NCBI GenBank assembly: GCA_016218805.1
Contig: JACRCW010000013.1
Span: 1 to 48,799 of the forward strand
Direction of reading: 5' to 3'
DNA from: Deltaproteobacteria bacterium
GTDB lineage: Bacteria; Myxococcota; JACRCW01
Length of the DNA stretch: 48,799 bases
Program-made: the position numbers and the translations under genes
Notes under the pieces: generated by a model
What the model saw: the letters and a program-made list of their open reading frames with translations, nothing else
Told to the model about the DNA's origin: nothing
Databases searched by the model: none
Shown here: positions 1-48,799 of the stretch, piece by piece
How positions within the stretch are numbered: position 1 is the stretch's first letter
Layout of the letters: each line of letters begins with the position of its first letter

Positions 1-316
1 CCCGCGCGTCACCCGTCAAGGTTCGATCTAGACGAACACTGGTCTCCTCATCGGCTGGCCGGGGCAGCTCGGATTCCCACCCCACGGGCGTACTTGAGAC
101 GCGGCCGCGCCCCCGCCCGGGTACAAACGTGGCCCGGCACGGCGGGCGCCGGAGCAACCTCCGCGCCACGCGCGCCATCGCAGATTGTCTCTCCATGCCA
201 ACCGGGTGCGGCCGGTTTTTCAGACACCACTGACCGGAAACCGGTCACCCGCCGCGCGCACCGTCTGACTCCGACACCACCGGGCGGCATCACGCCTGCA
301 GCCCCGGGTGCGCGGG

Positions 317-649
317 TCAGTCCTCTTCCTCAACCTCTTCCTCTTCCTCAACCTCGTACGCGCCCATGGACTCCAGCAGTCCCTGCAGCATGTCGGTGGT
401 TTCGTTGGTCCAGGCCTGGATGCGGATGGAGGTGCCCTTGGCGCGCGCCATGGGCGTTTCCTCCCAGTCCGTGTCGGAGTCGCGATCCCAGGCCCATTCC
501 TCGCCGTCCAGCCCAAAGTCCTCAAACACCGGCGGCATCTCGTCGCCGCTGGCCTCCATGACCCACGCAAACCAGCTGTTGAGGGCCTTGGCGGCGGCGC
601 TCGCCACCTCTGCGCTGTCGAACACACCGACGATGGTGACGGACTTCAT
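317..649 (-). CDS. small highly acidic hypothetical protein (110 aa)
   Basis: Protein-like 3' part of ORF 317..979 from ATG 649 (MKSVTIVGVF...) with GGAG upstream; D/E-rich with EVEEEEEVEEED tail. Confidence 0.75.
   Translation of the reverse strand: MKSVTIVGVFDSAEVASAAAKALNSWFAWVMEASGDEMPPVFEDFGLDGEEWAWDRDSDTDWEETPMARAKGTSIRIQAWTNETTDMLQGLLESMGAYEVEEEEEVEEED
321..355. repeat. 18-bp tandem duplication encoding the poly-Glu tail
   Basis: tcctcttcctcaacctc(t) occurs twice in tandem. Confidence 0.7.
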
Positions 650-801
650 GCCTGGCACTCCCGCAAAAGGGCCCGGGTGCACGCCCTGCCCGACCGGTGG
701 ACGCTTACGCAGGCAGCAACCCCGTGCGCAAGGGCCCGCGGGGAGGGAGTTGGCTGGACGGGGCGCCCGGCGAGCGATAACGCACCGCCCGCGTGGTGAA
801 C

Positions 802-2853
802 ATGTCCCGGGTGCCGTCGCCGCTGTGGTGGGTTGCCGTGCTGGCCGCGCTGCTGTTGGGGATGGCGGTGGCGGCAGAGTTGCTGCTGCCCGGCCCTGCG
901 CCAGCGGCGGAACAGCCGGTTGCGCCCGCCCAGACCCGGGCGGCGCGTCCGGAGGCCACGCCGTCCGCCCCGGCATCACCCGACCCGTCCCCGCCGCGTC
1001 CGATCCCAGCCGCGGTCACGGTGGAGGGCCTGGTGGTGGATGGCGCTGACGGGCGGGGGATCACGGGGGCCCGGGTTACCGCGTCAGGCGAGTCCGCGTC
1101 CGCCCTCACGGACAGCGGCGGGCGGTTCACGCTGGGCCTGCGCGCCCGGACCGGGGTGCTGCGCGCCACGGCGCCCGGCTACGAATCCGCGGAAGCCGCC
1201 GTCCCCGCACCGGGTGCCGGGGCCGCGCGGATCACGCTGAAGCGGACCACGCTGCTGCGGGTGCTGGTCCAGCACGGGCCGGGCAGGCCGGCTGCCGGCG
1301 CGCGGGTGGACGTGACGCCACCCACGCCGCCGCGCACCGCCACCACGGACGCGCGGGGCCTGGTGGAGCTCACCGGCATCCCCGCGGACGGCTACCGCGT
1401 GAGTGCGCGCAGTGAGGACGGGCACGCAGCGGCCGCCGGCGAGGTGGCGGTCCCCGCGGGGCAGCACGCGGAGCTGGTCCTCACCCTGGGACCCGCGGCA
1501 AGCGTGGCCGGTGACGTGGTGGAGGCGGACGGCCGGCCGGCGGACGGTGCGCGCGTCTGGGTGGAATCCGCGGATGGATCGCCGCTGGGGAGCGGTGGCG
1601 CGGCGGGCAACGGCGTGTTCCTGCTGGAAGGGCTGGCGGTGGCGGACCAGGCACGGGTGTTTGCCGTGTTGGGGGGCCGGCAGGGACGCAGTGAGCTGCT
1701 GGCGCTGCGCGCGGGGCGCACCACGCCCGGCATCCACGTGGTGCTGGCCAAGGGCGGGCTGTCCATCGCGGGGATGGTGATGGATGACGACGGTGTCCCC
1801 ACCGGCGGCGCGCAGGTGGAGCTGGCGCCCGCCTGGCACGGCGGCGAACAGTCCTGGGCCAGCACCACCAGCGACGGCGACGGGCGGTTTGAATTCGGCG
1901 ACCTCTCCGAGGGCCGTTACGACCTGACTGCGAAGTTTGGCCAGCAGGAAGCGGTGTTGGATGACGTCAAGGCGGGGCAGCGCTCCGTGATCCTGCAGCT
2001 GGCCTCCCAGGCCATGGTGGAGGGCCGCGTGGTGGACGAAAACGGCCGCCCGGTGCCCGCGTTCCGCGTGCGCGTGGATTTCCTGCGTGACACCACGCCC
2101 GCGGGTGAAGCCGGCCGGATCCGCCGCGGCGCGCGCCGCGCTGCGGACGTGAATGATCCCACCGGGCGCTTCCGGCTGGGCCCCGTCTCACGCGGTATCT
2201 ACCGGCTGGAAGCGGTGGATCCCGCGGGGCGGCTGGGCCAGGTGGAGACGCAGGTGTTCGGCCGCCGCAGCGTGGATGTGGGTGACGTTAAGCTGCTGGG
2301 ATCCGGCACCGTGATGGGCAAGGTGGTGGACCGCCGGGACGGGCGCCCCGTGCCGGGTGCTGCCGTCCGCGCTGACCGCGCCGGCGAACCGGCCACCACC
2401 GGGGCTGACGGCCGCTTCTCCGTCCGCATTCCGCCCGGGCCTGCCGTGCTGTGGGTGGAGCACCCGGCGTACTTCGCCAAGCGCGTGATCGCCGGGATTG
2501 TGGAGGTCAACGGCGTGCTGGACGCCGGCGAACTCCCCCTCATCGGCGGCACGCTGCGCGAGATCGAGGGCCGCCAGGGATTCGGCGGCGTGGGTGCCAC
2601 CCTGAAGGATGAGAAGGGCAACGTCGTCGTGGAGGGGCTCATTGGTGACGGCCCGGCGGCGCGCAACGGGCTGCAGAAGGGGGACGTGATCCTCGCCGTA
2701 GACGGCCAGACCATGCACGGCAAGGGTGTGCAGGAGGCCATTGCCAACATCCGCGGTGAAACCGGGTCCACCGTGGACCTCCGCATCCGGCGCGGTGGCC
2801 AGGAGTTGACCGTCACCATCCGGCGTGAACCCATCAACATTGAGGGACGTTGA
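802..2853 (+). CDS. carboxypeptidase regulatory-like (Cna-B/transthyretin-like) repeat protein with C-terminal PDZ domain
   Basis: N-terminal hydrophobic anchor; repeated GxVVDxxGxPxxGAxV...TDxxGRF modules; C-terminal GFGGVGA...GPAARNGLQKGDVILAVDG...IRGETGSTVDLRIRR resembles a CtpA-type PDZ; start ATG 802 or GTG 793. Confidence 0.85.
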   Translation: MSRVPSPLWWVAVLAALLLGMAVAAELLLPGPAPAAEQPVAPAQTRAARPEATPSAPASPDPSPPRPIPAAVTVEGLVVDGADGRGITGARVTASGESASALTDSGGRFTLGLRARTGVLRATAPGYESAEAAVPAPGAGAARITLKRTTLLRVLVQHGPGRPAAGARVDVTPPTPPRTATTDARGLVELTGIPADGYRVSARSEDGHAAAAGEVAVPAGQHAELVLTLGPAASVAGDVVEADGRPADGARVWVESADGSPLGSGGAAGNGVFLLEGLAVADQARVFAVLGGRQGRSELLALRAGRTTPGIHVVLAKGGLSIAGMVMDDDGVPTGGAQVELAPAWHGGEQSWASTTSDGDGRFEFGDLSEGRYDLTAKFGQQEAVLDDVKAGQRSVILQLASQAMVEGRVVDENGRPVPAFRVRVDFLRDTTPAGEAGRIRRGARRAADVNDPTGRFRLGPVSRGIYRLEAVDPAGRLGQVETQVFGRRSVDVGDVKLLGSGTVMGKVVDRRDGRPVPGAAVRADRAGEPATTGADGRFSVRIPPGPAVLWVEHPAYFAKRVIAGIVEVNGVLDAGELPLIGGTLREIEGRQGFGGVGATLKDEKGNVVVEGLIGDGPAARNGLQKGDVILAVDGQTMHGKGVQEAIANIRGETGSTVDLRIRRGGQELTVTIRREPINIEGR

Positions 2854-2860
2854 GACCGCC

Positions 2861-3565
2861 ATGCCCGACACCACCGCTGCCACCCGCCCCGAATCCCGCC
2901 GCGACCTCTTCCTGTGGGGTGCGGTGGCGCTGTCGCTCGCCGTGGCGCTGACGCCGTGGGGACGGCTGGCGCTCTACCCCTTCACCCTGTTCACCACCTG
3001 GGTCCATGAATGCGGCCACGCGCTGATGGCCACGTTGCTGGGCGGTGACGTTGCCAGTGTGACCATAGAGCCGGACACCTCCGGGCTGACGCGCTCCATG
3101 ACGCCGGACACGCTGGTGGTCCGCGGCCTGGTCTCCACCAGCGGCTACCTGGGTGCCAGCGTGTTCGGCTGCGTGCTGCTCGTAGCCACGCGGCTGGAGC
3201 GGCTGGCGCGGCTCATCATCTGGACACTGGGCGTGCTCATGCTGCTGTCATTGGTGTTCTGGGTGCGCAACCTGTTTGGCGCGGGCGTGGTGCTCACCTG
3301 GGGCGCTGCGCTCATCTGGCTGGGGCGCCGGGGCCACGGGGCGGTGGCGCAGTGGGTGCTGTCCCTGCTGGCCGTCCAGGTGGCGCTCAACGCGCTGTAT
3401 GACATCCGCATCCTGTTCTCCGTGTCTGACGGCCATTCGGATGCGCTGTCCATGGAGAAGCTGTTCCTGCTGCCCTACTGGTTCTGGGCCGGCGGCTGGA
3501 TGCTGGCCAGCGCGGTCATGGTGGCCGCCACCCTCTGGCTCACGCGCACGCGCCCACCCCGCTGA
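2861..3565 (+). CDS. M50B-like membrane metallopeptidase
   Basis: HECGH zinc motif in a TM helix, SGY motif, several TM helices, C-terminal HSDA. Confidence 0.85.
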   Translation: MPDTTAATRPESRRDLFLWGAVALSLAVALTPWGRLALYPFTLFTTWVHECGHALMATLLGGDVASVTIEPDTSGLTRSMTPDTLVVRGLVSTSGYLGASVFGCVLLVATRLERLARLIIWTLGVLMLLSLVFWVRNLFGAGVVLTWGAALIWLGRRGHGAVAQWVLSLLAVQVALNALYDIRILFSVSDGHSDALSMEKLFLLPYWFWAGGWMLASAVMVAATLWLTRTRPPR

Positions 3566-4773
3566 TGCGCGGCTACCTGAACCTGCCCCGCCAGGTCTGG
3601 CTGCTGGCCGTGGGGCAGGTGATCAACCGCGCGGGCGCGCTGCTCATCCCGTTTCTCGCCGTGTACCTGCGTGATCACCTCCGGTTGTCCACGGAGGCGG
3701 CCACGTTGGCGGTGGGCGCGTGGGGGCTGGGGTCCATCTTCGGGTCACTGGCCGGCGGCCAGCTGGCGGACGCGTGGAGCCGGCGCGGCACCATGCTGGT
3801 CAGCCTGTTTGGCTCCGCGGGGATCATGCTGGGGTACGCCTATTTGACCAGCGCGCCCGCCGTCATTGCCGGCACGTTCCTGCTGGCGCTGGTGGCGGAC
3901 CTGTTCCGCCCGGCGTCATCCGCCATGATCGCGGACCTGGTGGATGAGCACCAGCGCGGCCCCGCGTACGCCCTGATGTACACCGCGGTGAACCTGGGGT
4001 TCACCATGGCGCCCGTCATTGGCGGCTATCTGCTGGCCACCCACGTGCACCTGGTGTTCTGGGGTGACGCGGGCACCACGTGCCTGTTTGGCCTCATGGT
4101 CCTGGTGGCCGTGCCGGACACGCTGCCCCACCACACCGTGCGCGAGCCCGCCGCCCCGCTGCGTGATGCGCTGGTGGACATGTTCCACAACCGCCGCTTT
4201 GTCCTGTTCTGCACGGGCGCGCTGCTGACCGGGTTTGTCTTCATGCAGCACATTGCCACCCTGCCGCTGCACATGACGGCCTCCGGGATGGCGCCGCAGG
4301 TGTACGGCCGCACCATTGCGCTCAACGGCGCCATCGTCGTGCTGCTGCAGCTCCCCGTGGCCCAGTTTGCCGCGCGCCTGCCGCGCGGGGCCACGGTTGC
4401 CGCGGCCTCCATCATTGTCGGCGCCGGCTTTGGGCTGACGGCGTTTGCGTGGGATGCGTGGACGTTTGCGGCCACCATTGCGGTGTGGAGCCTGGGCGAA
4501 GTCCTGCAGATGCCGTTCATGCAGGCCATTGTCGCGGACCTGGCGCCCACGCAATTCCGCGGGCGCTACCTGGGCGTGTTCTCCCTGAGTTTCTCCGTGG
4601 CCAACACGGTGGCCACGCCGCTGGGCGGGGTGGTGTTGGCGCGCCTGGGCGGGAACTTTGTCTGGGGGGCCTGCGCGGTGACGGGGCTGCTGTCCGCGCT
4701 GTTCTTCCACGCCGCCACCCGGAAAGCCGCTGCGGGGACCGCCGCCCGTTCCGGCGCGCACTCAGGGATCTGA
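3565..4773 (+). CDS. MFS transporter
   Basis: About 12 TM segments; MFS motif A-like GQLADAWSRR; TGATG overlap with the upstream gene. Confidence 0.9.
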   Translation: MRGYLNLPRQVWLLAVGQVINRAGALLIPFLAVYLRDHLRLSTEAATLAVGAWGLGSIFGSLAGGQLADAWSRRGTMLVSLFGSAGIMLGYAYLTSAPAVIAGTFLLALVADLFRPASSAMIADLVDEHQRGPAYALMYTAVNLGFTMAPVIGGYLLATHVHLVFWGDAGTTCLFGLMVLVAVPDTLPHHTVREPAAPLRDALVDMFHNRRFVLFCTGALLTGFVFMQHIATLPLHMTASGMAPQVYGRTIALNGAIVVLLQLPVAQFAARLPRGATVAAASIIVGAGFGLTAFAWDAWTFAATIAVWSLGEVLQMPFMQAIVADLAPTQFRGRYLGVFSLSFSVANTVATPLGGVVLARLGGNFVWGACAVTGLLSALFFHAATRKAAAGTAARSGAHSGI

Positions 4774-5868
4774 GCAGCGGTGCGTGAGGACCTGGTCCTG
4801 CCCGTTCTCCATGGAATGCGTCTCCACCAGCGTCAGGGAACCGGCCTGCAGCGTTCCCTGCACGCTGGTGATGCGGGCCCCCACGGGAAGCGCCACCGCA
4901 TCCCGGAGAACGTGCGGCGCGTCCAGCACCGTCAGCACCAACTCGGTGGCAGCGCGCGCGTGGAGAATGCGGACGCGCCCCGCCGCATCCACTCCCGCCA
5001 CCAGCAGCCGGGAGTCGTCGGCGCTCACCAGTGCGGCGTCCAACTGCATCTCCGCCTGCGGGCCGGCGTTGGACGTCAGCATCATCGCGTGAAGCCTGGC
5101 GCGGTCGCCCGCCTGGCTGCGGTACACCAACCACGCGCGGCCCTGGCCGTCCACCAGCCCCGCCAGGTCCATCACGTCATCAGACGCACCGGCCCGCACG
5201 TCCACCGGCGCCCAGCCTGCGGCGCTCCAGCGGCCCGCGTAGACGGACGCGCCTACGCTGGCAGAAACCCACGTGCCGCCCACCGCGCCCGGTGCCACCG
5301 CAACCCGCGCGGGAGTTGTGGCGTGCCGCGCCGCCTCCGGCGGCAGTGCCAGGGATGTCACCTGCCAGGATCCGTCCGGGCGTTCCTCGGCCAGCCACAG
5401 TGCAATGGGGGCGCGCGTGATGAACACCACCCGCGCGGGCCCGGTGCCTTCACGGAAGTGCGCCACGTCAGCCACGTCCAGCCCGGCCGCCGCGCGCGCG
5501 GTCCCGCTCCAGGACGCGCCGTCCAGGGACCGAGCCACCTGCAGGCCGTCCACCGAATACAACGCAATCCACCCGCCCCCGTCCGCTGCGAGCGCGCCGC
5601 GCCGGCTGGCGGGTGCCGCCGGGTGCACCACGGTGGTCTGCCAGCCCTGTCCAGTCTCCACGGTGTGCTGGAGGCTGGCCGCGTTCGCCAGCAGGGCTCC
5701 CAACGCGCCGCCCGGGGACGTGGCCGCGGCCAGCACGCGCAGCGCGTCCCCCTGCTGGCGCAACTGGTCCACCCACGGCCGGCACACGGGGACGGAACTG
5801 GGGCCTCCGCCCCAACACGCCGCAGCCAACCCCCACCATCCCAACACCACCCCAATGCGCACGTTCAT
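4762..5868 (-). CDS. putative lipoprotein, possible beta-propeller
   Basis: ATG 5868 (MNVRIGVVLGWWGLAAAC, lipobox-like); repeated beta-rich units with W (GWQTTVV, RSLDGASW, DGSWQVT, DGQGRAWLVY, DAAGRVRILH); divergent from the cytochrome gene. Confidence 0.6.
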   Translation of the reverse strand: MNVRIGVVLGWWGLAAACWGGGPSSVPVCRPWVDQLRQQGDALRVLAAATSPGGALGALLANAASLQHTVETGQGWQTTVVHPAAPASRRGALAADGGGWIALYSVDGLQVARSLDGASWSGTARAAAGLDVADVAHFREGTGPARVVFITRAPIALWLAEERPDGSWQVTSLALPPEAARHATTPARVAVAPGAVGGTWVSASVGASVYAGRWSAAGWAPVDVRAGASDDVMDLAGLVDGQGRAWLVYRSQAGDRARLHAMMLTSNAGPQAEMQLDAALVSADDSRLLVAGVDAAGRVRILHARAATELVLTVLDAPHVLRDAVALPVGARITSVQGTLQAGSLTLVETHSMENGQDQVLTHRCSDP

Positions 5869-5997
5869 GCGCGCACCCTTCCAGACCGCCGTCGGGCTGA
5901 CAACGTCGGGCGCGCGCGGACGGCTGGAGCTGAGACAGGACACTTTGCCGCATCCGCCCACTGCCCGAAGGCGTGCGTCTTGACCGGAAGTCCGTGA

Positions 5998-8553
5998 TTG
6001 CCCAACTTCGCTGGCGCCGTGCACAACACCACACCAGCACCCGTGATTCCGCGGGCGGCGCGGTCCTTTCGCGCGGCGGCGACGCTGCTGCTGGTCCTGG
6101 CTCCCCAGCTGACGACGGCGCAGACGCTGTCTCCCGGCCGGCTCGGCCGCTCCCACGAAGAGCTGGAGGGCGTGGTCAACTGCACCAAATGCCATGAATT
6201 CGGCAAGAAGCTGGACGGTGACCGCTGCCTGGAATGCCATGATTCCCTGCGCAAGGAGATTGCCGCGCCGCGCGGCATGCACGCGCGCCTGGTGAAGGAT
6301 GACCGCGCGTGCCTGGAGTGCCACCACGATCACCGCGGCGTGGACGCGTCACTGACGGAGTGGGGCGGCCCGCGCGAGAAGTGGGACCACGGCAAGGCGG
6401 GGTGGCCGCTGGACGGCAAGCACGCGGAGGCCCGCTGCAAGGACTGCCATGAGCCGCGGCGGGTGACCGAGAGCGCGCTGAAGAAGCGGTTCGCGGCCGG
6501 CAAGCCGGGGACGTACCTGGGCCTGGGCCGGCGGTGCGTGGACTGCCACTTTGACGAGCACCGCGGCCAGTTCAAGGTGGCGTGCGACAAGTGCCACGGC
6601 GCCAAGGCCTTCAAGCCGGCGCCCCGGTTTGACCACGCCGCGTCCTTCCGGCTCCGCGGCGCCCACGCCACCACGGCGTGCCGGGGCTGCCACCCGCGGG
6701 TGGAGGAGCCCGCCGGGCAGGCGTTCCCGGCGCCCAAGGACCCGCGCGGCTACGTGCGCTACCACGGCGCGCCCAAGCGCTGCGTGGACTGCCACAAGGA
6801 CGTGCACAAGGGCGCCTACGGCAACGCGTGCAGCCGGTGTCACAATGAGACCGACTGGCACGCCACGCGGATTGCCTCGGCCGAGCCGCATTTCCACGAC
6901 AAGACCAACTTCCCGCTGCTGGGAAAGCACCGCAATGTGGCGTGTGACCACTGCCACCCGGGCAAGCCTGGCGGCGGCCTGCAATTGACGGGTTTTCCAT
7001 ACCAGGAATGCATGAATTGCCACGTGGACGCACACCTGGGCCAGCTCAAACCCGGACCGGACCGCCTGGTGTACTGCGAGCGTTGCCACGACGAGGAGGG
7101 GTTTGCGCCCACCACCTTCCCGCGCGCCGAGCACGAGTACACCCGGCTGCCATTGGACGGCGCACACCGCGCGGTGGCGTGTGACAGCTGCCACGCGGAG
7201 GACCGCGCGCGCTTTGCCGGGGTGGAACTGCCGCGCCGCCCGGCCGGGCGGCCGGAACGCCGCACGGACGCGGTCAGCTTTGTGGCGCTGGTGTTCCCGG
7301 ACAAGGACCCGGAGCGGTGCGATTCGTGCCACCAGGACCCGCACGCCGGACAGTTCACCCGCGGCGGCGAGCCGCGCCGCTGTGAAGCGTGCCACACCGC
7401 GGATGACTGGCGGCAGCTTCAGTTTGATCACGCGCGGGACACGGCCTTCCCGTTGCGGGGCGCGCACGCGCGCGGTGCCTGCACGTCCTGCCACGTGGCG
7501 CCCGGCGCGGCGCAGCCGGTGACCTGGCGGGGTGCGCCCGCCCGGTGCGCCTCCTGTCACGACGACGTCCACCGCGGGCAGTTCAACGCCGCCGGAGGGA
7601 ACCCGGCGGACTGCGCCCGGTGTCACGACGAGAACGCCTTCAAACCGGCCACGTTTGTGCACGCCGGCGTGTTTGACCTCAAGGGGCGCCATGCATCCGC
7701 ACGGTGCGCGGCCTGCCACCCCGCCCTCCCCGGCTCCGCCGCCGCCTGGTACCGCGGCGTCCCACGCCGCTGCGAGTCCTGCCATGCCGACTTCCACGCC
7801 GCCGGCGCCGCCGCGGTGCCCTCCGCGTCACGCGGGCCGTGCGCCGGCTGCCATGACGAGACCGACTGGCAGCGCGTGACCTTTGACCACGACAACACGC
7901 GCATGCCGCTGCGGGATGCCCACGCGGGCCAACCGTGCCGCGCGTGCCACCAGGATGCCTCCCGGCTGGCCATCGACACCGCATGCGGGTCCTGCCACGT
8001 GGACGTGCATGGCGGCCGGTTGGGGACCGAGTGCCTGCGCTGCCATGACCAGCGGACGTTCCGGTCAGGCGCGGGCGTGGAGGCGCACGCCGCCACGCGG
8101 TTCCCACTGTATGGCCGCCACGCCGTCACCCCGTGCGACCGTTGCCACGTGAACCGCGCGGACCGCACCTACGGCGGGGTGACGCCGGACTGCGCCCGCT
8201 GCCACGCGGATGACGCCGCCCGCACGGCGGGGCGCGGTGTGGATCACGCCCCGCTGGGCCCGGAACCGGACTGTCGCCGGTGCCACACCACGGTGACGTT
8301 CACCGGGGGCGTGTTGCCGGAGCATGACCGCTGCTTCAACATCTACACGGGCCCGCACCGCGGAATTGCGTGCAACCGCTGCCACACGTCACTGGCCGGT
8401 TTGGGCGTGGACAATTGCACGTCATTCACCGCCATGTGCACCCATTGCCATGCGTGCGAAAAGATGGACCGCATCCATGAACCCCGCCACGTCGTCGGCT
8501 ACCAGTGTGCCGACCGGAAATGTTACGAGTGCCATGGCCTGCGTCGTCGTTGA
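5998..8553 (+). CDS. 30-heme multiheme cytochrome c (ten triheme repeats), Sec signal peptide
   Basis: 30 CxxCH counted; repeat FDH-x-FPLxGxH-x-CxxCH...CxxCH-xDxHxG...CxxCH; signal-peptide-like AAATLLLVLAPQLTTA; start uncertain (TTG 5998, GTG 6019 or GTG 6043). Confidence 0.93.
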   Translation: MPNFAGAVHNTTPAPVIPRAARSFRAAATLLLVLAPQLTTAQTLSPGRLGRSHEELEGVVNCTKCHEFGKKLDGDRCLECHDSLRKEIAAPRGMHARLVKDDRACLECHHDHRGVDASLTEWGGPREKWDHGKAGWPLDGKHAEARCKDCHEPRRVTESALKKRFAAGKPGTYLGLGRRCVDCHFDEHRGQFKVACDKCHGAKAFKPAPRFDHAASFRLRGAHATTACRGCHPRVEEPAGQAFPAPKDPRGYVRYHGAPKRCVDCHKDVHKGAYGNACSRCHNETDWHATRIASAEPHFHDKTNFPLLGKHRNVACDHCHPGKPGGGLQLTGFPYQECMNCHVDAHLGQLKPGPDRLVYCERCHDEEGFAPTTFPRAEHEYTRLPLDGAHRAVACDSCHAEDRARFAGVELPRRPAGRPERRTDAVSFVALVFPDKDPERCDSCHQDPHAGQFTRGGEPRRCEACHTADDWRQLQFDHARDTAFPLRGAHARGACTSCHVAPGAAQPVTWRGAPARCASCHDDVHRGQFNAAGGNPADCARCHDENAFKPATFVHAGVFDLKGRHASARCAACHPALPGSAAAWYRGVPRRCESCHADFHAAGAAAVPSASRGPCAGCHDETDWQRVTFDHDNTRMPLRDAHAGQPCRACHQDASRLAIDTACGSCHVDVHGGRLGTECLRCHDQRTFRSGAGVEAHAATRFPLYGRHAVTPCDRCHVNRADRTYGGVTPDCARCHADDAARTAGRGVDHAPLGPEPDCRRCHTTVTFTGGVLPEHDRCFNIYTGPHRGIACNRCHTSLAGLGVDNCTSFTAMCTHCHACEKMDRIHEPRHVVGYQCADRKCYECHGLRRR

Positions 8554-10234
8554 ACGGGCCGCACGCGCGCCCTGGTGGATGGTCCTGCTGCTTGCGCTCG
8601 CCGCGGCGGCGCCGGCACAGGCCGGACGGACGGTGAAGACGGAGGTGCGGTTTGTCCATCCGGAGGCGGTGTACCTGGGAGCCGGGCGCGAGGACGGGCT
8701 GCGGCCCGGCCAGATTGGTGAGGTGATCCGGCAGGGCCGCCGCGTGGCGCGCGTCCGCATTGAAGCCGTTGCCGCGCACCGCGCCATGGCCGCGCCTGAG
8801 GGGGATTTCCGCGCGCGCCGGGGTGACGTGGTGCGCATCACGGACGCCGCGCCACCGCCGGCGCCGCGCGCTGCTGCTCCGCCCGGGGCCGGGCCGGGGC
8901 GTGCGCCCGCGCCTGCCCGCGTGGCAGCCGCCGGCATCCCGTTCCCCCTGGTGCGTGACCGCGCGCGCCCGGGGCGGCCGTGGCGACGGCGCGCGCAGGC
9001 ATTCCTGTCCACGGACGGCTGGGCGTACCTGGGCGGGAGCCAGCCGGCCGTGACCGGGCGCGCCCGCCTGCTGCTGCGCATGGACCTCCCGCTGGACAGC
9101 CGGGACCGCCTGCACGCCACGGTGCACGCGCACCTGGTGACGCAACCGCTGGTGCTGGAAGGCGGCGCGCTGCAGCCCGCCAGCGTGTTCTGGACGGAAG
9201 TCTACGAAGCCGCGCTGGCCTGGCGCCCCGGCGGGGGCGTGGAGCTGGGCGCCGGGCGCGCGCCCGCACCCGGGCTTCGCTACGGGCTGGTGGACGGGAT
9301 CTTTGTGGGTTGGCGGTTCCATGACGCGCTGGCGCTGCGCGTGTCCGTGGGCGAGCGCGCCGACCTGGTGACGCTGCTGCCCGGGCTGGAGCGCCCGGTG
9401 CTGGCCGGTTCCGCCGACGGCGTGGTCCGCGGTGGTTGGGGCGCGCTGGGCTACCGGGCCGCGCTGTCCTGGCTGGGGCGGGACGTGGTGGCGGTGGAGG
9501 GAGCGGAGGCCTCCGGGCACTTCCTGCTGGAGCTGGCGCGCCTGCTGTGGGTGGACGGGGATGTGGCGGCGGTGGCGTGGGTGCCCCGCGGCGGCGCGCT
9601 GCCGGGGGTGACGTTGGAGCGGCTGGGCCTGGCGGCCACCGCGCGGCAGGGGCCGCTGTCCGTACGCGGCTATGGGCGCCGCCACGCAAGCGCCGGCCTG
9701 ACGTCTGAGTTGTCACGCCCGCCCGCCGGGTACCTGCCCGGCCAGCCGTTCTTTGAAGTGGGCGCGTCCTCCAGCCTGGCGCTGGGAACGCGCTGGGCGG
9801 GCGCGGTGGAGCTGGATGCCGGCGGCGTCTGGGACCCGAGCCACGCGCGCGACCGCATCTACCTGGTGCCGCAGGTGCGCGGCCGGCTGCTCCCGTTGTG
9901 GAGCCTGAGCGCGCGCGCGGCCTACCGCGCCGAGTTGGGGTCCACGGGCGCGCAGCTGGCGTCCTTTGCGGTGGATGCGGAGCCGGTGGCCGGTGCGCGT
10001 GTGTCTTTGTGGCAGCAGGGGGGCGTGATCATTGTCCAGGACGGTCCCGCCCTGGAGGACGTGCTGGTGGACCGCGGCACGCGCCGCGTCCTGTGGACGT
10101 ACGCCTGGGCCGCCACCGCGGACTACCGGATGCTGGGCGTGCTGGTGACCGGGGTGCGCACGCGCGGCCTCTACGGCACGGCGGGCAAGGGCATTGAGCT
10201 GGGTGCCTTTGTGGGGACGGACCGCCTGCCGTGA
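8534..10234 (+). CDS. putative outer-membrane beta-barrel with N-terminal FlgT_C-like domain
   Basis: Signal peptide (VLLLALAAAAPAQA); VYLGAGREDGLRPGQ...VARVRIEAV resembles FlgT C-terminal domains; Pro/Ala linker followed by many amphipathic strands (VYEAALAWR, VELGAGR, VDGIFVGWRF, WSLSARAAYRAE); overlaps the cytochrome stop; alternative start ATG 8579. Confidence 0.6.
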   Translation: MACVVVERAARAPWWMVLLLALAAAAPAQAGRTVKTEVRFVHPEAVYLGAGREDGLRPGQIGEVIRQGRRVARVRIEAVAAHRAMAAPEGDFRARRGDVVRITDAAPPPAPRAAAPPGAGPGRAPAPARVAAAGIPFPLVRDRARPGRPWRRRAQAFLSTDGWAYLGGSQPAVTGRARLLLRMDLPLDSRDRLHATVHAHLVTQPLVLEGGALQPASVFWTEVYEAALAWRPGGGVELGAGRAPAPGLRYGLVDGIFVGWRFHDALALRVSVGERADLVTLLPGLERPVLAGSADGVVRGGWGALGYRAALSWLGRDVVAVEGAEASGHFLLELARLLWVDGDVAAVAWVPRGGALPGVTLERLGLAATARQGPLSVRGYGRRHASAGLTSELSRPPAGYLPGQPFFEVGASSSLALGTRWAGAVELDAGGVWDPSHARDRIYLVPQVRGRLLPLWSLSARAAYRAELGSTGAQLASFAVDAEPVAGARVSLWQQGGVIIVQDGPALEDVLVDRGTRRVLWTYAWAATADYRMLGVLVTGVRTRGLYGTAGKGIELGAFVGTDRLP

Positions 10235-10252
10235 CGCGGTGACCCGCGCGCC

Positions 10253-11017
10253 TCAACGGCCGCGCGGCCGGGCGGGCTTGCGGGCGGGCGGCGGGGCCTC
10301 CTCGGGCTCGTTCCCCACCACGTCGTCTTCGTCAAACTCCCGGGGCTCCGGGGCGCGGGCGGCGGCCTTGCGGGACCGCGGGGCCGGCGGCTGCTTCACC
10401 GCCGCATTGTGGCGCGCCACCACGTCCGCGGCCACGGCGTCATCCCACGCCCGGGACGCCGCGGCCGCGCGCAGCGTTTCCGGGTCCACGGCGTCCGGGC
10501 GGAACACCTGCCAGGCCCACGGCACGGCGGCCACCAGCAGCGTGAAGGTCCCCACCACCATGCCCGCCACGCCGCCAAACAGGATGAACAACGCCTCCGC
10601 AAACACGCGCCCCAGCACGGGCTGCTGCGCCGGCACCACCCGCGCCAGGGACAATCCCCACAGCGCACCACCCAGCACCGCCGCCACCCCGCCCCCCAAC
10701 AGCATGCCCCCCGCCACCACCAGGACGCCCACGCGGCCCACGTTATCCCGCAGGATGGTCAGCGGCTGGGCGGGAGGGCGCGCCAGCGCGGGGAGCCGCG
10801 CCTGCAGGCCCACGTCACGCAGCCCGTCACCTACCGTGACTTCCGTGCCGTCCGCCCGCAGCACGCGGGTCTCACGCCGCGTGCCGCCGTCCTCCGTGGG
10901 CACCTGGACGGCGGCCTTCTTCCACGGGCGCGCGGTGTCCGCGTGCGCGTGCGGGACAGCAAGGAGCAGCGCAACCAGCGCGGCGGCGGGCCGGGAAAGG
11001 CAGAGGTTGTGGGTCAT
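10253..11017 (-). CDS. hypothetical membrane protein
   Basis: Signal peptide (ALLLAVPHAHA), two Gly-rich TM helices, charged Pro-rich tail. Confidence 0.7.
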   Translation of the reverse strand: MTHNLCLSRPAAALVALLLAVPHAHADTARPWKKAAVQVPTEDGGTRRETRVLRADGTEVTVGDGLRDVGLQARLPALARPPAQPLTILRDNVGRVGVLVVAGGMLLGGGVAAVLGGALWGLSLARVVPAQQPVLGRVFAEALFILFGGVAGMVVGTFTLLVAAVPWAWQVFRPDAVDPETLRAAAASRAWDDAVAADVVARHNAAVKQPPAPRSRKAAARAPEPREFDEDDVVGNEPEEAPPPARKPARPRGR

Positions 11018-11097
11018 GTCGGCAGCGGATTTAGGGCGCCGCGCGCGCGCACGCGTCGGACGTCCGTCCGACCCGACACAGCGCGCCTGCGGCGGAC

Positions 11098-13881
11098 TCA
11101 GCCATCATGACAGGTGGCGCAGCCCGGGCTGGCGTAGGAGTTGAACCCGCCGCGCGCAATGTGGCGCAGCTCCTCCGTGGACTTCTTGTGCTTGTGGCAC
11201 TTGAGGCACGCGTACTGCTGCCAATCCACCGCCCACGGCTTGTCCGCCCGCATGGCCGTGTGCACCTGCGTGTTGCGCGCGCTGCCGGACCCGCTCTGCC
11301 CGTAGCACGCTGAGGACGCCAGGCAGGCGTCCAGGTCGCTGTGGCACTCGCGGCAGCTGGAGCCCTCATGGGAGGTGGAGAACGCGGAATGGCGGGACAC
11401 GCTGGGCGTGGTGCCCTCCGCGTGGCACGCCTTGCAGTCCGCGTTGGCGTCCACGTAGTCCCGCACGCGCCCGTGGCTGGACGCCGGCCGGCCCACGACG
11501 CTGGTGGGGACCTGGGCGTGGCATTCGCGGCAGTTGTTCTGCGTGCGGTCCGTCCGGCTGGCGTGGCACGCCGTGCACTGCGTCTGGTTGGCGCCCACCA
11601 TGGCCAGGTAGTTGGTGGACCCGTGCGCCGTGCCCGGCCCAATGGGGAACAGTGCGGCGTGGTCCATGGGCCCCACGCGTTCCGAATTGGGATGACACTG
11701 GTAGCAGGCCAGTGACGCGTTGGCGTACGCGGGAACGCCCGCGTGCAGCTGGTCCGGCGTGGGGTTGGTGTTCACCGTGGCGTTGTGACACTGCGCGCAT
11801 TGCAGGCCGTTCACGTCATTGCGCGGCCCGGCGCCGTGGCACCCCGAACACGCCACCGATCCGTGCGCGCTCCCCGTGGCGATGGGGAACTGCGTGTGCG
11901 CGATGTTGGCGGAGGCCTCGCCATTGGGGTGGCAGTCCAGGCAGGCGCTGCTGTTCCACGCGTACGAATCCACGCCCGTGTGGATGGCGGCCAGCCGGGG
12001 CTCGCCGTGCACGTCACGCGGGCCGGCGCCGTTGCCGTCATCCGTCTGCTGGTGGCAGCCGGTGCAACCCAACGTGCCGCGCGTGAAGTCCCCGGACACC
12101 GTGTGGCAGTCCGCACATGCCAGGGCGCCCCCGTTGCTGGCCAGCGCGTGGGTCCGGCCCGCACCAATGGGGAACCACGTGTGGTCCAGGCTGGTCAGCG
12201 CGGACTCCGCCGTCCCGTCGGTATGGCACGAGATGCACACGCGTGGGCTCCACACGTAACCCGGCAGGTTGCCGTGCACGTCGGCCAGGCGCGGCTCGCC
12301 GTGGACTTCGCGCGGATCCGCCGCGCTGGTGGCCTGGTGGCACGCGGTGCACTGCAGTGAACCCACCCGGTCCATCCGGGAAGCGTGGCAATCCACGCAC
12401 TGCAGCGCCTGGTGTTGCCCGTTCCCTGACGGCGGCAGCAGCGGCCAGATGGGCTCATGATCAAATGCGCCCGGCACCTGGGACGTCCGGTGGCAGCCAA
12501 AGCACGCGCTGGAATCAAACGAATAGCCGTGCCGGCTCATCTCCGGTCCGTGGTCCGCCGCGGACGTGGTGGAATCATGGCGGTGACAGGACACGCACGC
12601 CAATTGCCGCCGGTCCAGCTTGCTCACGTGGCACTCCGCGCAGCGCAGGCCGTCAACGCCCTGCGTGGTGGGGCTATCCAGCGCGTGCGTCTGTCCCCGC
12701 GCCACGGGGAAGAACGTGTGGTTCAACCGTTTCTGGCCGCCCAGGTGGCAGAACACGCACGCGGCGTTGTCCCAGGAATAGTCGGGAAACACGCCATGGG
12801 TCGGCTGCATCACGTCCCGCGCGTGCGCGTGGCAGCTGACGCAGGTGACATTCCGCTGGGACGCGGGGTCCTGGTGGCAGGTGGCGCACTCCACCGTGAC
12901 CGGGGGAATCGCATCCGCGGGGTCGTCGTCCAGGGGGCGGCCCAGCGCGTGGACGGCTCCCGCGCCAATGGGAAGGAACCGGTCATGCTCCATGACGCCG
13001 GGCACCTGCGAGCGCTGGTGGCACGCAAAGCACGCATTGGATTCCCACACGTAGCCCGCCACGGCGCCGGCCTGGTGCGCCGCGGCCATGGCCGCCTCGC
13101 CGTGCGCGTCCTGGCCGCCCACCGGCGTGTGGCAGTTGATGCACGCCAGCGCGCGGTGGTCCTGCCGGTTCTCATGACAGTCCGCGCACGTGGTGCCCAC
13201 CTCCCCGTGGCGCGTGCCCGGGCCAATGGGAAACGCCGGCTCGTGATCAAGCGCGCCGGGCACCTGGGACTGCGCGTGGCAGCCCAGGCACCCGGCCGTG
13301 TCCCACCGGTACCCCAGGTCCGCCATGTCCGTGCCGTGCACGGCCAGCATGGGCGCCACGTCGTGGTCCGGCTGCAGGTCGCCGTTGTCATCGCGGTGAC
13401 AGCCGGTGCAGGTCACCTGGCTGCGCGAACTGCCGGTGTGACACTCCGCGCACCCCAGCGCGCCGTGCGCCGTCCCGGTGGTGATGGGGAAGTACCCGTG
13501 TGAGTTCCGCGAGATTTCGCCGGCTTCGCCGCCCGGGTGGCAGCGCAGGCATGCGGGGGATTCCCACGTGTAGTCCGCGTTGCCCGCGTGCACGGCGTCC
13601 ATGCCCGCGCGCCCGTCCGGATCCACGCCGTCACGGCGGTGTTCGTGGCAGGACACGCAGCGGAATGCGGTGAATGATTCGCCGGTGCCGTGACAGGAAG
13701 CGCACGTCAGGGGGCCATCATGGGCGGTGCGCCCCAGCGCGTGCACGGCGTCGGACCCCACGGGGAACCAGCCGTGATCGGCAGGGCGCAGGCCCTCCAG
13801 GTCACTGGCTGCACGGGGCGTGCAAGCGGACAGGGCACAGAGAAGGACCGGCACGCAGCCGGCCACACGCGCGCGAATCAT
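11098..13881 (-). CDS. 30-heme multiheme cytochrome c lipoprotein (ten triheme repeats)
   Basis: 30 CxxCH counted; lipobox-like VLLCALSAC; repeat H-x-FPIxxGxxH...CxxCH...CxxCH...H...YxW-x4-CxxCH; start ATG 13881 or GTG 13896. Confidence 0.93.
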   Translation of the reverse strand: MIRARVAGCVPVLLCALSACTPRAASDLEGLRPADHGWFPVGSDAVHALGRTAHDGPLTCASCHGTGESFTAFRCVSCHEHRRDGVDPDGRAGMDAVHAGNADYTWESPACLRCHPGGEAGEISRNSHGYFPITTGTAHGALGCAECHTGSSRSQVTCTGCHRDDNGDLQPDHDVAPMLAVHGTDMADLGYRWDTAGCLGCHAQSQVPGALDHEPAFPIGPGTRHGEVGTTCADCHENRQDHRALACINCHTPVGGQDAHGEAAMAAAHQAGAVAGYVWESNACFACHQRSQVPGVMEHDRFLPIGAGAVHALGRPLDDDPADAIPPVTVECATCHQDPASQRNVTCVSCHAHARDVMQPTHGVFPDYSWDNAACVFCHLGGQKRLNHTFFPVARGQTHALDSPTTQGVDGLRCAECHVSKLDRRQLACVSCHRHDSTTSAADHGPEMSRHGYSFDSSACFGCHRTSQVPGAFDHEPIWPLLPPSGNGQHQALQCVDCHASRMDRVGSLQCTACHQATSAADPREVHGEPRLADVHGNLPGYVWSPRVCISCHTDGTAESALTSLDHTWFPIGAGRTHALASNGGALACADCHTVSGDFTRGTLGCTGCHQQTDDGNGAGPRDVHGEPRLAAIHTGVDSYAWNSSACLDCHPNGEASANIAHTQFPIATGSAHGSVACSGCHGAGPRNDVNGLQCAQCHNATVNTNPTPDQLHAGVPAYANASLACYQCHPNSERVGPMDHAALFPIGPGTAHGSTNYLAMVGANQTQCTACHASRTDRTQNNCRECHAQVPTSVVGRPASSHGRVRDYVDANADCKACHAEGTTPSVSRHSAFSTSHEGSSCRECHSDLDACLASSACYGQSGSGSARNTQVHTAMRADKPWAVDWQQYACLKCHKHKKSTEELRHIARGGFNSYASPGCATCHDG

Positions 13882-13979
13882 GCGTGGAAGCTCCACCAGG
13901 GTCAGTTTGGTGTGCGCACGCTAGCGGCCTGGGGAACGCCGGGATTCGGTCAACGGGCGGATGCCGCGCAACCGCGTTG

Positions 13980-16655
13980 TCAGCCGCGCGCCCAGCCTTT
14001 CCACGCTGCCAGCAGGTTGAGCGCCTGCAGCGGGGTCACGTTGTTCACGTCCACGGACTGCAACTCCGTCAGGATGCGCTGCAGCCGGGGATCCACCGCG
14101 GCGGCCTCCGCCGGCGCGCTCCCGTCATCAAACAGGCCAAGCTGCGGGGTGGTGCGCGCCTTTCTGAGCCGCGGGGACCGGGGCGCTTGCTCTTCCGCCG
14201 CCGCCCCGGTCTCCAGCCCCTGCAGCACGTCCCGCGCGCGGCGCAACACGCTCTCCGGGAGCCCCGCCAGCCGCGCCACCTGGATGCCGTAGGACCGCTC
14301 CGCCGGCCCTTCCAGGATCTTGCGGAGGAAGATGACGCGGTCCTCCCACTCCTTGGCTGCGGCGTGCACACTGCGGACGCGCGGCAGCTGCCGGCTCAGC
14401 TCGGTGAGCTCATGGTAGTGCGTGGCGAACAGCGCCCGCGCCTTCACCTGGTCATGCAGGTGCTCCACGATGGCCCACGCGAGCGCGAGCCCGTCGTACG
14501 TGCTGGTGCCGCGGCCGATCTCATCCAGCAGCACCAGGGACTGCGGCGTGGCGTCCCGCAGGATGCGCGATGTCTCCAGCATCTCCACCATGAACGTGGA
14601 TTGCCCGGAGAGAATGTCGTCGGACGCGCCCATGCGCGTGAAGATGCGGTCGGTCAGGGCCAGCTCCGCGCGGTCCGCGGGCACAAAGGACCCTGCCTGC
14701 GCCAGCACCTGCAGCAGCGCCACCATGCGCATGGCGGTGCTCTTGCCCGCCATGTTGGGGCCGGTGACCAGCAGGACCTGCCGCGCGTCGGCAGACAGGT
14801 GCATGTCGTTGGGGACAAACGGCTCACCCAGCTCGCGCTCGCGGGTCTCCAGCACCGGGTGGCGGCCTCCCTCAATCACCAGCGGCAGCCCGGGTGACGA
14901 TGACGGGTCCACCATCCGCGGGCGGACGTAGCGGCGCTGCTCGGCCACCTCCGCAAAGCCCATCAGCGCGTCCAGCCGCGCCACCTGGTCCGCCAACGCC
15001 AGCACCTGCGCCGCGCGCCCTGCCACCCGGGACCGCAGCGCCACAAACAGCTCCTCCTCCAGCGCCAGCCGCTGTTCCTCGGCGTGCGCCAGCTTCTCCT
15101 CCAGCTCTTTGAGTTCCGTGGTGAAGTACCGCTCGCCGTTGGCCACCGTCTGCTTGCGGATGTAGTGCGGCGGCACCTTGGCCAGGTGCGTCCGCGTCAC
15201 CTCCAGGAAATACCCAAACACCCGGCTGTACCCGACCTTGAGGCTGGGAATACCGGTCTTCTGCCGCTCTTCGGCTTCCAGCGCGGCCACGCGGTCGCGC
15301 GCGTTTTCGTGCAGGGAACGCAACTCATCCAGCCCGGCGTGGTACCCGGGCCGGATCACCCCGCCGTCGCGTGCCAGCGGCGGCGGGCGGTCCACCAGCG
15401 CGCCCGCCAGTTCATCCGCCAGTTCCTCCAGCGCGGACAGCCCCGCGCCGTGCGCGGCCACCGCGTCGTCGCGCGCCAGCGTCTCCTCCACCGCGGGCAG
15501 GGCCAGCAGGCTGTCCCGCACCGCGCCCAGGTCTTTGGGGGACGCCACGCCCGCCGCCGCGCGCGCCACCAGGCGCTCCAGGTCCGCCACGCGCGCCAGC
15601 TCCTCGCGCGCCTGCGCCCGCAATGACGGGCGCTGCAGGAACGCCTCCACCGCCCCGTGCCGCTCCTCCACCACCGCCAGCTGCCGTGACGGCGCCAGCA
15701 GCCAGGACGCCACGCGCCGGCTGCCCATCACGGTGACGGACGCATCCACCACGCTCAGCAGGCTCCCCGGGCGTTTGAGATCGCGCTGGGTGCGTACAAG
15801 CTCCAAATGCCCCACGGTGAGTTCGTCCAGCAGCAGCTGTTCCTCCAGCGCGTAGTGCGCCATGGCCCGCACGTGCGCCGTGGACGTCGGGGCCAGTTCG
15901 CGGACGTAGGACCACAGCCCGTGCGCCGCCGCGCGCGCAGCGCCGTCACCCGCCGCCGCGTCACCCAGTGCTTCGGGGAGATCCGTGCGCCACTCGTCGG
16001 GGTGCGTGCGCTCTTCCACGCGGCGCCCGCTGCGCGGCGCACCCAGCACGTCCGTGCGGGTGCCGGGCGGGAGGACCACCTCACGCGGATCACGGCGGGA
16101 CAGCTCCGCCAGCGCGTTGGCGCGGTCCGCCGCGGAGGTTGCCAGGAAGCTGCCGGAGGTCAGGTCCAGGAATGCCAGGCCCCAGCGCTCCCGCCCCGCC
16201 CCTGGACGAAGCGCCGCCACGTAGGACGCCGCGCGCGCGTCCAGGCTCTCATCGTCCAGCACCGTGCCCGGCGTGACCACGCGCGTGATGCCCCGCTTCA
16301 CAATCCCCTTGGCAACCTTGGGGTCCTCCAACTGGTCGCACACGGAGACCTTGAGTCCCGCGGCAATCAGGCGCGCCAGGTTGGGTGCCAGCGCGTGCAC
16401 GGGGAAGCCCGCCATCGGCACCGCGTCGTCGCCCTTGTCCTTGTCACGCGTCGTCAGCGTGAGGTCCAGCACCTGCGCACACCGCCGTGCGTCGTCGTGG
16501 AACGTCTCGTAGAAGTCCCCCATGTGGAACAGCAGCAGTGCGTCGGGGTGCTGCTCCTTGGCCTCAAAGTACTGCCGCATCATGGGCGACAGGTTGGCGG
16601 CGGCGATGGGCGCGCGCGGAGCGGGCGTGGGCGGGTCAGCCGTGGTGCTCGTCAT
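13980..16655 (-). CDS. mutS: DNA mismatch repair protein MutS
   Basis: SPMMRQY, GDFYETF mismatch-binding motif, TGPNMAGKST Walker A, STFMVEM, LLDEIGRGT, SYGIQVA, QLGLF clamp motif. Confidence 0.98.
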   Translation of the reverse strand: MTSTTADPPTPAPRAPIAAANLSPMMRQYFEAKEQHPDALLLFHMGDFYETFHDDARRCAQVLDLTLTTRDKDKGDDAVPMAGFPVHALAPNLARLIAAGLKVSVCDQLEDPKVAKGIVKRGITRVVTPGTVLDDESLDARAASYVAALRPGAGRERWGLAFLDLTSGSFLATSAADRANALAELSRRDPREVVLPPGTRTDVLGAPRSGRRVEERTHPDEWRTDLPEALGDAAAGDGAARAAAHGLWSYVRELAPTSTAHVRAMAHYALEEQLLLDELTVGHLELVRTQRDLKRPGSLLSVVDASVTVMGSRRVASWLLAPSRQLAVVEERHGAVEAFLQRPSLRAQAREELARVADLERLVARAAAGVASPKDLGAVRDSLLALPAVEETLARDDAVAAHGAGLSALEELADELAGALVDRPPPLARDGGVIRPGYHAGLDELRSLHENARDRVAALEAEERQKTGIPSLKVGYSRVFGYFLEVTRTHLAKVPPHYIRKQTVANGERYFTTELKELEEKLAHAEEQRLALEEELFVALRSRVAGRAAQVLALADQVARLDALMGFAEVAEQRRYVRPRMVDPSSSPGLPLVIEGGRHPVLETRERELGEPFVPNDMHLSADARQVLLVTGPNMAGKSTAMRMVALLQVLAQAGSFVPADRAELALTDRIFTRMGASDDILSGQSTFMVEMLETSRILRDATPQSLVLLDEIGRGTSTYDGLALAWAIVEHLHDQVKARALFATHYHELTELSRQLPRVRSVHAAAKEWEDRVIFLRKILEGPAERSYGIQVARLAGLPESVLRRARDVLQGLETGAAAEEQAPRSPRLRKARTTPQLGLFDDGSAPAEAAAVDPRLQRILTELQSVDVNNVTPLQALNLLAAWKGWARG

Positions 16656-16711
16656 GGGGCGGCGGTTCTGCCACGCGGCGCACGCGATGAAAACCGCCTA
16701 GAGTCATCCGC

Positions 16712-17158
16712 ATGACGGGTCCGCGCCGGTCCCAGGGTTCCACTGCCACGCCCCTGGCCGTGCCGGTTGCGGACGCCGGCCCCACCGCCGGCCCGGCGGA
16801 TTGGCGCGAAGTCCCCGGACCGCGCCAGGACGCGCCGGGATTCACCAAGCAGTGGTTCTGCCATCCGCGCGCGGAGTTGTTCGTCTGGCGGGATGCGGAC
16901 GGCCGGGTGGGCGCGTTCCAGTTCTGTTTTGTGGATGACAACGACGCGGAGCAGATGGTTGCGTGGGACCGCGCCAAGGCCGGTGCCGTGCAAGGGCGCG
17001 TGGACTCCGGGGAGAGCACGCCCACGGCCAACCGCAGCCCCATCCTGCGCGAAGACACCTCCGGCCCGCGCACCCCCGCGCGTGACCGCTGGGCCGCGGT
17101 GCGCGACGGCCTGCCTCCGGACCTGGTGAGCGCCGTGGAGAGCGCGCTGGGCTGGTAG
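16712..17158 (+). CDS. conserved-looking hypothetical protein (148 aa)
   Basis: Divergent from mutS; non-repetitive aromatic-rich core (RQD...KQWF...LFVW...FQFCF...W...RVDSGE...SPIL); TAGAGT 7 nt before the ATG. Confidence 0.7.
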   Translation: MTGPRRSQGSTATPLAVPVADAGPTAGPADWREVPGPRQDAPGFTKQWFCHPRAELFVWRDADGRVGAFQFCFVDDNDAEQMVAWDRAKAGAVQGRVDSGESTPTANRSPILREDTSGPRTPARDRWAAVRDGLPPDLVSAVESALGW

Positions 17159-17167
17159 CGGGCACGG

Positions 17168-19831
17168 TCAGACCCGCAGGTCCCGCACCAGCACACCGCT
17201 CACCAGGTCCAGCACCAGCACCGTCCCGCGGTCATCCCCCAGGCACAGCGCGTGGCCCATCAACCGCGCACAGGCGCGCTTGCGCCCGTCAAGGAAGAAC
17301 TCCGCCCGAGGTTGCACCTCCGCCGCATCCCACAGCGTCACCTGCACGCCCGCCGCCACGCTCACCCCCGTCACCACCCACTGCGGATTGGCTTCCAGCA
17401 GCACCAGCCCGGCTCCGGGCGCGCTGACCGTGCGCTCAATCATCCTGCCACGCAGCCAGCGCAGTTGCAGGACCAGCGCAGTGGCGTCGTCGTCAGACGC
17501 GCGCCGCACCACCGCCAGTTGCGCGTTGGCCGTCACCCGCGCCGCCAACGCGACCTCTGGCAGCGGAACCTCCAGCCGGTCCCGCAACACCATGCCCGGC
17601 TGTTCGTACCGCCACACGGTGGACTCCAGTCCCGCCAGGAACGCCAGTGACAGGTTGCTCCGCGCCACGTCCAACACCGCGCCCGTGCCGCGTCCCCCCA
17701 CGTCGGGCACGCGCCACGCCACACGCGCGCGGTCCGCCCCCAGGTCCAGCGCCCACAGGTCGTGCCCGCGGCCCACCATCCACCACGCGCCGTCATGCGT
17801 GGTGGCAAACGCCGTCAGCGCCTCCTCCAGCCACGGCGCGGCACGCCCCGTCCGGAAGTCCACCCGCGTCGCGCGCCAGCGGTCCCTGTCCAGCTGCCGC
17901 ACGGCCAGCGCCCGGTCGCCGTGATCGGAAAGCACCCAACGCGTGGCGGGTTCGTCCACCGCCAGCGCGGTCCGCCCCCGCCGCGACAGGACGCGCACGC
18001 CCAGCGCATCCAGCGCCACCGCCACCCGGCCGTCCGGCAGCAGCGCCACGTCGTGCACCGGCGTGCTGCCAGAGTCGCTGGCGGCACAGTTGAACACCCG
18101 TGGCTCAGCGCGGGCCGGCAGCCACTCGCCTTTCTTCGCCGGCAGGGACGGGGCATCCGCGCGCAGGGCGGCGTCCCCCGTGGCCGTCACGAGTGCGCGG
18201 AAGACGGAATTGGCCAGCACCAGCCGCCCCTCCTGCACGTCCTGCCAGGCGGCCCGTACCAGTGCGCGCGCCAGCACCCGGCCCGCAGCCGTCTCCTTGA
18301 GCGTCGCCAGCGCCGCCACGCGCGCTGCCGGCGCGGTGGCATCGTCGTCCGCAGCCAGGGCGGTCACCCGCAGCTTCACGCTGTCAAACAGCGCCGGGTC
18401 CAGCTCCAGCAGGCGTCCCAGCGCCGTGGCGCCCGCCTCCCCGCCTCCCTCCACCGCGCGTTGCAGCCAGTCTTTCGCCAGCCTCCGCAGCGTTGGGACC
18501 TCCCACACCACGGCCACCGCGCGCAGCGTGTCCCCCGCGTCCGCCAGCGCGGACGCCCACAGGACCCGCAGCGCGGCCGCCTGCGTGGCGTCCGTCTTCT
18601 CCAGGCGCGCCACCGCGTCGGCAAACGCCCCACTGCGCCTGGCCACGTCCACGGCGCGCTCCACATCACCGGCAATGAACAGTTGCCGCACCACCAGGCC
18701 GGGCGGGAGGCCGCGCGCCTCGGCCAGCTCCGCAGCCAGCTTGAGCCGGCCGTGCTTCTCCAGGAACGCCACGGCCTCGTGCGCGTCGCCCAGCAGCTCG
18801 GCCAGGATGAACGCCGCCTCATCCAGCCGCCCCAGCCCCACCAGGCGCTCAAACGCGGCGCGGTACATGCGCCGCATGTAGTCATACACGTCCGGTCCCA
18901 GGGCCATGGAGGACGACGCGGCCCCGCGCCACGGCGCAATGGACAGGTCTGCGCGCGGAGACGGCAGGCCCCAGCTCCAGCCCGTCCCGCCGGCGCTCTC
19001 ACCGCCCAGCGGGATGGCGTGCCGCAGCGCCTCCCCCAGTTCCCCGCGCTCAAACATTTCCGCCAGCCGCGCCAGGTACGCCGCGTAGCGCCGCCCCACC
19101 AGCGCTCCCAGGCTGCTGCGCGCCACCACGCCATCCAGCCACCGCCCCAGGCGCTGCAGCCAGGCGGGGGGAGGAAGCGCCTGCACGTGGACAGGGTGTG
19201 CCTTGCCCGTACGCGCCGGCAGCAGGGACCGCAGCGCGCGCACCACGGACAGCAGCAGCCGGTCCACCGTTCCCAGCTGGACCACGCGCGGCCCGTCGGC
19301 GCGGTGGCGGAGCTGCTCGGCCAGTTCCACGGCGGACGGCGCCATGGGCGGGATCCCGCCCAGCTTTTCGCGCAGGTCCACCGCCGGCGGCGGCCGCTCC
19401 GGCTCCGGGGCGGCGGGCGCGGCCAGTGGCGCCACGTCGGCAACGTGCACCCGGCCCAACGACACCCACCCGGACACGTCCACCACTGCGCCGGGACGGA
19501 GCGCCATGGCCTCCCCGGCGCGCACCAGCACCACGCAACCCGCCGCCGCCTCCAGGTCCGCGCGCTCCGCCGCGGCCAGCGGCGCGCCCCACAGCACGTC
19601 CGCCTGCTCCACCAGCGGCACGCCGGCGCCCAGCTCCGCGTCCACGGCGCTCACGCGCGGCCAGCGCACCAGGTACCCGCCGGCCAGCTCCGTGACCGTG
19701 GCACCCGCGCACCACGCCGCCAGCACGGCGCGCCGGGCCGCGTCGTCGCCCGCCAGCGCGCGGTCAAACCAGCGTGCCCGCGCCTGCACGCGCCCGCGGT
19801 GGGCCAGCCGCCGGGGACGGACCGCGGTCAC
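17168..19831 (-). CDS. bpX6-domain/helical/beta-propeller component of a MoxR-vWA-beta-propeller ternary system
   Basis: N-terminal VRPRRLAHRG..A..WFD..AR..VLAAW pattern recalled as bpX6; central EALRHAIPLG and AAFILAELL helical repeats; C-terminal WD40-like blades; GTGA overlap with the upstream gene. Confidence 0.75.
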   Translation of the reverse strand: MTAVRPRRLAHRGRVQARARWFDRALAGDDAARRAVLAAWCAGATVTELAGGYLVRWPRVSAVDAELGAGVPLVEQADVLWGAPLAAAERADLEAAAGCVVLVRAGEAMALRPGAVVDVSGWVSLGRVHVADVAPLAAPAAPEPERPPPAVDLREKLGGIPPMAPSAVELAEQLRHRADGPRVVQLGTVDRLLLSVVRALRSLLPARTGKAHPVHVQALPPPAWLQRLGRWLDGVVARSSLGALVGRRYAAYLARLAEMFERGELGEALRHAIPLGGESAGGTGWSWGLPSPRADLSIAPWRGAASSSMALGPDVYDYMRRMYRAAFERLVGLGRLDEAAFILAELLGDAHEAVAFLEKHGRLKLAAELAEARGLPPGLVVRQLFIAGDVERAVDVARRSGAFADAVARLEKTDATQAAALRVLWASALADAGDTLRAVAVVWEVPTLRRLAKDWLQRAVEGGGEAGATALGRLLELDPALFDSVKLRVTALAADDDATAPAARVAALATLKETAAGRVLARALVRAAWQDVQEGRLVLANSVFRALVTATGDAALRADAPSLPAKKGEWLPARAEPRVFNCAASDSGSTPVHDVALLPDGRVAVALDALGVRVLSRRGRTALAVDEPATRWVLSDHGDRALAVRQLDRDRWRATRVDFRTGRAAPWLEEALTAFATTHDGAWWMVGRGHDLWALDLGADRARVAWRVPDVGGRGTGAVLDVARSNLSLAFLAGLESTVWRYEQPGMVLRDRLEVPLPEVALAARVTANAQLAVVRRASDDDATALVLQLRWLRGRMIERTVSAPGAGLVLLEANPQWVVTGVSVAAGVQVTLWDAAEVQPRAEFFLDGRKRACARLMGHALCLGDDRGTVLVLDLVSGVLVRDLRV

Positions 19832-21567
19832 GGGTCCTCCCCCACGTCAAACCGGTAGAACTGCTGTCCGGTCACCAGCGACCCGATGAGCAGGTCCCCG
19901 CGCTCGGTGGCGTAGGCGGCCACCGCGTCCGGGCCCACGGCGACGGACGCCACCGGGCCCGGCGCCGCGGGCAACTGCACGTGCGCGTTGCGGCCGGTCA
20001 GGTCCACGCGGCGCGCGGACGGGTCCAGCTGCACCAGGGCGCCCTCCCCCGTCGACGGAACTTCGCAGACACCCACCACCTGGGCCCCGGAAAACGGGCT
20101 CAGGAGCACCCCGCCCACCCGCCAGGCGCCACCCACGCGCTCAAACGCGCCCAGCCACGGCTTCGCGTGCCGCTGGCTCGTGGCCGCCAAGACCCGCCCC
20201 GTGCCCCCGGTGTCCAGCTCGTCGGCCCCGTCCACGCCCAGCTGCCGCAGCGTGGGGCGGGAGGCCAGCGCCAGCCCCAGCACCACCGCGCCGCGGCACA
20301 GGAACCACGCGTTGACCTGCCGCTCATGCACGCGCAGCCAGGCCGTGCCATCGCGCGCCAGCTCGTACAGCGTGCCGTCAAACGCATCCCGTACCCACCA
20401 GCGCACGCGCCCTTCCATGCGGGTGGCGTACAGCGGCTCCAGGTCGGTGAGCTCGTCAGGCGGGACGTAGAACGCCTGCGCCACGTTGGGTGCCTTGGAC
20501 ACGTCCAGCAGCTCCCCGCGCCGCGAATAGGTGGCCACGGTGACCTCCGTGTCACTGACCTGCAGCGTGCGGAACTGGCGCCCGTGGTGCCCCGCCGCCA
20601 CCACGGGCGGCCCTGGGGGCGGCGTGAGCACGCGCGGCCGCGCCGGCACCTGCCGCGGCGAATTGGGGACGGGATGTGCCACCACGGTCCGGTCCGCGCC
20701 GCGCGCCAGCACCCAGTGACCACTGCTGGAGAACACCAGGTTGGAGCGTATGGCCAGCGCGGCCTGGCCCGTGCGCACGGGGGCCTGCTCAACGAGAAAC
20801 GGGTCACGCAGCAGGCGGGCGGTGACGTCCCCCGCGGGAAGCTCCAGCCGGAGCGACCTCACGCGCGCGCCGCGCCACACGTGCACGTCCACGCACGGAC
20901 TCCCCGGCTCCAGCACGTCCTCCACCACCACGCGTGAGGCGCTGCGGTGCACGCCCCCGCCCAGCGGGTCACCCACCAGCCACAGGTCATCCGCCGCCGC
21001 CGGCACGCCCAGCGCCGCGCGCCACGCTTCATGGTCCCGCTCCGTCGCCGGGGGACGCCCGCGCGCGCGGAGCAGCGCGCGGATGGAGGACTCATTGACG
21101 TCGTGGACCAGCCCCTCCGCTGCCTCCTGCAGCACGCCAAAGGCAAACGGGATTCCCGCCGCGCGCGCCCGCGCCGCCAGCGCCACCAGCACGGCCAGCT
21201 GCGCCACCCGCGGCGCGCCCATCTGCCCCGGCCCCGCGTCAAACAGCGCCACGGACCGCCGCCGCCCTGACGGGCGCCGCCGTGCCAGCCGCAGGTAGTG
21301 CAGTTCCTGCTGGGCGGCGCGCCGCAGGAACTCCTCCGGCAGTTCGTCAGCCAGCAGCCACTGGGAGACCAGCAGCCGCTCCGCCAGCCCGCGCCGCGTA
21401 AGACCGTCAAACCCGTCCGGCTCGCCGTCCCACGCCTCGCCCGTTTCAGCCAGCGGCCCCAGCACCGTGGCCACGCGCTGCACCAGCGGCCCCATGCCCA
21501 GCACAATTTCGTCCGGGAACAGGTCCAGCACGCCCCGCCAGGGCTTCAGCGCAACGGGCAGTTCCAC
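19828..21567 (-). CDS. divergent vWA-like + beta-propeller component of the MoxR ternary system
   Basis: GTG 21567 four nt after the upstream stop; GEPDGFDGLTRRG..ERLL.SQWLLADE.PEEFLRRA motif; VALFDAGP degenerate MIDAS strand; beta-rich C-terminal half. Confidence 0.7.
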   Translation of the reverse strand: MELPVALKPWRGVLDLFPDEIVLGMGPLVQRVATVLGPLAETGEAWDGEPDGFDGLTRRGLAERLLVSQWLLADELPEEFLRRAAQQELHYLRLARRRPSGRRRSVALFDAGPGQMGAPRVAQLAVLVALAARARAAGIPFAFGVLQEAAEGLVHDVNESSIRALLRARGRPPATERDHEAWRAALGVPAAADDLWLVGDPLGGGVHRSASRVVVEDVLEPGSPCVDVHVWRGARVRSLRLELPAGDVTARLLRDPFLVEQAPVRTGQAALAIRSNLVFSSSGHWVLARGADRTVVAHPVPNSPRQVPARPRVLTPPPGPPVVAAGHHGRQFRTLQVSDTEVTVATYSRRGELLDVSKAPNVAQAFYVPPDELTDLEPLYATRMEGRVRWWVRDAFDGTLYELARDGTAWLRVHERQVNAWFLCRGAVVLGLALASRPTLRQLGVDGADELDTGGTGRVLAATSQRHAKPWLGAFERVGGAWRVGGVLLSPFSGAQVVGVCEVPSTGEGALVQLDPSARRVDLTGRNAHVQLPAAPGPVASVAVGPDAVAAYATERGDLLIGSLVTGQQFYRFDVGEDP

Positions 21568-21571
21568 GTGG

Positions 21572-21994
21572 TCACCCGGCGCCCAGGAAGGCGCGCAGCG
21601 CGTCCGCCTCCACCGTCCAGGCGCGCCCCAACGGGAACACCCGCACGCCGCCCTCCGCCGGCACCACCGCCGCCGGGAGCGCCGCGTGGCGCGCCACCGC
21701 GTGGGCCACCAGGGCCGGCGCCAGGTCGGGCTGCAGCGGGGTGGGCACGTACAGGGATTCCGCGCCCTCGCACTTTGCCAGGTAGCGCGCGCCGTCCACC
21801 CACGGGAGGCGCTCCGGCTCACCCAGCAGGACCAGGGCCCCGCCGCCGCCCACCCCGCGAAGGCCCGCGCAGCGCGCCGGTTCCGCCAGCAGCAGCGCCG
21901 CCAGCGCGCGCGCCGCCGCCCCCTCCGCCCACACGGCGCACGGCGCCCCCGGCACCTCCCGCTCCACCCACCCCACCCGCCACGCCCCCGTCAC
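21572..21994 (-). CDS. bpX5-like small protein of the MoxR ternary system
   Basis: GTGA overlap with the MoxR stop; W..RE.P, LVLLG...LPWVDGARYL, LYVPT...P motifs recalled as bpX5. Confidence 0.7.
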   Translation of the reverse strand: MTGAWRVGWVEREVPGAPCAVWAEGAAARALAALLLAEPARCAGLRGVGGGGALVLLGEPERLPWVDGARYLAKCEGAESLYVPTPLQPDLAPALVAHAVARHAALPAAVVPAEGGVRVFPLGRAWTVEADALRAFLGAG

Positions 21995-23142
21995 GCGCGC
22001 CCCCCCGTCACCTCCACAATGATGCGCTCGCGCAGGGCCCGCAGGTCCGGCGGCAGCTTGTCCGGCAGGAATGACGCGTCCACCTCGCGGGCCACGCCCT
22101 CCAGGCGAAGCCGCCAGCTGCGGGACTCCGTTTCGTCGCCGGCCGCCGGGCGTGACCCCAGCAACGCGGTTGCCACGTGCGCCAGCCGGGCCGCGCGCGC
22201 CGTGGGCCCCGCGCTGGCCTCCTCCGCCAGCGTGGCCAGCGCCGGGTTCCCGCTGTCCGCCAGCATCTCCCGCAGCACCTCGCGCGCGGTGGCCTGCTCG
22301 TCGGGCGTGGGCACCGCCAGCACCACCGTCCACAGGTCCGCGGTGGTGGGCGCTGACCGCCCGGCCAGTGCGGCCGCCGCCGTCATCAGCCGCTGCATCT
22401 TCACTGCGCGCCGGTCGGACAGCGCCACGCCCGCCCCGCGCAGTGCACGGATGGCGTCCGCCAGCCGGCCGCGCACCGCGGACGGATCCATGCTGCGGCT
22501 CGCCTCCACCAGCGCGTCCACGTCAGACAGGGACGCCGCGGGCGGGGCCGCCGTCCGCCGCCCCGCTTCCCACCCGCCGGCCAGCAGTTCGTCCAGGCGC
22601 GGATCCGGCAGGCTGGCCACGTACGCGCGCAACAGGAAGCGGTCCGCAAACGCCGCCAGGGACGGATCCTCCGGCAGCGCGTTGGACGCCCCCACGCACA
22701 CACGCAGCGGGCAGGCCACCCGCGTGTGCCCGCGCACAAACTGCCTCTCGTTGAGCAGCCCCAGAAGCGTGTTGAGGATGGCCGTGGAGCCCTGGAACAC
22801 CTCGTCCAGGAAGGCCACCTCCGCCTCCGGCAGCATGCCCGCGGTGGCCGTTTCCACCACGCCTTCGCGCAGCCGCCGCAGGTCCACGGGCCCAAAGATT
22901 TCAGACGGCTCCGTGAATCTCCCCAACAGGTACTCGAAGTACCTCCCCCCCAGCGCGCGCGACACGCGCCGCACCGCCTCGCTCTTGGCGGTGCCCGGCG
23001 GGCCAATCACCAGCAGGTGCTCCTGGGCCACCGCCGCCAGCAGCACCATCTCCACCAGGGCTTCGCGCTCCACCAGGCCGGCGGCCGCGTCCGCCACCGC
23101 CCGGCGCACCCGCCCCGCTGCTTCCGTCGCTGTGCTGCTCAT
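21991..23142 (-). CDS. MoxR/RavA-family AAA+ ATPase
   Basis: GPPGTAKS Walker A, FEYLLGRFTEPSEIFGP, FLDEVF Walker B, AILNTLL..LNER, GASN, DRF, SDRR. Confidence 0.93.
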   Translation of the reverse strand: MSSTATEAAGRVRRAVADAAAGLVEREALVEMVLLAAVAQEHLLVIGPPGTAKSEAVRRVSRALGGRYFEYLLGRFTEPSEIFGPVDLRRLREGVVETATAGMLPEAEVAFLDEVFQGSTAILNTLLGLLNERQFVRGHTRVACPLRVCVGASNALPEDPSLAAFADRFLLRAYVASLPDPRLDELLAGGWEAGRRTAAPPAASLSDVDALVEASRSMDPSAVRGRLADAIRALRGAGVALSDRRAVKMQRLMTAAAALAGRSAPTTADLWTVVLAVPTPDEQATAREVLREMLADSGNPALATLAEEASAGPTARAARLAHVATALLGSRPAAGDETESRSWRLRLEGVAREVDASFLPDKLPPDLRALRERIIVEVTGGRA

Positions 23143-23277
23143 GGGGCGGGGATGCTAGGTCAGCGCGCGGGCGGCGCCCCGGCGCCCGTGACCCCGTGAC
23201 GGCAGTTGCGCGTCCCACACGGCGCTGCTACACGCGCCACCCCTCCGCCTCGGGGCGGTGACCTTCCGGAGCTTCCC

Positions 23278-23412
23278 ATGCCGTCTCCCACAAGCCACAC
23301 CATGACCGTCCGCACCCGCAAGATCCACACGCGCGGCAAGAAGCGGAAGAACAAGATTGCCCGCGCGGGCACCACGCGCAGCGCCGCGGAGCTGTTCGCC
23401 AAGAAGAAGTGA
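23278..23412 (+). CDS. small basic protein (44 aa), ribosomal-protein-like composition
   Basis: GGAG 6 nt upstream of ATG 23278; strongly biased codons (aag, cgc, acc); sequence MPSPTSHTMTVRTRKIHTRGKKRKNKIARAGTTRSAAELFAKKK. Confidence 0.7.
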   Translation: MPSPTSHTMTVRTRKIHTRGKKRKNKIARAGTTRSAAELFAKKK

Positions 23413-23536
23413 AGTGCGCGGCCCGGCGGCTCACTTCCGCCGCGGTCCCACCCCGTCCCACGCACGTCCCGTTCCCGGGTGCGCCGCCTGCGCGCGCCGG
23501 GCATGCGTGCTCCCCGTCACACCGCCGCACTCCCCC

Positions 23537-23579
23537 AAAACACGAACCCCGCCCCTTCCACAGTGGGAAGGGACGGGGT
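23537..23579 (-). terminator. Rho-independent terminator of the 23613..24398 gene
   Basis: Minus strand reads ACCCCGTCCCTTCC-cactgt-GGAAGGGGCGGGGT (14-bp stem, one G:U pair), then TCGTGTTTT. Confidence 0.7.
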
Positions 23580-23612
23580 CCGAACCTCTCGCCCGTTATC
23601 CGGCAGCGAGAA

Positions 23613-24398
23613 TCAGCCTTCGCGGCCGCGGCCCGCGATGCCCGTGTCGGCGGCGCGTTCCGTGTTGACCTTGTTGCCGGCCGCAATGACGGCCTTGCCC
23701 GCGTTCTGCAGCAGCTCGCCGGCCTTGTCCGTGCCGCGCTCGGCCGCCATCAGGGCCTCCTTGGCCACAATGACCGCGCCCTGCGCCGCCTTGAGGGCCG
23801 CCGCGTTGCCCGTGTGGGCCGCCGCTTCCACCGTCTTCTCCGCCGCCGCCAGGACGTGGATCGCGGCCTCGGCCACGTTCACGCCGGCGCCGCCAATGTG
23901 CGCCAGGGAGTTGAGCCACTGGTCGCCGGCCACCTTGAAGGACTCGCCCGACAGCTTGAACATGCGGTCGGAGAACAGGTCGGCCTTCGGGTCACCAAGG
24001 ATGGTGTACGTGGTGATCTGCGGGCCACCGAGCCCGGCCACGTCACGCGCCGCGTTGCCCGCGCCGACCATGCCCTTGCCCATCCACTGCAGGGCCGCGC
24101 CCACCGCGTCGGAGATGACCTCGCCCACCTTGCCAACCGCGCCCGCAATCGCCGCGCCCACGCCCAAACCGGTGTTGGCGGTGGCCTTGCCGGCCTGAAA
24201 GGTGGCCTCGGCCACGTTCACTGCTGCGCCCAGGGTCTCCACGCCGGCCTTGCCAAGGTTCTTGCCGGCTTCCTTGATGTCCTTGCCAGCCTTGCCGATT
24301 TCCTTGTCGGCGGCGCGGCCCAGGCCGTCTGCGGTGCGGTTGAGCTCGCGGTCGCGGGCAATGGCGGGGGGAAGGCTACCACCACGGATCGTCGTCAT
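23613..24398 (-). CDS. Ala/Gly-rich amphipathic helical protein with two-fold internal repeat
   Basis: Strong RBS (AAGGGAG), biased codons; repeats GAAVNVAEA/GAGVNVAEA and GAALQWMGKGMVGAGN/GELLQNAGKAVIAAGN; no Sec signal. Confidence 0.8.
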   Translation of the reverse strand: MTTIRGGSLPPAIARDRELNRTADGLGRAADKEIGKAGKDIKEAGKNLGKAGVETLGAAVNVAEATFQAGKATANTGLGVGAAIAGAVGKVGEVISDAVGAALQWMGKGMVGAGNAARDVAGLGGPQITTYTILGDPKADLFSDRMFKLSGESFKVAGDQWLNSLAHIGGAGVNVAEAAIHVLAAAEKTVEAAAHTGNAAALKAAQGAVIVAKEALMAAERGTDKAGELLQNAGKAVIAAGNKVNTERAADTGIAGRGREG

Positions 24399-24500
24399 CG
24401 TTGTGCTCCCTTGTTGGTGGGCGGCTCAAGTGTGAGCGGCCCTTCTTGGTTGGCCTCCGGGATCCCCATGATCCCGGGAAGCCTCCTGAACAGGTCCCGC

Positions 24501-24528
24501 ATCATCGGCAGGACCCGTCCAGAAGTTG
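24501..24528 (-). promoter_or_regulatory. sigma28 (FliA/SigF)-like promoter CAAC-N16-CCGATGAT
   Basis: GCCGATGA resembles the sigma28 -10 consensus GCCGATAA; the same architecture recurs at 44119..44145. Confidence 0.55.
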
Positions 24529-24536
24529 TGCGATAT

Positions 24537-24899
24537 TTACCCACTGATCAGGTGACCCAGGCTCACCACCAGGTCCGGGCTGCCGCTGATGCGGATCCGG
24601 CCCTCACGCGTGGCCTGGCCCACGTCCAGCTTGCCGCGGGTCATGGCGGAGAAGTCATTGTCCATCATCTCCAGGATGACGTCCGGGTTCTTGGCGCCAC
24701 CGCGGCGGACCTCCACCTTCTTGAGGTCCACGGTCCACTCGCCGCCGTCATCGCCGCCAATGTTGATGAGGAAGGTGGCGCCAATGCTCTTGGCCGCCTT
24801 CTCGTTGGCCTTGAGCGCCTTGGGAAGCGCCTCCTCCAGCACCTGGCGGGGCGTGACCTCAACGGGACCGCTCTTGGACTTCAGTTGCGCCTTGGACAT
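24537..24899 (-). CDS. SCP2 sterol/lipid-binding domain protein
   Basis: FLINIGGDDGGEWTVDL...PDVILEM..NDF..M..GKLD...A...GRIRISG matches the SCP2 pattern; ATG 24899. Confidence 0.88.
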   Translation of the reverse strand: MSKAQLKSKSGPVEVTPRQVLEEALPKALKANEKAAKSIGATFLINIGGDDGGEWTVDLKKVEVRRGGAKNPDVILEMMDNDFSAMTRGKLDVGQATREGRIRISGSPDLVVSLGHLISG

Positions 24900-24958
24900 G
24901 GTGATCAGACCTCGGCCGACGACAGGTCGGCACATGGGTGGGAAAGTGGGGCGCGACC

Positions 24959-27295
24959 CTACCCGCGCCGGGATCGAGGGGCAACCTTCCGGCTTGCCGT
25001 CGTGAACCGGCCCGTGACGCGGCGCGCCAGCCAGGTCCCGGCCAGCAGCGTGGCCCCCCAGGGCGCGTCGGGGTCAGCGCGGTTGGATCCCGGGCAGGCG
25101 CAGGAGGCCAGGTCCGGCACCGGCAGCGACGACGGCGGCCGGCGCCCGTGCCGCTCCAGCAGCGCCAGGTACAGCGCGGCCGACGCCGCGGCGCCGGGGC
25201 AGCCCGCGCGCGGGAGCAGGCGGGGTCGTTCGCCCGTGATGAGGGGTGCGTGGGCCATGGCGGCGCCGGCCAGCGGTCCCAGGCGCTCCACCAGGCGGTC
25301 CAGCACCGCTTCCGCGCGCGCGCGGCGGTCATCATCCCTGCGCGAGGCCACCAGCAGCTGCCAGGCCACCAGCGGGAACAGCGCCACGGTGTCACCCCGG
25401 CCCTCCAGCGCCGCTTCCGCGCGGGTCAGCGCGTGGTCCAGCAGCGCCTCCCGGAGCACCGGGTCGTCCCGCAACGCGCCCGCGTGCCCCAGCGCCAGCG
25501 CCAGCGCATGCAGCCGCATGGCGGCCGGATCAGCGGTGTGCAGCAGCGCGTCCACCCCGGCGGACACCTGCAGGGCACGCTCCTCCGCGGCGCGGGCGCG
25601 GTCCCCGTCACCCAGCGCGCGCATCAGCCCCGGGGCTTCACTGAGGGCCAGCAGCACGCTGGCCGCCTGCCACAGGTCCTGCACTGGCCCGTGCCGGTCC
25701 CACGAATCACCCGCGCACGGCAGACCCCTCGCGCTGTCATGGCAGGCCAGCAGCGCGTCCAGCGCGCGCGGGGCGGTGAGCCGGACGCCGCGCAGCCCGG
25801 AGGCCGGGTCCGCCAGCTCCACCGTGGTCAGCGCGCGCCCGGCGGTGCGGGCATCCGCGTACAGGCCCCAGGCCTGGCCATCCACGGGCAGCAGGCCAAA
25901 CGAGGCATCCTCCCCGTCGGTGTAGAATCCGCCCGCCGTGGTGCCGGCGCGGCCGGAGTCATCCGGGAACAGCCGCTGCCAGGCCCCCCAGCGCACCCGC
26001 CCGTCCACCGCACGCCCCAACTGGGCCGCCTGGCCCAGCGCCAGGTCCACCAGCGCGCCGTCGGTGGGCCGCGCCACGCCGCCAAACGGCTGCGTGTCCA
26101 CCCAGGCAACGGTGGCGCCCGTATCCCTGTCAGTCAGGGCCGCCAGGTTGATGAGCGCGCGCAGCGCGGCCGCGCGCGGGGCCGCCAGCTCCGTGTCCGG
26201 CAGGGCCACGTCGGGAAGGAGTGCGGAGGCCTCCTGTTCGGCGCGGTCCCGCGCCACCTGGATGGGCTCAGCCCGCGCGGCGGACAGCGTGGCCAGTGAC
26301 GCGGACGGCGTGGTCCCCAGCGCCACATAGAACGCCACTTCCGACACGCCGGAGGGCGCCAGCGCCGCCAGCACCGCCAGGGTGTGGTCCCCGCCCCACA
26401 GCCCGTTGCCGGACAGGGCGCCGTCCGCAACGTCCGCCCAGGCATCACGCGGGCGCAGGATGCCGGCGCCGTCATCCGAGGCGCCGACGTGGATCTGCGC
26501 GCTGCGGTCCGATCCCAGCGCCAGAGCCACGGCGCCCAGCGCGTCCATGCCGTCCAGCAGCGTCGGCCCGGCCGTCTGTGTGCCCGCCGCGGCGCGCAGG
26601 ATCTCCGCCGCCCGGGTGCGGTGCCACGGCGCCGGCGCCACGGACACCACCGCGCGCGCGTCCGGCGCCACCGCGGCCGCAAATCCATTGGGCTCCGCGG
26701 CATCCGGGTTGTCATTGACCACGTCATCCACCGGCCAGCCCGGCGTGCGGTGGGCGTGGGGCGCCGGGTGCGCCAGCAGGAACGCCGCCACGCTGGTGGA
26801 CGGGCGCAGCGGGGTCACCTCCAGGCGCAGCAGCAGCACGTCCCGCGCGGGGTCCACCCAGGCCTCCTGCAGCAGCTCCACGTCGTCGTTGCGCACCCGC
26901 AGGCACACCACGGGCGAAGTATCCGACCGCCACACGGCCTCCGCCCGCGTCCACGCAGCATCGTCCAGCGTCCAGGCGCGCGTGCCCATGGCGTCGGAAA
27001 CCACCACCCCCGCCACCATGCCATCCGTACGCGCGGCGCCCAGCCGGGGAAGCGCCCGCGGGTCCGCGCCCGCCGCGGAACCGCGCGCCGTGACGTGGCG
27101 GAGCTGGTCAAAGTGCCCCGGCGTGGGCCAGCGAAGCGCGGTGAACGCACCGTCGGCGGCCAGGCTCACCGCCAGGTGACCGTTGCCCAGCAGCGCTTCG
27201 CCGCGGGAGGGGCCGTCACGGCGCTCCAGTGCATCTGGCGCAACCTGCCCCAGCAGGCCCAGCGCCAGCGCTGCGGCGGGGACCCACCCCGTCAT
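24959..27295 (-). CDS. GH15 (glucoamylase/glucodextranase)-like exported protein with MYXO-CTERM-like tail
   Basis: N-terminal LLGNG.L...L...G....LRWP beta-sandwich; GATVA...QPF...RPTDG resembles GH15 GAIVA...YxWxRDG; tail SCAC...W.ATLLAGTWLARR. Confidence 0.6.
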   Translation of the reverse strand: MTGWVPAAALALGLLGQVAPDALERRDGPSRGEALLGNGHLAVSLAADGAFTALRWPTPGHFDQLRHVTARGSAAGADPRALPRLGAARTDGMVAGVVVSDAMGTRAWTLDDAAWTRAEAVWRSDTSPVVCLRVRNDDVELLQEAWVDPARDVLLLRLEVTPLRPSTSVAAFLLAHPAPHAHRTPGWPVDDVVNDNPDAAEPNGFAAAVAPDARAVVSVAPAPWHRTRAAEILRAAAGTQTAGPTLLDGMDALGAVALALGSDRSAQIHVGASDDGAGILRPRDAWADVADGALSGNGLWGGDHTLAVLAALAPSGVSEVAFYVALGTTPSASLATLSAARAEPIQVARDRAEQEASALLPDVALPDTELAAPRAAALRALINLAALTDRDTGATVAWVDTQPFGGVARPTDGALVDLALGQAAQLGRAVDGRVRWGAWQRLFPDDSGRAGTTAGGFYTDGEDASFGLLPVDGQAWGLYADARTAGRALTTVELADPASGLRGVRLTAPRALDALLACHDSARGLPCAGDSWDRHGPVQDLWQAASVLLALSEAPGLMRALGDGDRARAAEERALQVSAGVDALLHTADPAAMRLHALALALGHAGALRDDPVLREALLDHALTRAEAALEGRGDTVALFPLVAWQLLVASRRDDDRRARAEAVLDRLVERLGPLAGAAMAHAPLITGERPRLLPRAGCPGAAASAALYLALLERHGRRPPSSLPVPDLASCACPGSNRADPDAPWGATLLAGTWLARRVTGRFTTASRKVAPRSRRG

Positions 27296-27945
27296 GCCGC
27301 CCCCAGCAGGCCCAGCACGCGCTCCGCCACGCCGGACAGCGTCTGCTCCAGAGCAATCCCCCGCCCGGCCAGCCCCGCCCCGCGGTCCATCCCGTGCGCC
27401 ACCCCCACAAACCGCGCCCCAAAAGCCAACGCCGTCTCCAGGTCCACCACGCTGTCACCCACCATCACCGTTGACGACGGCCCCGCCGGGGCCACCGCCG
27501 CCGCCAGCATCTGCGGCGCCGGCTTGTGGGGTACGCCCTCCGTGGCGCCGCGGATGCGTTCCAACAGCGGCGCCAGCCCCAGCAGTTCCAGCACGCGCAC
27601 GGAGACTTCGTGGGGCTTGTTGGTGACCACCACGCGGCGCACACCGCGCTCTCCCAGCCGCCGCAGCGCGTCCGCCGCGCCCGGGTACACCGAAGACGAC
27701 ACCACCGGACGCTCCAGGTACCGCCGCCGGAAGCCGGCCAGCACCTGCGCGGCCACGTCATCTCCGGCGCCCTGGGTCACGCGCTGCACCAGGTTGGCGG
27801 CGCCGCGGCCAATGAAGGGCCGGATGGTCTCCTCCGGCAGTGGCGCGCGCCCGGCGTCAGACAGCGCGCCGTTGACGTGCAGACAGATGTCCGCCGCCGT
27901 GTCCACCAGCGTGCCGTCCAGGTCAAACGCGGCGACGCCGGCCAC
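27292..27945 (-). CDS. HAD-superfamily hydrolase (phosphoglycolate phosphatase-like)
   Basis: FDLDGTLVDT, VVTNKP, KPAP, MVGDS..D motifs. Confidence 0.9.
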   Translation of the reverse strand: MAGVAAFDLDGTLVDTAADICLHVNGALSDAGRAPLPEETIRPFIGRGAANLVQRVTQGAGDDVAAQVLAGFRRRYLERPVVSSSVYPGAADALRRLGERGVRRVVVTNKPHEVSVRVLELLGLAPLLERIRGATEGVPHKPAPQMLAAAVAPAGPSSTVMVGDSVVDLETALAFGARFVGVAHGMDRGAGLAGRGIALEQTLSGVAERVLGLLGAA

Positions 27946-27954
27946 AGTGATGCC

Positions 27955-28845
27955 TCAGGTGCAGTCGCTGTTGCCTGCGGACAGCGGGCTGCACTTGCAG
28001 ACCTTCATGGTCTGGCCCACCCGTGTCAGGCGTGGCGCGCTCACGTCAGATTTGAAGATGATCTTGTTGTCCAGGAAGCCGGACGCATCCTTCTGGGCGC
28101 CCTGCCGCCATGGGCCAATGCTTTCGCTCACCTGACAGACGAACCCAAGCGGGTGGTAGTACAGTTGCACGACGTGCAGATAGGTCGGCTCGGATGGCTC
28201 CAGGAAGCCCGCACGCATCTTCCGCTCCGCCTGGCTCACGTCAAAGTCGGGCTCGGAATCCAGCGTGCGCACAAACTCCTGGAAACGGTTGGCCGCCAGG
28301 TCCCACTTGGTGAAGTCAAAGAACGGGTAGCTGGTGGCGGTGGGCGCGGCGGTAAACGCCTCCGTGGTGTCAAAGCTGCGGACCGCCGCCGGATTGAGGC
28401 GCGCGCCCAACTGCTGGTCCCACGGGCCGTACTTGGTGAACCACAGCTTGGAAAGCGACTGAAACGCGGTGCCGTCATCACCCTTCTTGTCGGCGACCTC
28501 CCAGTAATACTCGGCGGAGACCTTCCAGGAGTTACTGGAATCGTCCAGCGTCGCGCCGGGCGCCTTCACCGTGTATTCGGAATTCCACACAACACTCTGC
28601 TCGGTGATGCCCTGGCACTCCGCCATGGGCTCCAGGGTCTCGTTGCAGTAGGTGACGTTGTTGACGGCGTACCGCAGGTTGTCACCCGGCTTGAGGGGGA
28701 ACTCGGGGGGCGGCGGGTCGTGGCCCGCGTCCTCGGGCGGCGGGTTGCCGGCGTCCGGGATGAGGCCCAGGACGTCGCGGTTGCACTCGCAACCCACCAG
28801 GGCAAGGCCAACCAGGGACGGGACGAGGAGGCGACGCGGATTCAT
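27955..28845 (-). CDS. hypothetical lipoprotein
   Basis: Lipobox LALVGC followed by ECN; typical coding codon bias; several paired Cys; start ATG 28845 or GTG 28848. Confidence 0.8.
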   Translation of the reverse strand: MNPRRLLVPSLVGLALVGCECNRDVLGLIPDAGNPPPEDAGHDPPPPEFPLKPGDNLRYAVNNVTYCNETLEPMAECQGITEQSVVWNSEYTVKAPGATLDDSSNSWKVSAEYYWEVADKKGDDGTAFQSLSKLWFTKYGPWDQQLGARLNPAAVRSFDTTEAFTAAPTATSYPFFDFTKWDLAANRFQEFVRTLDSEPDFDVSQAERKMRAGFLEPSEPTYLHVVQLYYHPLGFVCQVSESIGPWRQGAQKDASGFLDNKIIFKSDVSAPRLTRVGQTMKVCKCSPLSAGNSDCT

Positions 28846-28994
28846 CACGGCTTGCTCCGTCAGGGCACCGGGCTTCCCCGGCGCGGACGCCGCACGCTAG
28901 CCGCTCCCCGCCCGGCCTCCAAACCGCTCCCGCCCACCGCGCCGCTGTGCCATGCTCACGGTGTCCCCAACGCGGGACGGGTGGGGTCATCATC

Positions 28995-29804
28995 GTGGGC
29001 GTCGCGGTCTTCCGCAGCATGCTGGGACTGTTGGCCACCGCCGCGTGGGCCACGCTGGCGCTGCTGCTCCGGCCGTTCTTCCGCCGCAGCGTGGCGGTCC
29101 TGCAGCCGCTCTGGGCCCGGACCGTGCTGCGCCTGGCAGGCGTCCGCGTGTCCGTCCACCCGCGTGCTCCGGTGCACGGACCCGTGGTGTACGCGGCCAA
29201 CCACCAGAGCGGCCTGGACATCCTGGTCCTCATTGGCTGCATGCCGGACAGCGTGCGGTTTGTGGCCAAGCGGGAGATGGCCAACGCGCCCTTCACGGGC
29301 TGGTGCATGCGCGCGGCGGATTACGTGTTCATTGACCGGTCCAACAGCGCGCGGGCCATTGAGAGCCTCAAGGCGGCGGCTGCGGACCTCCGGAGCGGCG
29401 GCCGCAGCCTGGTCATGTTCCCGGAAGGCACTCGCTACCACCCGGGCGAACTGGGGCCGTTCAAGATGGGCGCGTTCCATCTGGCGCTGCAGGCGGGAGT
29501 TCCGCTGGTCCCGGTGGGGCTGCGTGGCACCGGGGACCTGATGGAGCGGCGTAGCCTGATGTGCCGGGCAGGCAGCGTGGAACTGCACGTGGGTGAACCC
29601 GTGGACCCGGCGGCCTGGGTGGGACGGGAGAAGGAGCTGCGGGACCACGTCCGCCGGCAGGTGCGTGAACTGGCCGGCCCCACGGCGGCGCGGGACGCCT
29701 CCCAGGCGGCGGTGGCGGACGCGCGGGCGGAACGGCCGGAGCGGCGCGGCAGCGCCCAACGGGTGCACGGAGGGGTGAAAGACCGGCAGGGTTGGGTGCA
29801 GTGA
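28995..29804 (+). CDS. plsC: 1-acyl-sn-glycerol-3-phosphate acyltransferase (PlsC family)
   Basis: NHQSGLD (HX4D), FVAKRE, FIDRSN, FPEGTR, FKMGAF; start uncertain (GTG 28995 or ATG 29019). Confidence 0.85.
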   Translation: MGVAVFRSMLGLLATAAWATLALLLRPFFRRSVAVLQPLWARTVLRLAGVRVSVHPRAPVHGPVVYAANHQSGLDILVLIGCMPDSVRFVAKREMANAPFTGWCMRAADYVFIDRSNSARAIESLKAAAADLRSGGRSLVMFPEGTRYHPGELGPFKMGAFHLALQAGVPLVPVGLRGTGDLMERRSLMCRAGSVELHVGEPVDPAAWVGREKELRDHVRRQVRELAGPTAARDASQAAVADARAERPERRGSAQRVHGGVKDRQGWVQ

Positions 29805-29823
29805 AGGTGGGGCCGCCGCGACG

Positions 29824-30366
29824 TCAAATCCGACGCAGTTCGGCGTCCGCCGCCTGAAGCGACGGGGGACAACAACCGGGCGCGTCCTGCCGGTGGGTGT
29901 GTAGCCGTCCGCCTGCCGCCACCGCCTCGTCCAACGCCCGCTGCCGCTCCCAACGCACTGGCCCGGCCTCCAACTCCTGCGTTTGGTGGTTGATGTGCCG
30001 CGCCCAGGTCTCGTGTTCCCACTTGGGGATGATGAATGCCTCCGGAGCGTTGGGCGGGCGCGGGGCGACCCTGCGCGTCACAAGTGCATCCTCCAGTTGC
30101 TGGCGCCGCTGTTGGACCGACAACTCATCAGCGTCTGTCATGGCAATGAAGCCTTTGATGAGGTGGCTGGCCTTCTTGGCACGGAACGCCCTCAGGTGGT
30201 CCGCAACATTGGCCGTGACCCATTGCTTCCCGGAGCCTTGCCCTTTGGGTGCGATGATCGTCTTGATCTCCCGCATGTCGACGCTGCGCGACTTGAGCCA
30301 CTGTTCGATCATCCGCGCCCCGGCGACATCCTCGGCGAGGATCCAGTAGCGCGCCGTTGTGGCCAT
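29824..30366 (-). CDS. TOPRIM-like (DUF4276/RloB-like) protein, partner of the ABC ATPase
   Basis: ILAED acidic strand, MTDAD DxD motif, IPKWEHETW; TGATG coupling to the ATPase. Confidence 0.65.
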   Translation of the reverse strand: MATTARYWILAEDVAGARMIEQWLKSRSVDMREIKTIIAPKGQGSGKQWVTANVADHLRAFRAKKASHLIKGFIAMTDADELSVQQRRQQLEDALVTRRVAPRPPNAPEAFIIPKWEHETWARHINHQTQELEAGPVRWERQRALDEAVAAGGRLHTHRQDAPGCCPPSLQAADAELRRI

Positions 30367-31460
30367 CACTCAATCCCAAGTTTCACGGCGTCCGCCGGCG
30401 CGATCCCCTCGTTGGGGTCCGGGCGCCGGATGGTGGACGGGCCAAGCCGGCTTCGCTCGATGATGAATCCATGCACAGCCCACAGCCTGTTGATCACCTC
30501 CGGATGGTGCGAGGCCACGATGACCTGGATGCGCCCCTTTTCGGTCGCCTCCTCCACCTTCATCAGCCACGGCTGGATCTCCGTCAGCGCGAGGAAGTTG
30601 TCGGGCTCATCAATGAGGAGCGTTGCGCCCTCTGGTGCGAATTCCAACAACGCATGCAGGGCGATGAGCGTCCGCTGTCCCTCGGAAAGCTCCTCCAGCG
30701 CAAACTCTGCCACCTTCCCGTCATCAAGCGTAAAGCGCGCAAAGAGGGCCTTGGTCTCCCGCCCCGCCTTGTCCAGGTTCAATGACACGAAACCGTCGAG
30801 AACGCCGCGCAACTCCTGATTGAGACGGGCCACCTTCTCCGAATCGCCACTGGCAGCGCGGTACCAGGAGACGAAGTTTGCCAGGCGCGGATCCGGTTCA
30901 TCCGCCTCCTTTTGGCTGTCGCTGCTCATGCCGAACGGATTGGGCTGGATGTGCCAAGCCCGCGCGAGCCAGTTCTTGAAGGCGGTCAGCTTCGTGTTGG
31001 AGGGGCCCTCCGGGATGGGTGACAGCGCTGAACGTGCGCGGTCGACCGACAAGCTCGGCCCGGCACTGCCGTCGTCATGGAACAGCTGTGCATGGCCCTC
31101 CGTACATTCAAACAGCCGCCCGCCTTGGACCTTCTCAAGCACCTCCCGCTGCACGAACGGATTGCCGCCCTTTACATGGTGGTCAATCTGGAGACGGTAG
31201 GACAGCAGTTCTCCTCCGATGTCCACCTCCAGCGCGTAGGTCTGGAGCGCTCGCCCTGTCCCGATGGAAAGGTGGGCTCCGGGGAAGACCCTGGTCGCAG
31301 TCTCGCCCTTGCAGACCAGCGAGCGCACCTTGCCCAGCGCCTCAAAGAGCGACGACTTTCCGGCGCCGTTGCGTCCTTCCAGAAGTGACAGCGGCGGTAC
31401 CGCGTCCCAGCTGAAGTTCACGAGGCCGCGGTCACCATCCACAAACAACTTCCGCAACAT
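30366..31460 (-). CDS. AAA_21-type soluble ABC ATPase
   Basis: GRNGAGKS Walker A, LSEGQR signature, LLIDEPDN Walker B, ASHHP H-loop; GGAGG RBS before ATG 31460; no TM segments. Confidence 0.88.
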   Translation of the reverse strand: MLRKLFVDGDRGLVNFSWDAVPPLSLLEGRNGAGKSSLFEALGKVRSLVCKGETATRVFPGAHLSIGTGRALQTYALEVDIGGELLSYRLQIDHHVKGGNPFVQREVLEKVQGGRLFECTEGHAQLFHDDGSAGPSLSVDRARSALSPIPEGPSNTKLTAFKNWLARAWHIQPNPFGMSSDSQKEADEPDPRLANFVSWYRAASGDSEKVARLNQELRGVLDGFVSLNLDKAGRETKALFARFTLDDGKVAEFALEELSEGQRTLIALHALLEFAPEGATLLIDEPDNFLALTEIQPWLMKVEEATEKGRIQVIVASHHPEVINRLWAVHGFIIERSRLGPSTIRRPDPNEGIAPADAVKLGIE

Positions 31461-31920
31461 GGATGCCTCCACTCCTGCACTCCGCGGTGTTGCCTGGGGA
31501 ACGTGCCCCACGCAACGGCCGCGGGCGGTTGCCGGCCACGCCGGGAGGCAAACGGGGCCACCGGCAGTTGGGCAGGGAGGTCGCGCGTTTCCGGGCGGGT
31601 AGCAACATCCAACCGTGGGCGCCTGACTCCCGCCGGGAAAAGCGCCGCCGGGCGGGCCTTGAGCGGTTCAAAGGCTCGCTTCCAGGGATTGGCGGGTTTC
31701 GACGGCCTTTGTCGTCATGACCGGACCTTGCGATGGTCACTTCCATCGCGTCAAGGGCGGGTAGCCGCGACGAAACCCGCCGTTCATTGGTCCACCGGCG
31801 GGCGTCACGTCGCCAGGCGATGCGCACAGCTCGCCGCCGGGCGGGGTGAATCAGCCCTTCGCTGCCAAGCCCCGGGCTTTGACAGCGGCAGCCGCCGGCC
31901 AACGGTGATACGAAGGCCGC

Positions 31921-34029
31921 ATGGCTGAGAAGATCGTGCTGGCGGAAGACACGGGGCCGCTCCGCGAGGGGCTGACGCAGGTGCTGACGGATGCTGGCTA
32001 CCAGGTGACCGCCGTGGGTGACGGCGTGTCCGCGGAGGCGGCGGTGACTGCAGGCGCGGACCTGCTGGTGACGGACCTGCTGCTCCCCAAGAAGCAGGGG
32101 TTCGCCCTGGTGGAGGGGCTGCGCGGCGCGGGGTCACGCATCCCGGTGGTGATGATCACCGGCGTGTTCAAGACCGCCGCGCAGATGAAGGACGCCAAGG
32201 ACCGCCTCAACGTCAAGGAGTACCTGCTCAAACCGTTTGAAGCGGACGTGTTCCTGGCCGCCGTGGAGTCTGCGCTGGGCAAACCGCCGCGGGTGGTGGC
32301 GGTGCAGACGCAGACCGCGGTGAGCCAGGAGCCGCTGCCGGACAAGGGACACTGTGGTGACTTTCCGGCCGCGCTGCTGATGTTCCGCGCTCAGAACGAG
32401 CGCCACACCGGTGTGCTGGACCTGGGCAGCGACAAGGAGCGCCTCAGGGTGTTCTTCTACAAGGGCCAGGTGGCCATGGCGCAGTCCAACAAGGACGGCC
32501 TGCACGTCGCCAACGAGCTGATCAAGATGGGTCAGGTTTCCGCGCAGGGCCTCCAGCTGGCCCTGCAGGCCATGCAACGGGACAGCTGCGGCCTGCACAA
32601 GGCGCTGCTCAATGAGTCCCTGGTGGACGAGGCCACCGCCAAGGAGGCCTACAAGACGCTGGTGCCGCGGGTGCTGATGGATGCTGCGGCGTTCCAGGGG
32701 CGGTTCAAGTGGACGGCCACGGAGGGGTTCGCCAAGCTGATTCCCTCCGTCAGCGTGCCGGCACTCCCGGTGCTGTTTGACGCGTTCAAGGCCATGGACG
32801 CGGGGCTGCTGGAGGCGCTGCTGGAGAAGAAGAAGAGTTCGCGGCTGGCGCGCGGTCCCAACTTTGACCGCTACGGTCCCGGCATTGAAGGCACGCTGGG
32901 CCCCGAAGTGGGACGCGCCATCAACGGCCGCGCGCGCCTGCTGCAGATTGTGGGTGCGGCCACCACGCCGGAACAGCGCAAGGCGCGCCTGGCGCAGGCC
33001 TTCGCGCTGTTGTGCACGCAGGCTGCCCTGGCCGTGGACGAGGGTTCCCCGGCGGCCGCGCCCGGCGCCGCCGTGGTAGCGCCCCCGCACACGCCCGCCC
33101 CCGTTGCCGCACCCGCGGAGGTGTCCACCCCCGGCACCCTCCCGCCCATGCACCGGGCCCCCCAGGCCAGCCAGAGCAGCGTGGCGGTGCCGCGGGTGGC
33201 CATGGCCCAGGCCGCTGCCGCCGCAGCGTCCGCCACCGCGTCCGCGGTGCCGGCGGCCCCGGCGCGGCCCCCCGCCAACGTCCCGCCTGAGCTGCAGGCC
33301 ATCCTGGCGGAGGTGGAGCAGCGCTACACCGGGATGAAGGACGCCACGCACTTTGAGGTGCTGGGGGTCAAGCAGACGGATGACCCGGCCACGGTGAAGA
33401 AGGCGTATTTTGCGCTGGCCTCCAAGTTCCACGCGGACAAGTTCAGCGGGGTGGAGCTGGGCCTCATGCGCGAGAAGTTGGACGCGGTGTTTGCCCGGCT
33501 GAGCGAGGCCAACGAGACCCTGTCCAAGCCGGACAAGCGCGCGGAGTACGAGACCGCGCTGAAGATGCAGGCCGCCGGTGCACAGACCAATATTGCGGCC
33601 ATCTTTGAGGCGGAGAGCCAGTTCACCAAGGGCGAGACGGTGCTGCTGCGGGGTGACTTCAACGCCTCCAAGAAGCTGTTTGACCGCGCCATGGAACTGG
33701 ATGCCAAGGACCTCTACCGCGCCTACCAGCTGTTTGCCGGGTTCTGTGCGGCGGGGCGGCCCAAGGCGTCCGCGGCGGGCCTCATCACGGAGTTGGAGCG
33801 TCTGGCGGAACTTGCCGCCATCCCGCGTGTCAATGAGTTCCTGGGCCACGTGGCCAAGGCGGGCGAAAACTGGATGGCGGCCAAGAAGTACTTCAGCCGC
33901 GTGGCTGAGGACCCGCAGGGCAACAAGGCGGTGGCCGTCCGCGAATTGCAGCTCATTGACACCAAGCTGAAAGACGCCGCCAAGGGAGAAAAGGGCGGCA
34001 TGTTTGGCAAGATGTTCAACAAGAGCTGA
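31921..34029 (+). CDS. response regulator receiver + DUF4388-like + J-domain + TPR protein
   Basis: VLAED...DLLVTDLLLP...MITG...LLKPF receiver; TGVLDL..RVFFYKGQV DUF4388-like region; HFEVLGV...VKKAYFALASKFHADK J-domain with HPD changed to HAD. Confidence 0.85.
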   Translation: MAEKIVLAEDTGPLREGLTQVLTDAGYQVTAVGDGVSAEAAVTAGADLLVTDLLLPKKQGFALVEGLRGAGSRIPVVMITGVFKTAAQMKDAKDRLNVKEYLLKPFEADVFLAAVESALGKPPRVVAVQTQTAVSQEPLPDKGHCGDFPAALLMFRAQNERHTGVLDLGSDKERLRVFFYKGQVAMAQSNKDGLHVANELIKMGQVSAQGLQLALQAMQRDSCGLHKALLNESLVDEATAKEAYKTLVPRVLMDAAAFQGRFKWTATEGFAKLIPSVSVPALPVLFDAFKAMDAGLLEALLEKKKSSRLARGPNFDRYGPGIEGTLGPEVGRAINGRARLLQIVGAATTPEQRKARLAQAFALLCTQAALAVDEGSPAAAPGAAVVAPPHTPAPVAAPAEVSTPGTLPPMHRAPQASQSSVAVPRVAMAQAAAAAASATASAVPAAPARPPANVPPELQAILAEVEQRYTGMKDATHFEVLGVKQTDDPATVKKAYFALASKFHADKFSGVELGLMREKLDAVFARLSEANETLSKPDKRAEYETALKMQAAGAQTNIAAIFEAESQFTKGETVLLRGDFNASKKLFDRAMELDAKDLYRAYQLFAGFCAAGRPKASAAGLITELERLAELAAIPRVNEFLGHVAKAGENWMAAKKYFSRVAEDPQGNKAVAVRELQLIDTKLKDAAKGEKGGMFGKMFNKS

Positions 34030-34043
34030 CCCGACCCCACGCC

Positions 34044-36245
34044 ATGCCACGCCACCACAAACCGACGCCCGCCGGGCCACTGCGGGACCGGCTGCTGGGC
34101 CTGCTGGACCGCCATCCCGGCGAAGAGTTCTCCCTCAAGGAGCTGCGCGACCGCCTGGACGTGGGGCCGGATGACCGGCGGGAAATGCGCGAACTGCTGG
34201 GCGAGTTGGAGGAGGAGGGCCGCGTCCAGCGTGTGGCCGGGCGGTGCTACCGCGCCGCGCGTCCGGTGGTCCGCGTGGAGGGGCGGGTGCACCGGCATGA
34301 ACGCGGGTTCGGCTGGCTGTTGGACACGGGCGCACCCGACGGGAATGACCCGTTCATCCCGCCTGATCAGATGGAGGGCCTGCTGCAGGGTGACCGCGTG
34401 CGGGCGCGCCTGGAGCCCGGGCGGGCGGGCAAGCCGCGCGCGGTGATTGAGAAGGTCCTGACGGAGCGGGCGCGCACCATTGGCACGCTGCGGCGCTGGG
34501 GCAAGCGCTGGGTGGTGGAGGTGGACGCCCACGCGGACGGCTTCCTGGTGGAGGGAACCGGCGAGGCGGAGCTGCGGGACGGCGCCGCCGCCATGGTGAC
34601 GGTGACCACGCGGCCGGAGGCCACCCACCGCGGAACCGTGGACGTGGAACGCGTGCTGGGCGAGTCCGGCACGCTGGCGGTGGAGGTGGAGAAGCTGGTG
34701 CTGCTGGGCCAGGTGCCGGTGGACTTTCCCGCGGACGCCCTGGCGGAGGTGGCCGCGCTGTCCGCGGACCCGGTGGCGGACGCCGCCCATGAACACCGCC
34801 GCCGCGACCTCACCGCCCTCCCGCTGGTCACCATTGACGGCGAGGACGCGCGCGACTTTGACGACGCAGTGCACGTGGCGCGCGAAGGAAAGCACCTGGT
34901 GCTTACCGTGGCCATTGCGGACGTGGCCCATTACGTGCGCGAAGGCACCGCGCTGGACCGCTCCGCCGCGGAACGCGGAACGTCCATCTACTTTCCCGGC
35001 CGCGTCATCCCCATGCTGCCGCACCGCCTGTCCGACGACCTGTGCAGCCTGCGCCCCAACGTGCCGCGGCTGTGCCTGGCGGCGAAGATGACCTTTGAGC
35101 CGGGGCAGGCGGTGCCGGGGCACGTGGAACTGTTTGCCGGGCTCATGAAGTCCCGCGCGCGCCTCACCTACACGCGCGTGCACGAAGCGGCGGCGGCCGG
35201 TTTGACGTCCCTGCCGGAGGCACCGGGGTTTGACCTGGCCGCGGCGCTGGAGCTGTTCCGCCGGTTGCGTGCGGCGCGGCTGGCCCGCGGGGCGTTGGAC
35301 CTGGACCTGCCGGAGCCGCGGTTCTTCCTGGACCCATCGGGTGATGTGCGCGCCATGCAGCCCGCGCCGCGCTGGGAGTCACACCAGCTCATTGAGGAGT
35401 TCATGATCGCGGCCAATGAGGCGGTGGCGCGCCACTTTGAAGGGCACCAGTGGCCCTGCGTCTACCGCGTGCATGAGCCGCCCGACGAGGAGAAGCTCAA
35501 GCGCTTCCTGGCCCTGGCGAGCGCGCACGTGAAGCTGCCCAAGATCCCGCCCTCCCCCGCCCCGTCCCACGTGGCGGCCATCCTGGAGCTGCTGCGCGGC
35601 CACCGCCGCGGCACCGTGCTGCAGGGCCAGCTGCTGCGGGCCATGATGCAGGCCCGCTATGACGCGGCCAACCTGGGGCACTACGGTCTGGCGTCAGAAG
35701 CGTACCTGCACTTCACCAGCCCCATCCGCCGCTACCCGGACCTGCTGGTCCACCGCGAACTGCACCGCCATCTCACCGGCGGCAAGACCCCGGCGGACCG
35801 GGAGGCGCGGCTGGAGACGCTGGCCGGGTCCTCCAGCCGCACGGAGCGGCGCGCCACGGACCTGGAGCGCCAGTGTGACGCGCTGTACGCGGCCAGCGCG
35901 TGTACGCACCTCGTGGGGCGGGACCTTTCGGGGACGGTCACCGGCGTGGCGGATGCCGGGCTGTTTGTGCGGCTGGATGACAACGGCGCGGACGGGCTCA
36001 TCCCGCTGGACACGCTGGCACCGGGGCGGATCCTGGTGGATGACGAACACGCTGAGATCCACACGGCCGCCGGCGCCCGGTGGGGCCTGGGCGACCCGGT
36101 GAAGGTCCGCGTGGCGTCCGTGAACCTGGGCCGCCGGCAGGTGACGCTGGCACTGGCGGGCGCTCGTCCGGCTCCGGGGGGCTTTGCCCGGGAGCGGCCG
36201 CCGGAGCGGCGGGCGGAGCGCGCGCGGGGGCGGCGGCGCCGGTGA
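34044..36245 (+). CDS. rnr: ribonuclease R
   Basis: N-terminal HTH, cold-shock HERGFGW, TIDGEDARDFDDA catalytic motif, LIEEFMIAANE, HFTSPIRRYPDL, S1 domain, basic tail. Confidence 0.93.
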   Translation: MPRHHKPTPAGPLRDRLLGLLDRHPGEEFSLKELRDRLDVGPDDRREMRELLGELEEEGRVQRVAGRCYRAARPVVRVEGRVHRHERGFGWLLDTGAPDGNDPFIPPDQMEGLLQGDRVRARLEPGRAGKPRAVIEKVLTERARTIGTLRRWGKRWVVEVDAHADGFLVEGTGEAELRDGAAAMVTVTTRPEATHRGTVDVERVLGESGTLAVEVEKLVLLGQVPVDFPADALAEVAALSADPVADAAHEHRRRDLTALPLVTIDGEDARDFDDAVHVAREGKHLVLTVAIADVAHYVREGTALDRSAAERGTSIYFPGRVIPMLPHRLSDDLCSLRPNVPRLCLAAKMTFEPGQAVPGHVELFAGLMKSRARLTYTRVHEAAAAGLTSLPEAPGFDLAAALELFRRLRAARLARGALDLDLPEPRFFLDPSGDVRAMQPAPRWESHQLIEEFMIAANEAVARHFEGHQWPCVYRVHEPPDEEKLKRFLALASAHVKLPKIPPSPAPSHVAAILELLRGHRRGTVLQGQLLRAMMQARYDAANLGHYGLASEAYLHFTSPIRRYPDLLVHRELHRHLTGGKTPADREARLETLAGSSSRTERRATDLERQCDALYAASACTHLVGRDLSGTVTGVADAGLFVRLDDNGADGLIPLDTLAPGRILVDDEHAEIHTAAGARWGLGDPVKVRVASVNLGRRQVTLALAGARPAPGGFARERPPERRAERARGRRRR

Positions 36246-36649
36246 CGGACCTGCCGGGCATCTACCGGATGGTGGAGCAGGCCATGCCGGAGCGGAGCTG
36301 CGCGCGCAGCGGCGCGTGCTGCCAGTTCACGGTGACAGGGCGCGAGCCCATTGTGACGCACGCGGAGCTGGCGGCCATCCGCGCGGAGCTGCGCCGGCAG
36401 GGCCGCAATGTCCCGCCGCCGCGGGAGGACGGCGCCTGCCCGCTGCTGACGGCGGACGGGACGCGTTGCAGTATCTACGCGGCGCGTCCCATGGGCTGCC
36501 GGACGTTCTTCTGCCGGGAGGCGGGGGGCGTGGTGACCGCCCGGGAGCTGCGGGATGCGCTGCATGCGCTCAACGCGCTGGAGGAATCCCGGGGCAAGAA
36601 CAAGCGGCCACCGCGGCCGCTCACGCGCGCGCTCCAGGACCGTGACTGA
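36242..36649 (+). CDS. YkgJ-family (CxxCxxCC) cysteine-cluster protein
   Basis: CARSGACC...CPLL...CSIYAARPMGCRTFFC; GTGA overlap with the rnr stop. Confidence 0.85.
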   Translation: MTDLPGIYRMVEQAMPERSCARSGACCQFTVTGREPIVTHAELAAIRAELRRQGRNVPPPREDGACPLLTADGTRCSIYAARPMGCRTFFCREAGGVVTARELRDALHALNALEESRGKNKRPPRPLTRALQDRD

Positions 36650-36658
36650 AGGACGGCG

Positions 36659-37954
36659 TCAGCCGCCCAGGGCCTTCTTGAGCTTGCCCAGCACGCCCTT
36701 GCCGTCATCCGGCCCGGGCTCCGGCGGCGAGTGGCGGGCCTTCTCCGCGCGCATCTCCAGCAGGCGCACCTCGCGCGCGGCCTCCTCGTGCTTGGAATCC
36801 AGCTCCAGGCAGCGGCGGAAGCAGCCCTCGGATTTGTCGCCCTCACCCAGCACGCGGAACAGCAGGCCCAGCTTGTAGTGCGCGTCCGCGTAGCGGGTGG
36901 TCTTGGCCAACTCCCGGAACACCTCCAACGCCTTCTGGCGGCGCTCCTTCTCCGGTTTGGTGGGGTTGAGCGCCATGGCCCACGCCCAGTCCACCTTGTA
37001 CTCCGCCAGCGCGGGGTCGCAGTCCACCGCGCGCTTCATCTCCCCCTCCGCCTGCGCGTAGTCCTTCTGCTTGAGGAAGAACCGGCCCTTCTGCGCGTAC
37101 AGCTTGGCCTCCTCCGCACGGACCGGGGCGCGCCGGTTGTCTCCCGCAGGGCCGGACGCTTCGCGCTTCTTGAGGTCCTCCAGGTACGCGGTGCGCGTCT
37201 TGGTATCCCCCAGGACGCGGTGCGCGTCTCCCACCGCGGCAAACAGCGCGGCCATGCGCGTGCGCACCTCCTCCACCTCCGGGCCCGTCCAGCCGCCCAG
37301 CCGGTCCGGGTGCCACTTGCGAACCAGGCCCAGGTACGCCTTCTTCACCGCGTCATCCCCGTCCGTGCGCTGCAGGCCCAGCACCTCAAAGTGGTTCCCC
37401 TTCCCCAGCGATCCGTGCGCCGCGTCCACCTCCTTCTTGAGGTCCCGGAACTGCGGATCATCCATGGCGGTGGCCGGCTTGGGGGGCGGCGGCGGGGGTG
37501 CGGGTTCCGCCGCGGGTGACGACGTGGAGGCGGCGGCGGGGTCTTCGTCCACGCCGGGGCGGTAGATGTTGGCCACCAGCTTCTTGCGCACCAGCTGCTG
37601 GCCCTTCTGGTCCGCCAGCGCCTTACGGATCTCCACGGGGACCAGCGCGCGCGCCTTGTCCGGCCCCAGCGTGTCCAGCAACTCCGCTGAGTGCAGCCCG
37701 CGCAGTGCGCCCTGCGCCTTGGGCGGCGGCAGCAGGCCGGTCCCCTCCAGGTCCTTGAACCGCCGCGGCAGCCGCAGCAGCGTCAGGAACGCGCGCGCCT
37801 CGTCCGGCAGTTCCGCCCACGCCACGGCGGTCTCCAGGCCTTCCGGGGAGCGCAGCACCACCGCCCGGTCCCGCAGGCGGGCGGCAAAATCCTCGTTGCC
37901 CGCCACGTCGTCGGCGGCAAAGAACTTCTGGAATGTGACGGCAGTGTCAGCCAT
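36659..37954 (-). CDS. J-domain (HPD) + TPR protein
   Basis: HFEVLGL...VKKAYLGLVRKWHPDR; TPR motifs (YAQAEGEMKRAVDCDP, AHYKLGLLF...FRRCLELD). Confidence 0.85.
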   Translation of the reverse strand: MADTAVTFQKFFAADDVAGNEDFAARLRDRAVVLRSPEGLETAVAWAELPDEARAFLTLLRLPRRFKDLEGTGLLPPPKAQGALRGLHSAELLDTLGPDKARALVPVEIRKALADQKGQQLVRKKLVANIYRPGVDEDPAAASTSSPAAEPAPPPPPPKPATAMDDPQFRDLKKEVDAAHGSLGKGNHFEVLGLQRTDGDDAVKKAYLGLVRKWHPDRLGGWTGPEVEEVRTRMAALFAAVGDAHRVLGDTKTRTAYLEDLKKREASGPAGDNRRAPVRAEEAKLYAQKGRFFLKQKDYAQAEGEMKRAVDCDPALAEYKVDWAWAMALNPTKPEKERRQKALEVFRELAKTTRYADAHYKLGLLFRVLGEGDKSEGCFRRCLELDSKHEEAAREVRLLEMRAEKARHSPPEPGPDDGKGVLGKLKKALGG

Positions 37955-37993
37955 GCGTCGAGCTGGATCCCCGGTTCTCGGCGGTAGCAGGGT

Positions 37994-38830
37994 TCAATCG
38001 CAGAAGCCCCATTCCAGGGCGGTCCCATTGGTGAATGCTTTGCACGTTGCGCCTGCGCGGTCACACGCCGGGCCGCCGCTTCCTAGCCGCCGGCAATATT
38101 GCGTGCAGGTCCCGGTGCAGTTGCCGCCGGAGGGGCACCCCAGTTGGTCGCTGCAGAAGTACCCCTCGCCGCAGGCGGGCAGGCCCTGGGTCTGCTCGGT
38201 GTCGCACGTTTCGCCCGGCGCTCCCGTCCCCACGGGGAGGCAGGTGGCCGTGGCCGGGTTGGCGGCAAAGTGGACGCACGCCTCCTGCGGCGCACAGCAG
38301 CGGGCACCCACCGGCGGGGGATTGGCGTTGCAGTCGTTCTGCAGCAGCACGTCGCATTCGGCGTAGCAGACGCCGGCGCTGGCCCCGGGCTTGAACCACA
38401 GGCAGCGCGTGTTGTTGGGGCAGTCCACCGCGGTTTCACCGCACTCACCCTCCTGGCAGACGCCGGAGATGTCACCGCCCCCGGGCCAGCAGATCTGGTC
38501 GGGGCCGCATTGCTCGTGGAACAGGCACACCGGGCGGCAGCGGAAGTCGCAGTCCGGGTCATCGCGGGAGGTGCAGGTGCGCTGCATGTCCTGGCACACG
38601 GCTGTGCGCGCCGAATACCCCTCGCACTCCTCATCCACGTCGCACCGGCCGCCCAGCTTGGTGGCGTCCGTCTTCCTGCAGACCTCGCGCTCCATGATGA
38701 ACACGCGGTCCTTGACGCAGATGTAGCCACCCGGGCAGCGCGGTTCCGCGTCCTGGCAGGGCGCGTTGTCCGGCCCGCATCCGACGATCAGCAGTCCCAG
38801 CAACACGCCCGCCACACGCCATGAACGCAT
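37994..38830 (-). CDS. cysteine-rich lipoprotein
   Basis: Lipobox LLIVGC; more than 30 Cys in short disulfide-type modules without CxxCH; GGAG RBS. Confidence 0.8.
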   Translation of the reverse strand: MRSWRVAGVLLGLLIVGCGPDNAPCQDAEPRCPGGYICVKDRVFIMEREVCRKTDATKLGGRCDVDEECEGYSARTAVCQDMQRTCTSRDDPDCDFRCRPVCLFHEQCGPDQICWPGGGDISGVCQEGECGETAVDCPNNTRCLWFKPGASAGVCYAECDVLLQNDCNANPPPVGARCCAPQEACVHFAANPATATCLPVGTGAPGETCDTEQTQGLPACGEGYFCSDQLGCPSGGNCTGTCTQYCRRLGSGGPACDRAGATCKAFTNGTALEWGFCD

Positions 38831-38835
38831 GGTCT

Positions 38836-40353
38836 TCACTCCCTGCAACCCTTGGGGTCACTGACGCATTGTGACACCGCGGCGTCCCCGCCGCCACCCG
38901 CAAGGATGGCGTCCATGCTCTGCTTTTCTGAGAAGCCCCACGCCATCAGCGCAATCCCCAGCGCCAGAAACCCCGCGCCCACCAGCGCGCCCACCACCGC
39001 CACAATGGGCAGGGCAATGCCCGCAATGAATGTGATGGTGCGCTCCGTCTGCTGGAACGCGGAGATGTAGAAGCCGGTGCCGGGGAGGCGGAAGCCGGCC
39101 ACCAGGTACCAGCACAGCGCCGCCAGCAGCAGCAGCACCAGCCCAATGACCAGCGCCAGCGGCAGCACGGGCAGCAGCAGCGCGCCGCCCACAATCTTGC
39201 CCATGCCCGCGCCACCGCCGCCGCCCTTGGGCGCGGTGTAGTTGGATGACGTCTTGGTGGAGATGTCCTTGTTGACGGCGTCCTTGGCGCCCGCCTGGCC
39301 GGTGCGGAAGCCGCCCTCAATCCAGCGGTCCAGCTCGTCGCGGTAACGGTCGCCGGTGAAGCCGCGCTCACCCTGGCCCAGCGGGGAGCCGGTGTTGTCC
39401 ACCAGGACGGCGGCCACGCGCACGTCCGTGGCGGTGCTCTGCACGCTCTGCACGTAGACCTGGTCCACCTTGGCAAAGCGGGCCAGTTCGCCCAGCACGG
39501 GTCCCTGCCCGGCCACCACGTCGGTGTGGACCCGGTTGAGGATGGTCTCCAGCTCGGAGGCCTTGAGGGTGGGCTTGAGGGGGAACTGCACGGTCTCGTC
39601 CGCGCTGGACACCTTCACCACCTTGCCCGCGGAGCGGTGCCCGGCGCGAACCACCCGCAGCACGTGCGGTCCCGCCGCCAGGCGCTCCACCACCAGCGGT
39701 GTGGCGCCGCGGAATACGCCGTCCACGTACACCTCCGCGGCGGACGGCGTGGAGAACACGTTGATGGAGTAGCGGTCGCCTTCGTCCACCTTGCGGCCCG
39801 CGTCATCAAACGCCTTCTGCGCCTGCGGCGGCAGCTTGTCCCAGGCGGCCGCGCGGTCCACCAGCAGCGCGCGCCGGAACGCCTCAGTGGCGGGCTTATG
39901 CTCCGCGTTGAGCGCGTAGGCGCTCCCAAGACGCAGCAGCGCGTCCACGTACGGCTTGATGTCCTCCACGTAGGCGGCGCCCTGCTCCAGGCTCACCGCC
40001 GCGTCGTTGAGGGATGAAATGGCGGTGTCCAGTTCATTCTCATCCAGGGCGTGACCGCCCTTCTCCAGCGCCGCCAGTCCCTTGGTGATGAGCGCGCGGC
40101 CCGGAGCTTCCGCCGCCTGGTCCAGGAACTGTTCCACGTCCAGCAGGCTGTAGCGGGGGTTGCGGGCAAACACGCCCCGCGCCACAAACGCGCCCACCGC
40201 CGCGGACTTCTGGCTGGCGCTGTCCTTGCCGACGCTGAGCACCAGGAGGCTGAGGCCGCCCTCGTCAGCGCGGGTGCTCAGCGGAAGCAACAGGGAGCAG
40301 GCAAGCGCGGCCAGCAGCAGGCGCGCGCGCGGGACGGGCGTCGGGCGTGACAT
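38836..40353 (-). CDS. PEGA domain-containing membrane protein
   Basis: Signal peptide, TPR-like region, STPSAAEVYVDGVFRGATP...GPH.LRV.RAGH PEGA motif, C-terminal TM helices; ATG 40353. Confidence 0.85.
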   Translation of the reverse strand: MSRPTPVPRARLLLAALACSLLLPLSTRADEGGLSLLVLSVGKDSASQKSAAVGAFVARGVFARNPRYSLLDVEQFLDQAAEAPGRALITKGLAALEKGGHALDENELDTAISSLNDAAVSLEQGAAYVEDIKPYVDALLRLGSAYALNAEHKPATEAFRRALLVDRAAAWDKLPPQAQKAFDDAGRKVDEGDRYSINVFSTPSAAEVYVDGVFRGATPLVVERLAAGPHVLRVVRAGHRSAGKVVKVSSADETVQFPLKPTLKASELETILNRVHTDVVAGQGPVLGELARFAKVDQVYVQSVQSTATDVRVAAVLVDNTGSPLGQGERGFTGDRYRDELDRWIEGGFRTGQAGAKDAVNKDISTKTSSNYTAPKGGGGGAGMGKIVGGALLLPVLPLALVIGLVLLLLAALCWYLVAGFRLPGTGFYISAFQQTERTITFIAGIALPIVAVVGALVGAGFLALGIALMAWGFSEKQSMDAILAGGGGDAAVSQCVSDPKGCRE

Positions 40354-40444
40354 GGGCGGGCCTTGTAGCAGGCACCCGGAGGGCCCGTCACGTCGGGAAA
40401 GCCCGCTTGACACCGGGTGACACCGGCCCCTGTGATGCGGGGGC

Positions 40445-41863
40445 ATGGTTCGCCTCCGGTTGTCCGTGATGGCCGTCCTTGCCGCGGCGGCGTGCCAGCC
40501 GCCGGATACGCGCTGCCGTAACGACGGCGACTGCGACACGACGGTGCGTTACTGCGCCGCCAATGGGACGTGCCAGCCGCTGGCCGGCCGCCCGGGCGGG
40601 AGCATCCCGGCGCGCTGCACGGTCTACGGCGCGCAGCCCGGGAGCAGCTCCGCCGCCGGGGCGGCGCTGGTTGTGGGGGCGCTGCTGCCCCGCACGCGCG
40701 CGGACGGCGCGGAGGACCCGCGCGGGCGCCTGCGCGAACAGGCCGCGCGCCTGGTGGTGGAGGAGCTCAATCCGCCGCAACGGCAGGGCGTGGCGGGACG
40801 TTCGCTGGCGCTGGTGAGCTGTGACACGGCGGGGGATGCCACCACGGCGGCGGCGCTGGCGGGGGACCTGGTGGAGCTGGGCGCGCTGGCGATCATCAGC
40901 GCGGGAAGCGCGGAGACGCTGGCGGCATCCGCAGTGACCATTCCCGCGGGCGTGCTGCTCATCAGCTCCAGCGCCACCACACCGGAGCTCACGGATCTGC
41001 CGGACCTCCCCGCCGGCGGCGGAGCCGGGCTGGTGTGGCGCACCGCGGCCTCGGACGCGTTCCAGGGCGCGGTGCTGTCCTCCCTGCTGACGGACGGGAA
41101 CCTGTGCGGGCTGGGCGGGACGGGCGCGGCCAGCGCCGCCGTCATCTACCTGGATGATCCGTACGGTCAGGGGCTGTACACGGTGTTCTCGCGCCACTTC
41201 ACGCGGACCGAAGCCGGGTTCCTCTACGCGCGCGCAGGCTCCATTGACACAGCGCTGGCCGCGGCGGCCGCGGCCAACCCCGCGGCGCTGGTGGTCATTG
41301 GCTTCCCGGACGACGTCACGCGCATCCTGGATGCGACCGTTGGCACGTCCCTGGGGGCCGTTCCCCTGTTCCTCACCGACAGCGCGCGCAATCCCGCATT
41401 GTTCACGCTGGCCCATCCGGAGCGCCTGGCGGGCGCGTGCGGCACGGCCCCCGCCCCTGCCGACACGACGTCGGCCGCGTACGACTGGTTCGGCCAGCAG
41501 TACCAGCAGAAATTTGGTGAAGACCCGCTGTCGGCGAGCTTTGTCCCCAACACGTACGACGCCATGATGCTCATTGCGCTGGCCGCGGCCTGGGCGCTGC
41601 AACCCGGGCGGACGCTCAACGGCGCGGCGCTGGCGGAAGGCCTGCGCCACCTCTCCGCGGTGGATGGCGGAACGGCGGTGAACCTGGACGTGCCCTCGTT
41701 CAACACGGCGGTGTCGCGGCTGGCGGCGGGCGGTGACCTGGACGTGCAGGGAACGTCTGGGCCGCTGGACTTTGACAACGCCACGGGCGAAGCGCCGGCC
41801 GCCGTGCAGGTATGGGAGGCCGCGGACGGCGGCTTCACGACGCTGCGGGTGGTCCAACCCTGA
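40445..41863 (+). CDS. periplasmic-binding-protein type 1 (LIVBP-like) lipoprotein with N-terminal Cys module
   Basis: Lipobox LAAAAC; VGALLP, ISSSATTPELT, WRTAASDAFQG, YGQGL, YDA, GTSGPLDFD motifs. Confidence 0.85.
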   Translation: MVRLRLSVMAVLAAAACQPPDTRCRNDGDCDTTVRYCAANGTCQPLAGRPGGSIPARCTVYGAQPGSSSAAGAALVVGALLPRTRADGAEDPRGRLREQAARLVVEELNPPQRQGVAGRSLALVSCDTAGDATTAAALAGDLVELGALAIISAGSAETLAASAVTIPAGVLLISSSATTPELTDLPDLPAGGGAGLVWRTAASDAFQGAVLSSLLTDGNLCGLGGTGAASAAVIYLDDPYGQGLYTVFSRHFTRTEAGFLYARAGSIDTALAAAAAANPAALVVIGFPDDVTRILDATVGTSLGAVPLFLTDSARNPALFTLAHPERLAGACGTAPAPADTTSAAYDWFGQQYQQKFGEDPLSASFVPNTYDAMMLIALAAAWALQPGRTLNGAALAEGLRHLSAVDGGTAVNLDVPSFNTAVSRLAAGGDLDVQGTSGPLDFDNATGEAPAAVQVWEAADGGFTTLRVVQP

Positions 41864-43073
41864 CCAGCGCTGCCAGGTGGAATCCATCCGTGCCATCGCG
41901 ATGGGGCAACAGCGTGCGTGCCGCCGGGCCGCCGGCATACAGCGGTGCCGCGCGGAAATCCCGGTGTTCCCCCAGGAAGCGTGCCACCACGTCCTCATTC
42001 TCCGCGCGCAGCAGGGAACAGGTCACGTACATGAGCCGTCCGCCGGGCCTCACGCAGCGGGCCGCGCGGGACAGGATGGCCGCCTGCAGTGTGGGCAGCC
42101 GCGTCACCGCCGTCTCATCCAGCCACCAGCGGGCATCCGGGCCCCGGCGCAACGCACCCGTGGACGAGCACGGCGCATCCACCAGGACAACGTCTGCCGC
42201 CGCCGGGGGCGCATCCACCGCGGTCTCCCGCACACAGCGCAGGCCCAGGCGGCGCGTGCGCCCTCGCAGGTCCGCCAGGCGCGCGGGGTCCGCGTCCGTC
42301 ACCCACAGCTCCCCGCGGTCTTCCATCATGGCGGCCAGTGCCAGCGTCTTGCCGCCGGACCCGGCGCACGCGTCCAGCACCACGTCACCCGGGCGCGCGC
42401 CAGTCCAGAGCGCCGCCAGCTGGCTGGCCTCGTCCTGCACCTCAAAGCAGCCGTCCCGCCAGGCCGCATTGCCGGTGACATTCACGGGTCCCGCCACCGT
42501 CAATCCCCACGTTGACGCCCGCGTGGGCTCAACGCGCCACCCGCCGGCAGCCAGCCGGACCGCCAGGTCCGCGCGCGTGGTCTTCAGCGTGTTCACGCGC
42601 AGCGTGAGCGGCCCGGGCCGGTTCAATGCCGCCGCCAGCGCATCCGCCTCCGCGGCGCCCAACTCCGCCACCCAGCGGGCCGCCAGCCACGGTGGCAGGG
42701 ACCGCTCCGCCGCCAGCCGTTCCACCGGGTCCGCCGGCCAGGGACGCGCGTCCCCGAACGCGCGTTCGAGCACCGCCGCCTCTACCCCCGCCGCCTCCGC
42801 CGCGGCGCCGGGCGGCAGCGCCATCTCTTCAACGAGGTAGGCCGCAAGCACGGCCGCCGGCGCGTCCGAACCGCCGCGGTACGCCAGGCGGGCGCGCAGG
42901 CACGCGGGGCCATTCACCATGCGCGCCACACGCGACCGCGCCGCGTTGTCCCAGTGCGGGTGCGCGCGCAGCACGGCGCGCAGCGCGGGCTCCGCGCGCG
43001 TCTGCATGGTGAGCACGGCCGAGAGCGCTTCCAGGGCGGCCCGGGTCTCCTCCGGCCGCGGCGACGACGCCAT
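41835..43073 (-). CDS. RsmB/NOP-family RNA m5C methyltransferase
   Basis: LRVNTLK, EVQDEASQ, VLDACAGSGGKT, DAPCSSTG, YVTCSLLRAENE, TDGFHLA. Confidence 0.92.
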   Translation of the reverse strand: MASSPRPEETRAALEALSAVLTMQTRAEPALRAVLRAHPHWDNAARSRVARMVNGPACLRARLAYRGGSDAPAAVLAAYLVEEMALPPGAAAEAAGVEAAVLERAFGDARPWPADPVERLAAERSLPPWLAARWVAELGAAEADALAAALNRPGPLTLRVNTLKTTRADLAVRLAAGGWRVEPTRASTWGLTVAGPVNVTGNAAWRDGCFEVQDEASQLAALWTGARPGDVVLDACAGSGGKTLALAAMMEDRGELWVTDADPARLADLRGRTRRLGLRCVRETAVDAPPAAADVVLVDAPCSSTGALRRGPDARWWLDETAVTRLPTLQAAILSRAARCVRPGGRLMYVTCSLLRAENEDVVARFLGEHRDFRAAPLYAGGPAARTLLPHRDGTDGFHLAALVRVGPPAAS

Positions 43074-44071
43074 CACGCCTTGATGTTGTCGATGGCGGAC
43101 TTCTGCATGTCGTGCATCTGTTTGATGACGTTGGTGAGCATTTCGTAGAACTTGCGCAGCTGGTTGGTCATCTGCTGCAGCAGCTGCTGCTTCATGGTGT
43201 CCGACATGGGCTGCTGCGCGCCGGCAATGGCGCCGGGAACGTTCTGCTGCATGAGCGGGCGCCCACCGCTGCCCTGCCCGCCGGCCATGTTGCCCAGCAT
43301 GCCGTTGCCCACGGGCATGGCGGACATCTCGTCACCGCCGCCCGGTGACCCCAGCGCCGCAGCGGACTGGAACAGCTGCGCCTGGAAGTCCTGGAAGTTG
43401 CCGTTGGGCTGCGCCTGCTGCGCGCCACCGCCTGACAACGACAGCGCGACGTTCTTGACGTTCTGCTCCATCTGCATGAGTCCCTGCAGGATGGGGCCCA
43501 TGGAGGACGGCACGCCGGGCACCGCGTTGGCCACGGCGGCGGCATGCATCACCGCCATGTTCTGCAGCGACGTTCCGCCCTGGCCTCCGACGACACCGCC
43601 CACTTCAGCCGGCTGGGTGGCGGGGGCGCGGAAGCACAGCAGGCCGCCGGTGGATGAGCCGGTGTTGAGCACGGAACCGCCCAGCGCGCTCTCCAGCTGG
43701 CCGCGGAAATCCGGGTCCGTCAGCAGCGCCATGGAGAGCGACCGGCCCACCTGCGTCTGCGCAAAGGCCGCATCCCCGCCCATGCCGCCCAGCGCCGTGA
43801 AGCCGCGCGCCTGGGGGATCCCGCCCCGCTGCTGGTAGTAGTCCGCCGGGCCCGGAACAAACCCCTCCAGCGCAAATTGCCGCCCGAACATCCGGTTGAG
43901 CGTTCCCAGCAGCAACGCGCTGGAGGGTTCGGTCCCGTCACCCATGCGGGCGCGGATGGCGGCGCCTTCATCCAGGCGGTCCAGCGGCGGCCGGCCGGTG
44001 ATGGCGCCCAGCATCCGCGTGACCAGGGAACCCACCGAAAATCTTGAGACTGCGCCGGGACTTATGGCCAT
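43073..44071 (-). CDS. Gly/Gln/Met-rich protein with T3SS needle/filament-like C-terminal helix
   Basis: GGAG RBS before ATG 44071; C-terminus QQMTNQLRKFYEMLTNVIKQMHDMQKSAIDNIKA; no Sec signal; TGATG overlap with the methyltransferase gene. Confidence 0.7.
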   Translation of the reverse strand: MAISPGAVSRFSVGSLVTRMLGAITGRPPLDRLDEGAAIRARMGDGTEPSSALLLGTLNRMFGRQFALEGFVPGPADYYQQRGGIPQARGFTALGGMGGDAAFAQTQVGRSLSMALLTDPDFRGQLESALGGSVLNTGSSTGGLLCFRAPATQPAEVGGVVGGQGGTSLQNMAVMHAAAVANAVPGVPSSMGPILQGLMQMEQNVKNVALSLSGGGAQQAQPNGNFQDFQAQLFQSAAALGSPGGGDEMSAMPVGNGMLGNMAGGQGSGGRPLMQQNVPGAIAGAQQPMSDTMKQQLLQQMTNQLRKFYEMLTNVIKQMHDMQKSAIDNIKA

Positions 44072-44118
44072 GGGCCGCTCCACGTTGGCGGGCCCTTGGC
44101 AGGCCCTACCGGGATCAC

Positions 44119-44145
44119 ATTATCGGACACTTGTCACGGGGGTTG
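44119..44145 (-). promoter_or_regulatory. sigma28 (FliA/SigF)-like promoter CAAC-N15-CCGATAAT
   Basis: TCCGATAA vs consensus GCCGATAA, about 48 nt upstream of ATG 44071; matches the motif at 24501..24528. Confidence 0.6.
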
Positions 44146-44158
44146 CCACTCCCCCTTC

Positions 44159-44566
44159 CTACTCCGCGGGACGCTCCAAGCCGAGGACGCCCCGAACGGC
44201 GCGCACCCAGGCGTCACGCCGCCTGCCCCTGCGGACCGCATCCGCCAGCTGCGGCGGCGGCGGGGGCTGCTCCACCCCGCTGCGGCGCACGGCGGCCACG
44301 CGGTAGGGGACGGCTGAGCGCGGCACCGGCGGGTCCGCGCGGATGCAGCCGTCCCCCCGGGTGACCAGGCGCGTGGGCCCGGCCCAGACCACGCGGTGCA
44401 CCACGAAGGAGCCCTGCACGCGCGCCAGCACAATGTCCCCCGGTGCCGGGGCGCGGTCCCACGGCGCCAGCAGAATCTCATCCCCGGGCAGCAGCGCGGG
44501 CGCCATGCTCTGGCCGCGCATGGGCCACCAGAACGCGCGCGTACGTCCGTCTGGCGGGGCGTCCAT
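44159..44566 (-). CDS. S24/S26-family peptidase-like protein
   Basis: GQSMAPALLPGD (catalytic Ser), GDIVL, VVHRV (His), TRGD motifs of SipW/ER-type signal peptidases; ATG 44566. Confidence 0.8.
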   Translation of the reverse strand: MDAPPDGRTRAFWWPMRGQSMAPALLPGDEILLAPWDRAPAPGDIVLARVQGSFVVHRVVWAGPTRLVTRGDGCIRADPPVPRSAVPYRVAAVRRSGVEQPPPPPQLADAVRRGRRRDAWVRAVRGVLGLERPAE

Positions 44567-44675
44567 GGGCGGGGCGGTACTCCTCTCGCCGTGGCGGCGC
44601 AATCCGCCTTGCGCCACCCGGGAGGCCGGCGTACATGCACCCCCCTTTGCGGGGGCACCTTCGGGAGCGTGGAAC

Positions 44676-45770
44676 ATGCGTCGTGACGGGCATCCGGGGC
44701 TGGTGGTGGCGGGCATGGTGGCGGGGCTGGCGTTGGGCACCGGCTGCCCATCCCAGGGCGGAGCCGCGGGCGGTGGAGGCGGCGCCAACACCAGCTTCCG
44801 CTTCAAGCCGGGCAAGCCCGGCACGCCGGTGGCCACCGTGGGGGACACGGCCATCACCGTGGAGGACTTCCAGGACCGCATCAACCAGCAGGGGCCGTTT
44901 GCGCGGCCGCGCTTTGCGGACGTGGCCAAGCGGCGTGAATTCCTGGACGGGCTCATCCGCCAGGAGGTGCTGGCGCAGGAGGCGGTCCGCCGCGGGATGC
45001 TGGATGACCCGGAGGTCCAGGACGCCCTCAAGAAGGTGCTGGTCCAGAAGCTGACGCGCCAGGAGTATGACAGCCAGGTCAAGCAGGAGGACATCAAGGC
45101 TGAAGACGTCAAGAAGTATTACGACGCCAACCCCGACGAGTTCCACAAGCCCGAGATGGTGCGCTGCGCCGCCATTGTGGTCCAGAACGGCGCCGACCCG
45201 GCGGCGGCCCGCAAGAAGGCGGAGGGCTTCCTCAAGCAGGTCAAAGAGGCGGCGGCCAGGAAGCCGGAGCCGGGCAAGTTTGTCCCGGACGCGTTTGGAG
45301 ACCTGGCCGCGCAGGTGAGCGAGGACCCGGAGACCAAGCAGTTGCGCGGGGACCTTCGCTACCTGTCCCGCAAGGAGCTGGACGGGAAGTGGGGCGAGAA
45401 GGTGGGCGAGGCGTGCTTTGGGCTGGCCGAGGTGAACGACCTGTCCGGCGTGGTGGAGGGCAAGACCGGGATGCTGGTGCTGAAGAACACCGGGCGCCGC
45501 AAGCCCATTGACCGCACGCTGGAGCAGGTGGAGACGCAGATCCGCAACCGGCTGTTCCGCGAGAAGCGCACCGAGGCGTTCAACCGCTACGTGGACGGGC
45601 TGCGCCAGAAGCTGGGCGTGCGCGTGGATGACCAGAAGCTGGCCGCCATGCAGATTGCCGGGGCCACGCAACAGCCCCCGCCCATGCCCGGTGCGCCGCC
45701 TGCGCTGCAGCCGCCGGGCGGAGACCCCGTGATCACGGACGAGCCGTCCAAGGAACCGCATGGCCACTGA
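44676..45770 (+). CDS. PpiC/parvulin-type peptidyl-prolyl isomerase lipoprotein
   Basis: Lipobox-like LALGTGC; VATVG..ITVEDF; LAAQVSEDPET..RGDL; GGAG RBS before ATG 44676. Confidence 0.85.
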   Translation: MRRDGHPGLVVAGMVAGLALGTGCPSQGGAAGGGGGANTSFRFKPGKPGTPVATVGDTAITVEDFQDRINQQGPFARPRFADVAKRREFLDGLIRQEVLAQEAVRRGMLDDPEVQDALKKVLVQKLTRQEYDSQVKQEDIKAEDVKKYYDANPDEFHKPEMVRCAAIVVQNGADPAAARKKAEGFLKQVKEAAARKPEPGKFVPDAFGDLAAQVSEDPETKQLRGDLRYLSRKELDGKWGEKVGEACFGLAEVNDLSGVVEGKTGMLVLKNTGRRKPIDRTLEQVETQIRNRLFREKRTEAFNRYVDGLRQKLGVRVDDQKLAAMQIAGATQQPPPMPGAPPALQPPGGDPVITDEPSKEPHGH

Positions 45771-46749
45771 GCGCGTGTGGGCGGTGGGCGTGGTGCTGGC
45801 GTCGGCCATGGCCGGCTGCCCGCGCCCTCCCCCGCCCGCCGCGCCCGCGCGCGCCGTGGCCACGGTGGACGGCCAGCCCATCAGCGCGTTGGATCTCCGC
45901 CGCGAGCTGTGGCGCGTGCACGGCAAGCCGGAGCCCGGGGATGCCTCCCGCCAGCCGTTGGCGGAAGCGCTGCTGGACCACATGATTGAGGAGAAGGTGC
46001 TGGCGGCGGCGGCGGTGGCGGCCGGCATCACGGTGACGCCGCAGCAGTTGGAAGCGCAGTGGGAATCCGCGCGTGACGGCTACCGCATGGAGGACTTCCA
46101 GGCGACGCTGTACGCGCAGATGCAGACGCCGGAACTGGTCAAGGCGCGCCTGCGGGACCGCCTGTTGGTGGAGAAGTTCCTGGAGGAGCGCACGCGGGAC
46201 CAGCCCAAGATCACGGATGACGAGGTGAAGCGCTACTACGAGGCGCAACCCGCGCGCTGGCGCGTACCCCAACAGGTGCGTGCGCGGCAGATCGTGGTGC
46301 GCACGGTGGAGGAGGCCCGGCCGCTGCTGGAACGGCTCCACAAAGGCGAGGACTTTGCCCGGCTGGCGCGCGAGCACTCCGTGGCGCCGGAAAAGGACCG
46401 CGGGGGAGACCTGGGGTTCTTTCCCCGCGGTGTGATGCCGGAGGTGTTTGACCGGACGTGTTTTGCGCTGGAAGTGGGCCAGGTGTCCGACGTGATCACC
46501 TCCGAGTACGGCCAGCACATCTTCCAGGTCACCGAGAAGCGCGCCGAGCAACTCAGGCCGCTGTCCGTGGTGGACGCGGAGATACGGGACGTGCTGCGGC
46601 AGGCGCGGCGGCAGGACGTGGAGGACCGGTTGATCCGCGAGTTGCGGATGAAGGCCGTGGTGGTGCGCGACGACGACGCGCTCCGCTGGGCGGCGGATGC
46701 AGAAGGGGTGGCGCAGGACGGCGCCGTGGCCGCGCCGGGAGGTGGGTGA
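45760..46749 (+). CDS. PpiC/parvulin-type peptidyl-prolyl isomerase lipoprotein
   Basis: Lipobox-like AMAGC; RARQIVV, FARLAREHS, GGDLGFF.RG.M, SEYGQHIF. Confidence 0.88.
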   Translation: MATERVWAVGVVLASAMAGCPRPPPPAAPARAVATVDGQPISALDLRRELWRVHGKPEPGDASRQPLAEALLDHMIEEKVLAAAAVAAGITVTPQQLEAQWESARDGYRMEDFQATLYAQMQTPELVKARLRDRLLVEKFLEERTRDQPKITDDEVKRYYEAQPARWRVPQQVRARQIVVRTVEEARPLLERLHKGEDFARLAREHSVAPEKDRGGDLGFFPRGVMPEVFDRTCFALEVGQVSDVITSEYGQHIFQVTEKRAEQLRPLSVVDAEIRDVLRQARRQDVEDRLIRELRMKAVVVRDDDALRWAADAEGVAQDGAVAAPGGG

Positions 46750-47723
46750 TGCGCACGTGGTGGGCCTGGGCCGTGCTGTTGTCCGCGGCGGACGCGCTGG
46801 CGGTGGAGACCACCGCGCCCGGCTACCGGGAAGTGGAGCGCGTGGTGGCCGTGGTCAATGAGGACGTGATCCTCCAGTCCGAAGTGGAGGAGCGGCTGCT
46901 CCCGGCCCTCAACACCCTGCCGGCATCACTCAAGGGCGCAGAGCGGCAGGCGCGCGTGGAGCACCTGCGGCATGACGCCCTGGAGGACCTGGTGGCGGAC
47001 AAGCTGCTGCAGCAGCAGATTGATGAGTTGCACCTGGAGGTCACGACGGAGGAACTGGAACGGGCGATCAAGGAGGTCAAGGCGCAGAACGGCCTGGACG
47101 ACACGCAGTTCCGCCAGGCGCTGGCGCAACAGGGCATGACCATGGCCGTGTACCGCGACAACCTCCGCAAGCAGTTGCTGAAGGCCAAGATCATCAACAT
47201 CAAGGTGCGCAACCGCGTGACGGCGACGGAGCGGGACCTGCAGGCGGGCGTGGCGCGGCGGATGAAGACGCGCAAGGTGGACTACAAGGTCCACGCGCGG
47301 CACGCGGCGTTCCTGGTCCCGGAAGGCGCCCCCCCGGACCAGGTGGAGGCGGCCCGGCAGCGCGCGCTGGCGTTCCACGGGAAGGTGGTGGCCGGGGCGA
47401 GCTTTGACGCGCTGGTGAAGACCGAGTCCGACGAGCCGTCCCGCGGTGGCGGCGACCTGGGGTTCTTCAAACGCGGCGAAATGAACCGGGCGTTTGAAGA
47501 CGCGGCATTCAGCACGCCCCCGGGCGGGACGGCCGCGCCGGTGCGCTCACCGCTGGGCTGGCACGTGATCCACGTGGTGGAGCGCAAGAGCCTGGACGAG
47601 CGCCCGCGCGACGAGGTGGAGCGCGAAATGCGCGAGCAGCTGATGGGTGAGGAACTGGAACGGGCCTTCAAACGGTACGTGTCCGAACTCCGCAACCAGG
47701 CGCACGTTGAAGTGCGCCCGTGA
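46749..47723 (+). CDS. surA: SurA-like chaperone/PPIase
   Basis: ERVVAVVNEDVILQSEV SurA N-domain; GGDLGFFKRGEM...FEDAAF; RSPLGWHVI; TGATG overlap. Confidence 0.75.
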   Translation: MRTWWAWAVLLSAADALAVETTAPGYREVERVVAVVNEDVILQSEVEERLLPALNTLPASLKGAERQARVEHLRHDALEDLVADKLLQQQIDELHLEVTTEELERAIKEVKAQNGLDDTQFRQALAQQGMTMAVYRDNLRKQLLKAKIINIKVRNRVTATERDLQAGVARRMKTRKVDYKVHARHAAFLVPEGAPPDQVEAARQRALAFHGKVVAGASFDALVKTESDEPSRGGGDLGFFKRGEMNRAFEDAAFSTPPGGTAAPVRSPLGWHVIHVVERKSLDERPRDEVEREMREQLMGEELERAFKRYVSELRNQAHVEVRP

Positions 47724-47737
47724 CACCGAGGTCCCCA

Positions 47738-48760
47738 ATGAGCACGCCTTCCATTCCCCTGACCGCGGCCTGCGTCCTGGCCAGCCTGGCGCTGGCCGGC
47801 TGCCCGGCCTGCAACACCACTGATGACGACGACAGCGGCACCAGCAGCAGCGGCGGGACTGCCAGCAGCAGCAGCGGCGGCAGCGGCGGCGGGTCCTCCG
47901 GGGCCGCGGGCAGTTCATCCCAGGCAGCGGGTTCCAGCGGTGTGGCCGTGTCGTCGTCGTCCATGGCGGGATCGTCGGGCACCGGTTCGTCCGTGGGCGG
48001 CGGGAGCTCGTTGGGCGGGTCCAGTTCGGCCCCCGCGGTGTCGCGGCCGGCGTACGTGTTCGCGCATTCGGATACCGTGCTGTACCGGCTGGACGCGGAC
48101 ACGCTGAACCTCACTGAACTGGGAGCGTTCACGTTTGAGGATGCCGCCGGCACGCCCATCACCAACGCGACGATGACGGACTTTGCCGTGACCGCCGGCG
48201 GCCAGATGTGGGGCTGCAGCCTGCACACGCTGTGGCGGATTGAAAGTCCCACGTGGCGCGCCATCAAGGTGGCGGACCTGGTGGAGAGCTTCACGGGACT
48301 CACGTTTGTCCCGGCCGGCATGCTGGAGGCCAACGAAGTGCTGGTGGGTGCCACACAGTCAGACGGATCGCTGTACAAGATTGACCGGACTGACGGGACC
48401 ACGACGCTGATTGGCTCTTACGGCGACAACTGGGCCACCTCCGGCGATATTGTGGCCATCACCAACGACGGGATGTACGCCACGGTGAAGCGCACGGGTG
48501 AAACCACGGATTTCCTCGCGCGCATTGAGCCCACCACCGGTGTGGCGACGATCATCGGGACGCAGGGGATTGGCGCGCTCAAGACGTTTGGCCTGGGTTA
48601 CTGGGGCGGCGTGCTGTACGCGTTCACCGACGAGGGCACCGGCAACGGCGGAAAGGTGCTCCAGGTCAACCGCAGCAATGGGATTGGGACCGTGATCCGC
48701 ACGGAGAACAGCGTGCGGTTCTGGGGCGCCGGCGTCACCACCATCGCCAAGATCAACTGA
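47738..48760 (+). CDS. lipoprotein with Ser/Gly linker and beta-propeller
   Basis: LALAGC lipobox; long SSSGG linker; blades LYRLD, LWRIE, LYKID..TG, LARIE..TG, VLQVN..NG; ending FWGAGVTT. Confidence 0.8.
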   Translation: MSTPSIPLTAACVLASLALAGCPACNTTDDDDSGTSSSGGTASSSSGGSGGGSSGAAGSSSQAAGSSGVAVSSSSMAGSSGTGSSVGGGSSLGGSSSAPAVSRPAYVFAHSDTVLYRLDADTLNLTELGAFTFEDAAGTPITNATMTDFAVTAGGQMWGCSLHTLWRIESPTWRAIKVADLVESFTGLTFVPAGMLEANEVLVGATQSDGSLYKIDRTDGTTTLIGSYGDNWATSGDIVAITNDGMYATVKRTGETTDFLARIEPTTGVATIIGTQGIGALKTFGLGYWGGVLYAFTDEGTGNGGKVLQVNRSNGIGTVIRTENSVRFWGAGVTTIAKIN

Positions 48761-48799
48761 GGACGTCCCACCCCCCACCGCTCGCCGCCTCACGGCGGC

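Follow-up and report, generated by a model that had tools for sequence, protein, structure and literature searches.

Two 30-heme cytochromes and a 22-strand barrel candidate as the probable outer part of a PCC3-type electron conduit in a Myxococcota-like bacterium

The PCC3 conduits combine a porin with extracellular and periplasmic cytochromes that have median contents of 34 and 21 hemes and reach up to 85 (He et al. 2017, PMC5566968; here and below, published systems are described after the accessible parts of the papers cited). Their inner-membrane protein (IMP) carries an SGXXG motif and two WX3HX13H motifs, the Leptothrix porin has 22 predicted strands, and the published residue/heme ratios are 26–27 (PMC5566968). 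The same work defined PCC3 in iron oxidizers, modeled it as running inward, and put the idea of a molecular wire into print. Periplasmic heme counts of 21, 24, and 27 and the idea of a capacitor are found in Hoover et al. (2023, PMC10734462), while a Burkholderiales cluster with 24- and 49-heme cytochromes and a porin has been called a wire and/or capacitor (Arbour et al. 2020, PMC7399161). Conduits of the PCC3 type occur widely, and their function is putative, PCC3 being described as "functionally unverified" (10.1101/2025.02.27.639646). In the ES-1 bacterium (cluster Slit_1446-1449), the IMP, the periplasmic cytochrome, and the porin are produced, and for the extracellular cytochrome the published table gives a score of 0 under every condition (PMC12016527).

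The window considered here is the whole stretch of 48,799 nucleotides analyzed (contig JACRCW010000013.1 of assembly GCA_016218805.1; the host genome is referred to as G000). It encodes two multiheme cytochromes, P0001 and P0003, and a barrel candidate, P0002 (Table 1). Each cytochrome holds exactly 30 CxxCH motifs, as the first-pass annotation of this DNA had counted, and the maximum in shuffles of their residues (n = 2000) was 3 for P0001 and 4 for P0003. The annotated overlap of the cytochrome and barrel genes is also present, with 20 nt shared between the P0001 end and the frame from the first ATG of P0002, although a codon-usage model favors ATG 8579 as the P0002 start, with which the overlap would vanish, and GTG 6043 as the start of P0001. 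The P0003 gene is convergent with the P0001–P0002 pair; directly upstream of it, on the same strand and with 99 bases between, lies mutS (13980-16655, minus strand). The signal peptides and lipoboxes of the window proteins were judged by eye and hydropathy only, among them the lipoboxes LSAC of P0003 (Cys20) and AAAC of the 4762..5868 product.

Table 1. Genes of the locus, with positions in the window
Feature	Position	Strand	Length	Remarks
P0001, predicted periplasmic 30-heme cytochrome c	5998..8553	+	851 aa	
P0002, barrel candidate	8534..10234	+	566 aa	open frame
P0003, 30-heme lipoprotein cytochrome c	11098..13881	-	927 aa	
Flanking gene, membrane protein	10253..11017	-	254 aa	signal-like start and two predicted membrane helices (hydropathy); downstream of P0003
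Flanking gene, predicted lipoprotein	4762..5868	-		divergent from P0001

The region 3000..14529 is tiled, with zero differing letters, by contigs of one public groundwater run (X1), the pieces listed leaving one 20-base gap at 13616..13635, and single contigs of this run cover 3000..6202 and 6173..11212. The run is possibly the source sample, and the tiling therefore checks the assembly only. The host had been proposed to be Myxococcota-like, with which 12 MYXO-CTERM matches in G000 fit, an indirect indication of the phylum.

The proposal that P0002 is an outer-membrane barrel is borne out by its AlphaFold2 model (107 sequences, pLDDT 88.3). In this model, a predicted signal peptide and a small N-terminal beta domain (residues 32-105) precede a 22-strand barrel (residues 153-562), to which the domain is joined by a low-confidence flexible linker. 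The top fold matches are all outer-membrane barrels, with a Z of 19.6 for SusC (rmsd 4.9, 366 aligned) and of 15.4 for MtrB (rmsd 5.9, 353 aligned), and Foldseek gives a TM of at most 0.42 by query. Judging from the model, no solved barrel stands out, from which a new fold does not follow. At the sequence level, P0002 matches no Pfam or NCBIfam family at E 0.1, ten barrel homologs are annotated only as "hypothetical protein", and the barrel profile searched against PDB sequences has MtrB at the top but weakly (E 0.0074). A TonB-dependent receptor was considered and rejected: the best fold matches span the barrel only (residues 148-566), and no plug or receptor family was found in P0002 or in 35 aligned members.

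The construction of P0001 was analyzed with two 3-heme module profiles, A and B, built from other genomes. The protein consists of a 3-heme N-terminal cap, eight 3-heme A modules, and one terminal 3-heme B module; it has eight repeats and 28 residues per heme. In the part holding the last nine hemes, nine non-motif His and two extra Cys are invariant in 39 of 39 sequences. The conserved non-motif His counts suggest that the P0001 hemes are bis-His ligated, and the two Cys may form one disulfide. The later A modules score 24–34 bits against 52–72 for the others with the family profile, which was built from first modules only. P0001 is the fused form of a 20-heme plus 10-heme gene pair of the relatives, and its heme number is, by sequence comparison, unremarkable within the family because the best 120 long homologs of its last modules hold 31–81 hemes. 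The PDB sequence matches of the cytochromes (28pb, flavocytochrome c3, and MtrA) are weak and CxxCH-driven and were not taken as homology.

The contact between cytochrome and barrel was modeled for P0002 with residues 625-851 of P0001 and four hemes. The complex score is 0.76, with 0.00 for the best of three controls; among solved complexes 116 of 157 attain the mark used, among mismatched pairs 2 of 215, counts that apply only roughly here. The runs share at least 43% of contacts, the partner pLDDT is at least 65, and the contacts involve alternate residues of most P0002 strands and residues 668-774 of P0001. Since the contacts alternate along most of the barrel strands, the C-terminal part of P0001 apparently lies in the P0002 lumen. 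Hemes 23-27 would then be in the lumen and the B module would emerge outside, although only four of the nine hemes were included in the model, from which the direction of insertion is not certain. The pass may also reflect likeness to the solved MtrAB.

P0003 is made of ten 3-heme B modules, the last two of which are weak (20 and 11 bits), and no A module in it scores above 12 bits; it has 31 residues per heme. A single-sequence AlphaFold2 model reached a pLDDT of 29.8. The protein is homologous to lipoproteins with 7–14 hemes whose genes immediately precede that of the barrel in relatives and in a second copy of the system in G000, and one relative locus (L042) has, directly upstream of the barrel, a full-length 29-heme ortholog with 39.6% identity. 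P0003 is thus, by sequence, an expanded form of the relatives' 7–14-heme lipoprotein, and it is the probable surface component.

The second copy, on contig C54 (26530-31679, L005), encodes on one strand a 33-heme cytochrome, a 9-heme lipoprotein, and a barrel, without an entry gene of the kind discussed below. It shows 43% and 37% identity to the window system, and both copies are intact. A third locus, on C89 (23712-28564, L006), has a third A-module cytochrome, of 30 hemes; the gene after it encodes an unrelated 740-aa barrel-like protein, for which the barrel profile gives no match.

Word-based searches for barrel homologs gave almost no matches, whereas a profile search collected 978 representative proteins at E 0.001 or better. 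Within the phylum, at least 59 of 301 genomes have a barrel match, and look-alike clusters in the ESM Atlas come most often from Acidobacteriota, Planctomycetota, Rhodothermota, Bacteroidota, Gemmatimonadota, and Myxococcota. Wide stretches were examined for 44 of 65 barrel matches and contain a strong barrel in 43 cases; the synteny count leaves out L078 (a false barrel locus) and L006 (a different barrel). Multiheme cytochrome genes lie at most 1.5 kb from the barrel in 25 of 29 loci. This conserved linkage in relatives, together with the co-directional second copy in the same genome, supports the expected co-occurrence of the three genes.

The usual gene order is flavoprotein, 20-heme and 10-heme cytochromes (or a fused 30-heme one), an optional 7–14-heme lipoprotein, and barrel. 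By hand count, the periplasmic wire has exactly 30 hemes in 34 of the 43 barrel loci; the remaining wires have 33, 36, or 29 hemes, one is broken into three frames, and five are cut by the stretch or unlabeled. Many relatives have no surface cytochrome within the examined stretch, one locus (L057) has two extra B modules fused onto the C-terminus of the wire, and two loci (L042 and L045) have the parts distributed among divergent or rearranged units. On a plasmid of Emticicia oligotrophica DSM 17448 (NC_018749) the whole cassette is present (ccsA, a 281-aa membrane protein, flavoprotein, 23- and 40-heme cytochromes, and barrel); the plasmid matches are either this full cluster or porin-less IMP clusters. 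Among the latter, a Methylophaga plasmid (NZ_CP095734.1, L080) encodes an Fe-S protein, a related membrane protein, and a small cytochrome beside ccm genes, and seven Alteromonas macleodii plasmids encode membrane proteins similar to that of L080. Two further loci (L047:3-7130 and L060:1-4480) encode very long cytochromes, truncated by the ends of the stretches, with at least 55 and 42 CxxCH, respectively, adjoining the barrel. In a 1368-aa frame (P0280), an Fe-S/FAD oxidoreductase runs on into a 37-heme cytochrome, and the two parts are separated by a second signal-like stretch; the frame represents either a natural fusion or a missed stop.

The flavoprotein of the relatives combines a membrane-anchored 2x[4Fe-4S]/FAD/NAD(P)H oxidoreductase and a membrane domain in one polypeptide, and it lies within the stretch in 37 of the 43 barrel loci. 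The membrane domain carries two WX3HX13H motifs in 34 of 35 aligned copies and S/TGxxG in all; this inner-membrane domain is of the di-heme b kind and in most cases forms one protein with the Fe-S/FAD NAD(P)H oxidoreductase. Three of the six loci without the flavoprotein are at contig ends, with the gene present elsewhere in the genome, one has a separate upstream membrane protein, and two are those of G000. Counting genomes, the membrane domain is present in 54 of the 58 other barrel-positive ones. The four misses, cross-read by hand, are the weakest barrel matches (E 2.4e-5 or worse), and one of them, L078, was checked and has no cytochrome nearby.

In G000, the entry module was not found by protein search, HMM, or motif scan, and there is no partial match on any contig. 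The upstream position is assembled and filled by other genes at all three long-cytochrome loci, 4762..5868 occupying the position of the relatives' flavoprotein/inner-membrane gene in the window. In a genome of the same family (G001), a 666-aa protein with two WX3HX13H motifs directly precedes the ortholog of the C89 cytochrome, and G000 has none there. From these sequence comparisons, G000 appears to be without an inner-membrane entry module, an absence that is not proven in a genome 92.4% complete and in 170 contigs.

The locus shares with PCC3 the heme-rich, repeat-built periplasmic cytochrome and the adjacent gene for a porin modeled with 22 strands, the 30-heme lipoprotein P0003 being a candidate for the extracellular cytochrome, and the periplasmic counts of 21, 24, and 27 hemes continue as 30, 33, and 36 in the barrel family. 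The likeness extends in the relatives to the two WX3HX13H motifs and to the order IMP, periplasmic cytochrome, outer cytochrome, and porin. Peptides reported for ES-1 fit as well, as judged by eye and with motifs chosen after the peptides were known. The sole detected peptide of Slit_1447 fits the A-module motif F.H..TGF.L, which occurs in 31 of 39 family members and in 1 of 44163 genome ORFs, that one being a paralog. For Slit_1449, a peptide fits G..DG[ILVA]..G[WYF].F of P0002 (4 of 107 family members, 1 of 3936 genome ORFs), and a peptide fits Q-x5-TDR of the Emticicia barrel, a motif found in 0 of 107 family members. There are also differences: P0002 has 566 residues and a small N-terminal beta domain, whereas the ES-1 porin has 862 and is TPR-annotated; P0003 is predicted to be lipid-anchored, with its 31 residues per heme, in contrast to the 936-aa outer cytochrome of ES-1; the host is Myxococcota-like rather than one of the Proteobacteria; and the relatives' Fe-S/FAD oxidoreductase is absent from the PCC3 descriptions compared, as far as their accessible text goes. 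The window system is probably built from PCC3-family parts and does not amount to a new type of system. It would work like PCC3, but no IMP was found in the window locus or in G000, and we do not file it as a PCC3 member.

The same three-part logic is found in MtrCAB of Shewanella (PDB 6r2q), but P0002 has no MtrB_PioB or TIGR match, other barrels outscore MtrB in fold comparison, and the two cytochromes, with 30 hemes each, reach 42 and 39 bits with TIGR03508 (DmsE/MtrA decaheme) against a cut-off of 192. An identity with MtrCAB, MtoAB, or PioAB was therefore rejected, there being no MtrB/PioB-family porin and cytochrome scores far below the decaheme cut-offs. The Pcc conduit OmaB-OmbB-OmcB (Shi et al. 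2014, PMC4245776) likewise combines a porin with periplasmic and outer cytochromes, but its periplasmic cytochromes have at most 14 hemes, and those of Anaeromyxobacter have 338–344 residues. The cluster of Arbour et al. (PMC7399161) is similar in the wire/capacitor idea. By their descriptions, the peat EET1-4 clusters (8–13 hemes) and a ghost-rock group with ferredoxin-NADP reductase (decahemes of 4–5 kb) were set apart. A third ghost-rock group (>20 motifs) and 606 lake clusters may include the barrel-cytochrome family, and so may the figures or supplements of 10.64898/2026.05.27.727921, PMC13264449, and 10.1101/2022.03.26.485925.

In view of this literature, two points of the first-pass annotation have to be revised. 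It had called the conduit undescribed, whereas the trio is linked to published PCC3 by its gene content, its heme counts, and peptide motifs; and it had set the 30 hemes against 8–12 per cytochrome in known conduits, a contrast that does not hold beside the PCC3 medians and the published 24+49-heme cluster. The wire or capacitor role that it suggested was already in print. In a literature search that reached few subscription papers, no paper was found that treats PCC3 and Myxococcota together or PCC3 with Anaeromyxobacter, Bacteroidota, porin, and cytochrome, and among the papers listed for PCC3 in combination with ferredoxin, flavoprotein, and NADH none mentions PCC3. What the present analysis adds is the modeled cytochrome–barrel contact, the two-module account of the wire, the wide presence of the system and the fixed 30-heme wire length in the phylum, and the observation that G000 seems to have lost the entry module.

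The barrel model, the complex model, the conserved linkage, and the co-directional C54 paralog agree with the three-part porin–cytochrome conduit proposed earlier, and we consider it highly likely that the trio has the architecture of a trans-envelope electron conduit. The three genes would constitute the outer part of a PCC3-type system. P0001, as a Sec-exported chain of 3-heme modules, would insert its C-terminal modules into the 22-strand barrel, as in the model, with its last B-type module probably emerging at the cell surface. There it could hand electrons to the lipid-anchored P0003, built from the same B module, which may extend the reach of the chain or store charge. The weakest steps are those at the two ends, where the periplasmic end of P0001 would be fed by quinol-oxidizing complexes encoded elsewhere in the genome and the electrons would exit to Fe/Mn oxides or humic acceptors. 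Feeding by quinol complexes is the most likely option given that no di-heme b/flavoprotein entry module of the usual kind was found. Candidate quinol-side donors are encoded on contigs C146 (L107 and L108) and C151 (L109) of G000: a multiheme+cytochrome b561 protein, whose gene is accompanied by 3- and 12-heme genes and a two-component pair, a Rieske/cytochrome b/octaheme operon, and an NrfD/Fe-S/tetraheme set. Neither ferric reductase (PF01794) nor, over the cut-off, NapC/NirT is matched in G000. For the full reading, a three-gene outer conduit that is quinol-fed and carries electrons outward, we see about an even chance.

The feeding step could also be explained by an ordinary flavoprotein-fed PCC3-like system whose entry gene falls in the unassembled 8% of the genome, the chain then being NAD(P)H, FAD, 2x[4Fe-4S], two b hemes, wire, barrel, and lipoprotein. 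The frequency of the flavoprotein in barrel loci and of the membrane domain in barrel-positive genomes argues for it, as do the paired WX3HX13H motifs, and the split or rearranged parts in L042 and L045 make an unlinked entry gene possible. With the entry gene adjacent at none of the three G000 loci, no partial match on any contig, and the entry-type gene kept by G001 before the C89 ortholog but not by G000, this explanation seems unlikely. If the entry module is instead truly absent, the conduit could be what remains after entry-gene loss, an orphaned relic or a heme capacitor serving storage only. Such a role is consistent with the inverted lipoprotein gene and with the lower scores of the later A modules, obtained with a profile from first modules only; it is very improbable in view of the intact frames, the conserved count of 30 hemes, and the two intact copies, whose 43% and 37% identity fits long retention.

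The direction of transfer raises a different question. Electrons from Fe(II), minerals, or partners could run inward to quinone or terminal oxidases, as modeled for PCC3 in iron oxidizers (PMC5566968), and the production of IMP, periplasmic cytochrome, and porin by ES-1 (PMC12016527) is in line with this. G000 encodes two heme-copper oxidase subunits over the cut-off, which would fit electron uptake as well, and a bc-type complex. On the other side stand the zero score of the ES-1 extracellular cytochrome in the accessible table (PMC12016527) and the NAD(P)H-type flavoprotein of the relatives, which suggests an outward source. MtrC-like decahemes are typical of reducers, and G000 has three MtrC/OmcA-like ones (C16, C48, and C154; L093, L097, and L110), one with a collagen-like repeat; the MtrB family (PF11854) was not found in this genome. 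An inward conduit appears quite improbable to us.

The outward, quinol-fed reading can be extended, tentatively and with some doubt, to a picture in which the 30-heme wire and barrel form a fixed-length plug-in module fed by varied inner-membrane donors. The donor might be NAD(P)H via the fused Fe-S/FAD/di-heme b enzyme in most Myxococcota-like genomes, perhaps a separate membrane protein in some, and conceivably general quinol-oxidizing complexes in the G000 lineage, which may have dropped the entry gene, kept two copies, and expanded the lipoprotein to 30 hemes. If this were true, G000 would offer a natural experiment on the dependence of PCC3 conduits on a dedicated entry module. A genuine absence of that module would mean that the conduit is separable from its usual donor, a point relevant to a role in respiration, redox balance, or uptake.

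A putatively propeller-like lipoprotein and a membrane protein had been noted as flanking the cluster. Both are real-looking ORFs by the codon-usage model, their products match no Pfam or NCBIfam family, and no homolog of either was found in the 44 other stretches examined, so that on sequence grounds the two genes are not taken as conserved parts of the conduit. Elsewhere in the window (17168-23154, minus strand) lies a MoxR-vWA-beta-propeller ternary system, with bpMoxR, bpX5, an unmatched 579-aa frame, and bpX6. G000 has 38 frames with three or more CxxCH and ResB/CcsA heme maturation genes. On C165 (2624-21074, L112), it also encodes a 14-heme NHL-repeat cytochrome and a 19-heme PKD/NHL cytochrome of ~2600 residues, accompanied by a separate ResB/CcsA set and by a gene for a B12 radical SAM protein.
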